In this document: positions 1 through 64,000 of the stretch, one piece after another
Layout of the letters: each line of letters opens with the position of its first letter
Numbering within the stretch: the stretch's first letter is position 1
Sequence record: MN648445
Strand: one strand, 5' to 3'
DNA: 64,000 nt
Source of the DNA: Escherichia phage FP43
Made by a program: the position numbers and the translations under genes
The notes under the pieces: generated by a model
The model's input: only the letters and a program-made list of their open reading frames with translations
What the model was told of the DNA's origin: nothing
Database searches by the model: none

Positions 1-834
1 TGGGTTTGCGATAATTGATATCTGTCTAAAACCCTTGTTACCAGGCAAAGCTGCCTCAGGGAAATAAACAGAATCAAAATATGCTTTAAACCGCATCGTA
101 TTGGCTTTAACACGGTAAATCAAACCGTAGTCATCTTGTTGCCAAGTTAAGTTATTTTCATATCCCCAACGGGTGGGGTCTTCTTTAATTTCTTCCGGCC
201 ATGGAACTACAAGATATTCATTAGTGCAACGGTTAATTGACACATCGGCAGGAATCTCATAAAGATATTCCCAAATGTATCCATCACCGGTTTCGATAAC
301 CCCATTAGCATCGCCTCTACCTTCAGGAGGAGACATAGAACGAACAGACGGGGTCCATTTACCACCCAATTTAAGACATTCATCTTTATTATCTAAAGAT
401 TCTATTGAACAGAGCCCTACGTCAGGGACATCTAAACAACGGTAAATTAACCAACCGGCTCCAACTTCTGTCGCGTTGTACGGAGCAGTATTACATGCGA
501 CTATATCGTTAATTCTAAACGTGTAAGGGTCTGGATATCGCACATCTCCCCAATCACGTCTAGGAATAACAGAATCTAACATTGAAGGTAAAACTTTAAC
601 GGTACCCATCATATGGGTCCACATATCAGTAACACCAAGAACAGAATCTGTAGGATAAGGTGGGGCGAAGCCCACCTCATTTTCATTTGACGCCCAAGGC
701 TCTGAACGTCCAAACGTAATATAAATGGAGTTCTTATCATCTCCATCCCCAACTGAATTATAAAAATTCAGCATTTTCTCTGTTCTAAATTTTGATGTAA
801 CTATTGCACGATAGATAACACTTGAATCATTCAT
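1..834 (-). CDS. 8: Baseplate wedge protein gp8, N-terminal part (3' end lies beyond window start)
   Basis: Minus-strand ATG at 834 overlapping gp7 stop; N-terminus reads MNDSS...; immediately downstream of gp7 as in T4; no stop before window edge. Confidence 0.75.
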   Translation of the reverse strand, partial: MNDSSVIYRAIVTSKFRTEKMLNFYNSVGDGDDKNSIYITFGRSEPWASNENEVGFAPPYPTDSVLGVTDMWTHMMGTVKVLPSMLDSVIPRRDWGDVRYPDPYTFRINDIVACNTAPYNATEVGAGWLIYRCLDVPDVGLCSIESLDNKDECLKLGGKWTPSVRSMSPPEGRGDANGVIETGDGYIWEYLYEIPADVSINRCTNEYLVVPWPEEIKEDPTRWGYENNLTWQQDDYGLIYRVKANTMRFKAYFDSVYFPEAALPGNKGFRQISIIANP

Positions 835-3800
835 CTAATTTAACCTGTGGTGGATTCACGGGGTCTCTTGGATTTCCTACATTATCGATTAACCGTTGTT
901 CAACCAAATCTCTAAATCTAGAGAATGTTGTTCCGGACGCATCAAATAATGGGCTCATCAGTTTACGTCGTTCCGATGGAAGTTGACCTTGAAATATGGA
1001 GTTATTGTTTTCAGCGTTATAATCTTCAGGCAATGGATAATCTTGTCCAGCCATAGGGCCTATTTCATATATCGCTTTACCTGTAATAGGGTCAAACTCA
1101 ACATTTCCTTGTGGGTCTAATTTAGCCACTCGGTCTGCATATTTAGTCGGTAATCCAGAATCCCACTTATAGTTTTTGTATTTATTAATAATGGTTTCAA
1201 CATGTTTAAGTGTTAATCCGGTGTTAATAAACATTGTGAGAAGGGTAATTGCGATAAATCCAAATCCAACCGGATGAACAAAACGTAATACGTCTGATTT
1301 CCAACGAGATGATGGAAGTTTAGATTTAATCTTCATTACGTAGTATGCTCTACCACGATTTATGTAATCGATGTTGTTCTGAGAAAGCTCTTTACCTTTA
1401 ATACCACGAACAATTTCACCTTCAAAACCCGGGAGTCTTTCAGCTTTAACTTCCTGTCCTTGGATTAAACGACCTAAGAGGTTGTGAATTGTTACAGTCC
1501 ATTGTAATTTACCTTTAGAGTAACTTCTCTCGATATACGTCACATTACAACGTCCTGTAGCGGTGTATATGGTTTGTCCGACCAAATCTTCTGTCAACGA
1601 ATCAGATTCAATGATGATATCATATTCGGTCCCGGAACTAGATTCAATTTCAATTTCAACATCTTCGTTATAAAGCACTTTAAACAAGAATTTATATGAC
1701 GCTTCAGTTCCTTTAGTTGAATAGAAGTCATAACTTCTTGATTCAAAGAAACGAGACACTAAATCGCGTTTTTCGGCGTTTAAGTAAATGTTTCGTTTAT
1801 AAATCTCAGACCATAAATATTCCCACGCATGTTCTTCTCGCGGATATTGATTTTTAATAAGATTCAAAAGGTTGTTATAATGGGTCCCATAACCGTCAGA
1901 AAGATACTGAATATAAGCCTCGCAGAATGCTTCGAAGTTTGTATTATCTAAAAGATAAGACTCCGGCATCATTGTAGTGAGCAATGGTCGTAAATCTGGG
2001 TCCGCAATGCCGTTCTCTTCTACAGGAGCCCATGTGGTATCTTTTTCTTGGTTTTGTAACGATGCCGTTAAGAATATATTAGTAGGCTTCCAAATTATAG
2101 AAACATTATCTCTAACACGATAACTAAAATCATAATAAGAAATAATCTCACCTGATGATTTATAGAAAATCATGCCGGATGCATATTTTTTAAATCCGGT
2201 GAAATCCACGTTAGGCATCACTATTGTACAGTCACCGTCCTTCCAATATTCATGAACTTCACGGTCTGAAGAACTAAGTGGATGATTCTCAATAACCTTA
2301 GTGTAAAGTAAATCAGAATAAATTACAACGGCCTTGTCTGAGTTATTAATCCAACAACGAGTACCAGACTTTCTAGAATAACTAAAGAATGGCTCAGCAT
2401 AGTATTCCATCGGTTGAGGAGTGAACGATTCCCATTGAGAGTCTTCAGTTGAAATAAATGCCATCATATGATAATGTTTATCAGCCAACCATTCGCGAGG
2501 ATACTCATATTTAACAGCACCGATTAAACCGTACTTGATTTGTGTTTTTGGGTCATCAACAATATCCGATTCTAGAAATTTAAAATTACTAGATGAAATA
2601 GATAACTCAACACCATCAGTAGACATACTGGTGTACCCAGGTTCAATACGACGGCGTTCTTCTTCAGTATTACCAAACACACGTTTAAATGTGCCAGCAT
2701 CATGGTCTAGAACGTAAACGCCCTTATCAGCAGAATCAACAATAGGAGTGGTCCTCGGGTCGTCATTAAGATTAACAACTTCGCCGATAATCAGTGCAAA
2801 TATTTTACCGCCAACAGAATCCATTTTATAGCAAACTGCCTTAGGGTTACCTGTGATGTTAAATGTTTCTTGTTCAAACAAACGTTCGGAATATGTCGGA
2901 GATAACGGGTCTGAATCAATAGGGGCATTACTAGTTTTAATAAAACGAACTTTATCTCGAGCAGCAACGTATACATAATCGTCGTTGCAAACGATAGCTT
3001 CTGCAATACGTGATACGTTAGCAGGTAATGATGCGTAGTTACCAAATATTTCTACATCAAATCCTAAATTTAACTGGTCACCAATTTTAGCAAATGTTAT
3101 ATCTTGAGAACTAAATCTCACATCATCAGCAGACCAACGAACGTCAGTTGATTTACGGCCGTAAAATAATTTATCATACCCAAGAACATACGTGGTATAA
3201 CCTGTCTGGTAATACACTGTTCTTGATACAGGGTACCCTACACGGTCATTAAACAATTTAACCGATTTCCAGGTTTGTCCCTTATCATTAGAGACTTTAA
3301 CCACAGGCTGATACCGTTCAAACAAATAAAGAATTCCTTCAGATTCCATCAAATAAACACGGTTTATATCATGACACACCTGTTGAATCGAACCTTGAAT
3401 TTCATGATACTCATTTTCGCCAATAATGAAATTTTTAATAGATGAAATATCCGCATAAGCAGGGCTAAATTGGAACGATTCATTCATTAGAGCTGCCATT
3501 ATAGTGTCGTTATTAAAATCGACATAAGCCGTGTTGTTATTTGTAAATTTTTCTCTAATAAAAGTGTTAGCCAATTGCATTTCAATCATATGTTGAAATG
3601 TATACGCGTTAGTCTGAAATGATTCAAATATTTCGGTGTATACCCAATCGGATCTCTCGAAGCCTTCAGCGGCAGTTGATACACGAATAATATAAGAAGT
3701 TAATGGGTCTAAGCTACTTTCGAACCAGTTGCTATTAGGAGTATATCCTAAATTTATCCATCTGTAGCTGGCAGGAGGAATTATTTCCCCGTCTGCCGTT

Positions 3801-3925
3801 TTAGTCTCAGCGATTTCTACGAAATAGTAGAAATTAGCACCAACGTCATCCCAGCGTATTTGAACTTGGTTAGCGGACAACTTGGATATTCTGAGACTTG
3901 TGACTGCTGGCGCTTTTACTGTCAT
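827..3925 (-). CDS. 7: Baseplate wedge initiator gp7
   Basis: 1032-aa ORF, same length and map position as T4 gp7. Confidence 0.9.
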   Translation of the reverse strand: MTVKAPAVTSLRISKLSANQVQIRWDDVGANFYYFVEIAETKTADGEIIPPASYRWINLGYTPNSNWFESSLDPLTSYIIRVSTAAEGFERSDWVYTEIFESFQTNAYTFQHMIEMQLANTFIREKFTNNNTAYVDFNNDTIMAALMNESFQFSPAYADISSIKNFIIGENEYHEIQGSIQQVCHDINRVYLMESEGILYLFERYQPVVKVSNDKGQTWKSVKLFNDRVGYPVSRTVYYQTGYTTYVLGYDKLFYGRKSTDVRWSADDVRFSSQDITFAKIGDQLNLGFDVEIFGNYASLPANVSRIAEAIVCNDDYVYVAARDKVRFIKTSNAPIDSDPLSPTYSERLFEQETFNITGNPKAVCYKMDSVGGKIFALIIGEVVNLNDDPRTTPIVDSADKGVYVLDHDAGTFKRVFGNTEEERRRIEPGYTSMSTDGVELSISSSNFKFLESDIVDDPKTQIKYGLIGAVKYEYPREWLADKHYHMMAFISTEDSQWESFTPQPMEYYAEPFFSYSRKSGTRCWINNSDKAVVIYSDLLYTKVIENHPLSSSDREVHEYWKDGDCTIVMPNVDFTGFKKYASGMIFYKSSGEIISYYDFSYRVRDNVSIIWKPTNIFLTASLQNQEKDTTWAPVEENGIADPDLRPLLTTMMPESYLLDNTNFEAFCEAYIQYLSDGYGTHYNNLLNLIKNQYPREEHAWEYLWSEIYKRNIYLNAEKRDLVSRFFESRSYDFYSTKGTEASYKFLFKVLYNEDVEIEIESSSGTEYDIIIESDSLTEDLVGQTIYTATGRCNVTYIERSYSKGKLQWTVTIHNLLGRLIQGQEVKAERLPGFEGEIVRGIKGKELSQNNIDYINRGRAYYVMKIKSKLPSSRWKSDVLRFVHPVGFGFIAITLLTMFINTGLTLKHVETIINKYKNYKWDSGLPTKYADRVAKLDPQGNVEFDPITGKAIYEIGPMAGQDYPLPEDYNAENNNSIFQGQLPSERRKLMSPLFDASGTTFSRFRDLVEQRLIDNVGNPRDPVNPPQVKLDE

Positions 3926-5895
3926 TGTGAAATAGGCTCCAAATCTATAGTTAAGTACTGAGGACGTAAGTCATTTTCGAATACGATTAACGAACCATCC
4001 TTTGTAAAAATAATATCATCTGCAGGGTCGGAATAAAGTTCAATTGTTTGAACTTCAAAACGGTCTGAAGTGAGGTCAATTTTAGCAATGTTCCAATAAA
4101 TCGAATCGGCAGGATAATTCACTTCACCAATTGAATAGTATTTGTTTCGTCCGTCAGTAACAGTAAGTTTATTAAAATCATTACCTGTATAAGGTTGTAT
4201 ATTTTCGTTTTCAACAACATCACCGTCTGCAAATGGACCAATAATAACTTGACCTATGCCACGGTCATTACGGTCAGAAGATACTATGCGAACACCGTAT
4301 TTAATAGTTTCGTTTGCATTTTCTGGATTAGGTCTGTGCGAATCAAACGAGAATATATTAGATTCCATCGATCTATCTTTAATCTGATTATTGTATTTAA
4401 TACCGGCCTCAGGCGTTTTATAGAAGTTTTGTACTTCGCGAACCATTTGAATAGTAGCTGAAGAACCAATAATAGAAATATCTGCATCATCGACATAAGT
4501 TAGCATTTTAGATTTTGCAAACGATGAGTTAAAAATTTCTACATCTTCAATATAATATCGGTCAATTTTATTAATAATTTGCCCTTCAAGATATTGTTCT
4601 GATTCTTGGAGTTTATTCAACGCGTATGTAACTTTGATATTCATTTTGATAAACAAATAATCAGGCGAAATAACAACAGGTGTAATAGTCCCTAAGTTAT
4701 AATCATTTAAATAGTTTTTGATATCATCACGTTGAACAGAAGTCAAATACAATCCAGATTTAGGCTTAGCAGCAATATATGCGTACCCTGGTTTAGATGA
4801 ATCTGTGAATGTTTGAACCGCTTGAATAATAGAACCAAACCGCTCAGAAACGAATGTGTCATAGTCGGAAGCGGTTACACAACGTTGTTGAGTTTCGCGT
4901 TTAATTGTGCCTAATTCGCGGATACGTTCAATATCTTCAGGGTCACCACCGCCATCGGCCCCGACAAAGTCCGGGTTATTGCTAGGGTTCTCATTAATAC
5001 CGATTACAGTGATATTAGCTAATGTATCAGCATAAGAAAATCCTACAGCACCGTTAGCATCTGCGCCATTAGTAGAAATATACTCAATTACGATTTTAGA
5101 ACCCTGAACAGGTTTAAGACCACCAATATAGTTAGATGTTAATGCACCTTCTGATGTGTTAATAGAGATTTCGCCTTCACCAAAATAAAATTCGGTGTTC
5201 CCATCAACTGTTTCACGCATATAATAGATTGTTGACGTAGAACCAGCGTGAACCATCGACTTACGAGTCCAGTTAATCCATTCTGCTCCGTCAACATACA
5301 ACTTAACCAAATTACGGTCAATATTCTTATCACGAATAATGATAGGTTTTAATCTATCAAATGTTAATTCAGTGCGAACAATACGACCCTGAGCTAATCG
5401 AAGACGTGGGAAATATTGGTTATTTTTGTCTTTAACTACAATGACATCTTCAGTAGAAACAAAGTTATACGGGTTAACAGAAGTATCTTTAGCGTATGCT
5501 AAGAAACGAGTGCCACGTGGAATGGTGATATAGTTTCTATTTAATGCATCTGTACATGTGAGCATAATTTCTGTTTGTGCTGCTGATTTAGATGAAGGCA
5601 GATATCCGTTATCTTGAGCCGCTTGTACAACAGAACTACGCAAGTTTGCAGTACGCATAAAACTTTCATACACTGCACTATTACTGAACTGCTGGATGTA
5701 AAGAGTGTTATATGCTAAAAGGTCGCACAATACGTTTAAGCGTGAACCTTCAAAATCATAATCAAGAAATTCATTCTGTCCATTGAGCCATTCGATAATG
5801 TTTTGTTTTATTTCGGCAAATGTGCCCCCGATAAAAATCTCGGGAATAGCATTCGCTGTTCGTGTTAATTGATAATTTACAGGAGTGTTTGCCAT
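3922..5895 (-). CDS. 6: Baseplate wedge protein gp6
   Basis: ORF trimmed to internal ATG with AGGA RBS; N-terminus MANTPVNYQLTRTANAIPEIF... recognised as T4 gp6; about 658 aa. Confidence 0.88.
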   Translation of the reverse strand: MANTPVNYQLTRTANAIPEIFIGGTFAEIKQNIIEWLNGQNEFLDYDFEGSRLNVLCDLLAYNTLYIQQFSNSAVYESFMRTANLRSSVVQAAQDNGYLPSSKSAAQTEIMLTCTDALNRNYITIPRGTRFLAYAKDTSVNPYNFVSTEDVIVVKDKNNQYFPRLRLAQGRIVRTELTFDRLKPIIIRDKNIDRNLVKLYVDGAEWINWTRKSMVHAGSTSTIYYMRETVDGNTEFYFGEGEISINTSEGALTSNYIGGLKPVQGSKIVIEYISTNGADANGAVGFSYADTLANITVIGINENPSNNPDFVGADGGGDPEDIERIRELGTIKRETQQRCVTASDYDTFVSERFGSIIQAVQTFTDSSKPGYAYIAAKPKSGLYLTSVQRDDIKNYLNDYNLGTITPVVISPDYLFIKMNIKVTYALNKLQESEQYLEGQIINKIDRYYIEDVEIFNSSFAKSKMLTYVDDADISIIGSSATIQMVREVQNFYKTPEAGIKYNNQIKDRSMESNIFSFDSHRPNPENANETIKYGVRIVSSDRNDRGIGQVIIGPFADGDVVENENIQPYTGNDFNKLTVTDGRNKYYSIGEVNYPADSIYWNIAKIDLTSDRFEVQTIELYSDPADDIIFTKDGSLIVFENDLRPQYLTIDLEPISQ

Positions 5896-5903
5896 TTTAA
5901 TTC

Positions 5904-6197
5904 CTATTTTATAAAGACTTTTGACGAGGCCTGAGAAACAGTATCCCCGCATGAAATTGGGTCAGCCATTTGAACGGCCTTTTTACCGGTGACGTATACT
6001 TTAGATGTACGAGGTTCAGTAACACCTCCATGAGTCTCGTATGGTTTTTTAATTTCTGTATGAGGTGTTATTTGGTCTCCTGCCACAAGAACAGGAATAC
6101 CACCGGTGAATACTTTAGATTGAGAAGCGTTAATTACCGTAGGAGGCCATGCTTCATGACCTGTTGTAACGCACTGGTCGTAACTTAAGCCAGACAT
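5904..6197 (-). CDS. 5.4: gp5.4 PAAR-type tail-spike tip protein
   Basis: 97-aa product starting [17 protein letters not shown]...; size and position between gp5 and gp6 as in T4. Confidence 0.8.
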
Positions 6198-6199
6198 TT

Positions 6200-6715
6200 T
6201 TATGGCCTCATATAAACATAGTTTCGTAATTGTTGTGCCCATTTGCTCCAATTTCCTACTATAGTTTTTGTATAAACCTTAGTAAGAGTTTTTTGTACTG
6301 GAGCCGGTGGAGGTTCTGTACCAGAGTCACTTCCTGTGCCGCCTGATGAACTTTCTTCTTGGTAGTTATAAATCATTTCAACCGTATAACTAAACACTTT
6401 ACGAAGATTCTGAGGAGCTCTCCACAAATATAACTGTGTGGACTCATCTTTTGGTAAATCATCCCATGAAGATGCGGTTTCAAAATCATCATTTAATCGG
6501 TATTTCAATGCGTCCGAAGAAAAGCTAAACACACTTTCATATGTTCCATATAAACGATTACCATCTACCGTAATGCCTTGTGTCGGTTCATAATCTGTTA
6601 TATTTATTGACACTAAAGTTTCGGTTGTTTCTAACTGTGGAGTAAAAAGGACGTCAATAGACGCCCCTTCCATGTCTTCTCCTAAGTCGGTATTTAAAGG
6701 AAGTATTTGTGCCAT
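6200..6715 (-). CDS. 5.1: gp5.1-like conserved hypothetical protein
   Basis: 171-aa ORF between gp5 and gp5.4, syntenic with T4 5.1. Confidence 0.55.
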
Positions 6716-6718
6716 ATA

Positions 6719-8452
6719 TTACCCAATATCAATACGAGATCCGTCAACAGTGTATTGCCCTGAAGCTACTGAGCTCATTGTAGACATTGTTTCTGCCCAA
6801 TCCCCGGCAACAGTCATATCAACATTACCATTAACAGTCCATTTAACGTTTCCGTTGACGGTGTAATCATGATTCCCTTCGACCTGAGTTTTAGCATCAC
6901 CTTTAACAAGAATATCTGCATTTCCGTCAACAACTATTTTGATATTACCCTTAACGTAAAGAGTTCCATCGCCTTCAACAGTTTTAGATTGGTTACCACG
7001 AATAAAGATTGTGTCATTGCCGTCTATTTGATGGAGGCGGTCTGCCATGTTATAATATATTTCATTAGCACCAACGTTAACAAGCTTATCGCCAGAAATC
7101 AAAAAGTTCCCATCGCCATTAGTGATGTCAAAAAGGTCTTCTACAGTTTTACGAGTACGACGGCCGGATGGAGAAACTTCCTCATATGACCCTGTTGGAT
7201 GAACTAAGCGATAACGTTCATTACCTGGAGTATCGTCAAATTCTTGGATATGACCACTTTCTGTTTCCATAGCATGAACGTATGGATACTCACCACGATA
7301 ACTTGATTCCGGTTCTTTAAAAAGGATGCGTGAATCTAATGGAACAGGAGGACCAGCCGGGTCTTCTGGATCGGTATTTCTAGTAACTAAATCGGCACCA
7401 ACTCCTGGTGAAGGCGGCGTTTTAACAGGAACACCATATGATTCCATGTTACCGGTTAAAATAATTGTTGTTACACGTGAAGCGCGTCCTTTAGTCTGTT
7501 GGAACCATAATGAATCGCGTCCAGATTTGTATGCAGTTTTCCAATCGCCTGTGGCCATTGCTTTAAGCATAGTATTGAATTTTGCTACACCACCAACACC
7601 CATTTGGAAGCACATGTTTTCTAATGCCATTTGACGAGATCTGTTCATTTTAGCATAAACAGGACCTACTTTAGAATTAGAACGAATATCTTTCTGCATC
7701 TTAGCAAGGTCTTTCTCAAATAACGCTGTTGCTTCTTCTAATGTAATAGTTCCCGGATTTCCTGTTACTTCACGCCCTACTTGATCAGATAACAATTTAT
7801 TAATTCGAGACATATCTCGGGTTTTTTCCATTACGATAAGGTGTCCAATACCTACTGTAGGATACCCGAGATGGTCCCAATACACTTTATCACGAAGTCC
7901 TTCGTCACGACGTAACATTTCTGTTATTGTAAAATTAGGGTCATCATCTTCCGGAATATTTGCTAAATCTGTATCATCTGGGTTTATACCGTAATCCAAG
8001 TTGTTATCTTGAATTACGTTAGAGTTTGAATAATAACCAGCTTCACCGCCTTGGTTTAATACGTTCGTATCATTACCTAAACGCCGTGGATACTGGCCTG
8101 TCGGGTCTGAAAAACCTTCAAGTCTATTAGGCTTTTCACGTACAATCCCACCGTATGTACCAAGTACAATCCCATTTGTTTTCCATTTGTCTAAGAAATG
8201 ACCATATACTCGAGTTCCTTCAACAGGACCTGTAACAGAACCACCAATACCTGACATTGATGCAGACGTAATAGGTTGAATAACAGTCATCCATGGAAGT
8301 TTTTCTGTAGGAATACCTTGTACGTCACCTTGTGCTCTCTGTGCTGGATGAAGACCAACGACTCGAACTCGAACTCGCCCTTGTTTTAATGGGTCCATTC
8401 TGTCCTCGACAACACCCACGAACCAATTAAGGCTACTGCTAATCATTTCCAT
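6719..8452 (-). CDS. 5: Baseplate hub subunit and tail lysozyme gp5
   Basis: 577-aa ORF; internal T4-lysozyme-like segment (TVGIGHLIV..., ALENMCFQMGVGGVAKF) and C-terminal VxGxxxV beta-helix repeats. Confidence 0.9.
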   Translation of the reverse strand: MEMISSSLNWFVGVVEDRMDPLKQGRVRVRVVGLHPAQRAQGDVQGIPTEKLPWMTVIQPITSASMSGIGGSVTGPVEGTRVYGHFLDKWKTNGIVLGTYGGIVREKPNRLEGFSDPTGQYPRRLGNDTNVLNQGGEAGYYSNSNVIQDNNLDYGINPDDTDLANIPEDDDPNFTITEMLRRDEGLRDKVYWDHLGYPTVGIGHLIVMEKTRDMSRINKLLSDQVGREVTGNPGTITLEEATALFEKDLAKMQKDIRSNSKVGPVYAKMNRSRQMALENMCFQMGVGGVAKFNTMLKAMATGDWKTAYKSGRDSLWFQQTKGRASRVTTIILTGNMESYGVPVKTPPSPGVGADLVTRNTDPEDPAGPPVPLDSRILFKEPESSYRGEYPYVHAMETESGHIQEFDDTPGNERYRLVHPTGSYEEVSPSGRRTRKTVEDLFDITNGDGNFLISGDKLVNVGANEIYYNMADRLHQIDGNDTIFIRGNQSKTVEGDGTLYVKGNIKIVVDGNADILVKGDAKTQVEGNHDYTVNGNVKWTVNGNVDMTVAGDWAETMSTMSSVASGQYTVDGSRIDIG

Positions 8453-9027
8453 TATGCAATCTCCATCTCACGAATCAAATCAGTAATAAACGAGTTTATA
8501 TCTTCTTTTGCAACAATTTTTATTTTACGAAGTTTTTCATTATCTAATACTGCTGCTTCATAAGTATCTACTGCAGCTAAAGGACCTTTATATTGCGGAT
8601 ACTTACGAGCTTCATCACCTTTATCATACCACACTAAAGGCTCATCCGGATATGAAACTAAATTGTAAAATTTCTCACGGTTCTCGTTAATATGGTAAAG
8701 AATTTGGTCTCCGCCAGCATTTGCATATTTCTGAATAGAAGCTTGATACGCTGCTTCCTGAGATGTAATCCAACCATAATACGGGTCGTAGTTATCGTTG
8801 CACATCAAAAGAACCCAGTATAATTGCGGGTTGCCATAAATGATATTCGCTAGTTCTTCAGGACGCGGAGAGCCTTTAATGTAATAAGAACGTAATCTAT
8901 AATTGGCAGCAACACGCTTAAAGTACTCTTTATAGTTACGAAATATGTCTGTCATAGGAATAGTAGGTGCATTCTTATCAACTGTTTTAGCACTATATCC
9001 TATTGGGTCGAAGAATGTAAATAACAA
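8452..9027 (-). CDS. 53: Baseplate wedge protein gp53
   Basis: 191-aa ORF directly upstream of gp5 on same strand; size and synteny as T4 gp53. Confidence 0.75.
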   Translation of the reverse strand: MLFTFFDPIGYSAKTVDKNAPTIPMTDIFRNYKEYFKRVAANYRLRSYYIKGSPRPEELANIIYGNPQLYWVLLMCNDNYDPYYGWITSQEAAYQASIQKYANAGGDQILYHINENREKFYNLVSYPDEPLVWYDKGDEARKYPQYKGPLAAVDTYEAAVLDNEKLRKIKIVAKEDINSFITDLIREMEIA

Positions 9028-9054
9028 GATAGTCTCCTTCCAATATGAAATTGG

Positions 9055-9062
9055 TATAAATA
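9055..9062 (+). promoter_or_regulatory. Late promoter (TATAAATA) for gene 4
   Basis: Exact T4 late-promoter octamer 26 nt upstream of the gene 4 ATG. Confidence 0.65.
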
Positions 9063-9069
9063 ATAATAC

Positions 9070-9077
9070 TATTTATA
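9070..9077 (-). promoter_or_regulatory. Late promoter (TATAAATA) for gene 53 operon, divergent from the gene 4 promoter
   Basis: Reverse complement of TATTTATA at 9070..9077 is TATAAATA, about 43 nt upstream of the gp53 start. Confidence 0.6.
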
Positions 9078-9088
9078 AGGAGGACAAC

Positions 9089-9538
9089 ATGGCCTACTCT
9101 GGTAAATGGGTCCCAAAAAATTTAAAAAAATACCGTGGAGACCATACCAAAATAACGTATCGTTCAAACTGGGAAAAATTCTTTTTCGAATGGTTGGATA
9201 AAAATCCAGAAATTATTGCATGGGGTAGTGAAACAGCAGTAATTCCATATTTTTGTAATGCTGAAGGTAAGAAACGTCGATACTATATGGACATATGGAT
9301 GAAAGATGCATCAGGTCAAGAGTTCTTTGTAGAAATAAAACCAAAGAAAGAAACTCAGCCACCTATTAAACCGGTGAATCTTACAACTGCGGCTAAGAAA
9401 CGTTATATGAATGAAATCTACACATGGTCTGTGAACTGTGACAAATGGAAAGCTGCCTCAGCTGTTGCTGAAAAGAGAAATATAAAATTTCGAGTTCTAA
9501 CCGAAGATGGTCTTAGAAAACTCGGATACAAGGGGTAA
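9089..9538 (+). CDS. 4: Head completion protein gp4
   Basis: ATG at 9089 gives 150 aa ([15 protein letters not shown]...), the T4 gp4 size; GGAGG RBS. Confidence 0.85.
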
Positions 9539-9540
9539 TT

Positions 9541-10362
9541 ATGAGTATATTCCAAATTATATCTGAAGGCGTACAAGCCCCTAAGATTGCTCAGTCTATG
9601 AATGAAAGAAAATGGATTGAGATAGGATTAGAATACAAGAAAGCTAAAGAGAAAGGAATCACTGCAAAAGCATTTGCAGAATCAAAAGGAATAAAATACT
9701 CGTCGTTTACATCTGCAATGTCTAGATATGCATCATCTATTAAGACTGCACAGAAAATTGAAACGCTTGAATCTAAACCTAAAAATAAACTTAATAAGCA
9801 AGAACGTCAACTTCTGATGATAAACTCGTTTCGCAGTTCAATACGAGAAAAGATTAGAAATGAAGGCGCAGCAGTAAACAACAAATCATCTAAGTGGTTT
9901 GTTGAAACAATTAAGAAAAGTGTAAAAGGTCATAAAGTAGTCAAGCCTACGCCAGGCAAAATTTATACTTACGTGTATGATGCTAAACATAAAGATACTC
10001 TGCCGTATTGGGACAGATATCCTTTGATTATTTATTTAGGATTAGGTAAACATAATTTGATGTACGGGTTAAACTTGCACTATATCCCTCCTAAAGCACG
10101 TCAACAGTTTCTTGAAGAATTGCTGAAGCAATATGCTAGCACAACTACTATTACTAATAACACAAAGTTGAAGATAGACTGGAGCAAGGTGAAAGGATTT
10201 CAAGGTGCTGACAAAATGATTAAAGCATACCTACCAGGCCACATTAGAGGAACAATAACAGAAATCGCTCCTAAAGACTGGGCTAACATAATCATGTTAC
10301 CTACTCAGCAGTTTATGTCAAAAGGAAAACGTTTCTCTGCGAATACTGTTTGGAAATCTTAA
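9541..10362 (+). CDS. 2: DNA end protector protein gp2
   Basis: 273-aa ORF following gene 4; size and synteny as T4 gp2. Confidence 0.8.
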
Positions 10363-10458
10363 TTCTATTCTCTTCCGTTCTTCTGATATTCTGTTGAACC
10401 GGATTAATGGAAGAGACCTAAAACCATTATACTGCATTTTTATTAAAGCGTTTTTGAG

Positions 10459-11049
10459 GTGCTTATGACTCGTCCAGCGAGACAGATTTTTAACCAAACA
10501 AATATAACAAACTTTGTTGTGGATATCCCGGATAGTACACGAACTTCAGGTTTTGTGCTCAATGCCCAAACGGCTCCACTGCCAGGTGTGAGAATTCCTG
10601 TTGTTGAAACTGTGACAGGCACAATGGGGCTAGGTCGTGCAATGCGTGCAGGCACCACATTTGAATATGACCCTTTTATTGTACGATTTATAGTTGATGA
10701 AGACATGACGTCCTGGATGAACATGTATAAATGGATGCTCAGCACTAATAACTATATAACCGGACATAATACGGCACATGCCGATGGTCCTGAGTTTGTT
10801 ACTTTGCACATTTTAAACAACAATAAGACCGAAGTAGTTTTGACTGCGAATTTCTATAAACCATGGATTTCCGATCTGAGCGAAATTGAATTTAGTTACA
10901 CCGAAGACTCTGACCCTGCCGTTACGTGCGTAGCAACTATTCACTATGCGTATATGACGATAGAAAAGGATGGTGAAGTCATTGTATCTCAACAACCACG
11001 TCAAGCAGTCGAATCTAAATCCATTTCTAGACACCCTTCCTTGCGTTAA
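10459..11049 (+). CDS. 3: Tail completion and sheath stabiliser gp3 (start uncertain)
   Basis: 196-aa ORF in the 2-3-1 position of T4. Confidence 0.65.
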   Translation: MLMTRPARQIFNQTNITNFVVDIPDSTRTSGFVLNAQTAPLPGVRIPVVETVTGTMGLGRAMRAGTTFEYDPFIVRFIVDEDMTSWMNMYKWMLSTNNYITGHNTAHADGPEFVTLHILNNNKTEVVLTANFYKPWISDLSEIEFSYTEDSDPAVTCVATIHYAYMTIEKDGEVIVSQQPRQAVESKSISRHPSLR

Positions 11050-11102
11050 TCGCTTCTAGCTCCGTATGTTATAATCACTCATAAATTATATGAGGAAAAC
11101 CT

Positions 11103-11837
11103 ATGGAGCTAATCTTTTTAAGTGGCATCAAACGTAGTGGTAAAGACACTACTGCTGATTACATCAATTCAAACTTTAAATCCGTAAAATACCAATTAGC
11201 ATATCCAATTAAAGACGCTCTAGCAATAGCCTGGGGACGTAGGCATGCTGAAAATCCTGATGTATTCACAGAGTTGAAATACGAATACTTTGAAGGCATT
11301 GGATACGACCGTGAAACACCATTAAATCTCAATAAGTTGGATGTTATTGAATTATTGGAAGAAGCGCTAATTTATTTGCAAAGTCAATATTTACCGATTA
11401 ATAATGTTAAAGTATTATCATCGTTAGAAGGTGGATATTCATATCTAGATATTAAACCATATGAAGCCCTGCGTGAAGCTATAAATAATATCAACGACAC
11501 ATGGTCAATCCGCCGTCTTATGCAAGCCCTCGGTACGGATGTTGTCGTTAATTTATTTGACCGTATGTATTGGGTTAAGCTTTTTGCATTAAACTATATG
11601 GATTATATTGGAAGTGATTTCGATTACTATGTTGTAACAGATACACGTCAAGTCCATGAAATGGAAACCGCTAGAGCGATGGGTGCTACAGTTATTCATG
11701 TGGTTCGCTCTGGTACGGAATCCACCGATAAACATATTACAGAAGCTGGGTTGCCTATTGAAGAAGGCGATTTAGTTATTACAAACGACGGCTCTTTAGA
11801 AGAGCTTTATTCTAAAATTGAAACAATCTTAAGGTAA
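11103..11837 (+). CDS. 1: Deoxynucleoside monophosphate kinase
   Basis: 244-aa ORF with N-terminal P-loop-like GIKRSGKDT; synteny 3-1-57A. Confidence 0.85.
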   Translation: MELIFLSGIKRSGKDTTADYINSNFKSVKYQLAYPIKDALAIAWGRRHAENPDVFTELKYEYFEGIGYDRETPLNLNKLDVIELLEEALIYLQSQYLPINNVKVLSSLEGGYSYLDIKPYEALREAINNINDTWSIRRLMQALGTDVVVNLFDRMYWVKLFALNYMDYIGSDFDYYVVTDTRQVHEMETARAMGATVIHVVRSGTESTDKHITEAGLPIEEGDLVITNDGSLEELYSKIETILR

Positions 11838-11841
11838 TAAA

Positions 11842-12527
<686 letters not shown>

Positions 12528-12539
12528 TTTCACAAAACA

Positions 12540-12576
12540 GTTTACATAAGGATGATGGTGTGTTACTATCATCCTA
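12540..12576 (+). promoter_or_regulatory. Early-type promoter (GTTTAC -35, TACTAT -10) with flanking inverted repeat
   Basis: GTTTAC 12540..12545, -10 at 12564..12569, arms AGGATGAT/ATCATCCT. Confidence 0.6.
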
Positions 12577-12603
12577 TCAAATAAATGACCTCAAGGAAAT
12601 AAA

Positions 12604-12891
12604 ATGAAAACCTATAAAGAATTTATATCACCTGTTGCTAACGTTTCTACTCTGACTGAAGCAACCCTTACTTCCGAAGTTATTAAAGCAAATAAAGGAC
12701 GTGAGGGTAAACCAATGATTAGTCTGGTTGATGGTGAAGAAGTAAAAGGTACTGTTTACTTAGGGGATGGATGGTCTGCTAAGAAAGATGGCGCTACTGT
12801 TGTTATCTCTCCGGCCGAAGAGACCGCACTGTTTAAAGCTAAGCATATTTCTGTAGCTCAGCTTAAAATTATTGCAAAAACTCTTCTGTAA
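12604..12891 (+). CDS. Internal-protein-like capsid-targeted protein
   Basis: N-terminus MKTYKEFI matches the capsid-targeting leader of T4 internal proteins; ipI position after 57B. Confidence 0.6.
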   Translation: MKTYKEFISPVANVSTLTEATLTSEVIKANKGREGKPMISLVDGEEVKGTVYLGDGWSAKKDGATVVISPAEETALFKAKHISVAQLKIIAKTLL

Positions 12892-12894
12892 GTA

Positions 12895-12933
12895 GTTTAC
12901 ATGCTGATAGGACTATGTTATAGTAGTCCTATC
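12895..12933 (+). promoter_or_regulatory. Early promoter cassette with perfect 10-bp inverted repeat around -10
   Basis: GTTTAC 12895..12900; TATAGT 12919..12924; arms GATAGGACTA (12906..12915) and TAGTCCTATC (12924..12933). Confidence 0.65.
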
Positions 12934-12959
12934 AGATCAACAACCAAACGGAAAAACAA

Positions 12960-13223
12960 ATGAAAACCTATAAAGAATTTATCGCTGAATCTCAATCTTC
13001 TACTCTGTCAGAGAACTACGAATCATTCTCTTACAACAACGACCATGCAATGTTCTACGACCGAAACATCGGTACTTACGTCCATGTATGGGGTGTTAAA
13101 GATGGTAATGTAGTTGTTAAGAAAAACTCTAAAGAAGGCAACGGACGAGGCCAGGTAAAAATTACCAGCAAGAAAGCTATCCAAGCTTACGTCGATTATG
13201 TTAAACGCGAAGCTGGTATTTAA
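12960..13223 (+). CDS. Internal-protein-like capsid-targeted protein (second copy)
   Basis: N-terminus MKTYKEFIAE; tandem with 12604..12891. Confidence 0.6.
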   Translation: MKTYKEFIAESQSSTLSENYESFSYNNDHAMFYDRNIGTYVHVWGVKDGNVVVKKNSKEGNGRGQVKITSKKAIQAYVDYVKREAGI

Positions 13224-13225
13224 TA

Positions 13226-13264
13226 GTTTACATGCCGATAGGACTATGTTATAGTAGTCCTATC
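13226..13264 (+). promoter_or_regulatory. Early promoter cassette, same family as 12895
   Basis: GTTTAC 13226..13231, TATAGT 13250..13255, GATAGGACTA/TAGTCCTATC arms. Confidence 0.65.
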
Positions 13265-13293
13265 AAAACAAAATGATTAAATGGAGAAATAAA

Positions 13294-13479
13294 ATGAAAC
13301 GCGCTGAACTGATTCGTAATGTTGCTGTAGTAATTGCTTCAATGGCTTTTAGTTTTTCGATGTTTGTAGGATTCATTTGTGGACTACTGACAACAACTGA
13401 AAATTCTATCTCATTGGTAGTAGCATTTCTAATCGGTTTAATCGCTATTGTTATGGATAAAATTGCAAAAGGTGAGTAA
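13294..13479 (+). CDS. Small hydrophobic (membrane) protein
   Basis: 61-aa ORF with two hydrophobic stretches; RBS GGAG upstream. Confidence 0.4.
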   Translation: MKRAELIRNVAVVIASMAFSFSMFVGFICGLLTTTENSISLVVAFLIGLIAIVMDKIAKGE

Positions 13480-13480
13480 A

Positions 13481-13843
13481 ATGAAATATCACGTATATGC
13501 GGATTTTGAAGCAAATCCTTCTAAAGACCCGGATTGTCGTTTATTCCGTAATCCGTTTGATTCAGCAGCTCAAGCATGGGCCTGGATTAAAACTTGTACT
13601 CCTTCTTACACTTTCTTTGAAGTGGTAGATGATAACGGTGTTTTGCATCCAGAACCTACAGAAACTATTAATTTCCTTCTGTTTGCTGGTTACGACTGTT
13701 ATCCTCTTGGCGGTATTGATGATCTTGTTGCTACAGGAAAAACTGTTGAAGCTCTTCGCGAAATTTATAAAAACGCGGAAGAAAATTTTGACTGGTATCA
13801 TATTGTTGATGCTCATACCTTTGAAGTGGTGGAACATTCATGA
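13481..13843 (+). CDS. Hypothetical protein
   Basis: 120-aa ORF from ATG 13481 with RBS; no recognised motif. Confidence 0.45.
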   Translation: MKYHVYADFEANPSKDPDCRLFRNPFDSAAQAWAWIKTCTPSYTFFEVVDDNGVLHPEPTETINFLLFAGYDCYPLGGIDDLVATGKTVEALREIYKNAEENFDWYHIVDAHTFEVVEHS

Positions 13844-14130
13844 TTCTTTATGCTAAGGTAAAATCCGTTGAGAATGGATATGAAAGCGATCAACGTGCAG
13901 CTAAAGCACTAGTTGATGACTACGGTATTCTGACCCACTTTGAAGTTGAAAAGGTTTATATTGACCGTTCATCTTCACAGGTTAAATTACTCTGGGAAGA
14001 CCGTAAATTTAATAGCGTGAACTTTGATTTCTTTATTGAAACAGAAAAAGGCCCTCTTGAATATGATATTTTCAAGAATCCTTTGAAATTACGTTGCATT
14101 GAATATAATTACATTAATATGGTACGGTGA
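13840..14130 (+). CDS. Hypothetical protein
   Basis: 96-aa ORF with start overlapping upstream stop. Confidence 0.4.
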   Translation: MILYAKVKSVENGYESDQRAAKALVDDYGILTHFEVEKVYIDRSSSQVKLLWEDRKFNSVNFDFFIETEKGPLEYDIFKNPLKLRCIEYNYINMVR

Positions 14131-14134
14131 GTAA

Positions 14135-14650
14135 ATGAATATTTGTTTAGGCAGTACAATTCCTAAGGGTTACGTAATTGATGTCACTACTTGGGAAAAT
14201 GACGGCGACAACTATAAAACCAAAACATTATTTGGTGTGGAAGAGCATGAGCTCCAACAGTTTAAATATCTCTTGAAGAAATTTAAGAGTCGTCATTCCA
14301 GCACTAAAGCCGAACGTTACTGCGGTAATACGCCATTCGGTCGTTGCTCGCTTTTAATCTATGAATACTTGGTTGAAGGACTGTTCTCAGACCAACTCCA
14401 ACCGGAATTTATTAAAAAGGTCTTTGGCATCGAAGTAGACCTTGGTGATAAATCTGAAGAAGACGAAGCCCGCGTATTCGACCTGTTCTTTGTGAAAGGC
14501 GATGAGATATCTCAAGGACTTATTGATATTCTTGGCTATGCTTCTGAATACTATGATTACGATTTCTTGCGTGTAGTTGAACGTGTCGAATTTGCTTATA
14601 TTGAAGAAGAAATTGTTTTGCCAACTGTTAAAATGATTGATTTGCTTTAA
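14135..14650 (+). CDS. Hypothetical protein
   Basis: 171-aa ORF in same orientation as flanking genes. Confidence 0.45.
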   Translation: MNICLGSTIPKGYVIDVTTWENDGDNYKTKTLFGVEEHELQQFKYLLKKFKSRHSSTKAERYCGNTPFGRCSLLIYEYLVEGLFSDQLQPEFIKKVFGIEVDLGDKSEEDEARVFDLFFVKGDEISQGLIDILGYASEYYDYDFLRVVERVEFAYIEEEIVLPTVKMIDLL

Positions 14651-14729
14651 GAATTATGTGTTATTATTAATTCATACCCTCTATTACCAAAGGTGCTCTA
14701 AAGTGCCTTTCATAATAGAAAGTTATTAA

Positions 14730-14804
14730 GGCCCTGTAGCTCAATGGGAGAGCTGTCAGCTCATAACTGATAGGTAGCTGGATCGAAACCAGCCAGGGTC
14801 ACCA
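14730..14804 (+). tRNA. tRNA with CAU anticodon (elongator Met, or Ile2 if C34 is modified)
   Basis: Hand-folded cloverleaf: acceptor GGCCCTG/CAGGGTC, D-arm GCTC/GAGC, anticodon stem GTCAG/CTGAT with loop CTCATAA, T-arm GCTGG/CCAGC, encoded CCA. Confidence 0.7.
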
Positions 14805-14807
14805 ATT

Positions 14808-14884
<77 letters not shown>

Positions 14885-14902
14885 ACTTCAAGTGAGGAAA
14901 AT

Positions 14903-15247
14903 ATGAAAGGCAATGTTTATCTGGTAGTTCATGATTTAACGTTTTATTTTAACGAACGTGAAACAGTTATTTCCGATAGGTTAATTAATTCGCTGTATCA
15001 GCATGCTGATTATGTTTATTTTCAAAATGAATTCGGACATTGGAAGTTTCTTAAAAACCGTTCTGGGTTAACTAGTTTTGAATACTTTGACCGTAAAGAC
15101 CTTTTAAACGAAATTCCATTACAACATCGGTTCCAGAAACGCGAATCATTATATTATTGCCGTCATATACCAAACGCAGAATGTGCCTATGAAGCGATTA
15201 ATCTATGGCGTCGGCGTCGAGAGCAAATTGATGATATGCCAAAATAA
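14903..15247 (+). CDS. Hypothetical protein
   Basis: 114-aa ORF from ATG 14903 with GAGGAAAA RBS directly after tRNA-Arg. Confidence 0.45.
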   Translation: MKGNVYLVVHDLTFYFNERETVISDRLINSLYQHADYVYFQNEFGHWKFLKNRSGLTSFEYFDRKDLLNEIPLQHRFQKRESLYYCRHIPNAECAYEAINLWRRRREQIDDMPK

Positions 15248-15249
15248 GA

Positions 15250-15549
15250 AGCCGGGTCGCTACCGGCAAGTCGTCGGACTGATGTTCCCTGAGTAGGGAC
15301 TGGTCTTAATAAATCTTTATGATTCGTTAATATCCCCTTACATCACAGCAGAAACGGCGCACAGAATTATCGATTCGAGGAAATATCTTTGCCGTAAGCC
15401 GAGTAGCGTTTTTGACGGGACGTTCGGATATGGTAGAGATATGGCCTTTTAAAAATATTGAGTAGCGTCAACTGCTTAATAACCGGGTTCGAATCCCGGC
15501 GTTTCGTACAAACACTTACCTAGTAGGTGGAAACCCCGACAAGGTATAT
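15250..15549 (+). ncRNA. Candidate small stable RNA(s) downstream of the tRNAs
   Basis: About 300 nt without a convincing ORF; several hairpins and a T-arm-like GGGTTCGAATCCCGG; ends at a strong terminator; T4 has small RNAs C and D in its tRNA region. Confidence 0.3.
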
Positions 15550-15579
15550 AGCCCCTTCCGAAAGGTTGGGGCTTTTTTT
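15550..15579 (+). terminator. Rho-independent terminator
   Basis: AGCCCC-loop-GGGGCT stem followed by T7. Confidence 0.75.
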
Positions 15580-15580
15580 G

Positions 15581-15588
15581 TATAAATA
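15581..15588 (+). promoter_or_regulatory. Late promoter (TATAAATA)
   Basis: Exact octamer about 35 nt upstream of the 15624 ORF. Confidence 0.6.
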
Positions 15589-15623
15589 TAGTAAACAATA
15601 AACCTACTTTCTAAGGACCATCA

Positions 15624-16250
15624 ATGTATACTTTTAATGAATTTTTAGCCGAAACGGAAGTAATCACCGAAGCCGGTGTACGTATGACAAAAGAGAAATG
15701 GCAAGCTGCTTACGATGCTATTTCTGGTACAAAAACTAGTACAGAGTTTTTCAAAAACGTTCAAGCCATGTACGGTATCGACACTTCCAGCCAAAAAGAA
15801 TATTACAGAGCTTCTAAAGCATTCAAAGATATTGTTAGTGGTGGTGTTTCTGCTAAATCTGGTTCGCCTAAAGTAAAACCTGCTCCTACCACTCCTAAAC
15901 CTGCGACCCCTAAAGCAGTAGCAAAACCTGAGCCTAAGCCGGAAGTAAAAGCAACTCCTAAAGCTCCTGCTCTTAAGTTTGATACTTCTAGCCTGGAAAA
16001 AAAATATAAACAACTATCTTCGCTTGTTCGTGATATTGAATCTGATACATCTTCACTCGTTCGTGAATTCAATAGTCTTCGTAATGGCCAACATATCAAC
16101 AACCTTGATACCCCAGACCTTTATCGTCTTTATTTGACTATCGAAGGTTTGAAGTATACTCAACCACTTCATGATGAGATTAAAGAAAAACTTCGACAAG
16201 CAGGTCGTTTGGCTGCTGACGCTGCTCAGTATGCAAAAACTCGTAAGTAA
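15624..16250 (+). CDS. Internal-protein-like protein with Pro/Lys-rich linker
   Basis: N-terminus MYTFNEFLAE resembles the capsid-targeting leader; low-complexity PKVKPAPTTPKPATPKAVAKPEPKPEVKATPKAP; late promoter upstream. Confidence 0.55.
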   Translation: MYTFNEFLAETEVITEAGVRMTKEKWQAAYDAISGTKTSTEFFKNVQAMYGIDTSSQKEYYRASKAFKDIVSGGVSAKSGSPKVKPAPTTPKPATPKAVAKPEPKPEVKATPKAPALKFDTSSLEKKYKQLSSLVRDIESDTSSLVREFNSLRNGQHINNLDTPDLYRLYLTIEGLKYTQPLHDEIKEKLRQAGRLAADAAQYAKTRK

Positions 16251-16253
16251 AGA

Positions 16254-16273
16254 ATGGGGACTTCGGTCCCCAT
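16254..16273 (+). terminator. UUCG-tetraloop hairpin at gene end (terminator or stability element; no U-tract)
   Basis: ATGGGGAC-TTCG-GTCCCCAT perfect 8-bp stem. Confidence 0.4.
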
Positions 16274-16302
16274 TAGGGGGTCTATAACTTACTGAAAAAG
16301 TT

Positions 16303-16340
16303 GTTTACTTCTTCCCTAGATGTGTTACTATAGAACCTAT
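16303..16340 (+). promoter_or_regulatory. Early-type promoter
   Basis: GTTTAC 16303..16308, spacer, TACTAT. Confidence 0.5.
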
Positions 16341-16361
16341 CAACAACATGAGGAAAATGTT

Positions 16362-16865
16362 ATGAGTCTTTACACTGAACTGAATAAAAAATCTGAAGAA
16401 TCTGCTGAAACTATTTTTAAAAACGTGCAAAAGCGTATTTTAGAAAAGATGTATAACGCTGCATCTAAAGGTGAAAAATCTTGCCAGTTTCCGATGAGGT
16501 GTTCTTCTGATTTATGCGCAAATACTATTGAATGGTTGGAAAGTGAAGGTCTTACAGTAGAGAAAAACCCGGCGACTTCTATTGACAGTGAATCATATAT
16601 TAGTATTTCTTGGGATAAATCAAGGGTAGAAGAGAAAGATGGTGATTGGGTTGTAGATGTTAAAACTTCTGATGGTGGACGTTCTGTTGAAGTTTCAGCT
16701 GTAGTTAAAGGTACCCACGAACAAAGGACTTGGGGTTGGGGTGGTGAAGAAAAAGAAATTGTTCTTAGTGTGATTGCCAGGTCAACTAGTAATAAAATTG
16801 CACAAAGCATCATTGACGCTGCAATTGCTGAAGCAGAAAAAATTTGCAAAATTAAAAATAAATGA
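16362..16865 (+). CDS. Hypothetical protein
   Basis: 167-aa ORF from ATG 16362 with GAGGAAAA RBS. Confidence 0.45.
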   Translation: MSLYTELNKKSEESAETIFKNVQKRILEKMYNAASKGEKSCQFPMRCSSDLCANTIEWLESEGLTVEKNPATSIDSESYISISWDKSRVEEKDGDWVVDVKTSDGGRSVEVSAVVKGTHEQRTWGWGGEEKEIVLSVIARSTSNKIAQSIIDAAIAEAEKICKIKNK

Positions 16866-16924
16866 TGTACAAACACCAAGGACGGTGTTACTATAGACTT
16901 ATCAACTACAGAGGAGTAAACAAA

Positions 16925-17089
16925 ATGACTACTTTAATTATTTGGTTCGATGAAAATGAAGAAACATACTGTGTGAATATTGGTGAAAGTCCAATGCCTG
17001 AATTTGAATCCTCGGATAAAAACTCTGTTGTATCTTGGGCTGAAGGTTATAAAGCAGCTAAAGGTGACGTTGAAATAATTTACATCTAA
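16925..17089 (+). CDS. Small hypothetical protein
   Basis: 54-aa ORF with GAGGAG RBS. Confidence 0.35.
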   Translation: MTTLIIWFDENEETYCVNIGESPMPEFESSDKNSVVSWAEGYKAAKGDVEIIYI

Positions 17090-17135
17090 GTAAGTTTATG
17101 TTATAGTAATCACATCAAATAAAGAGGAAAACAAA

Positions 17136-17363
17136 ATGGCTAAAGTTAGTATTGATGTAGTTGATTATGAATACACCGAAGAAGTTATTCGCAACCGACA
17201 CCCTGAAGTTCGTATCGATTCAGTCCAAGATTCCAAGTTCTGGACAACTGAGCTTAATCTGAGTGGTCCTTATGAAGCTGTTAAGAAGTTCATGGTTGAA
17301 GAATACTGTGAAGGCATGCACCCCGAAGACGCAAAGTTTTATGTCAATTTGATTAAAAAATAA
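17136..17363 (+). CDS. Hypothetical protein
   Basis: 75-aa ORF with GAGGAAAA RBS. Confidence 0.4.
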   Translation: MAKVSIDVVDYEYTEEVIRNRHPEVRIDSVQDSKFWTTELNLSGPYEAVKKFMVEEYCEGMHPEDAKFYVNLIKK

Positions 17364-17399
17364 TTTACAAACTCTTGAGAGCAGAGTATAATGCTCTCG
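17363..17399 (+). promoter_or_regulatory. Early promoter cassette (TATAAT flanked by GAGAGCA/TGCTCTC); near-identical copy at 47266
   Basis: ATTTAC -35, TATAAT 17387..17392; the 45-bp cassette recurs at 47266..47312. Confidence 0.6.
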
Positions 17400-17433
17400 T
17401 TGGATAATAAACCACCAATTGAAAGGTAATAAT

Positions 17434-18027
17434 ATGAACACATTGAAGAAACTTGTTGAATTCATCCGCACTAAACTGGGTACTGCTATGGCTAAAAATC
17501 TGACTGTAGAAGAACAGTATAACGCAGCTGCAGATAAGTTGATTACCCAAATCAAAGAACTAAAAACGGCTTCTGTTAAATCTATTAACGAAGAAAAACG
17601 TATTCGCGAACTTGTTAATGAAAAGAACAAGCAAGCCGCTTCTAAGGAACGTGAAATTCGTAAGCTCCTGGCTGAAGGACAAGATGTTACCATGCATGCT
17701 AAGCTTGGACTTCTGTATCGTCGAACTGCCGAACAACTTAATACAAAAGCTGACGGGTATGCCGCTATGCGAATTGAAATTGCTCGTAAGGTGGTTGAAC
17801 TTGACGATGCTCGTCAGAACCTGGCAATCAAACTCGAATACATTCGTGAAACTCGAGCAGCCAATGCCCTTGGTATCTCTACCGCTGACGATGTAATTGA
17901 AATCGCTGCACTGACTAAGGTTGATATCGAAGACACTCTGACTCGTGTTGAAACGTTCAATGGCACTCCAGCTGGTGTCGAAACCACTTCTGCTGATGTA
18001 CAAGAATATATTAACTCTTTGAAATAA
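17434..18027 (+). CDS. Coiled-coil protein, function unknown
   Basis: 197-aa ORF, Ala/Glu/Lys-rich heptad-like sequence. Confidence 0.45.
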
Positions 18028-18036
18028 AATAATACG

Positions 18037-18059
18037 GAGGACTCCGGTCCTCCTTTTGG
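18037..18059 (+). terminator. Rho-independent terminator
   Basis: GGAGGAC-TCCG-GTCCTCC stem followed by TTTTGG. Confidence 0.7.
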
Positions 18060-18076
18060 ATAATAAAGGAGTTAAC

Positions 18077-18679
18077 ATGCGAAACCAAAATAATGATATT
18101 GACTCAATGTTCGAAGAGTTCCGAGATAAGGTAAATCCACCTACGTCTTTAGTTGATTCATTACGATATGTTGCAACCGGACGTAAATGGTACTGGTCGT
18201 CTTCTTATGAGACCACCGAGAAAACGGCTAGCCATAGCAGAAAATCTTTATTAGCCCCAGGTATTATGATTCATGATATCGGAGCTATTGCTAAACTAGT
18301 TGCAGACCATGATATTAGATTCACTGATTTCGTTGCTCCTACGTGGTCTGTTTGTTGTTTAAACACTGAATGGGAATATATCAGCGAACGCTCTGAAGAT
18401 TATTATGGTTTTAGAGATAAGCTTCTGAGGTCTAATATGTTTTATATCGATACAGAAGTTCTAGTCGATAATAAAAAATATTACTTTACGTTAATCATCG
18501 ATTCTGAAACTATGTATGAAGGCAAGCCTTTGCTTAAAAGAGTTGATGCTTTAAGTGCTATTGATGCGCTTTATGAAACTATGGTTGTTAGTCCTAATTT
18601 CACTAACAATTTAATCCTTGAGCAATTTATTATGGAATGTAGAGAATATGTCAAAGCCAACCCTATACATGCCAAGTAA
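18077..18679 (+). CDS. Hypothetical protein with EQFIMECR motif near C-terminus
   Basis: About 200 aa from ATG 18077 with AAAGGAG RBS. Confidence 0.45.
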   Translation: MRNQNNDIDSMFEEFRDKVNPPTSLVDSLRYVATGRKWYWSSSYETTEKTASHSRKSLLAPGIMIHDIGAIAKLVADHDIRFTDFVAPTWSVCCLNTEWEYISERSEDYYGFRDKLLRSNMFYIDTEVLVDNKKYYFTLIIDSETMYEGKPLLKRVDALSAIDALYETMVVSPNFTNNLILEQFIMECREYVKANPIHAK

Positions 18680-19043
18680 GCCCTGGGCGTATGAATACAA
18701 GCGTAAATTAATCCCAAATGAAGTACTATTTGGCCCTATTTTAGCTTTAGCATTTTTAATCTTTATGATTATAGGAGCTGTTTTAGATTCTAGTGAAGTT
18801 ATATCGTCTGATGCAGCATTTTCATTAATGTTCGTCGCACCACTTATTGTACCGTTTTTATTAATGCCTATTAATTGGGTGGGATATTGGCACCAAGGCC
18901 GTCATCACAGAGCCCGATTAAGAGAATGGAAAGTTCAGTGCGCAAAAGCCCAAGCTCAGTATGATGAAGCTGTTAAAAAGTATGAATATGAAGAAGCTAT
19001 GGAATTCGTTAAGGAAATAAGATGCAAAAGCCTCAACTCTTAA
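18648..19043 (+). CDS. Membrane protein (start uncertain)
   Basis: Two hydrophobic helices (ILALAFLIFMIIGAVL, LMFVAPLIVPFLLMPI). Confidence 0.4.
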   Translation: MSKPTLYMPSKPWAYEYKRKLIPNEVLFGPILALAFLIFMIIGAVLDSSEVISSDAAFSLMFVAPLIVPFLLMPINWVGYWHQGRHHRARLREWKVQCAKAQAQYDEAVKKYEYEEAMEFVKEIRCKSLNS

Positions 19044-19381
19044 CCGTATGGCCTTCTCTTGGTGAGAACATTCTAATTTTTATTATGAGTATTGGCATGG
19101 GATTTGCCTTTGGATTAGTTGGATTTCTTATTGACGGCGTTGTGTTAGGATTTATAGGGAACACTGGTGGATTCACAGACCAATGGCAGGACTTACGGTA
19201 TACCCAAGCCTTTGCATCCATCGCATCATTTTGTACTGTAGTCTATTTTTACTACGATTTTATAAACCACAACAAGAAAAATAAAAAGGTTTACGCTTCT
19301 CAAATGATTAGTTATAATGAACTCCTAGCTAGACGTGAAAATGAAACAATCGAAAACTTTATTAAGGAATGTAGAAAATGA
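19022..19381 (+). CDS. Membrane protein, C-terminal NFIKECR motif
   Basis: 119 aa, hydrophobic N-terminal half, C-terminus ...NETIENFIKECRK. Confidence 0.45.
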   Translation: MQKPQLLTVWPSLGENILIFIMSIGMGFAFGLVGFLIDGVVLGFIGNTGGFTDQWQDLRYTQAFASIASFCTVVYFYYDFINHNKKNKKVYASQMISYNELLARRENETIENFIKECRK

Positions 19382-19683
19382 GTAAGATTATTGAAATTAA
19401 AGTACCAGAGTTTAATGATGCCAAATCCGCTTCAGATGCAATTTATAAACTTCTGAATCAAGCTGAACGTATCGAAGAAGAAGCAACAAAGATCGCAGAC
19501 CAATATGCCGTATCATTTTCTGTAGGTGATTATGGTAGCGGTCGTACTTATTATCCTAAGGGTGAAATCGTATCCCAGTGGATGAAAGATGAAATTGAAA
19601 ATAATGGCGGCGATGTTAAGCGTGAAGGTAATGGATACGTTATTACTGAAGGTGCTTGGGTTTCGTCTTCTGCGTTGTGCTAA
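19378..19683 (+). CDS. Small protein, WVSSS-Cys C-terminal family, copy 1
   Basis: 101 aa ending ...GAWVSSSALC. Confidence 0.5.
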   Translation: MSKIIEIKVPEFNDAKSASDAIYKLLNQAERIEEEATKIADQYAVSFSVGDYGSGRTYYPKGEIVSQWMKDEIENNGGDVKREGNGYVITEGAWVSSSALC

Positions 19684-19692
19684 GGAATCATT

Positions 19693-19965
19693 ATGTCTAA
19701 AGAACAAACCGAACTGGCTGAAGCTGTAGCAAAAATCTATGCCGCTATTGAGGCTGCCAAAGAAATTGCTGATAAACAAAACACAACATTCAACTTGTAC
19801 CCAGCTTATGGTATGGGTGGAACCTATCATTCACCCGGACATCTTAAAGCCGATCTTGAACGTTGTACAAAAAACGGTTATGCCGAATGGGCTGACGTTT
19901 ACCAATACGACTACAACCTGAGCCTCGAAACTGGTGGTTGGGTCGCATCTTCTCACACTTGCTAA
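19693..19965 (+). CDS. Small protein, WVSSS-Cys C-terminal family, copy 2
   Basis: 90 aa ending ...GGWVASSHTC. Confidence 0.5.
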   Translation: MSKEQTELAEAVAKIYAAIEAAKEIADKQNTTFNLYPAYGMGGTYHSPGHLKADLERCTKNGYAEWADVYQYDYNLSLETGGWVASSHTC

Positions 19966-19974
19966 GGAAACAAT

Positions 19975-20172
19975 ATGTCTCGTGAATTAGATTGTGCTGT
20001 ACGTACGGCAGTAGCTGCTCTGGAAAACCTGTTCCAAATTGCAACAGAAGAACGCGAAGAAGTTACATTATGGATTGAAGATAACGCAGGTCTGAATCTC
20101 CAGGACGCGATCTCATTATCCCACAATAGTATCACTGTTCAAGGCTGGGTATCATCTAGTTATTCTTGCTAA
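19975..20172 (+). CDS. Small protein, WVSSS-Cys C-terminal family, copy 3
   Basis: 65 aa ending ...QGWVSSSYSC. Confidence 0.5.
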   Translation: MSRELDCAVRTAVAALENLFQIATEEREEVTLWIEDNAGLNLQDAISLSHNSITVQGWVSSSYSC

Positions 20173-20176
20173 AACA

Positions 20177-20214
20177 GTTTACAACAAGATAGGGCTATGT
20201 TATAGTAGTCCTAT
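20177..20214 (+). promoter_or_regulatory. Early promoter cassette (GATAGG.CTA / TAGTCCTATC family)
   Basis: GTTTAC 20177..20182, TATAGT 20201..20206. Confidence 0.6.
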
Positions 20215-20234
20215 CAAAACAAATGGAGTCCACA

Positions 20235-20474
20235 ATGATTTATTACGAAAGTATCGGAACCAAAGTGGTTGGTAAAACCATTACTCGTGAAAAGTTTGCA
20301 AAGATATTCGATATGCGTTATAAAAAATCTGAACACAAAGGCATCCGATTCGAAGATGCGCACTGTACAATTTGCCCTTATAATGAAGACATAAACGGTA
20401 CAATCGTTCCATTGGTAGAGGCTTCACATGATGACCTCTGGGATGAATATAATATCGCATGTCGTGAAATTTAA
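20235..20474 (+). CDS. Hypothetical protein
   Basis: 79-aa ORF from ATG 20235 with GGAG RBS. Confidence 0.4.
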   Translation: MIYYESIGTKVVGKTITREKFAKIFDMRYKKSEHKGIRFEDAHCTICPYNEDINGTIVPLVEASHDDLWDEYNIACREI

Positions 20475-20502
20475 GTTAATGAATTAATCCGAGGAAAATA
20501 TT

Positions 20503-21459
20503 ATGATGTTAGTTATTGGTTCTCGTGCACTTCACTATCACGGTCTTATTGATTCTAGCGCTATTAAAAATAGTGATTGGGACTTTATTGCGGACCAAGG
20601 TTCTTGGAATGCATTCAAAAATCAAATGATGGGTGTATATGTTCACCAAGATAACCCTGATGTCCAAGTTTTCAAATGCTTCCATAATGGACGCGAAACT
20701 CATTTTGAAGCATACATCGTTCCGGCTATCACTAACGTTCGCGAACTAGTCGGTGAACTCACTCCTGAAGATTTCACGTCTTCTTATGACCTTTTAAAAT
20801 ACGCCAAGAAAAATTTGACTAAAGACCGTTTGAACGGGTTTTACTGGGCAACTCCTGAGATATGTCTTGCAATTAAGATGTCTCATCGTTTCAAGAAAAA
20901 TAATCCATTCTTTTTAAAGACTATGAACCATATTCAGTATCTTCGTGGTAAAGGTGTTACACTGAACGATGAACTTACTGAAATTATGCTGAAACGCCAG
21001 AAAGAAACCTTGAATTATGCTCACCCAGTTCTTGACACTTCTAAAAGTGCGTTCTTTAAAGATGACATCTATACATATGACCATGATACTATTCATGAAG
21101 CCATTGCACTAACAGACCGTCCAGCGTATACATTTTATATGAAAGATGGTTCTGAAGTCATGACCTCACGCGAGAAGTTCGAATCATTACCAGAAATGGT
21201 CAAATTGGCCGGCGTATACGAAGAATCATGTGTACTAGCGTTAGAACGTTCTCAGATTCCTAATAACTTTGAAATCCATCCACGTGATAGTTTTATGATG
21301 GCCCTTGAAAAGGTCTGTACATCAATCACATCAGGATGGTTCCGTGAGTTCGCTTGGGAAAATTATAGCAAAGTAGTAAGTATGTACCAAAGCTTAGGAC
21401 ACGACGATTACGTCAAGCGTTTCAAACAAAACTTTCATATGGTAAAACCTTTCAAATAA
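20503..21459 (+). CDS. Hypothetical protein, possible nucleotidyltransferase fold
   Basis: 318 aa; N-terminal VIGSRALHYHGLIDSSAIKNSDWDF resembles the GS...D-x-D minimal NTase motif (weak). Confidence 0.45.
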   Translation: MMLVIGSRALHYHGLIDSSAIKNSDWDFIADQGSWNAFKNQMMGVYVHQDNPDVQVFKCFHNGRETHFEAYIVPAITNVRELVGELTPEDFTSSYDLLKYAKKNLTKDRLNGFYWATPEICLAIKMSHRFKKNNPFFLKTMNHIQYLRGKGVTLNDELTEIMLKRQKETLNYAHPVLDTSKSAFFKDDIYTYDHDTIHEAIALTDRPAYTFYMKDGSEVMTSREKFESLPEMVKLAGVYEESCVLALERSQIPNNFEIHPRDSFMMALEKVCTSITSGWFREFAWENYSKVVSMYQSLGHDDYVKRFKQNFHMVKPFK

Positions 21460-21471
21460 TTTCACAAAACA

Positions 21472-21510
21472 GTTTACAAGGTCTGTAGTTGTTGATACTA
21501 TAGACCTATC
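21472..21510 (+). promoter_or_regulatory. Early-type promoter cassette
   Basis: GTTTAC 21472..21477, TACTATAGACCTATC downstream. Confidence 0.5.
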
Positions 21511-21539
21511 AAAACAAATGAGTGAATGGAGATATAAAA

Positions 21540-21740
21540 ATGACTACTTTGAATAAACGTTTCGGTAAAGCTAAACCTGGTTGTGCAGCAGAACGTCGTT
21601 ATGTTTTCGCTCAGTTAGAAGATGTAGAGTATCAGATTAATCAAGTTCACATTACTGGTATCGAGCCTATGTGTGGCCTTGAAGCTCTTCGTGAAGTTCG
21701 TGATGGGTATCGTCGTGACATCGAAGAAATGTCAAAATAA
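21540..21740 (+). CDS. Small hypothetical protein
   Basis: 66-aa ORF. Confidence 0.35.
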   Translation: MTTLNKRFGKAKPGCAAERRYVFAQLEDVEYQINQVHITGIEPMCGLEALREVRDGYRRDIEEMSK

Positions 21741-21741
21741 G

Positions 21742-21779
21742 TGTACAAACTGATAGGACTATGTTATAGTAGTCCTATT
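21742..21779 (+). promoter_or_regulatory. Early promoter cassette (TGTACA -35 variant, GATAGGACTA/TAGTCCTAT arms)
   Basis: TGTACA 21742..21747, TATAGT 21765..21770. Confidence 0.55.
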
Positions 21780-21798
21780 AAAACATGAGGAGAATATT

Positions 21799-22104
21799 AT
21801 GAAATTAGGCGAAACCAACCGAATTGGTCTTTTAACAATATTTGTATCACTTTTTTACGCAGCTCTTTCTGTTGCAGTATTACAAAAGGCTTACAGTATG
21901 GATGGTGTTCCTGGTTTTGTATTCTTATCGCCGTTTTTGCTATTCGTTGGAGCATTGTTATTATATGCCACGACTAGTTTCGACCATAACGTCTGGGTCA
22001 ATTATAAATGTAAATTGTCTGAAGAAGAACACGCAGAAGCTCGTAAAAAAGCTATTGAATCTACCAATCTAGAAAATTTCATTAAAGAATGTCGAGGAAA
22101 ATAA
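21799..22104 (+). CDS. Membrane protein, C-terminal NFIKECR motif
   Basis: 101 aa, two hydrophobic helices, ends ...STNLENFIKECRGK. Confidence 0.5.
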   Translation: MKLGETNRIGLLTIFVSLFYAALSVAVLQKAYSMDGVPGFVFLSPFLLFVGALLLYATTSFDHNVWVNYKCKLSEEEHAEARKKAIESTNLENFIKECRGK

Positions 22105-22105
22105 T

Positions 22106-22792
22106 ATGAATAGTTCTAAAGTGTTTAATAGTCAAGCTCGTGCAGTAGGTGGTTTTGCTCATGCGATTAAAAATGACCAGATTAAAAACGAGCCTATGTT
22201 CTTTAATTGCGATTTGAATTTTGCTTTTGATAACGGCGGTCCAATTACTCGTAGCTTTATCCAAAATCTCCCTGACGATTGGAAAGACTCAGATGTAGTA
22301 TTTGATTCACGAGTCCATATGCTGATGCCTGGTTGGTACCCTGCTATCCCAGGTTATCACCATGATGATGTACCACGCCCGGATATTCCGGTTGGTCAAC
22401 ATTTTATTACTGCAGGACAACCTGACTATGACAATCCTCGCTATTTGTCTGAACATATTCTTGGTCTTGTTAACGCTGATGTGTGTCCTACTCATTTTGC
22501 AACAGGAACTGCAGAGTTCAGTCAGATTCCTGATGGCGAACTTATCTATCGCCAGTGGCACAAAGAAGTCCTCGAAAAAATTGAAAAAGGTGAACTAGAG
22601 AAATGGGAAGCTCCAGATCGTACTCTTCTTCAGTTTGATTGGCAAACATGGCACACTGGTTCTCGTGCAATTAGTAATGGATGGCGTTGGTTCGGACGTG
22701 TATCTCGTAATACAGACCGAGTTAAAAAGATTACCAATGAAATTCGTGTCAATGCTCAAGTTTATCTGGAATTCCCTATGGAAGGCTGGTAA
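22106..22792 (+). CDS. Hypothetical protein (very tentative 2OG-Fe(II)-oxygenase-like motifs)
   Basis: 228 aa; HHDD ... H ... R-x-S pattern only. Confidence 0.4.
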   Translation: MNSSKVFNSQARAVGGFAHAIKNDQIKNEPMFFNCDLNFAFDNGGPITRSFIQNLPDDWKDSDVVFDSRVHMLMPGWYPAIPGYHHDDVPRPDIPVGQHFITAGQPDYDNPRYLSEHILGLVNADVCPTHFATGTAEFSQIPDGELIYRQWHKEVLEKIEKGELEKWEAPDRTLLQFDWQTWHTGSRAISNGWRWFGRVSRNTDRVKKITNEIRVNAQVYLEFPMEGW

Positions 22793-23283
22793 TGATTAAC
22801 AAAACATATTGGTCTAATATAGACGATGGCAACGAAGGTATTTCGTACTATTCAGTGGATTGGACAGGATGTCCATCCTACTTAGTGAAACGTATTTGCC
22901 AAGAATTTAAAATCGACCAGCCAGCAGGTATTATCGTGAACAGATACATTAATGGATATCAACCTATCGATGAAGTAATACGAACAACTCAAGCTGAGCT
23001 TGAAAAGTTTTTCAATAAGTGCCAATGGATAACAGGATGGATTATATTTGTACCGTCGGTATGGTTTTTCAGTACTAAGGTGAGTTCTTTCGGTTTTGTT
23101 GATATTATTGCTATCTTATTAGCATCTAGTATCGTAAGTGTTGTTGGTGGCATCATTGGCGGCGGTACCGCCGCCATCATTATTAATCTTATTAAAAGTA
23201 GTTTACAAGAACATAAAGACAAGATAAAAGCCAAGAATAATGAAGTTGAACGTTTTATTACCGAATGCAGGAATTTGAGATGA
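22792..23283 (+). CDS. Membrane protein, C-terminal RFITECR motif
   Basis: 163 aa, Gly-rich hydrophobic segment, ends ...NNEVERFITECRNLR. Confidence 0.5.
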   Translation: MINKTYWSNIDDGNEGISYYSVDWTGCPSYLVKRICQEFKIDQPAGIIVNRYINGYQPIDEVIRTTQAELEKFFNKCQWITGWIIFVPSVWFFSTKVSSFGFVDIIAILLASSIVSVVGGIIGGGTAAIIINLIKSSLQEHKDKIKAKNNEVERFITECRNLR

Positions 23284-23516
23284 GTATAGCAATTTACATT
23301 AAATCAGAATCATGTGATAGTTATCTGTACACATATGATAAAGATGTGTCAGAAGAAAAAATCAAAGACGACCTTAATACGGACCTTGATATGTTCTGTC
23401 CTATTGCAGATTACAAACTTGCGGTCTCTAATAGTGAAAGTCCATCTAAAGAAACGCGCATTGAAGAATTTATGTCTGAATTAATGGCCAAATCATGGGA
23501 CCGAGATGATGAGTAA
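23280..23516 (+). CDS. Small acidic hypothetical protein
   Basis: 78-aa ORF with ATGA overlap to upstream stop. Confidence 0.4.
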   Translation: MSIAIYIKSESCDSYLYTYDKDVSEEKIKDDLNTDLDMFCPIADYKLAVSNSESPSKETRIEEFMSELMAKSWDRDDE

Positions 23517-23964
23517 GAAAAATAAAGTGAAAGAGCTATCAGCCGGTATTATTTTCCTTACCGAAGATAAAGAATTATTCATGGGGCGTGTAACTGGTTC
23601 TCGTCCTAAAGGTGCATTAACTCATCGGTGGGATATTCCTAAAGGCCGTGTCGAACCTGGCGAATCTCCTATTGAAGCCGCTATTCGTGAATGCGAAGAA
23701 GAAACTGGGTTTACACAATATGACCCTGCCTTCCTGAAAGACCTAGGTGAACATCATTACTCAGACAATAAGAATATTCATCTGTTCCTATATACCATCC
23801 CTGTAGAGCACGAGCAATTCAGAAACAGTGTTTGTAATTCCTATCATACATTCCAAGACGGACGACATATTCCTGAATTTGATGCATTCGCTTTAATTAA
23901 ACCTTCTCAATGGGAATATGTAATGGGCAAATCGTTATATAAGGTGCTCACTACCCTCCTATAA
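23506..23964 (+). CDS. nudE: Nudix hydrolase NudE
   Basis: 152 aa with Nudix box GRVEPGESPIEAAIRECEEETG; directly upstream of e as in T4. Confidence 0.8.
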   Translation: MMSKKNKVKELSAGIIFLTEDKELFMGRVTGSRPKGALTHRWDIPKGRVEPGESPIEAAIRECEEETGFTQYDPAFLKDLGEHHYSDNKNIHLFLYTIPVEHEQFRNSVCNSYHTFQDGRHIPEFDAFALIKPSQWEYVMGKSLYKVLTTLL

Positions 23965-23970
23965 GTAATA

Positions 23971-23998
23971 AATACCTCCTATAAACGTGGGAGGTATT
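23971..23998 (+). promoter_or_regulatory. Stem-loop sequestering the Shine-Dalgarno of gene e
   Basis: 9-bp stem AATACCTCC / GGAGGTATT with 10-nt loop TATAAACGTG; ATG at 23999 follows immediately. Confidence 0.65.
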
Positions 23999-24487
23999 AT
24001 GAATATATTTGAAATGCTTCGTAATGACGAAGGTCTTAGACTGACTTTATACAAAGACACTGAAGGCTTTTGGACGATTGGCATAGGCCATTTAGTAACA
24101 AAGAACCCGTCTTTAGCCGTAGCTAAAGCTGAACTTGACAGAATGATCGGTCGTAAATGCAACGGTACAATTACCCTTGATGAGGCTGAAAAGCTATTTA
24201 ATGAAGACGTTGATAAAGCTGTCCGCGGAATCTTGGGTAATGCTAAACTTAAACCGGTATATGATTCTTTAGATGCAGTTCGTCGGTGTGCATTGGTCAA
24301 TATGGTCTTCCAAATGGGTGTAGCAGGAGTCGCCGGTTTTACTAATTCTCTTCGTATGCTTAAACAGAAACGTTGGGATGAAGCGGCAGTAAATCTAGCT
24401 CAATCTAAATGGTATCGTCAGACACCTAATCGCGCGAAACGCGTAATCTCAACATTTAAAACAGGAACTTGGAAAGCGTATATATGA
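23999..24487 (+). CDS. e: Endolysin (T4-type lysozyme)
   Basis: [32 protein letters not shown]...; near-identical in pattern to T4 lysozyme as recalled. Confidence 0.92.
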
Positions 24488-24765
24488 AAACATATAGTGA
24501 ATTTTTATCAGAATCTATTCTTAACGAAGCTACTGACACATTTGCAACTAAGCTAGGTGCAGCTTTGGTTGAAGCTGAAAGTCTATTAGCACGTATTTCT
24601 GAACTTGCTAGTAAGATAGATACTCGCAAATTTGAACGTACCAGCGATATCGCTAAGCTTGAAGCCTTGTTGCGTATGTGCGATAAACCAGAAGAAATCG
24701 CTAAGAACGGCTCGCTGATGAAACAACGTCTTGAAAAATATATTTCAGGCGCTTCAGAAAAATAG
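24484..24765 (+). CDS. Internal-protein-like capsid-targeted protein
   Basis: N-terminus [10 protein letters not shown]; ATGA overlap with e stop; ipII/ipIII neighbourhood of T4. Confidence 0.6.
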
Positions 24766-24766
24766 T

Positions 24767-24818
24767 GTTTACTTCCTCCAAGGGTTTTGATACTATACAT
24801 TCATCAACTACTTGGAGG
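24767..24818 (+). promoter_or_regulatory. Early promoter cassette whose 3' arm contains the denV Shine-Dalgarno
   Basis: GTTTAC 24767..24772, TACTAT 24791..24796; perfect 8-bp arms CCTCCAAG (24775..24782) and CTTGGAGG (24811..24818). Confidence 0.6.
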
Positions 24819-24823
24819 AAATT

Positions 24824-25237
24824 ATGACTCGTATCAATTTAACACTTGTTTCTGAACTGTCCGACCAACATCTTATGGCTGAGTATCGTGAATTACCACG
24901 CGTATTTGGTGCAGTCCGTAAACATGTTCAAAACGGTAAACGTGTAAAGGATTTTAAAATCTCTCCAACATTTATCTTAGGCACAGGTCACGTAACATTC
25001 TTTTACGACAAACTCGAATTTTTACGTTTACGTCAAATCGAGCTAATCGTTGAATGTTTGAAACGTGGTTTCAAAATCAAGGACACGACAGTCCAGGATA
25101 TTTCCGACATCCCTGCCGAATTTCGTAATAATTATGTCCCGTCCGAAGCGTCCATTGCGATAAGTCAAGCACGCTTAGATGAAAAAATTGCTCAACGTCC
25201 GACTTGGTACAAATACTATGGTAAATCAATTTACTAA
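24824..25237 (+). CDS. denV: Endonuclease V (pyrimidine-dimer DNA glycosylase)
   Basis: [35 protein letters not shown]...; 137 aa; recognised T4 denV pattern. Confidence 0.9.
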
Positions 25238-25244
25238 GGAAAAA

Positions 25245-25574
25245 ATGAAAACATATCAAGAGTTTATCACTGAAGTTACATTATCTGCGGAACAGAAAGC
25301 TGCTATCGAAGAAAGTAAAAATCCCAAAGTAACATATAAAGTAAATAGTAAAGGCGTTTTTGATGGCTTGGTTCAAGACCCTGAATTGAAAAAAGCTCTT
25401 TCTAAAACTAATGCGTACTTTGCTCCTAAATTTAACACAGCAGGTGTACTTATTGGATTGGATGTATTCAACTCTAAAGGTGTTCTATCTAATGCCTTTG
25501 GCTATGCCGCTAACAAAATTACCAAAGCCGCATGGGAATCCAATACCAAACAAGCTCAAAAGCCTAGAGTATAA
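25245..25574 (+). CDS. Internal-protein-like capsid-targeted protein
   Basis: N-terminus MKTYQEFITE, exact match to the recalled T4 leader MKTYQEFIAE with one substitution. Confidence 0.65.
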   Translation: MKTYQEFITEVTLSAEQKAAIEESKNPKVTYKVNSKGVFDGLVQDPELKKALSKTNAYFAPKFNTAGVLIGLDVFNSKGVLSNAFGYAANKITKAAWESNTKQAQKPRV

Positions 25575-25746
25575 TTCTTGTCTAATAAAGGGAAACGCAA
25601 CCTCTCCTTATGAACGTCGAGTCCTCTGAGTGATGTACCTTTTCCAACCTGTAATAAGGTCGAGCGCAATGCGGTAATGGGTTTACATAGCGAGTCGAAG
25701 GACCTAACATGTGCCACGGAATGGCCCAAACCTTAAGAGAAATAAT

Positions 25747-26286
25747 ATGAGAACATTTTTAACTGGACCTTATCTATCCCTGATGAATGCTTTTACACAC
25801 CATTCTGATGCTAGAGTAGAAGAAATTTGTAAGAACGGTTATATCCCACCATTTGAAGACGTACTCAAGCAGTACTGTACACTTCGTTTAGACGGCGGCA
25901 GACAATCAGGTAAATCAATTGCTGTGACTAACTTTGCTGCTAATTGGCTGTATGATGGTGGAACAGTTATTGTTCTTTCTAATACTTCAGCTTATGCTAA
26001 AATTTCTGCTGGCAACATTGAAAAAGAATTTTCTCGTTATTCTAGCGACAATATTCGATTCCGTTTATTTACTGATTCTGTCCGTAGTTTTATTGGCAAT
26101 GAAGGTTCTAAATTCCGTGGATTAACGCTTTCTCGTATTCTGTATATAATTGACGAGCCTATTAAAGCTCCTGATATGGATAAGATTTACAATGTCCATA
26201 TTAAAACAGTACAGTACTGCTGCAAAAGCAAATATTGCATCGGCGGTAATGCTCGTCCTCAATTTTTTGTGATTGGAATGCAATGA
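25747..26286 (+). CDS. Hypothetical protein
   Basis: 179-aa ORF; weak P-loop-like GGRQSGKS. Confidence 0.45.
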   Translation: MRTFLTGPYLSLMNAFTHHSDARVEEICKNGYIPPFEDVLKQYCTLRLDGGRQSGKSIAVTNFAANWLYDGGTVIVLSNTSAYAKISAGNIEKEFSRYSSDNIRFRLFTDSVRSFIGNEGSKFRGLTLSRILYIIDEPIKAPDMDKIYNVHIKTVQYCCKSKYCIGGNARPQFFVIGMQ

Positions 26287-26591
26287 TGACCACTATTGAA
26301 GTTTTTGAATATTGTTATAACAGCCCAGTATGCAATAAAAGGGCTCTTGTAGAAAATTACGAGATTTACCATTTTAAACCTAAACGATACCGTTTGACTA
26401 AAGGTCCGTTCGCAGGGCAGCAGGTTCTTTGTACTGCTCCTAATGCACGGTTGATGACTAGTATTCCGCATTTCAAAATGGAATTTATTGATGGGCCATT
26501 TAAGGGATTAATCACTCAAAGTTTAATGGCGTTTAATTCTGACCCATTTTTGATTAAAGAAAAAACTTGGATAAATTTATTTTCTAATTGA
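26283..26591 (+). CDS. Hypothetical protein
   Basis: 102-aa ORF with ATGA overlap. Confidence 0.4.
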   Translation: MMTTIEVFEYCYNSPVCNKRALVENYEIYHFKPKRYRLTKGPFAGQQVLCTAPNARLMTSIPHFKMEFIDGPFKGLITQSLMAFNSDPFLIKEKTWINLFSN

Positions 26592-26597
26592 GGTTAT

Positions 26598-26960
26598 ATG
26601 AAAGCATATCAAATTCTTGAAGGTGCACATAAAGGCACTATTTATTTTGAAGACGGTACTCAAGCCCGGATTATCGTCTCTAAGACTTTTAAAGAAGACG
26701 CTATTGTAGACCCGGAAATTTTCTACGGTTTGAATGCCCGTGAAATTGAAATTGAACATCAACCTAAAGTTAAAATTGAAGGTGGTCAACACCTGAACGT
26801 TAATGTTCTGCGTCGTGAAACTCTGGAAGATGCAGTTAAGCATCCAGAAAAATATCCGCAGTTGACCATTCGTGTATCCGGTTATGCAGTTCGCTTTAAC
26901 TCTCTGACTCCAGAACAGCAGCGCGACGTTATCGCTCGTACCTTTACTGAGAGTCTATAA
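26598..26960 (+). CDS. Autonomous glycyl-radical cofactor (GrcA/YfiD-like; T4 Y06I-like)
   Basis: 120 aa; C-terminus [28 protein letters not shown] carries the RVSGY glycyl-radical motif. Confidence 0.75.
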
Positions 26961-27184
26961 TGGCTAAATTGATTATAGAAGGGTCTAAAGATGTGCTAAA
27001 TGCTTTCGCAGAATGGTTTAGTAATTCAGGCGAGCAATCATTCACTGAAGCATTTAGAATGGGTGATATTACTGGAAAATATCCGACAACCGATATCACT
27101 GTACGTGGATATGGTATTAATGAGCCTATCCAATTGGTCGAATATGACCTTGCCACCGATGAGGAAATTCCTTATGTCGATTGA
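26960..27184 (+). CDS. Small hypothetical protein
   Basis: 74-aa ORF with ATGA overlap. Confidence 0.4.
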   Translation: MAKLIIEGSKDVLNAFAEWFSNSGEQSFTEAFRMGDITGKYPTTDITVRGYGINEPIQLVEYDLATDEEIPYVD

Positions 27185-27419
27185 AGACATCAAAGGCTAC
27201 AAGCCGCATACCGATGATAAAATCGGTAAAGTGAACGCTATTAAAGATGCAGAAGTTCGATTAGGGCTTATTTTCGATGCCTTGGCGGAAGAAGCGTTGT
27301 CTGCGAATACTCCTGAAGCTTTGACAGCTTTGTCCCAATTGAACTGTGCTAAAGAACGCCTAAAGGAAGCTAGTATGTGGGCTTGTCGTGCGGTATTTCA
27401 ACCAGAGGAAAAATACTAA
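27174..27419 (+). CDS. Small hypothetical protein
   Basis: 81-aa ORF from internal ATG 27174. Confidence 0.4.
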
Positions 27420-27718
27420 TGGCTCAAATCCTATCAGGCTTTGGAACTCATTATGAAGCATCTCGACGCATAACTGAAAACAATCCTTTTGGCCTTGTTC
27501 CGAAGCACAAGAAAATTCAAAGCCTTGATGACTTTGAGAACCGCCTATGGGCCCTCTTTAATGAGTACAAGGCATATCTGAAAGAAGACGCTGACGATTG
27601 TCTTGAAGAAGATGAGATTGCGTATTACGAACAACGCCTTGAACAGCTCAAGAACTTCCACCAGGTTCGTGACGAAGTATCTAAAGCAGTTAAAAAGTTA
27701 ATTCCTTTCAAAGAGTAG
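27419..27718 (+). CDS. Hypothetical protein
   Basis: 99-aa ORF; denV-regB interval where T4 carries the vs.x genes. Confidence 0.45.
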
Positions 27719-27766
27719 TTTACTTCTCCTCTAGTTGTGTTACTATAGACCTGTCAACTAGAGGAG
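27718..27766 (+). promoter_or_regulatory. Early promoter cassette with perfect 12-bp inverted repeat; 3' arm contains the regB Shine-Dalgarno
   Basis: GTTTAC 27718..27723, TACTAT 27741..27746, arms CTCCTCTAGTTG (27726..27737) and CAACTAGAGGAG (27755..27766). Confidence 0.65.
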
Positions 27767-27774
27767 AAATCAAA

Positions 27775-28233
27775 ATGACTATCAATTCGGAAGTTTTTAT
27801 CCGCCGTAATAAACTCCGTCGAATCTTTGAAACGGAGTTCCGCAAAATAAATGCCGGTATAAAAGATGCTGCAAAGTCTCTTGGACTACCAGGCTTTCAT
27901 ATCAAGTATTCTCAACATCTCTTAGATCGTGCCATCCAGAGAGAAATAGATGAGAATTACGTTTTTGAATTATTTCATAAAGTAAAAAATCATGTTAAAG
28001 AAGTTGCAGAATTTTTATCAATGCCGGCACGTCCAGATGTTGATGAAGATTTTGTCGAAGGTGTCGAATATCGCCCAGGCCGTTTAGAAATAACTGACGG
28101 AAATCTTTGGTTAGGACTTACAGTCTGTCGCGAAAATCCAGCATTCAAAATGAAGACTCTTCAATGCAGAATGGCTATTATTAACAGTAAACGACTACCA
28201 GGAAAAGCTTCTAAAGCAGTGATTAAAATCTAG
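27775..28233 (+). CDS. regB: Endoribonuclease RegB
   Basis: 152 aa, MTINSEVFIRRNKLRR...; recognised T4 RegB pattern. Confidence 0.85.
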   Translation: MTINSEVFIRRNKLRRIFETEFRKINAGIKDAAKSLGLPGFHIKYSQHLLDRAIQREIDENYVFELFHKVKNHVKEVAEFLSMPARPDVDEDFVEGVEYRPGRLEITDGNLWLGLTVCRENPAFKMKTLQCRMAIINSKRLPGKASKAVIKI

Positions 28234-28241
28234 AGGTAAAC

Positions 28242-28784
28242 ATGAGAAAAGCACTACTCGCTGGTCTATTTGCTCTTTCGTTATCAGCACATAGCTCCGA
28301 GCATACTTTTAGTAATGTCCAACTCGATAACTTGAATTATGCTTATCAGTTTGGGGAACAGTTTTCTAAGGACGGAAAATTTAAAACGCATGAAAATATG
28401 CATAAGAAAGGACTTGGATACATAATGGCCGCAATACTATGGCAAGAATCTTCCGCCGGTATTAATCTTAAAGATAAGAAAGGTCACCATGCGTATGGAA
28501 TGTTCCAAAACTATCTACCAACAATGAGGGCAAGAATTAACCAGCTTGGTTATAATATGACTGATGCCCAAATTAAGAAAATGCTATCTAAGCGGTCTAA
28601 TTCAGCAAGATGGGCTTATATCGAATTTTCTTATTGGTTAAATATACATAACGGGGATATAAGAAAAGCTATATCCTCATATAATGCGGGATGGAAGACA
28701 AGTGCTGGAAGTAAATATGCTTCTGAAGTCCTAGAAAAGGCTAATTACCTTAAATCAAATAAACTACTGGAAATAAAAGAATGA
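28242..28784 (+). CDS. Secreted protein (vs.1 position), possible transglycosylase-like
   Basis: 180 aa with signal peptide MRKALLAGLFALSLSAHS; weak E-S motif LWQESSAG. Confidence 0.45.
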   Translation: MRKALLAGLFALSLSAHSSEHTFSNVQLDNLNYAYQFGEQFSKDGKFKTHENMHKKGLGYIMAAILWQESSAGINLKDKKGHHAYGMFQNYLPTMRARINQLGYNMTDAQIKKMLSKRSNSARWAYIEFSYWLNIHNGDIRKAISSYNAGWKTSAGSKYASEVLEKANYLKSNKLLEIKE

Positions 28785-29128
28785 CCAAAATGTTAGCTTT
28801 AATAGTTGGCTTGGTTTCATTTAACGCTCTTGCTAATACTACATATACTGATGTAACGGAGTATACAAACAGAACGGCGTCTGATTATTGTGGTAAAAGT
28901 CAAGAGTGTAAAGTAGATTTTTCACAAAAATTGTTATATGCGTATAAAGACGGAGAAAAAGATGGGGCGTCTAGTAGGTTCAAGGCGTCTACCTTAATTA
29001 AAAGATACTATAAAAAATGGCAAATATTAGAATGCTCGGTGGCGGAACCTAAAGATAAGGCAGCATGCAATTCTATGGTGGACCGTCTAGTTGACTCTTA
29101 TACTAGAGGACTTGTAGCAAGTGATTAA
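28781..29128 (+). CDS. vs: Vs-like secreted protein
   Basis: 115 aa with signal peptide MTKMLALIVGLVSFNALA; size and position as T4 vs. Confidence 0.5.
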   Translation: MTKMLALIVGLVSFNALANTTYTDVTEYTNRTASDYCGKSQECKVDFSQKLLYAYKDGEKDGASSRFKASTLIKRYYKKWQILECSVAEPKDKAACNSMVDRLVDSYTRGLVASD

Positions 29129-29588
29129 AAACTATATCAAGGGCGATATTGTCGCCCTGTTTTCTAAAGGTAATAATATTGCTCATGGGTGCAATTGTTT
29201 TCATACAATGGGTGCCGGTGTAGCAGGTCAATTGGCAAAGGCTTATCCAAAAATTTTAGAAGCCGATAAACTTCAAACCGAATTCGGAGACGAGTCTAAA
29301 CTCGGGACTTATTCGGTTTATGAAAAATATTTTAAGACCCATAAAGCTTATTGCTTTAATCTTTATACACAGTTTGAGCCGGGACCTAATTTTGAGTACT
29401 CTGCTTTAATGAATTGTATAATAGAATTAAATGAATTCGGAAAAAATAAGATAACAAAGCCTGTAATTTATATGCCAAGAATTGGTGCAGGTATTGGTGG
29501 TGGAAACTGGGATGTCATCGAAGAGATTTTAGATACGTATTCCACTAAACTAGAAATTGTGATTGTTGATTGGGAACCATTGTTATGA
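29121..29588 (+). CDS. Hypothetical protein (weak macro-domain-like Gly motif)
   Basis: 155 aa; GCNCFHTMGAGVAGQLA and later GAGIGGGNW. Confidence 0.35.
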   Translation: MIKNYIKGDIVALFSKGNNIAHGCNCFHTMGAGVAGQLAKAYPKILEADKLQTEFGDESKLGTYSVYEKYFKTHKAYCFNLYTQFEPGPNFEYSALMNCIIELNEFGKNKITKPVIYMPRIGAGIGGGNWDVIEEILDTYSTKLEIVIVDWEPLL

Positions 29589-29797
29589 ATGTGCATTATC
29601 CTCACCCGTATGACCCAAAGAATAAAGCAGTTATTATTCGTGAATGGGAAGAAATTCGTCAGACTAAGTGTCCTATTAACACCCCTCACGATGTTGAACG
29701 TCGTTATCATGGACGCTTTATGGAATATACCTTTATTGATAAGAAAGGTCGTAAAAAGCATGTCGAAGAATATTGCATGCAGGTCAAATGGTTATGA
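29585..29797 (+). CDS. Small hypothetical protein
   Basis: 70-aa ORF from ATG 29585. Confidence 0.35.
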   Translation: MNVHYPHPYDPKNKAVIIREWEEIRQTKCPINTPHDVERRYHGRFMEYTFIDKKGRKKHVEEYCMQVKWL

Positions 29798-30000
29798 GTC
29801 AAACAAAAATTATTAAAGGCGCTAAATGCGAAAAGTGTGAATGGCCTGTAGTATTTGCTCTATGCAATGACGAAATGGCCTGTGATTTTGATTATTGGTG
29901 TTACTGTTCAAACAAAGGTTGTAGCAATCATAAAGGTGAAGGGTTTTACTCAGGATTTTACCCTTACCCAGATTTCGTTAAAGAAGGTGAACCTAAATGA
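29794..30000 (+). CDS. Small Cys-rich hypothetical protein
   Basis: 68 aa with CEKCEW...CDFDYWCYCSNKGC. Confidence 0.4.
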   Translation: MSQTKIIKGAKCEKCEWPVVFALCNDEMACDFDYWCYCSNKGCSNHKGEGFYSGFYPYPDFVKEGEPK

Positions 30001-30179
30001 AATTGACTAAAGAAGAGAAAACTAAACTGTTCGAACTTATCCATGACCTATTGGATGAGCAAGCAGCCACCAATGCGTACGATGAATATGCTCCTTTAAC
30101 AGATGAAGAATATCAAGCATTGTTGGAATCATTTGACAGGAAAGAACAAGAACTCATTGACTACGTGAATTCACTATAA
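29997..30179 (+). CDS. Small acidic hypothetical protein
   Basis: 60-aa ORF with ATGA overlap. Confidence 0.35.
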   Translation: MKLTKEEKTKLFELIHDLLDEQAATNAYDEYAPLTDEEYQALLESFDRKEQELIDYVNSL

Positions 30180-30188
30180 GGGACTCTT

Positions 30189-30770
30189 ATGGCTAGTTTA
30201 ATTTTTACCTATGCCGCTATGAACGCTGGTAAGTCTGCTTCATTACTTACTGCCGCACATAACTATAAAGAACGTGGCATGGGTGTATTAGTTCTTAAAC
30301 CGGCTATTGATACTCGTGATTCAAAAGGTGAAATAGTCTCTCGTATTGGTATTCGTCAGGATGCCAATATAATTACAAAAGACATGGATATCTTTGAATT
30401 CTATAAATGGGCTGCAGCACAAAAGGATATTCACTGCGTATTTGTTGACGAAGCTCAGTTCTTAACTACTGAAAAGGTGTATCAACTTAGTCGTATTGTT
30501 GACGTATACAATGTGCCGGTAATGGCATATGGACTACGAACAGATTTTAAAGGTAATCTATTTGAAGGTTCTCAAGCATTAATGGCTATTGCCGATAAGC
30601 TTGTTGAACTTAAAGGTGTCTGTCATTGTGGTAAAAAAGCCACGATGGTAGCTAGAGTCACGGAAGATGGACTTCCAATTACAGATGGCAGTCAAATTGA
30701 AATTGGTGATACCGATAGATATGTGTCATTATGCCGGAAGCATTGGAATGATTTGACAGGGTTGTTATAA
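30189..30770 (+). CDS. tk: Thymidine kinase
   Basis: 193 aa; P-loop AAMNAGKSASLL; C-terminal Cys cluster; T4 Tk size. Confidence 0.88.
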   Translation: MASLIFTYAAMNAGKSASLLTAAHNYKERGMGVLVLKPAIDTRDSKGEIVSRIGIRQDANIITKDMDIFEFYKWAAAQKDIHCVFVDEAQFLTTEKVYQLSRIVDVYNVPVMAYGLRTDFKGNLFEGSQALMAIADKLVELKGVCHCGKKATMVARVTEDGLPITDGSQIEIGDTDRYVSLCRKHWNDLTGLL

Positions 30771-30797
30771 ATACTAATATCTAACCAAGAGGTATAT

Positions 30798-31010
30798 ATG
30801 CAGCAATTAAACGAAAGACAACTTCGTAATCTTACTGTAACCCAATTGGATGAAATCCGAAGAGAATTAGGACATTCTATTTCTCATTTAAACGAGGATA
30901 TCCGTCAAACTGGTTCTAAAGCTGATTATACACGCAAGCGCAAGCTGGAAAAATACCTCACAGATGTTAAGGCCGTCCAAAGGCGAAAAATAAATACTGG
31001 CCAAAATTAA
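30798..31010 (+). CDS. Hypothetical protein (tk-rI interval)
   Basis: 70-aa basic ORF. Confidence 0.45.
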
Positions 31011-31022
31011 CAGGAGGCCTAT

Positions 31023-31325
31023 ATGGCCTTAAGAGCGATAGCTGTCATAGCGATGCTGGGGTTTTTTGCAGCAACAACTCCTATCGTTGGTACTGCACAT
31101 ATTGACCCATATTTTGATAACTTTATGGAATCAGGGATTAAAAACGTATATACTTTGTTTGAAATTCAAAATGTCGAGAATTCTGAAAAATTCTATAAGT
31201 ATATGGCAAAGCATTACAAAAATAGCCCCTGTGATGATGCATTTGAATGTCATGAACAAGGCATAAAAACTGCCAGACAATTTGCTGAGTTCATGAAAAT
31301 AAAATTAGAGCCTACATCTATCTAA
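31023..31325 (+). CDS. rI: Lysis-inhibition regulator RI
   Basis: 100 aa with signal-anchor MALRAIAVIAMLGFFA; pattern matches recalled T4 RI. Confidence 0.8.
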   Translation: MALRAIAVIAMLGFFAATTPIVGTAHIDPYFDNFMESGIKNVYTLFEIQNVENSEKFYKYMAKHYKNSPCDDAFECHEQGIKTARQFAEFMKIKLEPTSI

Positions 31326-31331
31326 TTTACT

Positions 31332-31360
31332 AGCCCCTTCCTTATGGTTGGGGCTTTTTG
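31332..31360 (+). terminator. Rho-independent terminator
   Basis: AGCCCC-loop-GGGGCT followed by TTTTT. Confidence 0.75.
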
Positions 31361-31370
31361 GCGTCTATCA

Positions 31371-31420
31371 GTTTACTTCTCCTCAGGTTGTGTTATAGTA
31401 GTCCTTACTTACTAGAGGAG
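31371..31420 (+). promoter_or_regulatory. Early promoter cassette; CTCCTC near -35 pairs with GAGGAG RBS downstream
   Basis: GTTTAC 31371..31376, TATAGT 31394..31399. Confidence 0.55.
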
Positions 31421-31426
31421 AACGTT

Positions 31427-31606
31427 ATGACACGTAAAGAAAAGATTTCTAAGTTGATGTTTTTGATTGAAGAGTACGCTAATGCGGTATCTGATTGGGA
31501 AAATGCTCATGGTTGCGAAGATGGAGACATCGACATTAACAGAGCTATGAAAAAGATGGCCGACGCCCACACTGAATTGCAAATGTATGTTAACGAGATT
31601 ATGTGA
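31427..31606 (+). CDS. Small hypothetical protein
   Basis: 59-aa ORF from ATG 31427. Confidence 0.4.
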   Translation: MTRKEKISKLMFLIEEYANAVSDWENAHGCEDGDIDINRAMKKMADAHTELQMYVNEIM

Positions 31607-31613
31607 GGATATT

Positions 31614-31820
31614 ATGCTTTACGATTATACTGGAAAATCTGAAGACGGTGTGCTTGAACTTTTACCTGAAAGCGCTGAAGATGATGATATGGTGGCAATG
31701 TTTTGTAAAAATGGTCCTGGGGATAAGGGATGGATTTATCTTCGCCAAGAAAATGACCTAATTGTTTTAGACCCAAAACAAGTTGAAGAACTTTATCAAC
31801 ATTTAAAACACAATCGGTAG
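31614..31820 (+). CDS. Small acidic hypothetical protein
   Basis: 68-aa ORF. Confidence 0.4.
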   Translation: MLYDYTGKSEDGVLELLPESAEDDDMVAMFCKNGPGDKGWIYLRQENDLIVLDPKQVEELYQHLKHNR

Positions 31821-31858
31821 TTTACATCTCGGTAGGATTATGTTATAGTAGTCCTACC
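31820..31858 (+). promoter_or_regulatory. Early promoter cassette (GGTAGGATTA / TAGTCCTACC arms)
   Basis: GTTTAC 31820..31825, TATAGT 31844..31849. Confidence 0.6.
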
Positions 31859-31877
31859 AAAACAAACGGAGAACAAA

Positions 31878-31988
31878 ATGAAACTTTTGCTTATCGCTTA
31901 TGTTGTAGTACAATACAATTATCCGATGTTTACTTATAACATGGTAAACGGCATAGTGAATCTTATTGAAACGAGTATGGTAAAATGA
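31878..31988 (+). CDS. Small hydrophobic peptide
   Basis: 36-aa ORF MKLLLIAYVVVQ... with GGAG RBS; below the ORF-track size cutoff. Confidence 0.3.
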   Translation: MKLLLIAYVVVQYNYPMFTYNMVNGIVNLIETSMVK

Positions 31989-32164
31989 CCCGTGAACAAG
32001 CTAATAAATTGATGGACCTTATCCGTGACTTGCGTGAAGCCGATACTGATTTAAATGATGTAGCTTATCACGCAGTAAATGATAGCGGAGACTTCTATGA
32101 AAAGCAAGTTGATGCTCGTCAGAACGATTTGGTGAATTTTGTTGAAACTTTAATTGGTGAATAA
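31985..32164 (+). CDS. Small hypothetical protein
   Basis: 59-aa ORF with ATGA overlap; below the ORF-track size cutoff. Confidence 0.35.
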   Translation: MTREQANKLMDLIRDLREADTDLNDVAYHAVNDSGDFYEKQVDARQNDLVNFVETLIGE

Positions 32165-32165
32165 T

Positions 32166-32702
32166 ATGAAAACTGTAATTGAAACAACTGAAATGTTCGG
32201 TGACTTGACTATCGAAAAACTCGGTAATACCTATCTTTTCACTCAAGAAGATGATAGTATTACTATTCTTCCTATGGAACTGGAAGAGATTTTATCTTAT
32301 GCTCCTTCAGGATTTAATAGCGTAACTAGTATTGGCAACGAGCTACAAGTTCATTTTTATCGCGGGGAACGTGGTGCTAATATCGAAACTGAAGATATGT
32401 GTCTTTCTATTGATAATTGGAAAACATTCGTTGATAAGGTTAAAGAATTCTTGAATTCTGAAACACCTGAAACACCCGAAAAGGCTAAACTTCAATGGGG
32501 TAAAGGACGTGGTGCTTTTATTATTAATCCGGTAGCTCTAAACTATACCACGACGTTGGATGTACGGAATTCTTATGAAGATGGTGATGTCGTAACTATT
32601 CGTCAAATTGATGATTTACGTTCACATATTACTACGTTTACCAAAGACGAAGCTGTTGCTCTTAAAGCTTATCTTGATTCTGTTATCCCGACTTTGAAAT
32701 AA
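32166..32702 (+). CDS. Hypothetical protein
   Basis: 178-aa ORF from ATG 32166. Confidence 0.45.
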   Translation: MKTVIETTEMFGDLTIEKLGNTYLFTQEDDSITILPMELEEILSYAPSGFNSVTSIGNELQVHFYRGERGANIETEDMCLSIDNWKTFVDKVKEFLNSETPETPEKAKLQWGKGRGAFIINPVALNYTTTLDVRNSYEDGDVVTIRQIDDLRSHITTFTKDEAVALKAYLDSVIPTLK

Positions 32703-32711
32703 GGAATTATT

Positions 32712-33185
32712 ATGATTATCAATGAAAACTCTTGGCACTTTAAAATTTATGCCGCGTTCAATAGTACATGGAATCGTCCGAAAACGTTGTGTGCTTATTT
32801 TTGGAAAACGTTAATCCCGGTATTGGCTGTTTCAATTATTGGATTTGCGATTTTAGCAGCAGTCACAATCATTGGCCAGGAAATTTTAACTAAATTCTTT
32901 GTTTTTAGCAGTCTATGGACATTAGTTCCAACCTCAATTGGTGTAGGCATTTTAATTGTAGCAGTCATGGCTTTTATTGCTACCGGGTTAGTAATTGGTC
33001 CGTCTTGGTTGTTAGACAAATATAACGACAGAAAATATTATAAAGAAATTGAGCTCATTGCGCAAAACCAAGAACGAATTAAAAATGGACTTGAGCCTAT
33101 TGAACGTAAGAAATCATTAATAGGTGAATACCTTAAAGCTCGTAAAGAAAAAGTCTGTCCTACTCTTGAATATAAGGCTAAATGA
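32712..33185 (+). CDS. Membrane protein
   Basis: 157 aa with about three hydrophobic helices. Confidence 0.5.
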   Translation: MIINENSWHFKIYAAFNSTWNRPKTLCAYFWKTLIPVLAVSIIGFAILAAVTIIGQEILTKFFVFSSLWTLVPTSIGVGILIVAVMAFIATGLVIGPSWLLDKYNDRKYYKEIELIAQNQERIKNGLEPIERKKSLIGEYLKARKEKVCPTLEYKAK

Positions 33186-34171
33186 TGAAAACAATTATGA
33201 AAGGCTACTTTGGTAGCCACCTTTATGGAACGTCTACTCCTGAATCTGACGTCGATTTTAAAGAAATTTATGTCCCTCATGCTCGTGATATCTTGACCGG
33301 TAACGTTAAAGAACACATGAGCAAGAACACGAATAACACATCTTCTAAGAACACAAAGGACGACGTGGACCATGAGTTATATAGTCTCAAATATTTCTTT
33401 AAACTAGCTGCAGATGGTGAAACCGTCGCATTAGATATGCTTCACACTCCACAAAGTCTAGTAGTTAAATCTGATTTGCCTGATGTATGGAAGTATATTC
33501 AAGATAACAGGTCTCGTTTCTATACCACTAACATGAAATCTTATTTAGGGTATGTCCGTAAGCAAGCTTCTAAATACGGTGTCAAGGGTTCTCGACTGGC
33601 TGTTCTTCGTCAAGCCCTTAAACGTTCTAATGAATGGGGACAATACTTTGATAATGGTGCAGTAATTCGTTTATCACATATGAAGAATGTTCTGCCTGTG
33701 GGTGAATTTGCTTCATGGGTTGAAACCGAAAACGAGAAAACAGGTAAGCAAACATTCTATAATCTGTTAGACCGTAAATTCCAAGATACGTTAACCAATA
33801 AAGAGTTCAATGCCATCCTGGTTAAACTGGAAGAGAACTACGGTGAACGTGCTCGTAAGGCAGAAGCCAACGAAGGTATTGACTGGAAAGCATTGAGTCA
33901 TGCATGTCGTGGTGGACTTCAATTATTGGAAATTTACAAAACCGGCGACCTGGTTTACCCACTTCAGGATGCTCCATTTATTCTCGATGTTAAGCTTGGT
34001 AAACATACGTTTAAAACTGTACAAGAATTCCTAGAAGATATTGTTGACCAAGTTGAACATGCGTCAGAACAAGCTGCCAAGAATGGTATGCAACAAAAAG
34101 TAGATATGAGTTTCTGGGATGATTTCCTTGAGCAAGTCTATCTCGAAAATCATAATTCTTACTATAAATAA
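33182..34171 (+). CDS. Putative nucleotidyltransferase-fold protein
   Basis: 329 aa; N-terminal GSHLYGTSTPESDVDF fits the GS...D-x-D minimal NTase motif. Confidence 0.5.
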   Translation: MMKTIMKGYFGSHLYGTSTPESDVDFKEIYVPHARDILTGNVKEHMSKNTNNTSSKNTKDDVDHELYSLKYFFKLAADGETVALDMLHTPQSLVVKSDLPDVWKYIQDNRSRFYTTNMKSYLGYVRKQASKYGVKGSRLAVLRQALKRSNEWGQYFDNGAVIRLSHMKNVLPVGEFASWVETENEKTGKQTFYNLLDRKFQDTLTNKEFNAILVKLEENYGERARKAEANEGIDWKALSHACRGGLQLLEIYKTGDLVYPLQDAPFILDVKLGKHTFKTVQEFLEDIVDQVEHASEQAAKNGMQQKVDMSFWDDFLEQVYLENHNSYYK

Positions 34172-34202
34172 GTAGATAAATAACCCTTAACTTGAGGTAA
34201 AT

Positions 34203-34463
34203 ATGAAAAAATTAGCAATTGGTTTATTCGCAGTAATGATGGCATTCTCTGTTGGTGCTACCACAGGAGCTGGTGGTGACCAGTCTTCTGGGCCTTCCAA
34301 TGGTTCGGTAAATGCATCACATTCTCAGGGTATTGAGAACATTAAATCAAGCTATATTAATAGCACAGCCGGACAAGCAACTGAAGCATGGTCAAAGGGT
34401 CGAGTAGTTACACGCTCCGTATTCTGTGATATGCCTAATTATGTTGCTAAGTGCGATAAGTAA
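34203..34463 (+). CDS. Small secreted protein
   Basis: 86 aa with signal peptide MKKLAIGLFAVMMAFSVGA; Gly/Ser-rich; followed by hairpin. Confidence 0.5.
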   Translation: MKKLAIGLFAVMMAFSVGATTGAGGDQSSGPSNGSVNASHSQGIENIKSSYINSTAGQATEAWSKGRVVTRSVFCDMPNYVAKCDK

Positions 34464-34467
34464 ATGT

Positions 34468-34487
34468 GGGGACCTTCGGGTCCCTTT
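34468..34487 (+). terminator. UUCG-tetraloop terminator hairpin
   Basis: GGGACC-TTCG-GGTCCC followed by TTT. Confidence 0.6.
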
Positions 34488-34515
34488 AGGGGGTCAAAAT
34501 ATTTTTAAAAAGTAG

Positions 34516-34552
34516 TGTACATGCTTTTAGGATATGTTATTATAGACCTATC
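34516..34552 (+). promoter_or_regulatory. Early-type promoter cassette
   Basis: TGTACA -35 variant, TATTAT -10, TAGACCTATC downstream. Confidence 0.5.
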
Positions 34553-34571
34553 AAAACAAGAGGAGAATAAA

Positions 34572-35552
34572 ATGTTCAACGTTCAAATCAAAAAAGGTAT
34601 CTATCGTAATAACGAAATCTCTGGTTCTTATGTTGCCACAAAGACCTGGTTCCCGGCAAAGCTTAATCCTGAATGTTCCCACTTAGGTGATGGTAAAATT
34701 TTCGTTATGATTGATGGTTCTGAACGTGGAGTATGGGTCTTCAAATCAGACATCGTAATGGAAGGAGTTGAGACATCACCAGTTGCAGTTGTTGAAAGCA
34801 CTGAAGATATGAAAACTCGTATCAACAAACGCTTTAAAGTAATGAACATGATGACGAATGGCATTATCGATGGCAAAATTCGTTCACTCATTATTTCAGG
34901 TGCAGCTGGTATTGGTAAGACGTATTCTCTGGATAAAGCACTTAATAATGCTAATGATAATGGTTTCATCAAATACAAAAGCATTAATGGTAAAATCTCT
35001 GGTATTGGCCTTTACGAACAACTTTGGCTCAACCGTGATGCAGACAGCGTTCTCTTAATCGACGACGTTGACGTATTCTCAGATATGGACATCCTGAACC
35101 TTCTTAAAGCAGCATTAGATACCGGTGATAAACGCAAAGTTTGTTGGAGCACTGCATCATCTTATCTTGATGATAAGGGTATCGATAAAGAATTTGAGTT
35201 TGAAGGTACTATCGTTTTCATTACAAACGTTGATATCGATAAAGAGTTAGAACGTGGTTCGAAACTTGCTCCTCACCTTCAAGCTTTAGTATCTCGTTCA
35301 GTATATCTCGATCTTGGAGTACACTCTAATGAAGAGATTATGGTTCGAGTTGAAGATGTAATATTATCTACTGACATGATGCAGAAACGTGGCTTGACTG
35401 ATGCTGAAACGTATAAAGCATTGTCCTGGATGAAGGCTAATGTATCTCGTCTTCGCAATGTATCATTACGTACGGCTCTTTATGTAGCAGATTTTATTTC
35501 AACCGATAAAGATGGTTGGGAGGAAATCTCCGAAGTAACTTTACTGAAATAA
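34572..35552 (+). CDS. P-loop ATPase (AAA-like), function unknown
   Basis: 326 aa; Walker A GAAGIGKTYS and Walker-B-like VLLIDDVD. Confidence 0.55.
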   Translation: MFNVQIKKGIYRNNEISGSYVATKTWFPAKLNPECSHLGDGKIFVMIDGSERGVWVFKSDIVMEGVETSPVAVVESTEDMKTRINKRFKVMNMMTNGIIDGKIRSLIISGAAGIGKTYSLDKALNNANDNGFIKYKSINGKISGIGLYEQLWLNRDADSVLLIDDVDVFSDMDILNLLKAALDTGDKRKVCWSTASSYLDDKGIDKEFEFEGTIVFITNVDIDKELERGSKLAPHLQALVSRSVYLDLGVHSNEEIMVRVEDVILSTDMMQKRGLTDAETYKALSWMKANVSRLRNVSLRTALYVADFISTDKDGWEEISEVTLLK

Positions 35553-35690
35553 GCTTATAGGAAGTCCTGAGGTAACAAAAGCCATAAAGATGAATAATCA
35601 TATGGCTTACCTCAAAGAAGGACACCAGGAACTTACTGAGGGCATAGAAATATTTAAAAATAATGATGTACAAATCAAAGAGGATATGTT

Positions 35691-35978
35691 ATGGATTTTA
35701 TGCAAAAAATTAAAGCCGCAGTCGAACTCTATGCTCATCGTATGGTTAGTTCTACAATGCAATATAGCGAGGAGGTTCGCCAGGACTCTTCCTTGAAAGG
35801 AAAAACTAAAGCCTTAATTACCTTAGATCGTTTGCAAAAGAATGCCATAGAGATGCTCCAGTACGACAAGGGTGTATATAAGAAAGAACAGGAAGAGAAA
35901 CTTAAATCTGAAAAATTACAAAAAATCCCGAAGTCTGTTTGGTTCAGTGGAAAAAATACCGAAAAAAGTTTCTTTTAG
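35691..35978 (+). CDS. Hypothetical protein
   Basis: 95-aa ORF with GAGGA RBS; overlaps a short upstream ORF. Confidence 0.4.
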   Translation: MDFMQKIKAAVELYAHRMVSSTMQYSEEVRQDSSLKGKTKALITLDRLQKNAIEMLQYDKGVYKKEQEEKLKSEKLQKIPKSVWFSGKNTEKSFF

Positions 35979-35980
35979 TT

Positions 35981-36020
35981 GTTTACAAGGTCTATGGTTG
36001 TGTTATTATAGACCTATCAA
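35981..36020 (+). promoter_or_regulatory. Early promoter cassette (AGGTCTAT / ATAGACCT arms)
   Basis: GTTTAC 35981..35986, TATTAT 36004..36009. Confidence 0.55.
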
Positions 36021-36036
36021 CTACTGGAGGTAAAAC

Positions 36037-36564
36037 ATGAACGCTAAAGATATTTTCAACCTGGTAAATTATAACGACGGTAAATTTAAATCTGAAGCAC
36101 AAAGCAAGTTCTTTAATGACGTTGCTTATGGTAATGAGATTACCGTGGACGGAGGTCAGATTTTCAAATCTCGCTGGAATTGGATTGTTATCATAGATTC
36201 AGTTGGAATTGTGGAAGTCTACAAAAACACTAACAAAAAACGTACATTATTCTGGTCTCGTGAAACTAACGAACAGTACAAAAAGGATAAAGCATCTCGT
36301 TTATCCAAAGTAACCCAGGAAGATATCGAGTTTATCAAGAAAAATATCGAGATGTACGAAAATTTAATCGCTGAAGACCAGGCAGTACTCGATAAGTTTG
36401 ATGAAATTAAAGCTTCTCGTGAAATCCCTGACTTCATGAAAGAAACAGTAAACGAACGATACGCTCTCACTTCAGAACGTATTGCAAACTATACAAAACA
36501 GAAAGCAGAACGTATTAGTACTCTTCGGAAATTTGAAGAACGTTTAAAGACGGTTCACGCATAA
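36037..36564 (+). CDS. Hypothetical protein
   Basis: 175-aa ORF with GGAGG RBS. Confidence 0.45.
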   Translation: MNAKDIFNLVNYNDGKFKSEAQSKFFNDVAYGNEITVDGGQIFKSRWNWIVIIDSVGIVEVYKNTNKKRTLFWSRETNEQYKKDKASRLSKVTQEDIEFIKKNIEMYENLIAEDQAVLDKFDEIKASREIPDFMKETVNERYALTSERIANYTKQKAERISTLRKFEERLKTVHA

Positions 36565-36566
36565 AC

Positions 36567-36591
36567 GCTTTACCCAAGGACGGGTTATAAT
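36567..36591 (+). promoter_or_regulatory. Middle-type promoter (MotA-box-like GCTTTA about 13 nt upstream of TATAAT)
   Basis: GCTTTA 36567..36572, TATAAT 36586..36591. Confidence 0.45.
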
Positions 36592-36626
36592 GGTTTTGAG
36601 TTCCAATTCAATCTGAGGAAATAGTT

Positions 36627-37622
36627 ATGAGCATTACATCTGATGCGGTAAAACATGAAATTAACGGTTTATGTGCTTCACAGATTAAAGTGTGGTTTAA
36701 AGACCATAACGATCGCAGAGCACTTAATTATGAGCAAATTGCTATCCAAGTTCATCAATTACTGACTAGTAAATTTGATTTTCATATGCCGTCTGAAATC
36801 TATACTAATCTGCCGCGAGCACTTATTAAAGCGTGTAAAGGTTATGGAAAATCAATGGCTGATGGAATCTTCAGCGCGCTGAATAAACTTAACGTTCTGT
36901 CGATGATTAACTCTAACAATATCCTGCGTAATCTAGGACGTACTGATTTGTTCGGTCGTGAACAGTGTAAAATGCCTTTGAAATGGATTGTTGCTCATCT
37001 TAACGAGAACCAAACACGTTTTATGGCCGTAACAGCACGTTTACAAATGGGCCTAGATCGTCAGATGAACTTTAAAACTCATCCACGTTATTCAGGTTCA
37101 ACAGACTTTTATAAATGTGAGCTTCAAAAGGTTGGTGGTAAAACTGTCTTAGTAGTTCGTGTAACGTTTGAAGGACGACGTCAAGGATATTTTGACATAA
37201 TCGGCTCTGGTCTTAAACATTGTGGATTTATCGACGAAGTTGATATCAAGCGAGACGGCATTGGATACCGTATTGGGTATGTTTGTACTCTTAAAGAAGA
37301 GATTTCAGGACCAGCTCCAGGTCTAAAAGACGTTAGATATAAAGACGAGCTCGTTGAAGAAATAAAAGAAGTTGAATATGATATCAACCAAGAAGATGCT
37401 CTTAAAGACCTTATTGATGAACTGAACCAAGATGTTATTCCTGTTCAGAAATTTGAATCAAAACATGCTGAGCAAATCAAATACTTTGAAGCTTTGATTA
37501 ACGAACTTAATGTAACTATTCAACAGACTGACGATGAAATCTCACGATTAGCAGGCTTAAACGGTAAAAATAAAACAGAACGAGCTAATCTTATTCAAGT
37601 AGTAAAACTTCTTAAGGAATGA
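36627..37622 (+). CDS. Hypothetical protein with C-terminal coiled coil (member 1 of three tandem genes of similar size)
   Basis: 331-aa ORF; C-terminal heptad-like helix. Confidence 0.5.
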   Translation: MSITSDAVKHEINGLCASQIKVWFKDHNDRRALNYEQIAIQVHQLLTSKFDFHMPSEIYTNLPRALIKACKGYGKSMADGIFSALNKLNVLSMINSNNILRNLGRTDLFGREQCKMPLKWIVAHLNENQTRFMAVTARLQMGLDRQMNFKTHPRYSGSTDFYKCELQKVGGKTVLVVRVTFEGRRQGYFDIIGSGLKHCGFIDEVDIKRDGIGYRIGYVCTLKEEISGPAPGLKDVRYKDELVEEIKEVEYDINQEDALKDLIDELNQDVIPVQKFESKHAEQIKYFEALINELNVTIQQTDDEISRLAGLNGKNKTERANLIQVVKLLKE

Positions 37623-37651
37623 TGTACAACCAAGGATGGTTGGAGTATAAT
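37623..37651 (+). promoter_or_regulatory. Early promoter cassette CAACCAAGGATGGTTGGAGTATAAT
   Basis: TGTACA -35, hairpin CAACCA-AGGA-TGGTTG in spacer, TATAAT 37646..37651; near-identical copy at 38643. Confidence 0.6.
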
Positions 37652-37677
37652 AAATTTTTCAACATGAGGAATATAAA

Positions 37678-38637
37678 ATGGCTTTTATTACACGTAGAGA
37701 ACTTATCAAAGAATTTACCTCGAACGCATATACTCCAGGACCTAATCCTATCCGTATGCCTGTAAAGACTCCTGAAGAGATTGAGGAAATCTGTTCATAT
37801 TATGGGATTACTTCTCGTATGTTTACCCAATTTGAATGCGTTACTAACACACCCGTTAAAGAGTTCATTAAAAATGGTGAGTTCAGCCGTTTATTGGCCA
37901 AACAGAAACTTCGTAATTTTTGTATTGGCGGTGAAGGTCAATATTTCGCTAAGCAGTTCCGGAATAACCTTAACAATCTGATGGCCATTGCTTCTCGTAT
38001 TCGTCCTCAAGCAATTAACATGAAACATTTGAAATATACTTACGATAAGTTAGAAATCATGGTTATCAGTGAGAACGAGTTCACTCTTACGTATAAACCT
38101 AAGAATGATAACGTTGCTCGTGTATTCCACCAAGCGTTGGAAGTTTTAGGTGATAATATCCACCAGATTAAAGCAATTTATTCTCGTGAGCTTAATATTA
38201 TCGACCCTATCAAGAATAAGGGCCATATCGCTATCCAGGCTCGTGTATCTATTAGTAAAAAGGTTCCTGCACCATGGTGGCACAAAGACTCTGAATATTA
38301 TCAAAATCTTAAAAAGGAAAATGCATTGTTTGAAGGCAATATTACAGCAACACCAGTCGGTAATGCAGAGGTTCTAGGCGCATATTCTCCAGCACAATCT
38401 GGTATGTTTAAAGGTTTGCCAAATGTGTGCAAACTGTCGACAGTAAAACTAAACGTTTCTAATGACCTTCTTCCTGCCGAAGACTACCATTATAATCAAA
38501 TCAAGGCCACTGTAGACCAACTATCCGTTGAACTTGATAAAGCACAAGCTAAGCTTCGTGATGCTCAACAGGTGGTGACCAATCTCCAGTTGCAGTACTC
38601 TAAACTTTTTAACGCAATGAATGCATTAAAATCATAA
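37678..38637 (+). CDS. Hypothetical protein with C-terminal coiled coil (member 2)
   Basis: 319-aa ORF. Confidence 0.5.
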   Translation: MAFITRRELIKEFTSNAYTPGPNPIRMPVKTPEEIEEICSYYGITSRMFTQFECVTNTPVKEFIKNGEFSRLLAKQKLRNFCIGGEGQYFAKQFRNNLNNLMAIASRIRPQAINMKHLKYTYDKLEIMVISENEFTLTYKPKNDNVARVFHQALEVLGDNIHQIKAIYSRELNIIDPIKNKGHIAIQARVSISKKVPAPWWHKDSEYYQNLKKENALFEGNITATPVGNAEVLGAYSPAQSGMFKGLPNVCKLSTVKLNVSNDLLPAEDYHYNQIKATVDQLSVELDKAQAKLRDAQQVVTNLQLQYSKLFNAMNALKS

Positions 38638-38642
38638 ATCAG

Positions 38643-38671
38643 TTTACAACCAAGGATGGTTGGAGTATAAT
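38643..38671 (+). promoter_or_regulatory. Early promoter cassette, duplicate of 37623
   Basis: GTTTAC 38643..38648, identical spacer hairpin, TATAAT 38666..38671. Confidence 0.6.
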
Positions 38672-38699
38672 GAACCTATCTTAACGAGAGGAAAATATT

Positions 38700-39647
38700 A
38701 TGACACGTTCACATTACATTGAATACTTTGCCGGTCTTATCGCTAACGCTCACGCTCAACGTGCTATTGGTGCTTGGACTGATGTTCCACATAAAGGTGT
38801 GGTTTATAGTATTCTTCGTGATTTTCTTACATACACAGGCCAAGAAAATCATATCTGTAAAGATACTCAGAATGCGTATTCTCATTCATTAGGGACCCTG
38901 CTTCAATGGTTCAAACGTTCTCGTTTATTATCTTCTACTGTAGCTCGTGATAACATCAAAAACTTTATGAAGCCGAGCTTTATTAAATCTGTGACATCTA
39001 AAACCGATTTGGTTGAATTCACTATTGTTAATGATGTTAAAAAGACTCATTTGGCTGATTGGTTATCTACCATTCCTGAAACTAAATTTGCTGATAAATT
39101 TGCTTATGAATTCAATAACCAAGTGAATATGCTTTTTAAACATTCTCGTAAATTATTCACGGGCGGTGATGGTCGTACAAATAAAGTTCATGTTAAAGAT
39201 TGGGTTACTGCAGTATTCAAACCAACAGGTAATGGTAACGCATCATTGTCAATTGATATCCAGGTTCCTTATTACTACTCACGTAATCTCGGTACCATGA
39301 AAGCCGAAGAAATTAATAAGCACAACAAAACTATTCGTTCGTTGTCTTATAAACTTATTACATTGTTAGAGACTATGGATGTTGTTGAAACGTTCGACGA
39401 ATCCGAAGATAACGGTTCAATGTTATACAGTTCTCGCACCCGAATTAAGCTGAAGAACCCTAACGAGTATAAACTTAAGACTATTAAAGAACCTAAAGTA
39501 GAAAAAGTTGACAACTTGAGCGAAGAACGTGAATATCTCAAATCTCGTCTGAAAGAAGTCGAAGCCCAGATTAAAGAACAGACTAAATCGTTAAAAGCTC
39601 TGAATGCGAAAGCGGACGGTTTACGAAATGCCATTGAGGTGTTATAA
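38700..39647 (+). CDS. Hypothetical protein with C-terminal coiled coil (member 3)
   Basis: 315-aa ORF. Confidence 0.5.
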   Translation: MTRSHYIEYFAGLIANAHAQRAIGAWTDVPHKGVVYSILRDFLTYTGQENHICKDTQNAYSHSLGTLLQWFKRSRLLSSTVARDNIKNFMKPSFIKSVTSKTDLVEFTIVNDVKKTHLADWLSTIPETKFADKFAYEFNNQVNMLFKHSRKLFTGGDGRTNKVHVKDWVTAVFKPTGNGNASLSIDIQVPYYYSRNLGTMKAEEINKHNKTIRSLSYKLITLLETMDVVETFDESEDNGSMLYSSRTRIKLKNPNEYKLKTIKEPKVEKVDNLSEEREYLKSRLKEVEAQIKEQTKSLKALNAKADGLRNAIEVL

Positions 39648-39952
39648 TGAACCTACGTCTTCTAGAGGATATTGATATGAGCACTAATCATGGCTTAGTT
39701 AAGTTTATTGATGATAGTTCAAAGATTGAATTTGTCCAGCGAGATAAAATTCATGGTGAAGAAGAGTTCGTTCCTCCAGCATGGAACGAAATAATGAAAA
39801 TGGTTGAACGACGTGAAAATGCTGCCAAATCGGCAGCAAAACATCCGTGTCCGGAATGTGGAACTATCCAAGTCCAACTGGTTAACTGGACCAGTGATAA
39901 CTTGAAATTGAAATGCCGTAAATGCTTCCACAAATTTGAGAGAACATTATAA
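39647..39952 (+). CDS. Small zinc-ribbon protein
   Basis: 101 aa with CPECG ... CRKC. Confidence 0.45.
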   Translation: MNLRLLEDIDMSTNHGLVKFIDDSSKIEFVQRDKIHGEEEFVPPAWNEIMKMVERRENAAKSAAKHPCPECGTIQVQLVNWTSDNLKLKCRKCFHKFERTL

Positions 39953-40365
39953 TGAGATATAGCCTTCGTTGTTTTATTGCAGCTTTAGTTTTTGCCATTA
40001 TTCCATTCATTTGGAACAGCCAGAATACTTACATGGAAACTAAAGTAATTCCTGTGGAGGTAGTGGAATTAATCTCAGGCCAATCTACAGGAAAATATTC
40101 TAAATTAGAATTTATTGCAGTCTATAAAGACGAGCAAGGACGAGTTTTTGACAGACGTGTATCACCGTCGTTTTATACGCTTCTGAATAAAGGTGATACG
40201 ATAGCTATAGAAATTCGTGAGATGGATATCAAACAAACTACTAAAGATAACTTGATTTGGTTCTTTGGTACAGTGTTGTTGGTTTCTATCTGTATCACAG
40301 GTTTTATTACATGTATTGTATTTGGCATTGCATATTTAATCGATGAAAGGAAAAATAATGTTTAA
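39952..40365 (+). CDS. Membrane protein
   Basis: 137 aa with N- and C-terminal hydrophobic helices. Confidence 0.45.
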   Translation: MRYSLRCFIAALVFAIIPFIWNSQNTYMETKVIPVEVVELISGQSTGKYSKLEFIAVYKDEQGRVFDRRVSPSFYTLLNKGDTIAIEIREMDIKQTTKDNLIWFFGTVLLVSICITGFITCIVFGIAYLIDERKNNV

Positions 40366-40621
40366 AGTGTACGGGTATGACTCTACTATTCATAAATGCA
40401 TTTATTGTGATAATGCGAAACGATTGCTGACTGTTAAGAAACAGCCGTTCGAATTCATTAATGTTATGCCAGAAAAAGGTGTTTTTGATGATGAGAAAAT
40501 TGCTGAGCTTCTGGTTAAGCTTGGACGTGAATCACAAGTTGGATTGACTATGCCTCAAGTATTTGCTCCTGATGGAAGTCACATTGGTGGATTTGACCAA
40601 CTGCGAGAATATTTTAAATGA
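40358..40621 (+). CDS. nrdC: Glutaredoxin/thioredoxin NrdC
   Basis: 87 aa MFKVYGYDSTIHKCIYCDNAKRLL...; CxxC active site; recognised T4 NrdC pattern. Confidence 0.85.
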   Translation: MFKVYGYDSTIHKCIYCDNAKRLLTVKKQPFEFINVMPEKGVFDDEKIAELLVKLGRESQVGLTMPQVFAPDGSHIGGFDQLREYFK

Positions 40622-40914
40622 GTATTGATTTAACTTTCCCTGGCCCTTATGACCAGGGTGAATTAGAAGCTTTATTATATCAAGAAATGTGCTCTCGTGC
40701 CAAGAACGATATTCAGTATGCTATCGATAATCCATGGGGCGAATTTCGAGTAATGATGGGTAATCGAATCATCGGTGTCCAATGGCGATTCGTTGGCCTT
40801 GAGCCTGAGGACTATGAAGAAAACGAGCACGGTGACTGGATTCCTGTTGGTGAATATCACTGGGAATACGGTGGTCCTGATTTTGAAGTCTCTTGTTCAT
40901 GGGTAGAACAATAA
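40618..40914 (+). CDS. Hypothetical protein
   Basis: 98-aa ORF. Confidence 0.4.
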   Translation: MSIDLTFPGPYDQGELEALLYQEMCSRAKNDIQYAIDNPWGEFRVMMGNRIIGVQWRFVGLEPEDYEENEHGDWIPVGEYHWEYGGPDFEVSCSWVEQ

Positions 40915-40932
40915 CCTGCGAGAAAATTTTAA

Positions 40933-41289
40933 ATGACATATTCATTAAATCTTAAAGATTTCCAGGATGTATACGAAGTTTGTGCCAATGAACTTGGTCC
41001 TGATGCTCCAACTATTATTGAAGTTTTAAATGTGCTCCCTTCATCATTAGCTTACGAAGCCAAATCATGGGGTTGGAACGACACTGTAGTTCGTGATGAC
41101 CTTTACGTCCTGATGAACGATATGATGGTTAAAAAGGCAGAACCGGTTGCACCAATGGTTACCATTACCGTTGAAGAATATAATCGCCTGCAAGCCATTG
41201 AAGAGCTTCTGTGGAACATTGAATGTGACCTGCCGTCAGGGCTAGAATCCTGGATTGATTATGAAGAGCTCAATAAACTCCGGGGTTAA
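40933..41289 (+). CDS. Hypothetical protein
   Basis: 118-aa ORF. Confidence 0.4.
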   Translation: MTYSLNLKDFQDVYEVCANELGPDAPTIIEVLNVLPSSLAYEAKSWGWNDTVVRDDLYVLMNDMMVKKAEPVAPMVTITVEEYNRLQAIEELLWNIECDLPSGLESWIDYEELNKLRG

Positions 41290-41417
41290 ACCGTGGTATT
41301 CTGCTCGATGGGAGACTGTCGAGCCAGACGTCGAAACGGTTTACAACGACGAAGAACCATGTTATGATGAACCTTCAATAAATGAATTAATTGATATGGA
41401 AATGGGAAGAGATTATT

Positions 41418-41588
41418 ATGCAAGTTAAATTATTGTACCGTTTATTAAAAAATGGCAAGCATGATTGGTATTTGCTTATTAAAACCGATCCGAATTTTTT
41501 CTCTGGACAACCGTTTACAGTTCGTCCTACTAAACGTCAGCTTCGCAAAGCTAAACGTTCTCATCGTAACTTTTATAGAGAATATTGA
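41418..41588 (+). CDS. Small basic hypothetical protein
   Basis: 56-aa ORF from ATG 41418. Confidence 0.35.
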   Translation: MQVKLLYRLLKNGKHDWYLLIKTDPNFFSGQPFTVRPTKRQLRKAKRSHRNFYREY

Positions 41589-41589
41589 T

Positions 41590-42003
41590 ATGAATATTTC
41601 TGAAACTCGCGGTAAATGGTTCAAGATTGTTAAAGAAGACGAAGAACTACAAGTCAAGTTTCCTGAATTAAAGAAAGGAACAATCATCAAGGTAATTGGT
41701 ACTACTACCGAAGATGGTTATGGCGACCATGGCATTATCGAAGTGATGTTGAACACAGGTGAGAAACTTTGCATCTATGACCGTGATACTTCTCTTTGGT
41801 GCTTCTGGGAATCCCATTCAATAGATGAACTCGAAGAAATTGACCAAGTAGTTTGTGATGGTGGACTTGGTGAATTCGAAGGTGAACGTATTTCTTATGC
41901 TTTAGCTAAATTAGCTTGTCAAGAAAATAATGACGGTTATGAAGGTAATCTGATGCAAGCCGCAGCGGAATACATTGAATATTTAGAAAGACGTTTAAGT
42001 TAA
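41590..42003 (+). CDS. Hypothetical protein (T4 pin position; not verified)
   Basis: 137-aa ORF from ATG 41590; followed by weak hairpin. Confidence 0.4.
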   Translation: MNISETRGKWFKIVKEDEELQVKFPELKKGTIIKVIGTTTEDGYGDHGIIEVMLNTGEKLCIYDRDTSLWCFWESHSIDELEEIDQVVCDGGLGEFEGERISYALAKLACQENNDGYEGNLMQAAAEYIEYLERRLS

Positions 42004-42038
42004 TAAATACCCTTATCTATTTAAGGTAAGGGTTTATT

Positions 42039-42512
42039 ATGTTATTATCTGGCAAATTATACAAAGAAGAAAAACAAAAATTTTATGATGCACAGAACGG
42101 TAAGTGTCCTATTTGCCACCGTGAATTAGACCCTGATGTTCAAGGTAACCATCTTGACCACGACCATGAATTAAACGGGCCAAAAGCTGGTAAGGTTCGT
42201 GGTTTACTATGTAACCTGTGCAATGCAGCAGAAGGTCAAATGAAGCATAAGTTCAACCGTTCTGGTCTTAAAGGTCAAAACGTTGATTACCTCGAATGGC
42301 TTGAAGCTCTTCTTGCTTATTTGAAACAAGACTATTCTGATAATAATGTCCATCCTAATTTTGTTCCAGACAAAACTAAAGAGTTCTCAAGACTAGGTAA
42401 AGAGGAAATGATGACCGAGATGCTTCAAAGAGGATTTGAATATAATGAATCTGATACTAAAACACAATTAATAGCTTCATTCAAAAAGCAGCTTAGAAAG
42501 AGTTTAAAATGA
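42039..42512 (+). CDS. 49: Endonuclease VII (Holliday-junction resolvase)
   Basis: 157 aa MLLSGKLYKEEKQKFYDAQNGKCPICHREL...HLDHDH...; recognised T4 gp49 pattern. Confidence 0.88.
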   Translation: MLLSGKLYKEEKQKFYDAQNGKCPICHRELDPDVQGNHLDHDHELNGPKAGKVRGLLCNLCNAAEGQMKHKFNRSGLKGQNVDYLEWLEALLAYLKQDYSDNNVHPNFVPDKTKEFSRLGKEEMMTEMLQRGFEYNESDTKTQLIASFKKQLRKSLK

Positions 42513-44326
42513 AAATTGAAAAAGAAATTGAAGGATTAATTTATAAAACTAATAAAGATCTTTTGAACGAGAATGCTAATAAAGATTCTCGTGTTTTTCC
42601 AACTCAACGGGACCTTATGGCTGGTATTGTGTCTAAGCACATTGCCAAAAATATGGTCCCGTCTTTTATTATGAATGCGCATGAAAGCGGAATCATTCAT
42701 ATGCATGATATTGATTATTCTCCTGCTCTTCCATTTACTAATTGTTGTTTAGTCGATTTAAAGGGGATGCTTGAGAACGGATTTAAATTAGGCAATGCTC
42801 AAATTGAAACGCCTAAATCGATTGGTGTTGCTACTGCAATTATGGCACAAATTACTGCACAGGTTGCTTCACATCAATACGGCGGAACGACTTTTGCTAA
42901 TGTAGATAAAGTACTTTCTCCTTATGTTAAACGTACATACGCTAAACATGTTGAAGATGCAGAAAAATGGCAAATCGCTGATGCGTTGAATTATGCTCAA
43001 TCTAAAACAGAAAAAGACGTATACGATGCATTCCAAGCTTATGAATATGAAGTAAATACTCTTTTTAGTTCAAACGGGCAAACGCCTTTTGTAACAATTA
43101 CATTTGGTACGGGAACCGATTGGACCGAACGAATGATTCAGAAGGCAATTCTTAAAAACCGCATTAAAGGTCTTGGTCGTGATGGAATAACTCCTATTTT
43201 TCCTAAACTTGTTATGTTTGTTGAAGAAGGTGTTAATCTTTATAAAGATGATCCAAACTATGATATTAAACAACTTGCGTTAGAATGTGCAAGCAAAAGA
43301 ATGTATCCTGACATTATTTCGGTTAAGAATAATAAAGCTATTACCGGTTCTTCAGTTCCGGTTTCTCCAATGGGTTGCCGTAGTTTCTTGAGCGTATGGA
43401 AAGATTCGACTGGTAATGAAATTCTTGATGGACGTAATAATCTTGGTGTTGTAACACTGAATCTTCCTCGCATCGCGTTAGATTCTTATATTGGAACACA
43501 GTTCAATGAACAGAAATTTGTTGAGCTATTTAATGAACGAATGGATCTGTGCTTTGAAGCCTTGATGTGCAGAATTAGTTCTTTAAAGGGCGTTAAAGCG
43601 ACTGTTGCTCCTATTCTTTACCAAGAAGGTGCATTCGGGGTTCGTCTTAAACCTGACGACGATATAATTGAGATATTTAAAAACGGTAGAAGTTCAGTGT
43701 CTTTAGGATACATTGGTATTCATGAATTGAATATTCTTGTTGGTCGTGATATTGGACAAGAAATTTTAACTAAAATGAATGCTCATCTTAAACAGTGGAC
43801 CGAAAGAACTGGATTTGCTTTTAGCTTATATTCTACTCCTGCTGAAAACCTTTGTTATCGCTTCTGTAAACTTGATACAGAAAAATATGGAAGTGTAAAA
43901 GATGTCACTGATAAAGGCTGGTACACTAACAGTTTCCATGTTTCAGTAGAAGAAAATATTACTCCGTTTGAAAAAATTTCTCGTGAAGCGCCATATCATT
44001 TCATTGCGACAGGTGGTCACATTTCTTATGTTGAACTTCCTGATATGAAAAATAACTTAAAAGGACTTGAGGCTGTCTGGGATTATGCTGCACAACATTT
44101 AGATTATTTTGGTGTTAATATGCCAGTGGATAAATGTTTTACATGCGGAAGTACTCATGAAATGACTCCTACTGAAAACGGATTTGTTTGTTCAGTTTGT
44201 GGAGAAACTGATCCTAAAAAGATGAACACCATAAGAAGAACATGCGGTTATTTGGGAAATCCGAACGAGCGCGGATTTAATCTAGGCAAAAATAAAGAAA
44301 TCATGCATAGGGTTAAACACCAATGA
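42509..44326 (+). CDS. nrdD: Anaerobic ribonucleoside-triphosphate reductase NrdD
   Basis: 605 aa, contiguous with no intron; C-terminal glycyl-radical motif RRTCGY. Confidence 0.88.
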   Translation: MKIEKEIEGLIYKTNKDLLNENANKDSRVFPTQRDLMAGIVSKHIAKNMVPSFIMNAHESGIIHMHDIDYSPALPFTNCCLVDLKGMLENGFKLGNAQIETPKSIGVATAIMAQITAQVASHQYGGTTFANVDKVLSPYVKRTYAKHVEDAEKWQIADALNYAQSKTEKDVYDAFQAYEYEVNTLFSSNGQTPFVTITFGTGTDWTERMIQKAILKNRIKGLGRDGITPIFPKLVMFVEEGVNLYKDDPNYDIKQLALECASKRMYPDIISVKNNKAITGSSVPVSPMGCRSFLSVWKDSTGNEILDGRNNLGVVTLNLPRIALDSYIGTQFNEQKFVELFNERMDLCFEALMCRISSLKGVKATVAPILYQEGAFGVRLKPDDDIIEIFKNGRSSVSLGYIGIHELNILVGRDIGQEILTKMNAHLKQWTERTGFAFSLYSTPAENLCYRFCKLDTEKYGSVKDVTDKGWYTNSFHVSVEENITPFEKISREAPYHFIATGGHISYVELPDMKNNLKGLEAVWDYAAQHLDYFGVNMPVDKCFTCGSTHEMTPTENGFVCSVCGETDPKKMNTIRRTCGYLGNPNERGFNLGKNKEIMHRVKHQ

Positions 44327-44793
44327 ATTATGATAGATTTTATCCTTGCGATTTTGTGAATGGCCCTGGTTGTAGGGTCGTTCTTTTCGTTACAGGGTGT
44401 TTGCATAAATGCGAAGGGTGTTATAATAAATCAACATGGAATGCTAGAAATGGTGTTCCATTCACTGGTGAAACACTAGAACAATTAATTGAATGTTTGA
44501 ATAATGATTATATAGAAGGATTGACTATAACTGGAGGAGACCCTCTCTATCCTGATAACCGAGATGTTATTCATTGCATTGTCCAAACAGTAAAAAATCT
44601 TTATCCCAGTAAAAGCATTTGGTTGTGGACAGGATACAAGTTTGAAGATATTAAACAACTAGAAATGCTTAAATATGTTGATGTTATTATTGATGGGAAG
44701 TATGAGAAAAATCTTCCGACCAAAAAGCTGTGGCGAGGATCAGATAATCAGCGACTTTGGTCAAATACCGATGGGGTGTGGAAACATGATTAA
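44323..44793 (+). CDS. nrdG: Anaerobic RNR activating radical-SAM protein NrdG
   Basis: 156 aa with CLHKCEGC (Cx3Cx2C) motif. Confidence 0.85.
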   Translation: MNYDRFYPCDFVNGPGCRVVLFVTGCLHKCEGCYNKSTWNARNGVPFTGETLEQLIECLNNDYIEGLTITGGDPLYPDNRDVIHCIVQTVKNLYPSKSIWLWTGYKFEDIKQLEMLKYVDVIIDGKYEKNLPTKKLWRGSDNQRLWSNTDGVWKHD

Positions 44794-44903
44794 ATTGAAT
44801 TACATTATGGATACTATAAATGATATGATTTTTCGTTTTGGTCCAGAATTTTATTCACAATATAGTTTAATGATTATCAATGCTTAGTTAATTAAGGGTA
44901 AAT

Positions 44904-45119
44904 ATGTACAAATTTCGTAAAGGTTTAGCTGATTTTCTTACAACTGTAACGTTCTTTTTGTTTATGGCAGTTGGAGCTATTTTTCTTATTCCTTTTACTG
45001 GTGTATTTTTCGTGATTAGTTTAATTTCTCCAGAAAAAGGTTTATCCTCCAGCGAATTCAATGAACGTTTGGACAAAATTACTAATAAACTGAATTCTGT
45101 TCTTGATAAAAAGGCTTAA
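44904..45119 (+). CDS. Small membrane protein
   Basis: 71 aa with two hydrophobic helices. Confidence 0.4.
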   Translation: MYKFRKGLADFLTTVTFFLFMAVGAIFLIPFTGVFFVISLISPEKGLSSSEFNERLDKITNKLNSVLDKKA

Positions 45120-45121
45120 TT

Positions 45122-45439
45122 ATGATTAGTTTTGAGCGGTATGTGGTAGAGAGTTGGAAGGGTTTTGATATGTTCGGTAATGACTATTATTTTTACGAAT
45201 GTAATCTAAATCCTAGTTTTTGGGCTGGACGTGAACGAGATCTAGAAGAAATTAATGCTCGTGCCGAATTGTTAGGTGAATTGCCTACGGTTTATTTTAC
45301 CTTTGATGCATCTGGATTTGTTATCCAGGTTTATTTTCCTGAAGAAAACTCTGGTGAGGATTCTGTTAATCCTCCTTATTGGGCTTACCAAGGAATTATT
45401 TCTCGTGGAACAAAACTCGAACTTAAAGAACAAGATTGA
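45122..45439 (+). CDS. Hypothetical protein
   Basis: 105-aa ORF. Confidence 0.45.
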   Translation: MISFERYVVESWKGFDMFGNDYYFYECNLNPSFWAGRERDLEEINARAELLGELPTVYFTFDASGFVIQVYFPEENSGEDSVNPPYWAYQGIISRGTKLELKEQD

Positions 45440-45728
45440 AATCTATGGCATCCCTGAAGAAGTAGGACGTTGTCCAGGATGTTATGCTGTTACAAAACTT
45501 TTAAAGGATCTCAATGCTCCTTATACATTTTATAAAGTCCTCACTAATAATGGTAAGATTGAATATGACCGTCCTTTAATCGTATCTCTTGCTAAACGTG
45601 CAGGATTCACTTCACTTAATATTCGTTATCCTGTCATATTTTTAAATGATAAGAAACAAAAGAATATTGCAGAGTTTAAAAAGTCCTTGATTTCATTAGG
45701 ATATGACTCTGATATCATAGAAGATTGA
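45405..45728 (+). CDS. nrdH: Glutaredoxin-like protein (nrdH-like); start codon uncertain (GTG at 45405 assumed)
   Basis: CPGC thioredoxin-fold motif in ...KIEIYGIPEEVGRCPGCYAV...; no in-frame ATG near the N-terminus. Confidence 0.55.
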   Translation: MEQNSNLKNKIEIYGIPEEVGRCPGCYAVTKLLKDLNAPYTFYKVLTNNGKIEYDRPLIVSLAKRAGFTSLNIRYPVIFLNDKKQKNIAEFKKSLISLGYDSDIIED

Positions 45729-45837
45729 CCAGGTGCCGCCTGGTCTTCTTTATCTCATTTCTAATATAATCCATTGGAATCTTCACTTCACTATCTCCTT
45801 GTGCCCCTCTCAACTCAAAAATATTTTTCATAAAACA

Positions 45838-45866
45838 GTTTACATCCTCGATAGATATGTTAAGAT
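45838..45866 (+). promoter_or_regulatory. Early-type promoter
   Basis: GTTTAC 45838..45843, TAAGAT at 17-nt spacing. Confidence 0.4.
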
Positions 45867-45894
45867 TAAACCATCTGCTATAGAGGAAAACAAA

Positions 45895-46077
45895 ATGACA
45901 ATTGAAGATAAAGAAATTAAGGTTGACCAGTACTATTCTGTCAACGGTAATGCAGTACAGATAACCAGAGTTTCAAGCCTGGATGTTTGGTACCGTTCAA
46001 TCAAATATTCGGAAATTGGTGAAATGCTTTGTGACCGTGGTATCTTCTGTTCAATTGCAAAGGAAATTAAACCATGA
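45895..46077 (+). CDS. Small hypothetical protein
   Basis: 60-aa ORF with GAGGAAAA RBS. Confidence 0.4.
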   Translation: MTIEDKEIKVDQYYSVNGNAVQITRVSSLDVWYRSIKYSEIGEMLCDRGIFCSIAKEIKP

Positions 46078-46322
46078 TTAGTTTAGACTCAAAGAAAGTT
46101 GTTCTAACCCTTAAAGTTAATGACGAGCGACTGGTATTCATTACCATTTCCGATTTGCATGTTGAAATTGCTAATGGCGTTCGTACTTATCAAACGTCTA
46201 AAACTCATTGGGACTATATCCCAATGTTGACGCTTACTCAGCGTTTAGAATCAATCGGACTTAAAGACCTTTCAGTAAGTGAAGTGAATTTTATCAAACG
46301 CATTGTATCAATCAACCTCTGA
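46074..46322 (+). CDS. Hypothetical protein
   Basis: 82-aa ORF with ATGA overlap. Confidence 0.4.
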   Translation: MISLDSKKVVLTLKVNDERLVFITISDLHVEIANGVRTYQTSKTHWDYIPMLTLTQRLESIGLKDLSVSEVNFIKRIVSINL

Positions 46323-46329
46323 GGTACTT

Positions 46330-46623
46330 ATGGGTAAAACATATCGTCGTAAAGATTTGAAAGTTCGCGATTACGACTATTTTGGTAAGCGTAAAGCTCC
46401 TGACGGTGTTAGCCACAAAGACATGGTTGAAAACATCTTCCGCTCAGATAAATGGAAACGTATGAAAGGTGTTGATTCTGAAGTCAAGAATGAAATGAAT
46501 CGACAACTCCGCAAAGAAGTTCGTAAGTTGAAAAAAGATGTTTACAGTAAAGAAGAGTATGATTATAATACTTCTCATACTGAAGCCAAACGTAAAGCTA
46601 ACGAATGTTATCGTTACAGTTGA
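46330..46623 (+). CDS. Basic hypothetical protein
   Basis: 97-aa Lys/Arg-rich ORF. Confidence 0.4.
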   Translation: MGKTYRRKDLKVRDYDYFGKRKAPDGVSHKDMVENIFRSDKWKRMKGVDSEVKNEMNRQLRKEVRKLKKDVYSKEEYDYNTSHTEAKRKANECYRYS

Positions 46624-46630
46624 GGAAATT

Positions 46631-46765
46631 ATGAATATTAAACGAATGCTTTTTAAGCAAGGATTATATACTTTAAATGTTAATCCAAAGGGTGATACAA
46701 CTAAATGGTCTGTAAATGACTGGATTAAGTTCATCGATGAAAATGGGGCGTGGAACACAAAATGA
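46631..46765 (+). CDS. Small hypothetical protein
   Basis: 44-aa ORF with GAGGAAA RBS. Confidence 0.3.
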   Translation: MNIKRMLFKQGLYTLNVNPKGDTTKWSVNDWIKFIDENGAWNTK

Positions 46766-46962
46766 ATCCTGAATCTATGTTATCGCAAAAGCTTCGTGAA
46801 GAACGTGCAGAATTCTTTGCCAATATGAAACTCAACGGCGTTGAGGATGAAGACTTCTTACGCTGGTTCTGGATTTACAAATACAAAGAATGCCAGCACG
46901 CTGTACTATTGACTTGTGCAGCTATGTACGAAGGCTGGAAAGGCGCTAAAAAGTTCGGTTAA
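46762..46962 (+). CDS. Small hypothetical protein
   Basis: 66-aa ORF with ATGA overlap. Confidence 0.35.
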   Translation: MNPESMLSQKLREERAEFFANMKLNGVEDEDFLRWFWIYKYKECQHAVLLTCAAMYEGWKGAKKFG

Positions 46963-46965
46963 TAA

Positions 46966-47003
46966 TGTACAACGATAGGAAGACATGTTATTATCTTCCT
47001 ATC
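46966..47003 (+). promoter_or_regulatory. Early promoter cassette (GATAGGAAGA / TCTTCCTATC arms)
   Basis: TGTACA 46966..46971, TATTAT 46989..46994. Confidence 0.55.
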
Positions 47004-47025
47004 GTCTTAAAATGAGGAAAATATC

Positions 47026-47265
47026 ATGGCCCAAGAATTAGATTTTATCAAATTCAAAAAACACCTCGACGTTAAAATTGGGAATTCAATTGTTAGGATT
47101 GAGTATGACATTTTAACAGATGCTATTACTGTTAGTTGTGATGGAAATAGTTTCAGCTTCGATACAACCGAAAACAAATACCCAATCTATAAAGGCATCT
47201 TTGATATGGGTGTTGATATTACTCCACGTGATACAAATTACTTACTTTTCATGCTTAAAAAATAA
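47026..47265 (+). CDS. Hypothetical protein
   Basis: 79-aa ORF with GAGGAAAA RBS. Confidence 0.4.
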   Translation: MAQELDFIKFKKHLDVKIGNSIVRIEYDILTDAITVSCDGNSFSFDTTENKYPIYKGIFDMGVDITPRDTNYLLFMLKK

Positions 47266-47301
47266 TATACAAACTCTTGAGAGATGAGTATAATTCTCTC
47301 G
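47266..47301 (+). promoter_or_regulatory. Early promoter cassette, near-identical to 17363..17399
   Basis: ACAAACTCTTGAGAG..GAGTATAAT..CTCTCGTTGGATAATAA shared with 17363 copy; TATAAT 47289..47294. Confidence 0.6.
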
Positions 47302-47331
47302 TTGGATAATAAAATAACCGAGGAAAATAAT

Positions 47332-47664
47332 ATGTCTACTAAAATCAAAAACGTAGTTAATTCTTTCGCTTTCGATAAAGTTGTTGCTCTTCTGGAATCC
47401 GGCAATATTGTTACTCCTCAAGTTCTTGACGCGTGGGAATTCCGTCTTTATGAAATCATGCAAAAACACGACCAGAAAATTGGACGTAATTCTATTCGTG
47501 AAATTCTAGTACAATATATTCTTTCTGAATTTGACGTTGCTGCATTTGGTGTTGAATCTAAAGCTTATCAGAAACATGAAATCTCTGAAAAGACTATCCG
47601 TCGTATGAAAAATCAACGTAAGAAAAAATTCGTTGACCTTAAAATTGTTAAGGCGGTAAAATGA
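47332..47664 (+). CDS. Hypothetical protein
   Basis: 110-aa ORF from ATG 47332. Confidence 0.45.
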   Translation: MSTKIKNVVNSFAFDKVVALLESGNIVTPQVLDAWEFRLYEIMQKHDQKIGRNSIREILVQYILSEFDVAAFGVESKAYQKHEISEKTIRRMKNQRKKKFVDLKIVKAVK

Positions 47665-47888
47665 GCGTATTAACAGAAACTTTGATTAATGACCTGCGTC
47701 TAGCTGGTTACGAAGTTGGTACAAATAGCCTAGGTCTTCCTCAGATTGAAGGTCCTGGATTTATTCTAGAATACGAATTCAAACAATGGTGGTTATATGC
47801 TACGGTTGACGATGCGTTGAATATTGATTTCGTTGACCAATTTGATTCGCTGGATGCTGCCTTATTTGCAGCAAAGGAACTAGAATGA
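47661..47888 (+). CDS. Hypothetical protein
   Basis: 75-aa ORF with ATGA overlap. Confidence 0.4.
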   Translation: MSVLTETLINDLRLAGYEVGTNSLGLPQIEGPGFILEYEFKQWWLYATVDDALNIDFVDQFDSLDAALFAAKELE

Positions 47889-48154
47889 AATTAACTCGAA
47901 TCAGTATAACTGAAGAAAAGCTGGGCGAATTTTACGTCGACAACTTTATGAAAGTTACGTATTTTCCATTTGTTAAAGGTGTCGGTTTTTGGGAACCTCA
48001 TGTATCTCAATTAAACGAAGGCGACTATAACGAAACACATGAGAACTTTTTAGATTTTCTTTATGGAGCTGGATTAACCGAGCTTTATATTGATATACAT
48101 GAGTTCAAACGTTTAATGGAAAAAGTATTCCAGGCGTATTGTTTGCTCCGATAG
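47885..48154 (+). CDS. Hypothetical protein
   Basis: 89-aa ORF with ATGA overlap. Confidence 0.4.
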   Translation: MKLTRISITEEKLGEFYVDNFMKVTYFPFVKGVGFWEPHVSQLNEGDYNETHENFLDFLYGAGLTELYIDIHEFKRLMEKVFQAYCLLR

Positions 48155-48161
48155 TATCTCG

Positions 48162-48206
48162 TGCTTTAAGATAGGTCTCTAAATATTATGATATAATAGA
48201 CCTATG
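48162..48206 (+). promoter_or_regulatory. Promoter region for gene 55 (MotA-box-like TGCTTTA plus TATTAT/TATAAT, with ATAGGTCT / AGACCTAT inverted repeat)
   Basis: TGCTTTA 48162..48168; A/T-rich -10 candidates 48184..48198. Confidence 0.45.
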
Positions 48207-48226
48207 AATTGAGCCAAGAGGTACTT

Positions 48227-48784
48227 ATGACTGAACAAAAACCTAAAAATAACTATGTGAATAATAAAGAGCTTCTCGCCGCTATAATCGAGTGGAAAAA
48301 GGAGCTCTTAAATAATAAAGACCCAAACAAAATTATTCGTCAGAATGATACCATCGGTTTAGCAATTATGCTTATCGCCGAAGGCCTGTCCAAACGTTTC
48401 AACTTTTCAGGATATACCCAGTCTTGGAAGCAGGAGATGATTGCAGATGGGATTGAAGCCTCTATTAAGGGACTTCATAATTTCGACGAAACTAAGTACA
48501 ATAACCCACATGCATACATAACTCGAGCTTGTTTTAATGCTTTTGTCCAACGTATCAAAAAAGAACGTAAGGAAGTTGCAAAGAAATATAGTTACTTCGT
48601 TCATAATGTCTACGACAGTCATGACGATGATATGGTAGCGTTGGTAGATGAAACGTTTATTCAAGACATCTACGATAAAATGACGCATTATGAAGAATCC
48701 GCTTATAAAGCTCCTGGGGCTGAAAAGAAGGAAGTTGTTAGCGATTCGCCTAGTTTGGATTTTTTATATGAGGATGACAATTGA
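48227..48784 (+). CDS. 55: Late-transcription sigma factor gp55
   Basis: 185 aa, [27 protein letters not shown]...; recognised T4 gp55 pattern. Confidence 0.88.
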
Positions 48785-48983
48785 CATCTCTAACTACTTA
48801 GAAGAACCTTTTGACGAAGCAATCCCTTATTTGGTAAAACTGTTGGGTCGTGAATTTAAAATTAATTTTGACATCGACCCTTTGAACCCACATGACGTGT
48901 CATTTTCGATAAATGGGACTCCAGTTGAGTACGAGTTCTGTATTGAAGAGGATGGACGTTTTTATTTTAATTTAATGAGATAA
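48768..48983 (+). CDS. Small hypothetical protein
   Basis: 71-aa ORF overlapping the end of gene 55. Confidence 0.35.
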
Positions 48984-48984
48984 T

Positions 48985-49308
48985 ATGACTACCGAGATTA
49001 TTGAAAATAAAGAAGCAGAAGATGCAGTAGCTAAAATGCTACAAGAAATCCAAAAGAAAAATGAAGCTGAAGCACGTAAAAAATCCGAAAAGATTCTTAA
49101 AAAGAATCGTTTTGAACTAAACCGTCTTTATGCACATGCTCAAGAAGCAGCAATTCAAAACAACTTCGAAGCTTACGAATATGCTATTAAGAAATCTCGG
49201 GATATTCTACGACAACCATATAATGACAAGTTAATTAAAATCCAGTGGATTACTACTCGTCAGGCTATTGAGGACATCATTAATGGCGCTAGTTCAAACA
49301 AAGTTTAA
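48985..49308 (+). CDS. Hypothetical protein
   Basis: 107-aa Lys/Glu-rich ORF. Confidence 0.4.
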   Translation: MTTEIIENKEAEDAVAKMLQEIQKKNEAEARKKSEKILKKNRFELNRLYAHAQEAAIQNNFEAYEYAIKKSRDILRQPYNDKLIKIQWITTRQAIEDIINGASSNKV

Positions 49309-49489
49309 ACGTCTGAAGCTGAACGCAGGGTTCTCCCTTAAATTGGGAGGTCCTCTTTGTGTTAAAATTTCTGAAAAGGAATATCACGACGGTTCTATTA
49401 CAGAAATTTGTCCGCCTATTGTAAAGGCAGACCCAAAACAACTCGTGTGGGTCGATTCATTTCAAGTTAAGAAATGGTGGAAACGATGA
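49283..49489 (+). CDS. Small hypothetical protein
   Basis: 68-aa ORF from ATG 49283. Confidence 0.35.
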   Translation: MALVQTKFKRLKLNAGFSLKLGGPLCVKISEKEYHDGSITEICPPIVKADPKQLVWVDSFQVKKWWKR

Positions 49490-49528
49490 GAGAAATTGAT
49501 TTAGGCATTTTCTGAGAGGTGCTTATGC

Positions 49529-49702
49529 ATGACGAACATCCCGACTTCTGAAAATTTCGATAAAATCCGTAAAGGCAAAGCAGAAAGAATGAGACGTTTT
49601 AAAGAGTCTTATGATAAAGCTAAAGCCGAAGGAACTATTACATACAAGCCCATTCGATTTAAAAGTTCAAATGAGCCTCTGTACGGTGTACTATGTGGAT
49701 AG
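49529..49702 (+). CDS. Small basic hypothetical protein
   Basis: 57-aa ORF (MTNIPTSENFDKIRKGK...) with GAGAGG RBS, ending at a strong terminator; below the ORF-track cutoff. Confidence 0.4.
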   Translation: MTNIPTSENFDKIRKGKAERMRRFKESYDKAKAEGTITYKPIRFKSSNEPLYGVLCG

Positions 49703-49727
49703 GAACTCTTCGGAGTTCCTTTTTTTG
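49702..49727 (+). terminator. Rho-independent terminator
   Basis: GGAACTC-TTCG-GAGTTCC followed by T7. Confidence 0.8.
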
Positions 49728-49772
49728 CTTTATAAACGGATGATAAAATGAATTAACTAATGAGGAAATAAT

Positions 49773-50792
49773 ATGAAAATTTTGCACTTAGGCGACTTCC
49801 ATATCGGAGTCAAACAAGACGACCCATGGGTTCAAGATATTCAACGTGATGGTATTCGACAAGCAATTGAATACTCTAAGAAACACGGGATTAAAACTTG
49901 GATTCAGTACGGTGATTGGTTTGACGTCCGTAAAGCAATAACACATCGTACAATGGAATTCAATCGTGAAATCGTTGATATGATTTCTAAAGCAGGCATT
50001 CACGTTCATGTCACGATAGGAAACCATGACATGGCGTTTAAGAATACAATAACACCTAACACTGTTTCTGAATTGTTAACTCAATTTGAAAACTTTACTA
50101 TTTACGAGCATCCAACTACTGTAGATTTTGACGGATGTCTGATTGATATCGTTCCATGGATGTGTGAAGAAAATACAGGTGAAATCTTAGAGCACATCAA
50201 GACTTCTTCTGCTGCGTATTGTGTTGGTCACTGGGAACTGAACGGTTTTTATTTCTATAAAGGAATGAAGTCCCATGGGCTTGAACCTGATTTCTTAAAG
50301 ACCTATAAACAAGTCTGGTCCGGCCACTTCCACACAATCTCTGAAGCTGCTAACGTCAAATATATTGGGACACCATGGACCCTTACTGCAGGTGACGAGA
50401 ACGACCCACGTGGATTCTGGGTATTCGACACTGATGTTGAACGTATGGAATTTATTCCTAATGAAACAACATGGCATCGACGAATCACTTATCCGTTTAA
50501 AGGCAAAATCAATTATTCTGATTATACTAATCTAGCCGTACGTGTTATAGTATCAGAAATTGATTCAGAGTTGACTAAATTTGAATCTGAACTTGAAAAA
50601 GTAGTTCACTCTCTTCGTATGGTTTCTAAAGTTGATAACAGTGTTGAATCTGATGACGACCAGGAAATCGAGATTAAATCACTTCAAGATATCATTAAAG
50701 AATATATTGACGCGATTCCAGATATCTCAGACGAAGACAGAGAAGCGCTGGTCAAATATTCCAACGAACTTTATATTGAGGCAACACAATGA
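49773..50792 (+). CDS. 47: Recombination endonuclease subunit gp47 (Mre11-like)
   Basis: 339 aa; phosphoesterase motifs GDFH and GNHD; T4 gp47 size. Confidence 0.88.
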   Translation: MKILHLGDFHIGVKQDDPWVQDIQRDGIRQAIEYSKKHGIKTWIQYGDWFDVRKAITHRTMEFNREIVDMISKAGIHVHVTIGNHDMAFKNTITPNTVSELLTQFENFTIYEHPTTVDFDGCLIDIVPWMCEENTGEILEHIKTSSAAYCVGHWELNGFYFYKGMKSHGLEPDFLKTYKQVWSGHFHTISEAANVKYIGTPWTLTAGDENDPRGFWVFDTDVERMEFIPNETTWHRRITYPFKGKINYSDYTNLAVRVIVSEIDSELTKFESELEKVVHSLRMVSKVDNSVESDDDQEIEIKSLQDIIKEYIDAIPDISDEDREALVKYSNELYIEATQ

Positions 50793-51046
50793 CTTTAGAT
50801 GAATTTAACAATGCTGGGCTAGGGCTTGAAGTTGAAATAGACGTTAAAGATGATGATGGATTCGAGAACACTATCAAGTATTGGATTGAGCCATTACGCG
50901 TTGAAGGCAATGAAGTTAAAGCCGTTCATGTCTGTACCGACTGGGCTATTGAATTTAGCTTTAATATAATGGACAACGATACTCCTAGCTCTATTCTTAA
51001 AATGGCTGAAGCGTGTATTGAGGATGCGTATAATGACGAAGACTGA
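50789..51046 (+). CDS. Hypothetical acidic protein
   Basis: 85-aa ORF between 47 and 46. Confidence 0.4.
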   Translation: MTLDEFNNAGLGLEVEIDVKDDDGFENTIKYWIEPLRVEGNEVKAVHVCTDWAIEFSFNIMDNDTPSSILKMAEACIEDAYNDED

Positions 51047-51272
51047 CTATGAAATCCATCGTCACGAATTTAGTATTGGCGACGGTTATATTGGTATCGT
51101 TGAATGGACTGAGAATTACGAGGAATCAACTCCTCGTTTCTTTGGAACAATGTATGTTATCTGTGAGTACGCACCAGGTGTTGTTATGTATGCAGAACTA
51201 GATGAATATTTTGCTGATAGGGATGACATGTTAAAATATGTAGAGGACTTCATTCGAAGAGAATACATATGA
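51033..51272 (+). CDS. Hypothetical protein
   Basis: 79-aa ORF from ATG 51033. Confidence 0.4.
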   Translation: MTKTDYEIHRHEFSIGDGYIGIVEWTENYEESTPRFFGTMYVICEYAPGVVMYAELDEYFADRDDMLKYVEDFIRREYI

Positions 51273-52957
51273 AATCATTTAAATTAAATCGTGTTCGTTA
51301 TCAAAACATCATGTCGGTAGGTGGGAATCCTATTGATATCCAATTAGATAAAGTCCAAAAGACATTAATCACTGGTAAAAATGGTGGTGGTAAATCTACG
51401 ATGTTAGAAGCCATTACTTTCGGACTTTTCGGTAAACCATTTCGTGATGTTAAGAAAGGACAAATCATTAATAGCACGAACAAGAAAGAGCTCTTAGTTG
51501 AGCTTTGGATGGAATTCGATGATAAAAAATACTTCATTAAACGAGGCCAAAAGCCCAATATTTTCGAAATCTCCGTTGACGGTGTTCGTCTTGATGAATC
51601 TGCCAGCAGTCGCGACTTCCAAGAAGAATTTGAACGTAGCATCGGAATGTCATACGCGTCTTTTAAACAGATCGTTGTGCTTGGGACGGCAGGGTATACC
51701 CCTTTCATGGCTCTTAGCACCCCTGCTCGTAGAAAACTTGTCGAAGACCTTTTAGAAGTAGGCACACTCGCTGAAATGGATAAAATCAATAAGTCTCAAG
51801 TTCGAGAACTTAATTCCCAGGGACAAGTTCTCGATGCTAAGAAAGATGGTGTTATCCAACAAATTAAGATTTATAACGAGAATATCGAACGTCAAAAGAA
51901 ATTATCTGGCGATAATGTAGCGCGTCTACAGAATATGTATGACGACCTGGCTAAAGAAGCTCGGTCATTAAAAGCAGAAATCGAAGAAGCTAATGAGCGA
52001 CTACTTAATATCGTTCTTGATGAAGACCCTACTGAGGCATTCAATAAGATAGGACAAGAAGCATTCTTGATTAAATCTAAAATTGACTCATATAACAAAG
52101 TTATTAAGATGTATCATGATGGCGGTACATGTCCTACTTGCGCATCACAGTTGCACCAGGGTGATCCTATTGTCTCTAAGATTACCGATAAGCTTCATGA
52201 ATGTAATCACTCATTCGAGCAACTTACCTGCCACAGAGATAATCTGAGTGTCCTAGTGGACGAATATAGAGCTAATGTTAAGACTAAGCAGGACCTTGCA
52301 TCTGATATTCGTACCAAGAAACAAGCAATGATTGCCACTATTGATAAAGCTAAGAAAGTTAAAGCTGCAATAGAGCAAGCCTCGGCAGAATTTATCGACC
52401 ATGCCGATGAGATAGCTTTGCTTCAAAAAGAACTTGATAAAATCATTAAAACAAAATCAGATATCGTTCTTGAAAAATACCATCGTGGTATTATCACAGA
52501 TATGTTAAAAGATTCTGGTATTAAAGGTGCTATCATTAAAAAATATGTGCCTCTGTTCAACAAGCAGATTAACCATTATCTTAAAATCATGGAAGCCGAT
52601 TACGTGTTTTCTATTGATGAAGAATTCAATGAATCTATAAAATCACGTGGTCGTGAAGAGTTCAGTTATGCTTCATTTAGTCAAGGTGAAAAAGCACGTA
52701 TCGATATTGCACTGTTGTTTACATGGCGAGATATTGCTGAAAAGGTCTCTGGTGTTAAAATCAACACGTTGATTCTTGATGAGGTTTTTGACGGCGCTGT
52801 AGATTCTGAAGCTGTTAAGGCTATAGATACCATTCTTGGAAGTTTACAAAATACTAACGTGTTCATTATCTCTCATCGAGACCATGACCCTCAACGTTAT
52901 GGACAACATCTTCAGATGAGTAAAGTTGGACGATTTACTGTAATGACTGTTTCATAA
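51269..52957 (+). CDS. 46: Recombination endonuclease subunit gp46 (Rad50-like ATPase)
   Basis: 562 aa; Walker A GKNGGGKST; central coiled coil; T4 gp46 size. Confidence 0.88.
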   Translation: MKSFKLNRVRYQNIMSVGGNPIDIQLDKVQKTLITGKNGGGKSTMLEAITFGLFGKPFRDVKKGQIINSTNKKELLVELWMEFDDKKYFIKRGQKPNIFEISVDGVRLDESASSRDFQEEFERSIGMSYASFKQIVVLGTAGYTPFMALSTPARRKLVEDLLEVGTLAEMDKINKSQVRELNSQGQVLDAKKDGVIQQIKIYNENIERQKKLSGDNVARLQNMYDDLAKEARSLKAEIEEANERLLNIVLDEDPTEAFNKIGQEAFLIKSKIDSYNKVIKMYHDGGTCPTCASQLHQGDPIVSKITDKLHECNHSFEQLTCHRDNLSVLVDEYRANVKTKQDLASDIRTKKQAMIATIDKAKKVKAAIEQASAEFIDHADEIALLQKELDKIIKTKSDIVLEKYHRGIITDMLKDSGIKGAIIKKYVPLFNKQINHYLKIMEADYVFSIDEEFNESIKSRGREEFSYASFSQGEKARIDIALLFTWRDIAEKVSGVKINTLILDEVFDGAVDSEAVKAIDTILGSLQNTNVFIISHRDHDPQRYGQHLQMSKVGRFTVMTVS

Positions 52958-52959
52958 AC

Positions 52960-52983
52960 GCTTTAACACGATGTGGTTATAAT
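52960..52983 (+). promoter_or_regulatory. Middle-type promoter (MotA-box-like GCTTTA, 12 nt, TATAAT) with GATGTGGT / ACCACATC repeat
   Basis: GCTTTA 52960..52965, TATAAT 52978..52983. Confidence 0.5.
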
Positions 52984-53011
52984 GACCACATCAAATTAAA
53001 TGGAGAACAAC

Positions 53012-53200
53012 ATGGAGTATTCAACCGGACAACATCTTCTTGTTGTCCCTGAAATTAAAAAATATGTTTTGACCAATACGTTTTCAGGTGAAGAACATAT
53101 TGTTACTGAACAAATGCTCAAATCTGCTTTTAAAGATGAGTATAATAAAATAATGTCTAATCGCAATTCCGCATGGACAGTTACTGACTTCTACGAATAA
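53012..53200 (+). CDS. 45.2: gp45.2-like small protein
   Basis: 62-aa ORF from second ATG, in the T4 45.2 position. Confidence 0.55.
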   Translation: MEYSTGQHLLVVPEIKKYVLTNTFSGEEHIVTEQMLKSAFKDEYNKIMSNRNSAWTVTDFYE

Positions 53201-53212
53201 GAGAGAAATAAT

Positions 53213-53629
53213 ATGTTTACTACTGCTAAAGGTTTCACTGCTGCTGATCTGAAAGTTACTTCTATCCGTACTGACGCTAACCCGCATAACCATAATCGTG
53301 TTCGTAAAGCATGGGTCCTGCATTGTGATGACGCAAGTGCTAAAAAGCTTCAATCTTTGCCACAAGAAACTCGTTTTATGATTTATGGTTTTATTGATAA
53401 CGATGTATCTGATATGTGGATTCATCTGATGCGTAAGCACTATAAAGATTCTATTGAAGCCGGTGGAAAAATCGTTCTTGATAAAGATGGTTCTGAGCGT
53501 CTGGAAGATTTCTACTGTGTTGATGCCGACGAACAATTAATTGCAGCTGGCGAAATTGTTGCTTCTAAAATTCCAGAATATATTGAATCACTGCCTGAAG
53601 CTATTAAAAAGCAGATGGTTGCTGCATAA
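53213..53629 (+). CDS. rpbA: RNA-polymerase-binding protein RpbA
   Basis: 138-aa ORF directly upstream of gene 45 as in T4. Confidence 0.6.
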   Translation: MFTTAKGFTAADLKVTSIRTDANPHNHNRVRKAWVLHCDDASAKKLQSLPQETRFMIYGFIDNDVSDMWIHLMRKHYKDSIEAGGKIVLDKDGSERLEDFYCVDADEQLIAAGEIVASKIPEYIESLPEAIKKQMVAA

Positions 53630-53671
53630 TAAATTTGTTATAAACTTTGAATTGTCTTGAAAGGAAATAAA

Positions 53672-54358
53672 ATGAAACTGTCTAAAGATACTATCGCTAT
53701 TCTGAAAAACTTTGCCTCTATTAACTCCGGTATTCTGCTGAGTCAAGGTAAATTTATTATGACCCGTGCAGTTAATGGCACCACTTATGCGGAAGCAAAT
53801 ATCTCTGATGAAATTGATTTTGACGTAGCACTTTATGATTTGAATAGCTTCTTAAGCATTTTGAGTCTAGTGTCTGACGATGCTGAAATTTCAATGCACA
53901 CTGATGGCAATATTAAAATTGCAGATACACGTTCCACAGTTTATTGGCCTGCTGCCGACAAGAGCACTATTGTTTTTCCTAATAAGCCAATTCAATTCCC
54001 GGTGGCTTCTGTGATTACTGAAATTAAAGCTGAAGACCTTCAACAATTGCTTCGAGTTTCACGTGGTCTCCAGATTGATACAATTGCTATTACAAATAAA
54101 GATGGTAAAATTGTTATCAATGGTTACAATAAAGTTGAAGATTCTGGACTAACTCGTCCTAAGTATTCTTTGACTCTTACCGATTATGACGGTTCTAACA
54201 ACTTTAACTTCGTAATCAATATGGCTAATATGAAAATCCAGCCAGGTAACTATAAAGTAATGTTGTGGGGAGCTGGTGATAAAGTTGCAGCCAAGTTTGA
54301 AAGCTCTCAAGTAAGTTATGTTATTGCGATGGAAGCCGATTCTACTCACGACTTCTAA
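53672..54358 (+). CDS. 45: Sliding clamp gp45
   Basis: 228 aa, MKLSKDTIAILKNFASINSGILLSQGKFIM...; matches RB69/T4 gp45 as recalled. Confidence 0.9.
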   Translation: MKLSKDTIAILKNFASINSGILLSQGKFIMTRAVNGTTYAEANISDEIDFDVALYDLNSFLSILSLVSDDAEISMHTDGNIKIADTRSTVYWPAADKSTIVFPNKPIQFPVASVITEIKAEDLQQLLRVSRGLQIDTIAITNKDGKIVINGYNKVEDSGLTRPKYSLTLTDYDGSNNFNFVINMANMKIQPGNYKVMLWGAGDKVAAKFESSQVSYVIAMEADSTHDF

Positions 54359-54364
54359 GTCAAA

Positions 54365-54388
54365 GCTTTACGTTTAATGTAGTACGAT
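54365..54388 (+). promoter_or_regulatory. Middle-type promoter upstream of gene 44
   Basis: GCTTTA 54365..54370, 12 nt, TACGAT. Confidence 0.45.
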
Positions 54389-54433
54389 TATGGAGGAGAA
54401 ATCCTCCAGTTTAATGATAATGAGGAAAATTAC

Positions 54434-55396
54434 ATGATTACTATCAATTCCAAAGAGCACATTCTAGAACAGAAATATCGTCCTTCTTCCATTGACGAAT
54501 GTATTCTGCCTGCGTATGACCATGAAACATTCAAGTCTTTAGTATCTAAAGGAAAACTTCCTCATATTATTTTACACTCTCCATCTCCTGGTACCGGTAA
54601 AACAACCGTGGCAAAAGCATTATGTAATGATATCAATGCCGAAATGATGTTCGTCAACGGTTCTGATTGTAAGATTGATTTTGTGCGTGGTCCGTTAACT
54701 GCATTCGCTCGTTCAGTCTCAATGGAAGGCAAGCCTAAAGTTATTGTTATTGATGAATTTGACCGTAGTGGCCTCGCCGAATCACAACGTCACCTTCGTA
54801 CATTCATGGAAGAATTCTCTAGTAACTGCTCTATTATTATCACTGCTAACAATATTGATGGAATTATTGAACCATTACGTAGCCGTTGTCGAGTTATCGA
54901 ATTCGGACGTCCGACTGAAGAAGATAAAATCTCGATGATGAAGAAAATGATTCATCGTATGGTTGAAATCTGTAAGAACGAAAATATCGAAATCGCTGAT
55001 ATGAAAGTTGTTGCAGCTCTGGTTAAAAAGAATTTCCCGGACTTTCGTCGTACAATTGGCCAATTAGACCAGTACTCGTCTAAAGGTGTTCTTGATGCAG
55101 GTATTCTGTCTATCGTAACTAATGACCGTGGCACAGTCTCTGATGTTATCGAAGCAATGAAGAACAAAGATATCAAACAACTTCGTGCATTAGCTCCAAA
55201 ATATGCTGCAGATTATTCATGGTTCATCGATAAATTAGTTTCAGAATGTTATGACCAAGTTGCACCTGGTAAAAGTATTATTTCGCTTTACGAAATTGCA
55301 GGCGAAAATAATAAGTTTCATGGACTAGCAAGTAATATTGAATTACATGTTATGTATATGCTTCTTCAACTGACCTGCGAACTGACTTGGAAATAA
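54434..55396 (+). CDS. 44: Clamp-loader ATPase subunit gp44
   Basis: 320 aa; Walker [10 protein letters not shown]; T4 gp44 size. Confidence 0.9.
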
Positions 55397-55397
55397 T

Positions 55398-55961
55398 ATG
55401 AACTTATTCGATGATGACGTCCAGCTTAACGAGCACCAAATTGCATGGAAGTCTAATGACGCTGATGCGATTCAAAAATGTGCTGATATGTTTAAAGAAA
55501 AACCTGAGAATGAATTCTTTAAAATCATTAATGCTATTAATGAAAAGAAATCTATGTCAATTGCTCAGGTCGACTACTCAAAATTTATGGTTGAGAACTC
55601 ATTATCCCAGTTCCCAGAATGTATGCCAGCCGTTTACATGATGAACTTAGTCGGTTCTGAATTAAGTGATGAAGCGCACTTCAACTATATGATGGCGGCA
55701 ATTCCGCGTGGTCGTCGATTCTCTAAATGGGCTAAACTAGTCGAAGACACTTCAGAGTTACTAGTTATCAAACTGTTGATGAAACATTACACAATCAACA
55801 TGAATGATGCTACCGAGTATAAGCGGCTCCTTGAAAAAAATAACAAGTTGCCAATAGTCCTTAAAGAACTGAAGGCCATGGTCACTGATGAATTTCTCAA
55901 AGAAGTTACTAAAAACGTAAAAGAACAAAAACAATTTAAAAAATTAGCATTGGAATGGTAA
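55398..55961 (+). CDS. 62: Clamp-loader subunit gp62
   Basis: 187 aa; size and position as T4 gp62. Confidence 0.85.
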
Positions 55962-55963
55962 AA

Positions 55964-56332
55964 ATGATTGAAATTAAATTGAAGAACCCTGAAGATTTTC
56001 TGAAAGTCAAAGAGACTTTGACCCGTATGGGCATCGCTAATAACAAGGATAAAGTCCTTTACCAGTCTTGTCATATCCTCCAAAAGCAAGGTAAATATTA
56101 CATCGTCCACTTTAAAGAAATGCTGCGTATGGACGGACGTCAGGTTGATATTGATGGTGAAGACTATCAGCGACGTGATTCGATTGCTCAGTTGCTTGAA
56201 GACTGGGGATTAATTGTTATTGAAGACTCTGCTCGTGAAGATCTGTTTGGCCTGACTAATAACTTCCGTGTTATCTCTTTTAAACAGAAAGATGACTGGA
56301 CTTTGAAAGCAAAATATACAATTGGTAATTAA
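55964..56332 (+). CDS. regA: Translational repressor RegA
   Basis: 122 aa from ATG 55964, MIEIKLKNPEDFLKVKETLTRMGIANNKD... Confidence 0.85.
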   Translation: MIEIKLKNPEDFLKVKETLTRMGIANNKDKVLYQSCHILQKQGKYYIVHFKEMLRMDGRQVDIDGEDYQRRDSIAQLLEDWGLIVIEDSAREDLFGLTNNFRVISFKQKDDWTLKAKYTIGN

Positions 56333-56335
56333 AGC

Positions 56336-56355
56336 AATGGGACTTCGGTCCCATT
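56336..56355 (+). promoter_or_regulatory. UUCG-tetraloop hairpin between regA and gene 43
   Basis: AATGGGAC-TTCG-GTCCCATT 8-bp stem, followed by TATAAT at 56361..56366. Confidence 0.5.
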
Positions 56356-56413
56356 TGGAGTATAATAAGTTCATCAACAAACAAAAGACAATAACTCGTC
56401 TAAAGGAAATTAA

Positions 56414-59125
56414 ATGAAAGAATTTTACTTAACGGTTGAACAGATTGGTGATTCAATTTTTGAACGTTACATCGATTCTAATGGCCGTGAACGTACTCGT
56501 GAAGTAGAGTATAAGCCATCGTTGTTTGCACATTGTCCTGAAAGTCAGGCTACGAAATATTACGATATCTATGGTAAACCTTGTACTCGTAAATTATTCG
56601 CTAACATGCGTGATGCCTCCCAATGGATTAAACGCATGGAAGATATCGGACTTGAAGCACTTGGCATGGACGATTTCAAATTGGCGTATTTGTCTGACAC
56701 TTATAACTATGAAATCAAATACGACCATACAAAAATTCGTGTGGCTAACTTCGACATCGAAGTAACATCTCCGGACGGGTTCCCTGAGCCGTCACAAGCA
56801 AAACATCCGATTGATGCTATCACCCATTATGACTCAATTGATGACAGGTTTTATGTATTTGACCTTTTGAATTCTCCATACGGTAATGTAGAAGAATGGT
56901 CTATCGAAATTGCGGCTAAGCTTCAAGAACAAGGTGGTGATGAAGTTCCATCCGAAATTATCGATAAAATCATTTATATGCCGTTCGATAACGAAAAAGA
57001 ATTGTTAATGGAATATCTCAACTTCTGGCAACAGAAAACTCCTGTCATTTTGACTGGATGGAACGTTGAGTCATTTGATATTCCATATGTGTATAACAGA
57101 ATCAAGAATATTTTTGGTGAATCTACTGCGAAACGTTTATCACCACATCGTAAAACTCGTGTTAAAGTTATCGAAAACATGTATGGTTCTCGTGAAATCA
57201 TTACATTGTTCGGTATCTCTGTTCTTGATTACATTGACCTTTACAAAAAATTCTCTTTTACCAATCAACCGTCGTATTCTCTGGATTACATTTCAGAATT
57301 TGAATTGAACGTTGGTAAACTGAAATATGACGGCCCTATTTCTAAGCTTCGTGAAAGCAATCACCAACGATATATTTCTTATAACATCATCGACGTGTAT
57401 CGTGTATTGCAAATTGATGCTAAGCGCCAGTTCATCAACTTGAGTTTGGACATGGGTTATTATGCTAAGATACAGATTCAATCTGTGTTCAGCCCAATTA
57501 AAACATGGGATGCTATTATTTTTAATAGCCTTAAAGAGCAGAACAAGGTGATTCCACAAGGTCGTTCTCACCCGGTTCAACCTTATCCCGGTGCTTTTGT
57601 TAAGGAACCTATTCCAAATCGATACAAATATGTAATGAGTTTCGACCTTACATCTCTGTATCCAAGTATTATTCGCCAAGTGAATATTAGCCCAGAAACA
57701 ATAGCAGGAACGTTTAAAGTAGCTCCACTGCATGATTATATTAACGCAATCGCTGAACGTCCTTCAGATGTGTACAGTTGTTCTCCTAACGGCATGATGT
57801 ATTATAAAGACCGTGATGGTGTAGTTCCAACTGAAATCACTAAGGTCTTTAATCAACGTAAAGAACATAAAGGTTACATGCTTGCGGCTCAACGTAATGG
57901 TGAAATAATTAAAGAGGCGTTGCATAATCCTAATCTTTCTGTTGACGAACCATTAGATGTTGATTATCGTTTCGACTTCAGCGATGAGATTAAAGAAAAG
58001 ATTAAAAAGTTGTCTGCTAAATCTCTTAATGAAATGTTGTTTAGAGCTCAACGTACTGAAGTTGCAGGTATGACTGCACAAATTAACCGTAAATTGCTCA
58101 TCAACTCGCTTTATGGTGCACTTGGAAACGTTTGGTTCCGTTATTACGATTTGCGTAATGCTACTGCAATCACAACATTTGGTCAAATGGCTTTACAGTG
58201 GATTGAACGTAAAGTTAATGAATACCTGAATGAAGTTTGTGGTACAGAAGGCGAAGCTTTCGTTCTTTATGGTGATACAGACTCTATTTACGTATCTGCT
58301 GATAAAATTATCGATAAGGTTGGTGAATCTAAATTCCGTGATACCAACCATTGGGTAGACTTCTTAGATAAGTTTGCTCGTGAACGTATGGAACCGGCTA
58401 TTGATAGAGGTTTCCGTGAAATGTGTGAATACATGAATAATAAGCAACATTTGATGTTCATGGACCGAGAAGCTATTGCTGGTCCTCCGCTCGGTTCTAA
58501 AGGTATTGGTGGATTCTGGACTGGTAAGAAACGTTATGCATTAAACGTGTGGGATATGGAAGGAACTAGATACGCTGAGCCTAAACTCAAAATCATGGGT
58601 CTAGAGACTCAGAAATCTTCGACCCCTAAAGCAGTACAGAAAGCTCTTAAAGAATGTATTCGTCGTATGCTTCAAGAAGGTGAAGAATCATTACAAGAAT
58701 ATTTTAAAGAGTTTGAAAAAGAATTCCGTCAATTGAATTATATTAGCATCGCGTCAGTATCTTCTGCGAATAACATTGCTAAATACGACGTTGGTGGATT
58801 CCCTGGTCCTAAATGCCCGTTCCATATTCGTGGAATTCTGACATATAACAGAGCTATCAAAGGTAATATTGATGCTCCACAAGTTGTAGAAGGCGAAAAG
58901 GTATACGTTCTGCCTTTACGTGATGGAAACCCGTTCGGTGATAAATGTATCGCATGGCCTTCTGGTACTGAAATCACAGATTTAATTAAAGACGACGTAC
59001 TTCATTGGATGGACTACACTGTTCTCCTTGAGAAGACATTTATTAAACCACTTGAAGGATTCACATCAGCAGCGAAACTCGATTACGAGAAGAAAGCATC
59101 TCTGTTCGATATGTTCGATTTTTGA
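56414..59125 (+). CDS. 43: DNA polymerase gp43 (family B)
   Basis: 903 aa; exo motif FDIEV, polymerase motif YGDTDS; N-terminus MKEFYLTVEQIGDSIFERYIDSNGRERT... matches RB69 gp43 as recalled. Confidence 0.93.
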   Translation: MKEFYLTVEQIGDSIFERYIDSNGRERTREVEYKPSLFAHCPESQATKYYDIYGKPCTRKLFANMRDASQWIKRMEDIGLEALGMDDFKLAYLSDTYNYEIKYDHTKIRVANFDIEVTSPDGFPEPSQAKHPIDAITHYDSIDDRFYVFDLLNSPYGNVEEWSIEIAAKLQEQGGDEVPSEIIDKIIYMPFDNEKELLMEYLNFWQQKTPVILTGWNVESFDIPYVYNRIKNIFGESTAKRLSPHRKTRVKVIENMYGSREIITLFGISVLDYIDLYKKFSFTNQPSYSLDYISEFELNVGKLKYDGPISKLRESNHQRYISYNIIDVYRVLQIDAKRQFINLSLDMGYYAKIQIQSVFSPIKTWDAIIFNSLKEQNKVIPQGRSHPVQPYPGAFVKEPIPNRYKYVMSFDLTSLYPSIIRQVNISPETIAGTFKVAPLHDYINAIAERPSDVYSCSPNGMMYYKDRDGVVPTEITKVFNQRKEHKGYMLAAQRNGEIIKEALHNPNLSVDEPLDVDYRFDFSDEIKEKIKKLSAKSLNEMLFRAQRTEVAGMTAQINRKLLINSLYGALGNVWFRYYDLRNATAITTFGQMALQWIERKVNEYLNEVCGTEGEAFVLYGDTDSIYVSADKIIDKVGESKFRDTNHWVDFLDKFARERMEPAIDRGFREMCEYMNNKQHLMFMDREAIAGPPLGSKGIGGFWTGKKRYALNVWDMEGTRYAEPKLKIMGLETQKSSTPKAVQKALKECIRRMLQEGEESLQEYFKEFEKEFRQLNYISIASVSSANNIAKYDVGGFPGPKCPFHIRGILTYNRAIKGNIDAPQVVEGEKVYVLPLRDGNPFGDKCIAWPSGTEITDLIKDDVLHWMDYTVLLEKTFIKPLEGFTSAAKLDYEKKASLFDMFDF

Positions 59126-59165
59126 TATAATGCCATGGACGGTAAACTAATTAAATGAGAGAAAT

Positions 59166-59801
59166 ATGAAAACTACACCAATCACTATCGCTATTGACGC
59201 AATCGTAAAACAAGCTTCATCTCTTGCCACTATGGCTAAAGTAATTAGTCAAAACTCTGCCCGATATAATGCTATTCTTGAAACTCTTCGTCGCCCTGGA
59301 CTGAGTAATTATGAAAGCCGAGTAATTATTACAGGTGTTGGTAAGAACGCTAATATCGCAACTAAAGCTTCCGAGACTTTTGCTTCACTAGGTATTCCTA
59401 GCATGTATTTGAACACCGGGCATTATTCTCATGGCGACGCAGGATTTATTGCACCTAATGATGTATTAGTTCACATCAGTCGTTCTGGTAAGACTGAAGA
59501 AATGATAGGTGTTGCTAAACATCTTCGTATGATTCGTCCTCAGGTTAAACAGATTCTGTTACATTGTAACCCTGACATTCCGCAAGAATACGAAGCTCTT
59601 TTTGATTATACGTTCTGTACAGGCATCGCGGTAGAGGTTGATGAGAATTCTCTGGCTCCGACCATGTCCACTACATTGTTGTTAGCGCTTATCGATACGT
59701 TTGCTATCAACCTTTCGTCTGAACGTGGATTTACCTCTAATGACTTCCTTAAGTTCCACCCTGGTGGTGCACTAGGTGCCATGTTACGAGGCGAACAATG
59801 A
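59166..59801 (+). CDS. SIS-domain sugar-phosphate isomerase (GmhA/KdsD-like)
   Basis: 211 aa; GVGKNANIATKASETF and C-terminal HPGGALG typical of SIS isomerases. Confidence 0.65.
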   Translation: MKTTPITIAIDAIVKQASSLATMAKVISQNSARYNAILETLRRPGLSNYESRVIITGVGKNANIATKASETFASLGIPSMYLNTGHYSHGDAGFIAPNDVLVHISRSGKTEEMIGVAKHLRMIRPQVKQILLHCNPDIPQEYEALFDYTFCTGIAVEVDENSLAPTMSTTLLLALIDTFAINLSSERGFTSNDFLKFHPGGALGAMLRGEQ

Positions 59802-59941
59802 AAGCAATAACAATAGGACTTTTACTATTGATGCTTGTCATGACTATCTACTGGAGCTTAACGGCTCCAGTAATGATTCCGACTCTTATAATCGGATGGA
59901 TTATGATTGGACTACAAGCAAAGTATGAATGCTTTAACTAG
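59798..59941 (+). CDS. 47-aa two-helix membrane peptide
   Basis: MKAITIGLLLLMLVMTIYWSLTAPVMIPTLIIGWIMIGL...; ATGA overlap with isomerase stop; below ORF-track cutoff. Confidence 0.35.
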   Translation: MKAITIGLLLLMLVMTIYWSLTAPVMIPTLIIGWIMIGLQAKYECFN

Positions 59942-59982
59942 AATAGTGTACGATACACCTACTTACCAATGAGGACCACAAC

Positions 59983-61668
59983 ATGAAAAAAGCTGTTATT
60001 CTTGGTGCTGGACTGGCAACTCGTTTGTATCCAATAACGCACCATATTCCTAAGGTGCTTGTTAACTATAAACAAGACACTATTCTGAGCAATTTGTATA
60101 CAATTTATTCTGACCTTGGCGCAGATGAAATTATTGTAGTAGTTCATTCAAAATTTGCTGAAACTGTTCGAGCTTATTGCGAGCAAGAAGGGTTCAATGT
60201 GACTATTCGTACAGTTGATGAAGCGTATGGTTCTGCTTATGCTCTTGCTAAATTATACAAAGATTTAGATGGCCATAACGTAATTGTTAACTGGTGTGAT
60301 ATTATTCCTGACTTTGGTTCATGGTCTTGGAATGTTAACGCAATCTATGTTAAGGGTGATGAATGTCGATATAATTTCGATGGTGAAAATATCACTAACG
60401 TAGGTTCAACAGGTGGTAATGTTGTAGGAATTTATCAGTTCAAAGACTGGGAATTCTACATGGGTTCTACTGATGAGGAAATTCACGAATACTGCAAAGG
60501 TCGTGATTTCGTAGAATTCCTTTACGGCAGTGCATTCAATAAATCAGAGCTTATGAATCTAATTGATTTAGGTGATATGCCTAAACTTGAAAAGGCTCAT
60601 GAAGTTCGTGAACTGAATCGTAGTTTTAATGCAGTTGAAATTGGCGAAGAAACTGTAACTAAATTCGCGTTAACCGAACAAGGTCGAGCTCTTCAAAAAG
60701 ATGAGATTTCATGGTATTTGAAAGTGAAATCAGATTCAGTTCCTCAGTTAGTTTCGGTAAATGAAAATAATTTTGAAATGGAACGTATTAAAGGTAAGCC
60801 GGCATTTGAATATATTAAATCCAAATCAAGTCTTGCTCGTCCACAAATTGTTGATGCAATTTTAGATGCACTGAAATTCAGCACGGACACTTATTTTGTA
60901 AGTCCTGAAACTGTTCGCCGTGATTTCACTAAAGAGTTCTATACGAAAGTTATTGATCGTTGTGAAAGCATTCAGCCATTGATTGATTCATTTGGTAAAA
61001 TCACACATGTGAACTACACTAAGATTGGACGTCTGAAGCCAATGTTGAAACAAGCTTTAGAACATCTTATTCGTTATCATAACCGTTCTCAGGGACAGTA
61101 CTCTGTTATTCATGGTGACCCGAACTTCAGTAATACTATGATTACCGATAACGGCGAAGTCAAGTTTATCGACCCTCGTGGATATTTTGGTGAAACCAAG
61201 ATTTACGGGCCAAAATTGTATGATGAAGCTAAAGTGCTTTATGCTGTTTCAGGTTATGATGAATTCAATGCTAATCCGACCTGGGGTCAGTTTACTATTG
61301 ATGAAACAACTTGTAATGTGACTATTAACATCAATCCATTAGTTTACAAATATGGAAAGATGAGTTCGTTTAACGAGTATCATCATTTGGCAGTAGCAAT
61401 TATCTGGATTGCATTAGGTGGTTATTTCAAGAATAATCCACTTAAAGCGGTTGCCGCATATTATAAAGGTATGGAACTTCTGACTAAGCAATTACGTAAC
61501 ATGGGCCGTGTACTTCAAGACGGCTCTATTAGTTATGACGTAGCAGAACCTGTAACGGCTACTCTGATTACAAAAAATCCTGGTAAATGGGTACTAACTG
61601 ATAAAGAAACTGGTGTTTCCTATCGTCCAATCGGCGGCGATATCACTCATCAATGGGAACGAATCTAA
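59983..61668 (+). CDS. Bifunctional sugar-1-phosphate nucleotidyltransferase / sugar kinase
   Basis: 561 aa; N-terminal MKKAVILGAGLATRLYP (RmlA/GlmU-like); C-terminal HGDPNFSN ... IDPRG (APH/choline-kinase-like). Confidence 0.65.
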   Translation: MKKAVILGAGLATRLYPITHHIPKVLVNYKQDTILSNLYTIYSDLGADEIIVVVHSKFAETVRAYCEQEGFNVTIRTVDEAYGSAYALAKLYKDLDGHNVIVNWCDIIPDFGSWSWNVNAIYVKGDECRYNFDGENITNVGSTGGNVVGIYQFKDWEFYMGSTDEEIHEYCKGRDFVEFLYGSAFNKSELMNLIDLGDMPKLEKAHEVRELNRSFNAVEIGEETVTKFALTEQGRALQKDEISWYLKVKSDSVPQLVSVNENNFEMERIKGKPAFEYIKSKSSLARPQIVDAILDALKFSTDTYFVSPETVRRDFTKEFYTKVIDRCESIQPLIDSFGKITHVNYTKIGRLKPMLKQALEHLIRYHNRSQGQYSVIHGDPNFSNTMITDNGEVKFIDPRGYFGETKIYGPKLYDEAKVLYAVSGYDEFNANPTWGQFTIDETTCNVTININPLVYKYGKMSSFNEYHHLAVAIIWIALGGYFKNNPLKAVAAYYKGMELLTKQLRNMGRVLQDGSISYDVAEPVTATLITKNPGKWVLTDKETGVSYRPIGGDITHQWERI

Positions 61669-62054
61669 TGCACCGTGTAGAAAACATGCTTAATCTTTGT
61701 TTTGATGTCGATGATTGTATAACAGAGTGGAATAACAATCGTGATTACGTGAACTTCAAACCAGACGTCGAAATGGTGTCTGCCATTAATGCCCTGTATG
61801 ATGCAGGGCATACCATAACGCTTTACACTGCCCGTGGTATGAAGTCGGTAGGTCCTGGTCGTATAGCAATTGACATTCTCCCAAGTCTGATTCAGAACTT
61901 GGAAAACATTGGTTTGAAGTACCATAATTTGCTAACACATAAACCAGTATATGATTGGATTATCGACGACAAAGCTATGCGTCCTGACGAATTCAAAGCT
62001 CTTATGAATAAAGGCGAATTCGAAACATTTAAATCATATAAACCAAATCTATAA
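61668..62054 (+). CDS. HAD-superfamily phosphatase (small, KdsC/GmhB-like)
   Basis: 128 aa; motif I FDVDDCIT, motif II ITLYTAR, Lys in HKP, motif IV IIDD. Confidence 0.6.
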   Translation: MHRVENMLNLCFDVDDCITEWNNNRDYVNFKPDVEMVSAINALYDAGHTITLYTARGMKSVGPGRIAIDILPSLIQNLENIGLKYHNLLTHKPVYDWIIDDKAMRPDEFKALMNKGEFETFKSYKPNL

Positions 62055-62100
62055 TAATTTAAGTAAGACCTGCAAAAACCATCGCATCAATTAACGCGAG

Positions 62101-63273
62101 ATGCAAAAAAAAATGAATACTTTTAAAATCGGAACGAATTTTGATTTAGCTCTTCTTGATAAAATCGTAGAGCTCAATAAAACCTATCCTAATAGCTTGA
62201 TAAACGAAGTATATGGCTCTACAAGAGAAATGGCTTTTGTAGCAGCCAGACCTGATTTTAGGCTTCCTGACGTTGACAAAAAGATGTTAGAAGATTACGT
62301 TAAACGTTGTAACGAATTAGGTATTTGCTTTAACTATACACTCAACACGATAAATCCTGGTTCAAAAAGAGAACTAGTTGAGTGGAAGAAGAAAGCTATT
62401 CAGGATTATGTTCAGTATCTTTGGTCAATAGGCGTATGGCGTATTACTATCGCTAACCCTGTTGTTATGGAAATTGTTCGTGAAGTCAATAAAGATATTG
62501 AGATTGAAGTTTCAACAATTCTACATGTTGATGCTGTAACTCAAATCAAATACTTGCATGACCAATATAACATCAAAAAGGTCTGTTGCGGAATTCATAA
62601 GAACCGTTCAGTTTCTTTCCTGAAGCGTGCAGCAGAGTTTTGCAATAAGAACAATATAATATTTGAAGTTCTTGTAAATGAGTTCTGTTCTAATGCTGGT
62701 AAAGGGTATACAACACATTGTAGCTATCGTGACTCTTGCTATATTTTCCATAGTACTGATGTTACCGCTGATGATGCTAAATCCTTAAATGGATATCCTA
62801 TGCAGCACTGTATTAAAGCTCGTGATACAGACCCATTTAACTGGTTGAGAACTCGTTTTGTTCGTCCTCAAGATTTGAAACTTTATAATGATATTGGTAT
62901 CACTCAATTTAAAGTTTCAGGACGTACAGGTAGCACAGACTACATTTTGAAAGTTCTTGAAGCATACGCTTCTGAAAAGTTTGAAGGTAATTTGTTAGAA
63001 CTGTGGAAGCCTTTAGAGACTATTTTCACTCTTGAAAATGAGACTGAGTTTTCACATACAGTAAATATTGAAACCTCTTTGTTAGATGGCTTTTTAGAAA
63101 AAAGGTGGTTCAGACATCCAGATTTTGATTGTGCTAATGAAATCTGTGGGTCAACGTGTACATATTGTGAAAGGTATTATAAACGTCAATTATCTAAAAA
63201 CGGGTTAGCAGAAAACTCCATATCTATTATTGATATAACTAACTCTGATGACGCTTTGAGGTACCCGGAATGA
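62101..63273 (+). CDS. U32-family protein (peptidase U32 / prephenate-dependent hydroxylase fold)
   Basis: 390 aa; blocks align by eye to U32 proteins: IANPVVMEIVRE, IIFEVLVNEFC, KVSGRTGSTDY (cf. KIEGRTKSFYY), plus C-terminal Cys cluster. Confidence 0.6.
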   Translation: MQKKMNTFKIGTNFDLALLDKIVELNKTYPNSLINEVYGSTREMAFVAARPDFRLPDVDKKMLEDYVKRCNELGICFNYTLNTINPGSKRELVEWKKKAIQDYVQYLWSIGVWRITIANPVVMEIVREVNKDIEIEVSTILHVDAVTQIKYLHDQYNIKKVCCGIHKNRSVSFLKRAAEFCNKNNIIFEVLVNEFCSNAGKGYTTHCSYRDSCYIFHSTDVTADDAKSLNGYPMQHCIKARDTDPFNWLRTRFVRPQDLKLYNDIGITQFKVSGRTGSTDYILKVLEAYASEKFEGNLLELWKPLETIFTLENETEFSHTVNIETSLLDGFLEKRWFRHPDFDCANEICGSTCTYCERYYKRQLSKNGLAENSISIIDITNSDDALRYPE

Positions 63274-63509
63274 TTTCTAGAAAAAGTTTTAATTATAAAC
63301 TTAACGAAGAGATTTTGACTATGAAACTGAACACTAACGAACAAATTCTTAAAAAGGCCCTTATGGGCCTGTTTGAAACCAAAGCGGCTAAAGTGATTAA
63401 AGAACCTGTTCAATTGGAATACTACACTGATGCATTCCTTCATAGTGTTCTTGGAAGTATAGATTCTGAAGCTTTACGTTATATCAACATTGTCAAGAAA
63501 TTCAAATAA
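63270..63509 (+). CDS. Hypothetical protein
   Basis: 79-aa ORF with ATGA overlap. Confidence 0.4.
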   Translation: MISRKSFNYKLNEEILTMKLNTNEQILKKALMGLFETKAAKVIKEPVQLEYYTDAFLHSVLGSIDSEALRYINIVKKFK

Positions 63510-63532
63510 GCTTTACGAATTGAGTATATAAT
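63510..63532 (+). promoter_or_regulatory. Middle-type promoter upstream of the TS-family gene
   Basis: GCTTTA 63510..63515, 11 nt, TATAAT 63527..63532. Confidence 0.45.
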
Positions 63533-63568
63533 AAATTGTATTGAGGTAAACATGGAAAATATAACACA

Positions 63569-64000
63569 ATGAAATATATCAAAGCCGCAGATTTTCAAGC
63601 CGCATTTAAAGCAGTCAATCGTGAAATTTTAGAAAACCCCGAATTCGTAACTGATTCTCGTATTGGACGTTGTAATGAAATCGGGTCCATGACAGTAGTT
63701 GTTGACAATCCATCATCATTCAAAATGACCGACCCACGTATTAACCGCATCTCTTATGAATATGCCGAAGACTTCTGGAAGTTTATGATTTCTGGTGGTA
63801 CTGATGCAGAAGAAGCGTTTAAGGCATATCCTAATGTCGCTAAATTCATTTCTAAACCAAAATCAGATGCTTTGCCTGCGAACTTCAACACTTTCTACGG
63901 TCCTCGCATTGTGGCCCAATTACCAGCTCTTCTAAAAGAACTTAAAGAGAAACCTAACTCTCGAAGAGTTGTGTTCCAAATTCTAGAAAGTTCTGATCAG
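63569..64000 (+). CDS. 42: Thymidylate-synthase-family pyrimidine hydroxymethylase (gene 42 position), N-terminal part; 3' end beyond window
   Basis: TS-like blocks AEDFWKFMISGG and KPNSRRVV (cf. PDSRR); position next to gene 43 as for T4 gene 42; N-terminus diverges from T4 gp42 as recalled. Confidence 0.55.
   Translation, partial: MKYIKAADFQAAFKAVNREILENPEFVTDSRIGRCNEIGSMTVVVDNPSSFKMTDPRINRISYEYAEDFWKFMISGGTDAEEAFKAYPNVAKFISKPKSDALPANFNTFYGPRIVAQLPALLKELKEKPNSRRVVFQILESSDQ

Follow-up and report, generated by a model that had tools for sequence, protein, structure and literature searches.

Divergent NrdC.6, NrdC.5 and NrdC.3 paralogues and promoter-hairpin cassettes upstream of nrdC in Escherichia phage FP43

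Three genes of nearly equal length follow each other in the DNA of Escherichia phage FP43 (record MN648445), and the question they raise is whether they have a common origin and whether the repeats between them have helped to rearrange them. The first-pass annotation of the window (the whole stretch of 64,000 nucleotides that was analysed) described them as tandem genes that share a C-terminal coiled coil yet lack any sequence similarity obvious by eye, the second and third being preceded by an identical promoter cassette. It proposed a diversified paralogue array or cassette-mediated gene shuffling. Both readings are supported, they are not mutually exclusive, and phenomena of both kinds are already known. 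With a probability of about three in four, the locus is explained by divergent NrdC.6, NrdC.5 and NrdC.3 paralogues, by promoter-hairpin cassettes of the PeSL (promoter-early stem-loop) type and by recombination between such cassettes.

The locus and its three proteins

The window stems from a Mosigvirus, i.e., an RB69-like T-even phage of the T4 family, and shares 97% DNA identity with Mosigviruses. Judged by BLASTP orthology to nrdC.6, nrdC.5 and nrdC.3 of RB32, the segment is the nrdC.6 / nrdC.5 / nrdC.3 stretch of Mosigvirus, and the locus lies in the early region upstream of nrdC, which is hyperplastic and non-essential. The three open reading frames (331, 319 and 315 aa) all lie in tandem on the plus strand (Table 1). 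Their upstream neighbour, the nrdC.8 homologue, is not a member of the paralogue family (hhalign against the superfamily profile, E 0.18). An Rfam search of positions 35900-40000 matched no family.

Table 1. Genes, C-terminal segments, cassettes and hairpins in the window
Feature	Position	Strand	Description and evidence
Hairpin of the AGGA class, elsewhere	16872..16889	+	AACACC / AAGGAC / GGTGTT; CAAGGAYG scan; in minimum-free-energy fold
nrdC.8 homologue, upstream neighbour	36037..36564	+	175 aa; 83% identity to RB32 NrdC.8
Gene 1 cassette	36566..36591	+	MotA-box-like CGCTTTA 36566-36572; -10 TATAAT 36586-36591
Gene 1 cassette hairpin	36572-36585	+	imperfect, weaker, ACCC / AAGGAC / GGGT; direct reading; CAAGGAYG scan
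Gene 1 (Mosigvirus form of T4 nrdC.6)	36627..37622	+	331 aa; 33% identity to RB32 NrdC.6, E 3e-33
Gene 1 C-terminal heptad-repeat helix	37467..37619	+	aa 281-330; heptad score; AF2 helices 281-309 and 313-330
Cassette copy 1	37623..37651	+	-35-like TGTACA 37623-37628; -10 TATAAT 37646-37651
Copy 1 hairpin	37627-37642	+	CAACCA-AGGA-TGGTTG; GGAG at 37642-37645
Gene 2 (Mosigvirus form of T4 nrdC.5)	37678..38637	+	319 aa; Pfam DUF7235 PF23882, E 1e-119
Gene 2 C-terminal heptad-repeat segment	38476..38634	+	aa 267-319; heptad score z 4.1; 0/200 shuffles
Cassette copy 2	38642..38671	+	-35 GTTTAC/TTTACA 38642-38648; -10 TATAAT 38666-38671
Copy 2 hairpin	38647-38662	+	CAACCA-AGGA-TGGTTG; GGAG at 38662-38665
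Gene 3 (Mosigvirus form of T4 nrdC.3)	38700..39647	+	315 aa; 56% identity to RB32 NrdC.3
Gene 3 C-terminal helix/heptad repeat	39519..39644	+	aa 274-315; AF2 helix 274-314; heptad score

The product of gene 2 matches PF23882 with 399.9 bits (gathering cut-off 30) over residues 15-318, a Pfam model that matches neither gene 1 nor gene 3; to RB32 NrdC.5 it is 24% identical (BLASTP E 1e-10). The product of gene 1 matches phrog_2257, and an exhaustive search of 1.84 billion proteins yielded just 6 representatives of its family. Gene 3 is a paralogue of T4 nrdC.4 (BLASTP E 3e-5 against RB32 NrdC.4). Among the three proteins themselves, the best pairwise BLASTP E value is about 0.1, with nothing below, in keeping with what the eye had seen. 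The families obtained from a large protein search are very narrow (4, 19 and 34 clusters), and hhalign with these shallow alignments linked none of the three to another. Pfam and PHROGs assign the proteins to three separate families, a PDB sequence search with all three and with T4-type NrdC.5 returned no relatives, and an NCBIfam search matched nothing meaningful.

Relationships emerge once the family profiles are enriched with orthologues from T4-type, Gaprivervirus and Dhakavirus genomes. In hhalign, NrdC.3 then aligns with NrdC.4 (probability 97%, E 2e-11), the gene 2/NrdC.5 profile with the two combined (92%, E 8e-7) and the gene 1/NrdC.6 profile with the merged superfamily (93%, E 2.6e-7). 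The links persist in the N-terminal parts after removal of the coiled coil, with E values of 5.5e-12, 6.9e-6 and 1.6e-5, respectively. Reversed templates gave E values of 0.015-0.8 and unrelated neighbouring proteins 0.1-0.46; block-shuffled profiles, 30 per comparison, reached top scores of 26-31 versus 42-56 observed, and their best E values were 0.0018-0.0056 (NrdC.6 against the superfamily, entire and N-terminal, and NrdC.5 against NrdC.3 plus NrdC.4). NrdC.3 and NrdC.5 are bridged by T4 NrdC.4. These profile comparisons identify the products of genes 1, 2 and 3 as very divergent paralogues of one family, T4 NrdC.4 included, and the proposed paralogue array is thereby upheld for all three. 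Also linked (E ~1e-7) are ~320-aa proteins whose genes adjoin nrdC in phages of Citrobacter, Klebsiella and Acinetobacter; the family further includes the ~320-340-aa proteins encoded beside nrdC in Acinetobacter T4-like phages, Moonvirus and Jiaodavirus.

Gene 1 is the most divergent of the paralogues. Its single sequence scores against the superfamily profile with E 0.02, no better than one unrelated open reading frame of the window, so that its membership rests on the family profiles, which comprise 9-26 sequences aligned with MAFFT. In T4-like phages of Acinetobacter, Enterobacter and Klebsiella, proteins of ~300-335 aa are significant full-length Foldseek matches to its AlphaFold2 model (pLDDT 68.9); entries for NrdC.3, NrdC.4 and NrdC.5 were not among the matches returned from BFVD. 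The model of gene 3 is poor (pLDDT 52.7), and Foldseek returned its own family alone from BFVD. The secondary structures of these two independent models, the second a poor one, agree at 72% of the positions aligned by hhalign versus 25-41% when shifted by 20-40 residues.

The common plan starts with a helical N-terminal domain, which carries the motif phi-K-x3-phi-S...phi-R-N-F, proceeds through a helix ending in A-x-R-L to a small beta/alpha unit, and closes, after a variable linker, with a C-terminal heptad helix, probably an oligomerisation segment. A C-terminal coiled coil had been claimed for each protein. A crude home-made heptad score, compared with 200 shuffles per protein, indeed peaks C-terminally in all three, and AlphaFold2 builds long helices there in genes 1 and 3. 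The peak of gene 1 (aa 281-310) was reached by 2 of its 200 shuffles, that of gene 3 (aa 278-315) by none.

Promoter-hairpin cassettes

The 25-mer CAACCAAGGATGGTTGGAGTATAAT occurs exactly twice in the window, at 37627-37651 and 38647-38671; in 100 shuffles it found no match, even with 3 mismatches allowed. Direct reading extends the exact repeat to 27 nt (TACAACC...TATAAT; 37625-37651 and 38645-38671), with a spacing of 1020 bp between the copies. The identical promoter cassette reported ahead of genes 2 and 3 is thus real, a little longer than the 25-mer, and a good match to promoters: copy 1 reads TGTACA-17-TATAAT (10/12), while copy 2, TTTACA-17-TATAAT at 38643-38671 (11/12), is the best promoter match of the region and carries a promoter annotation in phage SA79RD. 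Promoter-like sites as such are not in excess (14 versus 14.9 expected from shuffles), so that what is informative is where the best ones lie and how good they are. The geometry of the cassettes is promoter-like, and each gene is predicted to have a promoter of its own: gene 1 one of the MotA type, genes 2 and 3 ones of the sigma-70/T4-early type.

Gene 1, too, is preceded by a related cassette, beyond the two identical copies. In SA79RD this site bears the annotation of a T4 middle-type promoter, and its equivalent in T4-type, Gaprivervirus and Dhakavirus genomes has a perfect hairpin.

Within the promoter spacer, both identical copies contain a hairpin with a 6-bp stem and an AGGA loop, which is also found in the minimum-free-energy fold. 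Eleven aligned cassettes define a class with an invariant CA-AGGA-YG core and a covarying stem: 83% of the cells are paired versus 63% for shuffles (none of 500 attains the observed value), the covariation score is 0.50 versus 0.14, and slid controls give 22-44% pairing. As the set was picked by a CAAGGAYG motif scan in intergenic promoter contexts, some selection bias is possible in these figures. Mosigvirus genomes carry 3-4 copies each, in the nrdC and dexA-motB loci, including cassettes upstream of motB and motB.1; other genera have them upstream of nrdC.4, nrdC.3 and nrdC.7. Elsewhere in the window, the hairpin at 16872..16889 sits in the spacer of a different early promoter, and many further promoter-plus-stem-loop repeats are present.

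PeSL cassettes of T4-type phages have been defined by Arbiol et al. (2010, PMC2839356) and Comeau et al. (2014, PMC4122927), and their stem-loop lies inside or beside the promoter, a place between -35 and -10 being among the commonest. By their make-up, the cassettes before genes 2 and 3 are PeSL elements. The order is the same: an upstream stop codon (37620-37622 and 38635-38637), the -35 box, a stem-loop 4-12 nt past that stop, the -10 box at a spacing of ~17 nt, a Shine-Dalgarno sequence (GAGG, by direct reading ~8 nt ahead of the ATGs at 37678 and 38700) and the start codon, all in matching orientation. Like PeSLs, they are intergenic, lie in a hyperplastic region, recur several times per genome and bound gene indels between close relatives that leave a chimeric cassette. 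They differ in the stem, which is short and free of G/C runs, and in the loop, where CA-AGGA-YG is invariant while the stem covaries. The AGGA subclass was found at few places, namely one further promoter besides the nrdC.3-8 and dexA-motB loci, and Mosigvirus (the RB69 group) was not analysed in the two papers. Further marks of PeSLs are terminator/attenuator activity of the stem-loop and mini-circles that form during infection.

The internal protein (IP) loci of T-even phages bear a resemblance as well. As far as the two PeSL papers relate the work of Repoila (1994), variable genes there lie between early promoter/stem-loop elements; the loci are diversified arrays of anti-host genes, injected or early, in which every gene has its T4-type early promoter as well as a weak stem-loop rich in A and T, and the arrays are shuffled among T-even phages. 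Both the protein family and the locus are different, and IP proteins, which are small, are packaged within the capsid.

Presence and absence of gene 2

Gene 2 was found in 132 phage records. In 21 of 153 related genomes, about one in seven, it is absent, and gene 1, a single cassette and gene 3 are contiguous. The junctions were read directly in three of these 21 records. In G2285 the 27-nt core connects the left flank of copy 1 with the right flank of copy 2, both flanks being identical to those of FP43; this hybrid cassette is exactly the product to be expected from homologous recombination within the 27-nt repeat, be it a 1020-bp deletion or its reverse. The F2 junction is alike save for a few substitutions just 3' of TATAAT, which leave its right flank near-identical. 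In ESCO47 the hairpin arms are mismatched, which suggests a crossover within the hairpin loop, a parallel to the crossover within the loop reported for an RB49 PeSL (PMC2839356, PMC4122927). The cassette-mediated shuffling that had been proposed thus finds its evidence in these relatives. In mechanistic terms, recombination within the repeat would remove or add gene 2 as a 1020-bp unit.

One might object that the three genes are unrelated ORFans of similar length whose coiled-coil tails arose by convergence, and that the repeat is a strong promoter kept by selection, with no part in rearrangement. Such a view draws on the missing pairwise BLASTP and shallow-profile similarity, on the separation of the families in Pfam and PHROGs, on the mere E 0.02 of gene 1 alone, and on how well the cassette fits the promoter consensus. 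Against convergence stand the enriched profiles, whose E values of ~1e-7, or ~1e-5 without the coiled coil, surpass the shuffled controls by far, the agreement in the order of secondary-structure elements between genes 1 and 3, and the bridge built by T4 NrdC.4. Against a promoter-only repeat stand the 21 genomes without gene 2 and the three junctions read, in G2285 and F2 within the 27-nt core, in ESCO47 around the loop. This alternative is largely refuted by the profiles and junctions, and we consider it very improbable.

Possible roles of the hairpin and of the proteins

The joint reading, paralogues plus recombining PeSL cassettes, places the hairpin in the promoter spacer, just past the stop codon of the preceding gene. 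There it would act on read-through transcripts, either as an attenuator or by protecting 3' ends, perhaps in combination with a RegB cut in the neighbouring GGAGUAUAAU. A fixed protein-binding site in the promoter was also considered and is unlikely, because the distance from loop to -10 box varies between 3 and 10 nt among the cassettes.

RNA processing might even be the main purpose of hairpin and GGAGUAUAAU, recombination at the cassette being a by-product. On read-through early transcripts, RegB with S1 would cleave the GGAG immediately 3' of the hairpin, leaving the upstream cistron with a protective stem-loop at its end and no longer coupled to the cistron downstream. The target consensus is GGAGRAYARAA (Durand et al. 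2006, PMC1702504); GGAGUAUAAUA fits it at ~9 of 11 positions and is predicted to be single-stranded beside the stem. Of the 11 cassettes in the alignment, 7 have GGAG directly behind or inside the 3' arm, the G-U pairs of two stems agree with an RNA structure of the sense strand, and the variable distance to the -10 box speaks against a fixed DNA-protein geometry. As in the RegB/S1 sites of T4 early mRNAs, an A/U-rich stretch follows the GGAG, and the location is intergenic on early transcripts. However, the consensus is matched only partly at this putative site: positions 5 and 10 are both U and disfavoured, the former not being a purine and the latter being rare in cleaved T4 sites (3/26). 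Moreover, the GGAG does not serve the downstream gene as Shine-Dalgarno sequence; it overlaps promoter spacer and -10 box and could be mere spacer. In T4-type genomes, the cassettes before nrdC.4 and nrdC.7 have no GGAG. As the principal function, processing appears rather unlikely. Slightly less credit still is given to the classical PeSL reading, in which the hairpin is a terminator or attenuator insulating each gene. RB49 PeSL stem-loops have been shown to terminate transcription (PMC2839356), and the hairpin always lies at its short distance past the upstream stop; yet the stem has merely 5-6 bp (8 bp in the cassette that follows nrdC.8 in T4-type and Dhakavirus genomes). A terminator scan detected no terminator-like site at either cassette, where the stem is followed by GAGTATAAT. 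A terminator role is doubtful because a U-tract is missing and the stability is only ~-7 kcal/mol; as an intrinsic (rho-independent) terminator, the hairpin was rejected for lack of the U-tract.

As to the proteins, Dsr1, a SIR2 defence of E. coli ECOR17, is overcome by T4 nrdC.5 (Srikant et al. 2022, PMC9391042). Gene 2 is the homologue of nrdC.5 in position and sequence and, as expected for a host-specific accessory gene, it is non-essential, early and lost in some lineages. Since the identity to T4-type NrdC.5 is only 24%, the anti-Dsr1 activity cannot be confidently transferred. By analogy, the proteins may be host-specific counter-defence factors. Tentatively, one may go further, although we would rather bet against it: NrdC.3-6 and their ~320-aa relatives near nrdC across Straboviridae could form a fast-evolving, coiled-coil-tailed counter-defence family, each paralogue tuned to a different immune effector (of the Dsr1/SIR2 type or others), with AGGA-hairpin cassettes allowing phages to gain, lose and swap paralogues as self-expressed units. 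If so, the host range of natural Mosigviruses on E. coli strains that carry defences should depend on the presence of gene 2, and isogenic-like pairs of phages for such a test exist in nature.

Independently of function, the locus offers the RB69 group a clean natural case of PeSL-mediated gene gain and loss, a process described but little documented; public genomes display its substrate, the pair of 27-nt repeats, as well as its product, the single hybrid cassette. One proposed superfamily now unites four T4 gene families that are "hypothetical" and separate in Pfam and PHROGs; in it, NrdC.3, NrdC.4 and NrdC.6 join NrdC.5, unlike in the NrdC.5 paper (PMC9391042). The anti-Dsr1 nrdC.5 is the only member with a known role, and the superfamily provides a concrete list of candidate counter-defence genes.

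The label "thioredoxin", which these genes bear in many GenBank records, is a propagated annotation error.

Three tandem genes and their cassettes

The segment is 97% identical to that of Mosigviruses, the RB69 group of T-even phages. By comparison with annotated relatives and by BLASTP against RB32, a T4-type phage, the three tandem genes g1, g2 and g3 are already-known T4 open reading frames. Their neighbours are nrdC.11, nrdC.10 and nrdC.8 upstream and nrdC.2, nrdC.7 and nrdC downstream. The nrdC.6-nrdC.3 locus is an early, non-essential region. In the T4-like phage ACG-C40, nrdC.5 through nrdC.3 are mostly lost: this natural deletion takes in nrdC.4 as a whole and the greater part of both nrdC.5 and nrdC.3.

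The first-pass annotation had described three tandem genes with C-terminal coiled coils, the second and third being preceded by an identical cassette. The reading frames, the exact repeat, the heptad peaks and the terminal helices in AlphaFold2 (AF2) models confirm this description. An ad hoc, crude heptad score is maximal at each C-terminus and is equalled in 0-2 of 200 shuffles; long terminal helices are modelled for g3 (residues 274-314) and g1 (281-330). The quoted 25-mer occurs twice in the window and, with up to three mismatches allowed, not at all in 100 shuffles. By direct reading, the identity comprises 27 nt, TACAACCAAGGATGGTTGGAGTATAAT, and the copies are spaced by 1020 bp. A related cassette, overlooked in the first pass, also precedes g1.

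Positions of the genes, cassettes and other features
Feature	Source	Position	Details
g1 (nrdC.6)	window, +	36627-37622	331 aa; 33% identity to RB32, E 3e-33
g2 (nrdC.5)	window, +	37678-38637	319 aa; 24% identity to RB32, E 1e-10; Pfam DUF7235
g3 (nrdC.3)	window, +	38700-39647	315 aa; 56% identity to RB32
cassette before g1	window	36566-36591	MotA-box-like CGCTTTA, weaker AAGGA hairpin, TATAAT
25-mer before g2	window	37627	
25-mer before g3	window	38647	
fourth AGGA-class hairpin	window	16872-16889	AACACC / AAGGAC / GGTGTT
ORF 5' of fourth hairpin	window	16320-16865	181 aa
small ORF 3' of fourth hairpin	window	16925 (likely start)	
more usual PeSL cassettes	window	12534-52957	starts 12534, 12889, 13220, 16295, 17076, 20171, 21454, 21735, 27699, 31370, 31818, 34496, 35962, 45819, 47252, 52952
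dexA-motB cassettes	SA79RD (L010)	8357-8372, 8914-8929	
dexA-motB cassette	RB69 (L009)	3006-3021	
nrdC.5/nrdC.3 remnant	ACG-C40 (L004)	5805-6213	first ~70 codons of nrdC.5, last ~70 of nrdC.3
NrdC.11-like and NrdC.10-like genes	window	33182-35552	
nrdC.7-like membrane ORF	window	39952-40365	between nrdC.2 and nrdC
promoter at end of g3	window	39620-39648	TTTACG-17-TATAAT, TG extension

Kinship of the three proteins

As had been noted, no similarity is obvious by eye, and pairwise BLASTP and hhalign on shallow alignments found nothing. The families are very narrow, with 4, 19 and 34 clusters in 5.8 billion proteins, and an exhaustive search through 1.84 billion proteins yielded six representatives of g1 only. 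The profiles were enriched with orthologues from RB32 (Tequatrovirus), VR26 (Gaprivervirus) and AnYang (Dhakavirus), and hhalign was repeated. The NrdC.3 family then matched NrdC.4 with a probability of 97% (E 2e-11; 5.5e-12 without the coiled coil), and the g2/NrdC.5 family matched NrdC.3+4 with 92% (E 8e-7; 6.9e-6 without it), all over full length. The g1/NrdC.6 family was initially borderline (E 0.003-0.04). Citrobacter phage Moon, Klebsiella phage KP179 and Acinetobacter phage AbTZA1 encode, in the vicinity of nrdC, proteins of ~320-336 aa that likewise matched the merged profile (E 1.7e-5 to 1.7e-3); no match was seen for unrelated neighbouring proteins (E at least 0.09). With these relatives added, the NrdC.6 family meets the superfamily profile with a probability of 93% and an E of 2.6e-7 (1.6e-5 without the coiled coil), g1 as a lone sequence with an E of 0.02 only.

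Reversed profiles gave E values of 0.46-0.7, and column-block shuffles (30 per comparison) scored at most 26-31, as compared to the 42-56 observed. The AF2 secondary structures of g1 (pLDDT 68.9) and g3 (a poor model, pLDDT 52.7) agree at 72% of aligned positions and, if shifted by 20-40 residues, at 25-41%. In Foldseek, the g1 model has significant full-length matches to proteins of ~300-335 aa from T4-like phages of Acinetobacter, Enterobacter and Klebsiella; a sequence search of the PDB with g1, g2, g3 and T4-type NrdC.5 revealed no relative, and no fold could be recognised. The suspected diversified paralogue array has thus held up, as the enriched family profiles link all three proteins and the controls are far weaker: g1, g2 and g3 are early genes with promoters of their own and belong to one divergent family. 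That NrdC.3, NrdC.4, NrdC.5 and NrdC.6 form one superfamily across Straboviridae appears new to the literature compared.

The g1 scan also returned two metagenomic proteins, P0061 (129 aa) and P0062 (88 aa), in which an unrelated N-terminus is followed by no more of T4-type NrdC.6 than its C-terminal coiled coil. Gene truncation, gene chimerism or fragmentary assembly might account for them.

A hairpin in the promoter spacer

The promoters of the two cassettes, TTTACA-17-TATAAT (11/12) and TGTACA-17-TATAAT (10/12), are the best sites of the region, and each is directed toward the following gene. Their spacers contain the hairpin CAACCA-AGGA-TGGTTG, which always starts 4-12 nt 3' of the preceding stop codon. 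In RB32, cassettes precede nrdC.7, nrdC.4 and nrdC.3, with the stems TTATACCA/TGGTATAA, CCACA/TGTGG and AGCCA/TGGCT, respectively; in Gaprivervirus and Dhakavirus they precede nrdC.6 and nrdC.4. In the dexA-motB locus of Mosigviruses they lie before motB and motB.1, with the stems CATCCA/TGGATG, a compensatory variant, and CAACCA/TGGTTG; the motB.1 cassette has ~65 nt, 5'-UTR included, in common with that between g2 and g3. The fourth hairpin of the window occupies the spacer of a different early promoter, directly 3' of a stop codon. A conserved structured element is present in each of these promoter spacers: in the 11 distinct cassettes compared, the CAAGGA.G core is invariant, 83% of stem cells are paired versus 63% in shuffles (none of 500 reached the observed value), slid controls are paired in 22-44%, and five of the eight stem pairs show changes on both sides. 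The AGGA-loop subclass and its covariation appear new to the literature compared.

The promoter-early stem-loop (PeSL), a recombination module of T4-type phages, runs from an upstream stop via a -35 box, a stem-loop, a -10 box and a Shine-Dalgarno sequence to the ATG (PMC2839356; PMC4122927). The architecture of our cassettes is the same and, judged by sequence, they have all testable defining features of a PeSL. Many more repeated intergenic promoter and stem-loop cassettes are scattered over the window, with the T4-type early promoter GTTTAC ... TATAGT/TACTAT. Their inverted repeat is longer and extends across the -10 box, e.g., GATAGGACTA...TAGTCCTATC; two of them, at 17350 and 47252, share 92% identity over 62 nt. 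Among T-even phages, this is the commoner form of PeSL.

Since the hairpin is absent from transcripts of its own promoter, we infer that it must work on read-through RNA or on DNA. A role as a classical terminator is doubtful, because the stem is weak (about -7 kcal/mol) and is not followed by a U-tract. Cleavage by RegB would leave the upstream cistron ending in a stem-loop cap, and GGAGUAUAAUA, immediately 3' of the hairpin, resembles the RegB/S1 target GGAGRAYARAA (PMC1702504); GGAG is missing from the T4-type cassettes upstream of nrdC.4 and nrdC.7, and such processing is a hypothesis and rather unlikely.

Precise gene excision and its possible meaning

Between genera, the array varies in composition at the cassette positions. 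With c for cassette and numbers for nrdC genes, it reads c-7-6-5-c-4-c-3 in T4-type phages, c-6-c-5-c-3 in Mosigvirus, and c-6-(small ORF)-5-c-4 in Gaprivervirus and Dhakavirus. Among Mosigvirus records, 132 contain g2, and in 21 of 153 g1 is followed by a single cassette and directly by g3. At the junction of genome G2285, the left flank is that of the g1|g2 cassette and the right flank that of the g2|g3 cassette, with the 27-nt core between them, which is exactly what homologous recombination of the two repeats would yield. In F2, left flank and core are as in G2285, and the right flank is of the g2|g3 type, bar a few substitutions immediately 3' of TATAAT. In ESCO47, the arms of the leftover cassette do not match (CAACCA...CGGATG), as if the crossover had occurred in or near the loop; a loop crossover has been reported for RB49 mini-circles (PMC2839356). 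The idea of cassette-mediated shuffling is thereby substantiated: recombination between cassette copies excises one gene precisely and leaves its neighbours intact. It is more parsimonious to assume that g2 was lost, because nrdC.5 occupies the same position in other genera; re-insertion via a circle is a possible alternative. The g2 polymorphism and the exact junction, too, appear new to the literature compared.

Functional data within the family are confined to T4 nrdC.5, which rescues growth on cells with Dsr1 defence (PMC9391042). By analogy, the whole family might consist of host-specific counter-defence proteins, a reading to which we would give little more than one chance in three; any particular defence target is less probable still. 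Early expression, dispensability, presence/absence polymorphism, extreme divergence and a likely oligomerising tail all fit such a role.

Some observations on the neighbourhood may be added. The NrdC.11-like nucleotidyltransferase (Pfam RlaP, RNA-repair-associated) and the NrdC.10-like AAA/STAND-type ATPase, possibly with a C-terminal HTH domain, are uncharacterised early proteins that might have a bearing on host defence, too. In many GenBank records, e.g., ATK47 (L002), ESCO47 (L016) and AV114, the nrdC.2-nrdC.11 homologues, g1-g3 included, carry the product name 'thioredoxin'. None of those so labelled matches a thioredoxin family; the label is a propagated annotation error and seems to originate from the gene-name prefix nrdC. 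The nrdC.7-like ORF of Mosigvirus stands in place of nrdC.1; in T4-type phages nrdC.7 lies between nrdC.8 and nrdC.6, so that the gene is relocated inside the same hyperplastic region. Finally, the last codons of g3 contain a good sigma-70-like promoter, an early promoter in the SA79RD annotation. Its -10 box overlaps the g3 stop and the nrdC.2 start, so that the transcript would start within nrdC.2.

Follow-up and report, generated by a model that had tools for sequence, protein, structure and literature searches.

The interval between genes 55 and 47 of the phage analyzed here lacks a-gt, the alpha-glucosyltransferase gene that T4 carries at this position, and we think, with a probability of about 0.9, that the DNA belongs to a Mosigvirus phage with an empty a-gt locus, in which arabinosyl-5-hydroxycytosine replaces glucosyl-hmC. 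The window, that is, the whole stretch of DNA that was analyzed, covers 64 kb of the roughly 168 kb of the isolate, and the complete genome of a close relative, p000v (167,803 bp), was used as proxy for the whole. The proteins of the window are 96–100% identical overall to those of RB69 (genus Mosigvirus), with values from 95% for the small genes of the interval, and the DNA is 97–99% identical to p000v and other Mosigvirus genomes. The 55–47 interval itself matches positions 39991–40979 of RB69 with 97.98% DNA identity, and 146 public genomes cover at least 80% of the 4-kb stretch 47500–51500, which spans it. The window is nevertheless a mosaic, in which several indel sites differ from p000v and from every record searched. 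Judged by these identities, its source is a T-even phage of RB69 type, belonging to the genus Mosigvirus.

The interval is delimited upstream by gene 55 (48227..48784, + strand), which encodes the late sigma factor (185 aa, 99.5% identity to RB69 gp55; annotated in p000v as RNA polymerase sigma factor), and downstream by gene 47 (49773..50792, + strand), which encodes an SbcD-like nuclease subunit (339 aa, 100% identity to RB69 gp47). The 988 bp that separate them (48785..49772) are 89% coding and hold four + strand ORFs, each of them an orthologue of a small T4 gene. The first is a-gt.5 (48768..48983, 71 aa; tblastn E = 1e-14, 47% identity to T4, 100% to RB69), a DUF5491 protein (Pfam E = 6e-13; phrog_1169 E = 1e-24), and its first 17 nt are shared with the end of gene 55, as in T4. 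It is followed by a-gt.4 (48985..49308, 107 aa; E = 4e-32, 58% to T4, 99% to RB69), which belongs to DUF2654 (Pfam E = 2e-27), by a-gt.3 (49283..49489, 68 aa; E = 6e-29, 69% to T4, 98.5% to RB69; phrog_1648 E = 1e-33), and by a-gt.2 (49529..49702, 57 aa; E = 3e-24, 76% to T4, 95% to RB69), which belongs to DUF5486 (Pfam E = 5e-28). The Pfam bit scores for the three a-gt.x families are 97, 96 and 49, to be compared with cut-offs of 25–27, and the PHROG matches of the four ORFs have E-values from 1e-24 to 6e-37. Besides belonging to these families, the ORFs stand between 55 and 47 in the order a-gt.5/.4/.3/.2, which is that of T4 and of RB69, and the GenBank record of RB69 (NC_004928) already labels them a-gt.2 to a-gt.5. 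On the evidence of family matches and gene order, the four are conserved genes, with chance ORFs excluded, and as genes shared with T4 they are no substitute for a-gt. An earlier note on this DNA had described the interval as about 1 kb long, with four ORFs of 57–107 aa, a strong terminator and no a-gt, a description that agrees on all counts with the present results.

The putative terminator is a hairpin of intrinsic type, AGGAACTC-UUCG-GAGTTCCT followed by T7 (49701..49727, + strand), detected by terminator scan and RNA folding. The hairpin proper (49701..49720) has an 8-bp stem closed by the UUCG loop and starts inside the a-gt.2 stop codon; it is predicted to fold with −13.2 kcal/mol (z = −3.9), a stability not reached by any of 200 shuffled sequences. 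Upstream of gene 47 there is also a predicted T4-type middle-promoter-like site (49723..49749, + strand; regex match at 49723), formed by the MotA box TTTTGCTTTA, 11 nt and the −10 element TAAAAT. The module was defined as a G+C-rich hairpin and a T-run, then (a/t)3TGCTT(t/c)A, 11–13 nt and TAnnnT, with the MotA-box consensus taken from established T4 knowledge and PMC4122927. By consensus match, the terminator and MotA box form a PmSL-like module, which is kept in RB69, T4, Bp7 and Klebsiella ATCCa; in the alignment, the hairpin at this junction reads CTTCGG in RB69, T4 and ATCCa, and CTTAGG in Bp7. Both elements are presumably functional, in which case genes 47 and 46 would be transcribed anew from the middle promoter after the terminator.

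In T4, the order is 55 / a-gt.5 / a-gt.4 / a-gt.3 / a-gt.2 / mobB / a-gt / 47.1 / 47 and the interval measures 3152 bp. The location and size that had been given for T4 a-gt (400 aa, between 55 and 47) were right, although a-gt.5 to a-gt.2, mobB and 47.1, which lie in the same T4 interval, had gone unmentioned. T4 and the window share the flanking genes, the four a-gt.x orthologues (47–76% identity) and the UUCG hairpin with its MotA-box module after a-gt.2, whereas the window is without the homing endonuclease gene mobB, a-gt and 47.1, about 2.2 kb in all, nothing else being missing. The two phages also differ in their DNA modification chemistry and in the number of hairpin-promoter modules, which are two in T4 (after a-gt.2 and after a-gt) and one here. 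The module flanks a-gt on both sides in T4 and in the Klebsiella Jiaodavirus ATCCa, and is present as a single copy in the window, RB69 and Bp7. Since it stands on both sides of the gene in the former and only once here, the locus resembles a cassette site that is empty, and the contrast between one copy and the two-module a-gt of T4 neatly illustrates how a gene for DNA modification can be gained or lost as a cassette.

Modules made of a promoter and a stem-loop, some of them with a middle promoter, have been described as mediators of modular shuffling (PMC4122927). The PeSL/PmSL cassettes of T4-like phages (Arbiol 2010, PMC2839356; Comeau 2014, PMC4122927) combine a stem-loop terminator with a promoter, which in the window is of the Mot-box middle type, and, like the module of the window, they are found at the edge of gene blocks that some genomes have and others lack. 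Neither the a-gt locus nor RB69 came up in a term search of PMC4122927; recombination between modules at this locus is what we infer here, with a-gt having probably entered or left as a cassette between the repeated terminator-promoter modules.

Which of the two happened can be weighed by looking at other genera. A Mosigvirus ancestor might have carried a-gt here and been deprived of it once arabinosylation had been gained, in which case the gene would not be a lineage-specific insertion in T4 and Jiaodavirus. This secondary deletion deserves consideration, as a-gt.5 to a-gt.2 and the junction module are common to T4, and recombination between the two modules flanking a-gt would excise it cleanly and leave exactly one, as observed. 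Moreover, the 11-nt string AAAATGAATTA (49745–49755), after the −10 element, is identical to the start of T4 mobB; we rejected it as a footprint, since 11 nt are too short and too A+T-rich and the identity could be due to chance. However, a-gt occupies this site only in Tequatrovirus and Jiaodavirus, it is absent from it in Dhakavirus Bp7 and Krischvirus FL20, and gene 55 is the annotated neighbor of gene 47 in cyanophage, Stenotrophomonas, Salmonella, Klebsiella and Vibrio phage records (tblastn rows H134–H151). By this comparison, a 55–47 interval without a-gt is what T4-like genera commonly have, and no peculiarity of the present phage. Being more widespread across genera, absence is therefore probably also the older state, and no remnant of a-gt was detected in the interval. 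We thus regard a secondary deletion as the less probable history, with perhaps one chance in four.

The absence of glucosyltransferase genes is not confined to this locus. The tBLASTN check with T4 a-gt and b-gt that had been proposed beforehand was run on the window and on the complete p000v genome, and nothing significant was found with either a-gt (best E = 0.016 in the window and 0.042 in p000v) or b-gt (best E = 1.9 and 4.4, respectively). When remnants of a-gt, b-gt, mobB and 47.1 were sought in the interval with E-values up to 1000, the only match was one of 22 bits to a-gt, inside the a-gt.5 ORF. Pfam searches with ten further large ORFs from the window revealed no hidden glycosyltransferase, and BLASTP found no similarity to b-gt in p000v gp166, the gene at the position downstream of gene 42 where T4 encodes its b-gt of roughly 350 aa. 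The best a-gt match of the window and of p000v falls in the ORF 18056–18679, with the 200-aa protein given as 18077–18679, and was rejected as a homologue because it comprises 19 identities in 69 positions with a 9-residue gap; the protein belongs to an unrelated, function-unassigned family (phrog_2607), has 0 Pfam matches and no glycosyltransferase signal and, in the PDB, gives only flavodoxin noise at E = 0.5. Gene content and orthology, as well as the lack of a-gt and b-gt in the window and in p000v, are established by this analysis, and RB69 has likewise been reported to have no homologue of either gene (PMC6024577; PMC13326640).

It is very improbable that a-gt has merely moved elsewhere, beyond the 64-kb window, and that the DNA is still glucosylated. 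Although the visible part is 64 kb of about 168 kb, and belongs to a mosaic that departs from p000v at several indel sites, the complete p000v genome and the published RB69 analyses agree in having neither glucosyltransferase. Besides, T4 a-gt matched 657 phage records by tblastn, of which the 60 sampled are Tequatrovirus-type phages, Klebsiella/Raoultella phages and Erwinia phage Cronus, to be set against the 146 genomes that match the surroundings of the interval; and the cassette for arabinose and 5-hydroxy-dCMP is intact. The site that holds a-gt in T4 is without it here because RB69-type phages are known to put arabinose on 5-hydroxycytosine, and not glucose on hmC.

That cassette lies at 59–64 kb, and its proteins are 96–100% identical to RB69 gp55 (RB69p055), gp54, gp52:53, gp51 and gp50, and 89% to gp49. 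Its first gene after gene 43 encodes the orthologue of the RB69 gp55 (RB69p055) arabinose-5-phosphate isomerase (59166..59801, + strand; 96% identity), with a Pfam SIS domain and NCBIfam matches to KpsF/GutQ (E = 9e-32) and KdsD (E = 3e-30); the role of the RB69 protein was proposed in PMC13326640. The bifunctional sugar kinase/nucleotidyltransferase (59983..61668, + strand; 561 aa), orthologue of RB69 gp52:53 with 99.7–100% identity to RB69p052/p053, shows a Pfam NTP_transferase domain in its N-terminal part and weak kinase matches in its C-terminal part. Its role is taken from PMC13326640 and PMC6024577, and is analogous to that of AfhE. The RB69 GenBank record splits gp52:53 owing to a known sequencing error, whereas the window has one intact ORF. 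Next comes a HAD-type sugar phosphatase, orthologue of RB69 gp51 (61668..62054, + strand; 98% identity to RB69p051; NCBIfam capsule biosynthesis phosphatase E = 2e-13), with a role assigned in PMC13326640 and analogous to that of AfhF. At the edge of the window is the thymidylate-synthase-family 5-hydroxy-dCMP synthase, orthologue of RB69 gp48 (63551..64000, + strand), of which the N-terminal 150 aa are present, the window end cutting the rest; 149 aligned residues are 97% identical to residues 2–150 of RB69p048, the activity of which has been demonstrated experimentally (PMC13326640). The full-length homologue in p000v, a gene-42 homologue, matches Thymidylat_synt with E = 2e-15 and has 25% identity to T4 gp42.

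The window contains, therefore, the synthase of the RB69-type system in its cut form and the UDP-arabinose gene set of isomerase, kinase/nucleotidyltransferase and phosphatase. The two arabinosyltransferase genes are beyond the window; p000v has homologues of RB69p046/047 and p003 with 97–100% identity, in the places that the genes occupy in RB69, one of them directly downstream of the gene-42 homologue, which is the T4 b-gt position. These p000v proteins give 0 Pfam/NCBIfam matches and nothing by BLASTP against T4 a-gt and b-gt, so their assignment rests on published fold comparisons.

The modification chemistry and the enzyme roles come from the literature on RB69, NP and HY126. In RB69 DNA, arabinose is present and glucose absent (PMC6024577; PMC13326640), and the nucleoside has been determined by NMR and MS as beta-D-Araf-(1-3)-alpha-D-Araf-5-hydroxy-dC. 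Both mono- and di-arabinosyl-5-hydroxycytosine occur in DNA of this type (reported ions of m/z 376.13 and 508.18), and the Mosigvirus phage NP has the same modification as RB69 (PMC13390438). RB69-type DNA being arabinosyl-5-hydroxycytosine, its base as well as its sugar differs from T4. The suggestion of the earlier note that the sugar is not T4 glucose is thus supported by published RB69-group chemistry, whereas the base it assumed, hmC, has to be replaced by 5-hydroxycytosine. By analogy with RB69, this particular phage would make the same nucleoside. The thymidylate-synthase homologue would produce 5-hydroxy-dCMP, to be phosphorylated and incorporated by the phage polymerase; the isomerase, kinase/nucleotidyltransferase and phosphatase, encoded directly downstream of gene 43, would convert ribulose-5-phosphate into UDP-arabinofuranose; and the two transferases encoded outside the window would attach one or two arabinoses to the 5-hydroxyl in DNA.

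RB69 is like the window in the locus order 55 / a-gt.5–.2 / 47, in the terminator-promoter junction and in the cassette after gene 43 (cluster gp45 to gp55). The same set of 5-hydroxy-dCMP and UDP-arabinose enzymes is found in HY126 (Afh genes), DLP3, LC53, Bas46 and Bas47. The Acinetobacter phage DLP3 has three transferases, tri-arabinosyl cytosine and a cluster without the U32 gene discussed below, whereas in Mosigvirus there are two transferases, of which one is encoded at a great distance from the cluster. That the DNA is free of sugar, its base being plain cytosine, hmC or 5-hydroxycytosine, and that the cassette serves, for example, host envelope sugar metabolism can practically be dismissed, for even if the window has no transferase gene and the API and nucleotidyltransferase families also serve capsule and LPS synthesis, proteins 96–100% identical are found in RB69, whose virion DNA has arabinose on all cytosines by MS and NMR, arabinosylated DNA is also found in NP, and relatives have both arabinosyltransferase genes.

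The missing glucosyltransferases and the arabinose modification of RB69-type phages are already known, having been in the literature since 2018, with the base redefined in 2025–2026; the absence of a-gt is therefore a correct observation but an ordinary one. Its value lies in the correct classification of the phage, as its DNA is expected to be refractory to many type II enzymes and to differ from T4 DNA in its behavior towards type IV restriction and CRISPR systems.

One gene of the cassette might have a wider interest. The orthologue of RB69 gp50 (62101..63273, + strand; 99% identity to RB69p050), with a start codon at 62101, 62104 or 62113, encodes a Peptidase-U32-family protein (Pfam Peptidase_U32 E = 7e-11), which has been listed only as a "sugar or heterocycle reductase" (Lee et al. 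2026). By hhalign it matches UbiU, UbiV, RlhA and TrhP with 96% probability (E = 4e-9); a PDB sequence search gave 0 matches, and the best PDB match of its AF2 model (pLDDT 88) is 5D88. The residues known to be essential in this family are E161, C169 and C176 in RlhA and E162, C170 and C177 in TrhP, with a CX6C motif (PMC6599085; PMC6747719). In the phage protein, E189 aligns with the invariant Glu of the family, C207 and C213 with C169 and C176 of UbiU, and C237 with UbiU C232 (hhalign), so that the U32 domain, the essential Glu and two Cys of the hydroxylase family formed by RlhA, TrhP, UbiU and UbiV are all found. Among 25 homologues, each of these four residues is either invariant or conserved to at least 90%, and ten cysteines are invariant. 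The spacing is CX5C instead of the canonical CX6CX15CX3/4C, and the third canonical Cys falls in a missing stretch, for which the invariant C196 and a C-terminal CX4CX3CX2C could substitute. MAFFT with E. coli U32 proteins misplaced the CX5C, and profile-profile alignment was used for it instead.

In unrelated metagenomic phage contigs, U32 homologues are surrounded by genes for deoxynucleotides and DNA glycosylation, and a thymidylate-synthase homologue is absent from the nearest 7–8 kb. A 248-aa neighbor of the U32 homologue in contig L020 was ruled out as such by BLASTP, and the neighbors of 248–265 aa in L017, L018 and L020 have 0 Pfam matches. Across public phage genomes, the U32 gene has a host-genus profile nearly identical to that of phage DAHP synthase, and a DAHP synthase of a different class adjoins the U32 gene in an unrelated phage contig. 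Phages of Acinetobacter, a strictly aerobic host, do not have the U32 gene. As a tentative proposal, which we hold to be possible though less probable than its opposite, the U32 protein might be a prephenate- and Fe-S-dependent, O2-independent cytosine-C5 hydroxylase providing an anaerobic route to 5-hydroxycytosine, with the DAHP synthase of the same phages feeding prephenate. Such a route may exist alongside the O2-dependent enzyme of thymidylate-synthase type, in the way that TrhP accompanies TrhO, and UbiU/UbiV accompany UbiI/H/F. If true, U32 together with DAHP synthase would explain modified DNA in gut phages without O2.

Genes 55 (late sigma factor, 48227–48784) and 47 (SbcD-like nuclease subunit, 49773–50792), both on the plus strand, are separated by 988 bp, 89% of which is coding. 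In T4 the corresponding interval extends over 3152 bp and holds a-gt.5, a-gt.4, a-gt.3, a-gt.2, mobB, the alpha-glucosyltransferase gene a-gt and 47.1. When compared to T4, the window lacks a-gt, 47.1 and mobB, which encodes an HNH homing endonuclease, and otherwise has the same gene set. The T4 small proteins match four plus-strand ORFs collinearly by tblastn, with identities of 47–76%: the orthologues of a-gt.5 (48768–48983, 71 aa, E = 1e-14), a-gt.4 (48985–49308, 107 aa, E = 4e-32), a-gt.3 (49283–49489, 68 aa, E = 6e-29) and a-gt.2 (49529–49702, 57 aa, E = 3e-24). Three of the four match the Pfam families DUF5491, DUF2654 and DUF5486, which were built on those T4 genes, and all of them match PHROG families without known function; minus-strand ORFs in the interval reach only 31–50 aa and have no support. 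The idea that the four ORFs are fillers in place of a-gt is rejected, since T4 has a-gt.5 to a-gt.2 too.

The T4 a-gt and beta-glucosyltransferase (b-gt) queries found nothing in the 55–47 interval and no credible match in the 64-kb window. The same tblastn searches were extended to the complete genome of p000v, the closest annotated relative (167,803 bp, assembled from pieces with verified overlaps), in which the best E values were 0.042 for a-gt and 4.4 for b-gt. When ten further large ORFs of the window were scanned with Pfam, no glycosyltransferase came up. Thus, the earlier note, which had described an interval of about 1 kb with four ORFs of 57–107 aa, a strong terminator and no glucosyltransferase gene, and had suggested these searches, is accurate on each of these points. 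One ORF at 18056–18679 (200–207 aa; the 200-aa form starts at 18077) was considered as an a-gt homologue and discarded as a chance match (tblastn E = 0.016, 19/69 identities); it belongs to phrog_2607, an unrelated family of unknown function, and is without relatives in Pfam or the PDB. The T4 mobB query matches a homing endonuclease elsewhere in the p000v genome.

The 4 kb at 47500–51500, which include the interval, share 98–99% identity with p000v, the LF82 phages, ATK47 and further Mosigvirus genomes, and at least 80% of this length is covered by one match in 146 public records. Compared with RB69, the interval DNA is 97.98% identical, and gp55, the products of a-gt.5 to a-gt.2, gp47 and gp43 have 95–100% protein identity. 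The four ORFs are already named a-gt.2 to a-gt.5 in the RB69 GenBank record, which does not show a-gt. The window as a whole is a mosaic that is identical to none of the searched records.

At the junction between the a-gt.2 orthologue and gene 47, a hairpin, AGGAACTC-UUCG-GAGUUCCU followed by seven U, starts inside the stop codon of the a-gt.2 orthologue and folds with −13.2 kcal/mol (z = −3.9; none of 200 shuffled sequences folds as well). Directly 3′ of it lies TTTTGCTTTA, then 11 nt and TAAAAT (49723–49749). This site fits the consensus of T4 middle promoters, in which a −10 element comes after a MotA box. The hairpin would end transcripts coming from the 55 region, and the putative middle promoter would restart transcription into 47 and 46. 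After the −10 element, the sequence AAAATGAATTA (49745–49755) equals the start of T4 mobB and here opens an ORF of only two codons (ATG AAT TAA); it may be a remnant of a homing endonuclease gene that was lost, or be due to chance.

In an alignment of these junctions, the module of hairpin, MotA box and −10 element is found in T4 both after a-gt.2 and after a-gt (16590–16640 and 18690–18735 of the T4 locus, L002), and in the Klebsiella phage ATCCa it also stands on both sides of a-gt (about 2160–2230 and 3430–3500 of L011). A single copy is present in the window (49701–49749), in RB69 and in the Dhakavirus Bp7. Therefore, a-gt looks like a cassette between repeats, and the locus of the window looks like the one-copy site of that cassette. 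According to published work on T4-like phages, promoter–stem-loop modules, including the middle-promoter type PmSL, mediate modular shuffling (PMC2839356, PMC4122927).

The frequency of the empty site was surveyed by tblastn with gp47 and by inspection of representative genomes. The a-gt gene is present between 55 and 47 in Tequatrovirus and in one Klebsiella Jiaodavirus, where the order is 55, four small ORFs, a-gt and 47. It is absent from the site in Bp7 (55, a-gt.5, a-gt.4, a-gt.3, an unannotated a-gt.2-like end, 47) and in the Krischvirus FL20 (55, two small ORFs, 47), and in cyanophage, Stenotrophomonas, Salmonella, Klebsiella and Vibrio phage records the annotated neighbour of 47 is 55 (tblastn rows H134–H151). 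Absence of a-gt is thus the commoner state of this site, and the distribution favours gain of the cassette in the T4 lineage over its loss in Mosigvirus. Since a-gt.2 to a-gt.5 are kept in phages without a-gt, these small genes are not tied to glucosylation. The a-gt.2-like coding end of Bp7 (…EPLYGVLVG; L010, about 3300–3440) is located just 5′ of the hairpin and gene 47, in a 300-bp stretch without annotated gene in the record.

As for the DNA modification itself, Thomas et al. (2018) reported that RB69 DNA carries arabinose in place of glucose, found no glucosyltransferase homologues in RB69 and suggested that ORF003c and the ORF53_52c region belong to the pathway (PMC6024577). Lee et al. 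(2026), by MS and NMR, identified the RB69 cytosines as beta-D-Araf-(1-3)-alpha-D-Araf-5-hydroxy-dC, with 5-hydroxy-dCMP made by the thymidylate-synthase homologue gp48 with O2, and likewise reported RB69 to be without a-gt and b-gt homologues (PMC13326640). The Mosigvirus phage NP, from the Durham-collection paper, has mono- and di-arabinosyl-dC and the same gene layout (PMC13390438). The suggestion of the earlier note that the DNA sugar differs from T4 glucose is right, being supported by this published chemistry and by the orthology of the cassette, but it was already known. It also needs a correction: with respect to T4, not the sugar alone but also the base differs, and the p000v gene-42 homologue has only 25% identity to T4 gp42. 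For Bas46, Bas47, LC53 and HY126, the literature cites Mahler et al. 2025 and He et al. 2026.

The cassette lies downstream of gene 43 (56414–59125) and is formed by RB69 orthologues: the arabinose-5-phosphate isomerase gp55 (59166–59801, 96% identity), the small ORF gp54 (59828–59941), the 561-aa kinase/nucleotidyltransferase gp52:53 (59983–61668, 99.7–100%), the HAD phosphatase gp51 (61668–62054, 98%), the peptidase-U32 family member gp50 (62101–63273, 99%), gp49 (63270–63509) and the first 150 residues of gp48 (63551–64000, 97%). The next genes in p000v and RB69 are an arabinosyltransferase (gp46:47), which occupies the b-gt position of T4, a nucleotide kinase (gp45) and then uvsX; a second arabinosyltransferase (gp3) adjoins rIIA. 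Following the literature, the gp48 homologue would convert dCMP into 5-hydroxy-dCMP, to be phosphorylated and incorporated into DNA. The isomerase would produce arabinose-5-P from ribulose-5-P, the kinase domain arabinose-1,5-P2, the phosphatase arabinose-1-P and the nucleotidyltransferase domain UDP-arabinofuranose, and the two transferases would put the arabinoses onto the DNA. We infer that the FP43 isolate modifies its DNA by this RB69-type pathway.

The post-gene-43 site is occupied in Mosigvirus by the arabinose cassette; imm and imm.1, found between 43 and 42 in T4, are in this genus flanked by dmd and sp (p000v 131097–131775, that is, 13098–13776 of its piece L003; RB69 19011–19689). 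The annotation of RB69 gp54 notes a similarity to the 42–imm intercistronic region of T4.

Within the cassette, we think that the U32 gene deserves particular attention. In Lee et al., RB69 gp50 is just a "sugar or heterocycle reductase", and it is noted there that neither of the two other known pathways of pyrimidine hydroxylation involves a homologue of the gp48-type synthase (PMC13326640). Of the characterised U32 members, RlhA forms 5-hydroxycytidine in 23S rRNA and needs prephenate and Fe-S clusters, TrhP forms 5-hydroxyuridine in tRNA in a prephenate-dependent manner for which O2 is not needed, and UbiU and UbiV hydroxylate without O2 and contain [4Fe-4S] clusters (PMC5727448, PMC6599085, PMC6747719). 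A profile of 25 homologues of the phage gene, down to 46% identity, keeps ten invariant cysteines and matches the E. coli U32 proteins with 96% probability. C207, C213 and C237 align with the UbiU ligands C169, C176 and C232, and E189 with the essential Glu. The cysteine motif is non-canonical, with the third canonical Cys missing, for which C196 or the C-terminal CX4CX3CX2C motif may substitute. The AF2 model is confident (pLDDT 88) and has the U32 structure 5D88 as its top PDB match.

The gene is present in 221 public phage records, all at least 80% identical, whereas the neighbouring kinase/nucleotidyltransferase is far less conserved (42–73% between the same genera). Acinetobacter is absent from the U32 host genera, with the kinase/nucleotidyltransferase gene in 57 Acinetobacter phage records, and, judged by identity bands, U32 is also missing from Dhakavirus-type coliphages. 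In p000v the gene lies at 15828–16820 (piece L004). Homologues of 50–58% identity occur in six contexts in unrelated phage-like metagenomic contigs (L017, L018, L020, L022, L023 and L024). Their neighbours include dCMP deaminase, thymidylate-kinase-like kinases, UDG, DnaE polymerase, dUTPase/dCTP deaminase, a TAGT-like DNA glycosyltransferase, a weakly QTMAN-like glycosyltransferase, UDP-galactopyranose mutase and radical-SAM genes; in some of the contexts there are sugar genes as well (an epimerase), and a thymidylate-synthase homologue was found within 7–8 kb of U32 in none of the six.

DAHP synthase is the first enzyme toward prephenate. In p000v a bona fide one (aroFGH equivalog, scoring 428 bits where the cut-off is 173) adjoins dCMP deaminase and has homologues in 212 phage records. 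Counted against U32 records and ignoring kinship, these are 124/136 in Escherichia, 25/26 in Klebsiella, 7/7 in Proteus, 6/7 in Serratia, 4/4 in Enterobacter and 3/3 in Edwardsiella, so that the host-genus profiles of both genes are nearly the same. Some Yersinia phages apparently have U32 without DAHP synthase, and four Acinetobacter records have DAHP synthase. In an unrelated metagenomic phage contig, a DAHP synthase of another class lies immediately 3′ of the U32 gene. Taken together, residues, fold, distribution, contexts and the link to DAHP synthase suggest a route to 5-hydroxycytosine that depends on prephenate and not on O2, with the U32 gene as a tentative candidate for an O2-independent cytosine C5 hydroxylase, to which we would give roughly three chances in ten. 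The case is weakened by the non-canonical cysteine motif, by the sugar genes in some contexts, by the Yersinia and Acinetobacter exceptions and by the effect that kinship may have on the genus counts.

Relative to p000v, the window has indels at 9515–9541, 14798–14884 and 37655–38645. Two p000v homing-endonuclease genes, one between genes 4 and 2 and the other after the tRNA genes, are missing. Genes for tRNA-Met(CAT) and tRNA-Arg(TCT) adjoin at 14730–14884, where the p000v annotation has tRNA-Met only. An extra 319-aa DUF7235 gene (37678–38637) is flanked by two genes of about 320 aa of unknown function. Finally, a 345-aa protein with weak P-loop/STAND-like NTPase matches and a C-terminal helix-turn-helix is encoded at 34515–35552, preceded by the gene of a 329-aa nucleotidyltransferase of the RlaP type, from an RNA-repair pathway (33182–34171).

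Follow-up and report, generated by a model that had tools for sequence, protein, structure and literature searches.

Introduction

Arabinose has been detected chemically in the DNA of phage RB69, for which ORF055c and ORF53_52c were nominated (Thomas 2018, PMC6024577), and in that of other Mosigvirus phages (Thomas 2018, PMC6024577; Lee 2026, PMC13326640). Lee 2026 also reported the 5hoC chemistry and the arabinose pathway. In RB69-type phages, the acceptor base is 5-hydroxycytosine with an ether-linked arabinose, and the "gene 42 position" is occupied by the gene of a flavin- and O2-dependent 5-hydroxy-dCMP synthase, a ThyA-like hydroxylase that takes its oxygen from O2 (PMC13326640). The biochemistry of AfhE and AfhF from phage HY126 is that of He 2026, as relayed in PMC13326640. 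According to this account, the kinase domain converts Ara-5-P into Ara-1,5-P2, the HAD phosphatase releases Ara-1-P and the nucleotidyltransferase domain forms UDP-Araf, free arabinose not being an intermediate. The pathway is therefore not new: it was put forward in 2018, and its characterisation followed in 2025-2026 (Thomas 2018, Mahler 2025, Lee 2026, He 2026).

A second group of enzymes is relevant to the locus described here, the U32 family of Fe-S hydroxylases, which use prephenate and work independently of O2. One of them, RlhA, produces 5-hydroxycytidine (ho5C) in rRNA and requires prephenate and Fe-S. TrhP also depends on prephenate and has the O2-dependent TrhO as its counterpart. 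Prephenate is the oxygen donor for UbiUV. In this literature, no U32 protein has been reconstituted in vitro as a hydroxylase.

Organisation of the cassette

The window, i.e. the whole stretch of 64,000 nucleotides of Escherichia phage FP43 (MN648445), comes from a Mosigvirus, an RB69-like T-even phage. It is 99.6% identical to phage p000v and, in the comparison with RB69 relatives advised by the original prediction, about 97% identical to RB69-type phages. The DNA polymerase gene (gp43, 56414-59125) lies upstream of six ORFs, all on the + strand, whose predicted coordinates matched exactly those found in our ORF check. The cassette DNA is 97-99.6% identical to that of p000v, JS09 and Shf125875, and 80% or more of the cassette recurs, at no less than 95% nucleotide identity, in 152 phage records. 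As had been predicted, only small ORFs are present between gp55 (48209-48784) and gp47 (49773-50792), with no gene of alpha-glucosyltransferase size. In p000v, the cassette is followed by a ThyA-like gene, GT1 and a Tmk-like kinase; the first arabinosyltransferase and nucleotide kinase genes are located just past the window end.

A phage-encoded route to UDP-D-arabinofuranose

The first ORF (59166-59801) encodes a SIS protein of 211 aa, the equivalent of RB69 gp55. It matched Pfam SIS (E=9.6e-10), the NCBIfam models of the KpsF/KdsD/GutQ arabinose-5-phosphate isomerases (E=8.5e-32 to 2.5e-22, with 8.5e-32 for the KpsF/GutQ family and 3.4e-30 for KdsD) and PHROG 5670, "arabinose 5-phosphate isomerase" (2e-116). 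Its best PDB sequence matches (3etn, 5uqi and 2xhz) are all arabinose-5-phosphate or phosphosugar isomerases, and no GmhA model appeared among the NCBIfam matches. This protein is a single-domain arabinose-5-phosphate isomerase, predicted from its sequence to convert ribulose-5-phosphate (Ru5P) into D-arabinose-5-phosphate.

The third ORF (59983-61668) encodes a 561-aa fusion of the AfhE type (RB69 ORF53_52c), found at 95% identity or more in 152 phage records. Pfam NTP_transferase was matched by residues 3-99 (E=1.3e-9), and weak APH, choline-kinase and fructosamine-kinase-like matches were obtained at residues 308-409, around the HGDPNFSN...IDPRG motif. The fusion also matched the CTP:phosphocholine cytidylyltransferase of PDB entry 1jyk (2.4e-5). 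From the HY126 work as relayed in PMC13326640, the Ara-5-P 1-kinase activity is assigned to the C-terminal APH/choline-kinase-like domain and the Ara-1-P uridylyltransferase activity to the N-terminal RmlA/GlmU-like domain. The next ORF (61653-62054) encodes a small HAD protein of 133 aa (RB69 gp51) that is near-identical to PDB 9iqw (134 aa, E=4.1e-87) and matched 1xpj (1.5e-10) as well as the NCBIfam capsule biosynthesis phosphatase TIGR01689 (E=1.9e-13). By the same relayed account, it is an AfhF-type phosphatase converting Ara-1,5-P2 into Ara-1-P. Databases misname this protein "phosphoheptose isomerase".

Taken together, genes 59166-62054 very probably constitute the phage's own route to UDP-D-arabinofuranose. 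The SIS isomerase would produce arabinose-5-phosphate from ribulose-5-phosphate, the C-terminal kinase domain of the fusion would phosphorylate C1 to give arabinose-1,5-bisphosphate, the small HAD phosphatase would remove the 5-phosphate, and the N-terminal nucleotidyltransferase domain would form UDP-Araf. UDP, rather than another NDP, is presumed as the carrier by analogy with the HY126 work relayed in PMC13326640. Arabinose would then be transferred, in DNA, onto 5-hydroxycytosine. The Pfam and NCBIfam matches support the original domain calls (SIS, nucleotidyltransferase fused to an APH/choline-kinase-type kinase, small HAD and U32), and the profiles place the isomerase and the fusion with KpsF/KdsD/GutQ and NTP_transferase. 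The proposal of an NDP-sugar donor for DNA hypermodification was thus right, since the domain content matches the published RB69/HY126 pathway, which was, however, already described in 2018-2026 and no longer a candidate. The proposed D-arabinose route had the correct sugar and Ru5P start and the wrong order of steps: in the HY126 account relayed in PMC13326640, phosphorylation of Ara-5-P by the kinase precedes the phosphatase step and no free arabinose is formed. The acceptor is 5-hydroxycytosine (PMC13326640), and not hydroxymethyl-cytosine as had been assumed.

The ThyA-like hydroxylase and two small ORFs

A ThyA-family gene adjoins the cassette at the expected "gene-42 position", its product being an O2- and flavin-dependent 5-hydroxy-dCMP synthase instead of the enzyme that this name implied. 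The window end cuts the gene (RB69 gp48, + strand), leaving 144 N-terminal codons (63569-64000) that align with full-length p000v gp167. The latter is about 97% identical to PDB 9iqc/9ir2 and has RSQN at the D169N signature position. The gene starting at 63569 is therefore that of the ThyA-like synthase.

The ORF at 59798-59941 encodes a hydrophobic peptide of 47 aa (PHROG 3610, unknown function) whose start overlaps the isomerase stop (ATGA). A homologue with 60% identity adjoins imm in phage Bp7, where isomerase and U32 are missing, and the peptide probably lies outside the sugar pathway. The last ORF (63270-63509) encodes a 79-aa protein translationally coupled to the U32 gene by an ATGA overlap with its stop. 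We considered this protein as a possible chorismate mutase and rejected it: it had no Pfam or NCBIfam match and no similarity to the chorismate mutases of phages LC53 and TG1, and two phages, TG1 of Yersinia and 92A1 of Serratia, encode a chorismate mutase in addition to a homologue of this protein.

The U32 protein as a candidate cytosine hydroxylase

The remaining gene (62101-63273) encodes a U32-family protein of 390 aa, 99% identical to RB69 ORF050c (gp50). The original prediction assigned it to the correct family and left its role unexplained; the role is likewise left unassigned in Thomas 2018 and Lee 2026. The protein scored 42 bits against Pfam Peptidase_U32 (cut-off 22.4), and the best PDB fold match of its AF2 model (pLDDT 93) was the U32 protein 5d88. 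Pairwise BLAST against RlhA, TrhP and UbiU gave nothing, indicating that any similarity is remote, whereas hhalign against E. coli RlhA/TrhP/UbiU/UbiV gave 97% probability (E=8.8e-11). In this alignment, C207 and C213 fall on the CX6C Fe-S cysteines, the third and fourth Fe-S ligands having no clean alignment. Ten cysteines are conserved among 121 homologues, nine of them invariant (C162, C196, C207, C213, C237, C344, C349, C353 and C356) and C181 present in 98%. Across genera, the U32 protein retains 80-89% identity where the fusion retains 42-72%.

The genomic context in relatives provided further information. In the Straboviridae LC53 and TG1, a Pfam-verified chorismate mutase gene comes after the U32 gene, and 54 phage records have a chorismate mutase gene next to U32 and the ThyA-like gene; none is present in the window. 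In unrelated viral contigs, the direct neighbour of U32 is a DAHP-synthase/chorismate-mutase fusion (L047 and L058), and in L013 U32 is flanked by a DAHP synthase. A homologue of the GT1 base glycosyltransferase lies within 10 kb of U32 in 27 of the 39 non-Straboviridae loci. A ThyA-type gene was near U32 in only one of these 39, the metagenomic loci being viewed within ±7 to 10 kb, so that such a gene could lie farther out.

From the chemistry of its family, its homology and this association with chorismate mutase and DAHP synthase genes, we read the U32 protein as a candidate prephenate-dependent hydroxylase. Moreover, the ThyA-like hydroxylase depends on O2 in a phage that also possesses the anaerobic reductase NrdDG, which argues for an oxygen-free route. 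The U32 gene looks like an unrecognised route of this kind to the hydroxy-cytosine that receives arabinose. Its product being an O2-independent, prephenate-dependent [4Fe-4S] cytosine C5-hydroxylase is the reading that we favour, with modest confidence. Its substrate would most likely be dCMP, over DNA or uracil, and the enzyme would let the phage form 5-hydroxy-dCMP by another path during anaerobic growth of the host. Such a two-route design would parallel TrhP/TrhO and UbiUV/UbiIHF of E. coli and the phage's own NrdDG/NrdAB. Prephenate would be drawn from the host pool in Mosigviruses and supplied, in many relatives, by their own chorismate mutase adjoining U32. As a whole, the arabinose core together with this proposal is likely to be the best explanation of the locus.

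Alternative roles of the U32 protein

The U32 protein could instead be a reductase, epimerase or tailoring enzyme of the sugar branch, acting on arabinose or its nucleotide. Its gene sits between those of the phosphatase and the base hydroxylase, it is placed among sugar genes in contigs L013 and L047, and TIM-barrel folds are frequent in sugar enzymes. RB69 gp50 is moreover labelled "sugar or heterocycle reductase" in Table 1 of Lee 2026 (PMC13326640), and a BASEL phage record names the protein "putative enzyme involved in UDP-arabinose biosynthesis". However, DLP3, whose DNA is tri-arabinosylated and whose cluster as listed has no U32 gene (Lee 2026, PMC13326640), the Acinetobacter phages (57 records with the fusion; strictly aerobic hosts) and the Bp7-type phages (E. 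coli Dhakaviruses; host a facultative anaerobe) all keep the isomerase, fusion and phosphatase without U32, which is thus not needed for sugar synthesis. That the Bp7-type phages do without U32 in a facultative anaerobe nevertheless speaks against the anaerobic hydroxylase favoured above, and the correlation of U32 with the oxygen lifestyle of the host spans few independent lineages. In addition, no sugar-enzyme family of Pfam or NCBIfam scored on the protein, the chorismate mutase and DAHP synthase linkage has no rationale in pentose chemistry, and the invariant cysteines and known U32 biology indicate aromatic-ring hydroxylation. A role in the sugar branch is therefore unlikely.

RNAs are the only known pyrimidine substrates of U32 proteins, and T-even phages encode tRNAs. 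An RNA-modifying hydroxylase of the TrhP or RlhA type, tuning translation via tRNA or rRNA and located here by coincidence, is nevertheless quite improbable. RlhA (653 aa) and TrhP (453 aa) have C-terminal extensions that are missing from the phage protein, and in many unrelated phages the U32 gene is syntenic with the genes for the base glycosyltransferase, a nucleotide kinase, a dCMP deaminase and DNA polymerase, with no tRNA or translation gene seen in the neighbourhoods examined. As for a genuine collagenase-like peptidase processing a phage or host protein, the family name and the database labels "peptidase" and "collagenase-like protease" would suggest it; it is very improbable, as no proteolytic mechanism is known for the family, characterised members are tied to hydroxylation, and neither ten conserved cysteines nor linkage to chorismate mutase and nucleotide-metabolism genes fits a protease.

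Comparison with known systems

An NDP-heptose or other non-pentose product, which had been thought equally compatible with the domain content, mirrors GmhA/HldE/GmhB in its SIS isomerase, bifunctional kinase/nucleotidyltransferase and HAD phosphatase, the last even bearing the name phosphoheptose isomerase, but is hardly tenable given the KpsF/KdsD/GutQ-type, non-GmhA isomerase, a kinase that is not HldE-like, the arabinose found in Mosigvirus DNA and the activity on Ara-5-P reported for the near-identical HY126 enzymes (He 2026, relayed in PMC13326640). The ADP-L-glycero-D-manno-heptose pathway follows the same logic (SIS isomerase, 1-kinase, HAD phosphatase, nucleotidyltransferase) and also has its kinase and transferase fused. 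However, the cassette handles a pentose, its kinase has an APH/choline-kinase fold instead of a ribokinase fold, and its transferase is RmlA/GlmU-like instead of cytidylyltransferase-like. With unrelated kinase and transferase folds, the cassette is a pentose analogue of this pathway and not a member of it.

The T4 glucosyl-hmC system (gp42 dCMP hydroxymethylase, alpha- and beta-glucosyltransferases, host UDP-glucose) occupies the same genomic neighbourhood and uses the same strategy, a ThyA-family enzyme modifying dCMP before glycosylation of the DNA. Here, the hydroxyl is placed directly on C5, without a methylene, with flavin and O2 taking the place of methylene-THF; the phage must make its sugar donor, which is not a host metabolite, and has no alpha-gt between genes 55 and 47. 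The arabinosyl-5-hydroxycytosine system of RB69 (gp55, gp52:53, gp51, gp48, gp46:47, gp3) and HY126 (AfhE/AfhF) shares genus, gene order and near-identical proteins with our locus. There is no material difference, the window simply ending 144 codons into the hydroxylase gene with the transferases outside.

The phage U32 protein forms a separate, phage-specific clade, remote in sequence from RlhA (ho5C2501, 23S rRNA), TrhP (ho5U34, tRNA) and UbiU/UbiV (anaerobic ubiquinone synthesis). It differs from them in its cysteine spacing (C196-x10-C207-x5-C213-x23-C237) and in an additional invariant C-terminal CX4CX3CX2C cluster; unlike RlhA and TrhP, it has no RNA-binding extensions and presumably acts on a deoxynucleotide or on DNA. 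It shares with all of them the Peptidase_U32 TIM-barrel core, cysteines on the CX6C motif and a K-I/V-x-G-R motif, and the product of RlhA, 5-hydroxycytosine, is the same base modification as that found in RB69-type DNA.

Gene content of the cassette

The six plus-strand ORFs predicted to follow gp43 directly (DNA polymerase, 56414-59125) were recovered with identical boundaries (59166-63509), and gp43 has the same position upstream of the cassette in the near-identical phage p000v. The ORFs encode a SIS protein of the arabinose-5-P isomerase type (59166-59801, +, 211 aa; Pfam SIS, E=9.6e-10), a hydrophobic 47-aa peptide (59798-59941, +), a nucleotidyltransferase/kinase fusion (59983-61668, +, 561 aa), a capsule-type HAD phosphatase (61653-62054, +, 133 aa; TIGR01689, E=1.9e-13), a member of the Peptidase_U32 family (62101-63273, +, 390 aa; 42.2 bits against a Pfam cut-off of 22.4) and a 79-aa protein (63270-63509, +). 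A seventh gene (63569-64000, +) leaves the window after residues 1-144 of a thymidylate-synthase-family N-terminus, hereafter the ThyA-like gene. In the fusion, the N-terminal NTP_transferase domain is followed, around HGDPNFSN...IDPRG, by a region with weak APH/choline-kinase-like matches. The domains assigned from the sequence (SIS, NTP_transferase plus APH/choline-kinase-like, HAD, U32) held in Pfam and NCBIfam searches, which placed the isomerase and the kinase-transferase in the expected families and not in unrelated ones. The 47-aa and 79-aa products each matched only a PHROG of unknown function.

The comparison with RB69 relatives suggested in the original prediction was made by megablast of the region. 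It gave 99.6% identity to Escherichia phage p000v (genus Mosigvirus) and 95-99% to about 150 RB69-like phages of E. coli and Shigella; 152 phage records have the fusion at 95% identity or more. In p000v the cassette is followed by the ThyA-like gene, a 299-aa protein which is the RB69 gp46:47 arabinosyltransferase 1, a Tmk-like kinase and uvsX. The gp3-type DNA arabinosyltransferase of the system would, like the gp46:47 type, lie outside the window. The base composition of the region is not unusual. Compared with shuffled sequence, sigma-70-like promoter sites were not enriched in the cassette (11 found, 17.9 expected) and terminator-like sites were modestly more frequent (5 found, 2.2 expected). 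The top plus-strand sigma-70-like match (62028-62055, TTTAAA-16-TATAAT, 10/12) lies in the 46-nt gap before the U32 start.

The cassette is a member of the published RB69/Afh-type system and thus already known biology. RB69 DNA contains arabinose, and ORF053c and ORF052c were shown to be parts of a single protein of 561 residues (Thomas et al. 2018, PMC6024577); the fusion agrees in length and architecture with that description of ORF53_52c and is predicted from its sequence to be AfhE. In RB69 an ether bond joins the sugars to 5-hydroxycytosine (Lee et al. 2026, PMC13326640), and 5-hydroxy-dCMP is made by the ThyA homologue gp48, which binds flavin and takes its oxygen from O2 (PMC13326640). 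RB69 also encodes a dCTPase (PMC13326640). Arabinosylated 5-hydroxycytosine has been reported in virion DNA of RB69 and of Mosigvirus NP, and according to a June 2026 Mosigvirus paper the full pathway is still uncharacterised. The prediction of an NDP-sugar cassette for DNA hypermodification was right in outline, and such a cassette was already published. Three points of the prediction need correction: the acceptor base, the order of kinase and phosphatase, and the heptose option, which is taken up in the last section. Hydroxymethylcytosine had been named as acceptor, whereas the base is 5-hydroxycytosine in RB69-type phages (PMC13326640). The phosphatase had been placed before the kinase; as summarised in PMC13326640, He et al. 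2026 describe HY126 AfhE as an Ara-5-P kinase and UDP-arabinose pyrophosphorylase whose kinase acts on Ara-5-P, and AfhF as a Mg-dependent phosphatase acting afterwards on Ara-1,5-P2. The biology of the cassette explains the resistance of RB69-type phages to many restriction enzymes and their inability to recombine with T4, and is relevant to phage therapy and type IV restriction.

Structural matches were found for several of the proteins. The SIS isomerase matched PDB 3etn, 5uqi and 2xhz, and the phosphatase, the counterpart of AfhF and RB69 gp51, matched 9iqw ("capsule biosynthesis protein", 134 aa) with E=4.1e-87. The p000v ThyA-like protein is about 97% identical to 9iqc/9ir2 ("thymidylate synthase"); we infer that these entries and 9iqw are HY126 structures. 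After correction of the MAFFT alignment by two residues, the p000v protein reads RSQN where E. coli ThyA has Asp169, a position downstream of the end of the window copy at residue 144. Several database names are misleading: "phosphoheptose isomerase" for the phosphatase (PHROG 1238, RefSeq), "peptidase" for the U32 protein, "bifunctional protein GlmU" for the fusion, and "deoxycytidylate 5-hydroxymethyltransferase" or "thymidylate synthase" for the ThyA-like gene.

Participation of the 47-aa peptide in the sugar pathway is unlikely, since a 60% identical homologue (L011 6295-6432) directly follows imm in phage Bp7, which lacks the isomerase. Judging from this gene context, the peptide may instead belong with superinfection immunity.

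The U32 protein remotely resembles prephenate-dependent hydroxylases

All U32 proteins characterised so far are linked to hydroxylation that depends on prephenate and Fe-S but not on O2. RlhA forms 5-hydroxycytidine at C2501 of 23S rRNA, TrhP, which is partnered by the O2-dependent TrhO, forms ho5U34, and UbiU/UbiV use prephenate as oxygen donor; none of the U32 enzymes has been reconstituted in vitro. RB69 gp50, the counterpart of the U32 protein, is listed as a "sugar or heterocycle reductase" from a fold match to 5d88, in a paper where the term U32 is absent (Lee 2026, PMC13326640) and the RlhA and TrhP pathways are cited in the discussion only as unrelated pyrimidine hydroxylations.

Pairwise BLASTP of the U32 protein with RlhA and UbiU of E. 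coli yielded no significant match. In PDB sequence searches the single sequence found no match, and the family profile only a spurious one to BIM1. A MAFFT alignment with the four E. coli paralogues was unreliable in the cysteine region, and only profile methods gave a usable alignment. With a 78-sequence profile, hhalign aligned the protein with the RlhA/TrhP/UbiU/UbiV cores over 213 columns (97% probability, E=8.8e-11), and C207 and C213 fell on the first two cysteines of the CX6C iron-sulfur motif. Two further cysteines near this pair, C196 and C237, are invariant; their spacing differs from that of the four [4Fe-4S] ligands in the E. coli proteins (CX6CX15CX3-4C or variants) and they gave no clean alignment to the third and fourth ligands. 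The predicted AF2 structure (pLDDT 93) has the U32 protein 5d88 as its best PDB match by Foldseek, the others being generic TIM barrels.

Among 121 homologues (48-100% identity), C162, C196, C207, C213 and C237 are invariant and C181 is present in 98%. A C-terminal group, C344-x4-C349-x3-C353-x2-C356, is also invariant. Its last three cysteines read CGSTCTYC, that is CX3CX(aromatic)C as in radical-SAM enzymes, a feature absent from the E. coli U32 proteins. This motif could bind zinc or a further Fe-S cluster, and the conserved cysteines taken together are enough for one or two clusters. The U32 protein is also the most conserved of the cassette, with 80-89% identity across genera where the fusion retains only 42-72%.

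We propose that this phage-borne U32 clade comprises prephenate-dependent, O2-independent hydroxylases that make a 5-hydroxy-pyrimidine for DNA, most likely by converting dCMP to 5-hydroxy-dCMP. We rate the chances of this proposal as even or marginally better. No link of U32, prephenate or chorismate mutase to phage 5-hydroxycytosine was found in the literature searched.

Chorismate mutase and shikimate genes adjoin U32 in other phages and viral contigs

Chorismate mutase (CM) genes were found just downstream of U32 in Serratia phage LC53 and Yersinia phage TG1 (Pfam CM_2, 44.6 and 36 bits; cut-off 27), directly after U32 in the former and separated from it by a homologue of the 79-aa protein in the latter. 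A tblastn search detected CM in 54 phage records, in every case next to U32 and the ThyA-like gene. Fusions of DAHP synthase (DAHPS) with CM directly flank U32 in two unrelated viral contigs (L047 7302-8354; L058 11085-12200), and a Bacillus-type DAHPS follows it in a third (L013 8145-8891). A DAHPS-CM fusion or a stand-alone DAHPS was also seen directly beside U32 in four further uncultured viral contigs (L033, L045, L046 and L049). Shikimate-pathway genes are very unusual in phages. Their linkage to U32, and that of CM, speaks indirectly for a dependence of U32 on prephenate. In LC53 a NUMOD3 homing-endonuclease-like gene (L010 5352-5990) lies between the phosphatase and U32, an insertion not seen in Mosigvirus.

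No CM was found in the window or in Mosigviruses, where the 79-aa ORF, unrelated to the LC53 and TG1 enzymes, occupies its place. We considered whether this ORF might be a cryptic CM and rejected the idea: Pfam gives no match to it up to E=10, it does not resemble the LC53 and TG1 mutases, and phages TG1 and 92A1 carry both genes. That the 79-aa protein, whose gene is translationally coupled, is an accessory factor is pure speculation.

U32 co-occurs with a base glycosyltransferase

Neighbourhoods of up to ±10 kb were compared in 32 non-Straboviridae IMG/VR loci and 7 metagenomic ones. A homologue of the gp46:47-type base glycosyltransferase (GT1) lies within 10 kb of U32 in 27 of these 39 loci, often overlapping or adjacent; an AfhE-like fusion is present in 18 loci, and a ThyA-type gene in only one of the 39 (±10 kb). 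Locus L047, with the order GT1, isomerase, AfhE-like protein, Tmk-like kinase, DAHPS-CM, HAD protein and U32, is the whole system with U32 and CM replacing the ThyA-like hydroxylase. Conversely, U32 is missing from the Bp7-type Dhakaviruses and from 57 records of Acinetobacter phages, which do carry the fusion, the phosphatase, the ThyA-like gene and GT1; the DNA of DLP3, counted among these Acinetobacter phages, is tri-arabinosylated (PMC13326640). Overall, GT1 can be accompanied by only the ThyA-type gene, by only U32, or by the two together, as would be expected if two non-homologous enzymes served one and the same function.

U32 is thus dispensable for arabinose synthesis and transfer. The phages without it argue, together with the linkage to shikimate genes, against the main alternative, a role of U32 in tailoring the sugar, which we consider unlikely. 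Hydroxylation of RNA, the activity of RlhA and TrhP, is a very unlikely function for the phage protein, which lacks RNA-binding extensions and whose neighbours belong to DNA metabolism. A true peptidase, as the family name would have it, is poorly supported and highly improbable.

Other neighbourhoods were more divergent. On one viral contig (L014 4777-13179), a GT1 homologue and a TET-associated glycosyltransferase (Pfam TAGT, 4e-8) flank U32, and dUTPase/DCD and UDP-galactopyranose mutase genes follow; this gene set, which includes no ThyA-type hydroxylase in the vicinity, points to hexofuranosyl modification of a hydroxy-pyrimidine. On two megaphage-like contigs (L005 and L008, up to 466 kb), U32 directly follows a dCMP deaminase in a gene block that also includes thymidylate kinase, UDG and a PolIII-alpha polymerase, and no GT1 or sugar genes were found within 8 kb of it; on these contigs U32 might act on a uracil nucleotide instead of a cytosine nucleotide. 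An 86-kb ENA scaffold, possibly bacterial or prophage (L006 8001-15428), carries two U32 paralogues with NT5C, an NMN transporter, a deoxynucleoside kinase, a radical SAM/SPASM protein and a nucleoside 2-deoxyribosyltransferase, a gene set suggestive of another pathway for modifying nucleosides, centred on this U32 clade. Unannotated U32 neighbours on megaphage and Firmicutes-like contigs gave weak or no family matches.

A possible route to 5-hydroxy-dCMP without oxygen

In the proposed hydroxylation, U32 would oxidise the cytosine ring via its Fe-S cluster(s), and a hydroxyl released from prephenate would quench the oxidised ring to give 5-hydroxy-dCMP. We favour a substrate at the nucleotide level because Tmk-like kinases and dCMP deaminases often adjoin U32. 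Mosigviruses would draw prephenate from host PheA and TyrA, and other genera would bring their own CM. In Mosigvirus and many enterobacterial T-even phages, U32 would be the anaerobic twin of the neighbouring O2- and flavin-dependent ThyA-like hydroxylase, and the two together would allow replication in the anoxic gut by a phage with all its cytosine replaced. In many uncultured large phages U32 would be the only hydroxylase, grouped with GT1, sugar-nucleotide genes and phage DAHPS/CM supplying the oxygen donor.

No route to the acceptor base has been published apart from the one that requires O2, yet these phages infect gut bacteria. Destruction of dCTP is assumed for them by analogy with T4. 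With cytosine fully replaced, dCTP destroyed and the ThyA-like enzyme dependent on O2, anoxic replication would be impossible unless 5-hydroxy-dCMP came from another source. The window also encodes the anaerobic ribonucleotide reductase proteins NrdD (42509-44326, 605 aa) and NrdG (44323-44793, 156 aa), named after the p000v annotation; the phage is thus equipped for anoxic replication, although the published hydroxylase needs O2. As weaknesses of the proposal we count the absence of CM from the window, the Bp7-type coliphages devoid of U32, the remoteness of the similarity, the unclear third and fourth cluster ligands and the ±10 kb reach of the neighbourhood comparison.

If the proposal is correct, this would be the first U32 hydroxylase directed at DNA and the first case of a virus using prephenate as oxygen donor. 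Prephenate-dependent hydroxylation would then extend beyond RNA and quinones to DNA precursors, a new substrate class in a new biological setting. The anaerobic replication of phages whose cytosine is fully substituted would be explained, and in vitro reconstitution could draw on a compact, highly expressed U32 protein with natural CM partners. The combination of U32, CM and GT1 would then serve as a marker of hydroxy-pyrimidine DNA in uncultured phages lacking a ThyA-type hydroxylase.

Comparison with the T4 and heptose systems

In T4, which makes glucosyl-hmC, the alpha-glucosyltransferase gene lies between genes 55 and 47. As had been predicted, the window has no gene of that size at this position: 48784-49773 holds ORFs of about 110 aa or less, and p000v is alike. 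A heptose route had been thought equally compatible with the domain content, and the cassette does work like the ADP-heptose pathway, yet its isomerase and its fusion fell outside the families of that pathway in profile searches. The top NCBIfam matches of the SIS protein are arabinose-5-P isomerase models (KpsF, 8.5e-32; KdsD, 3.4e-30; range for KpsF/KdsD/GutQ, E=8.5e-32 to 2.5e-22), and none of its 11 matches is of the GmhA type. We therefore give almost no credence to NDP-heptose as the product. The fusions differ as well: HldE joins a ribokinase-fold kinase to a cytidylyltransferase-fold adenylyltransferase, whereas the protein described here combines an APH/fructosamine-kinase/choline-kinase-like kinase with an NTP_transferase domain of the RmlA/GlmU/MurU-like kind.
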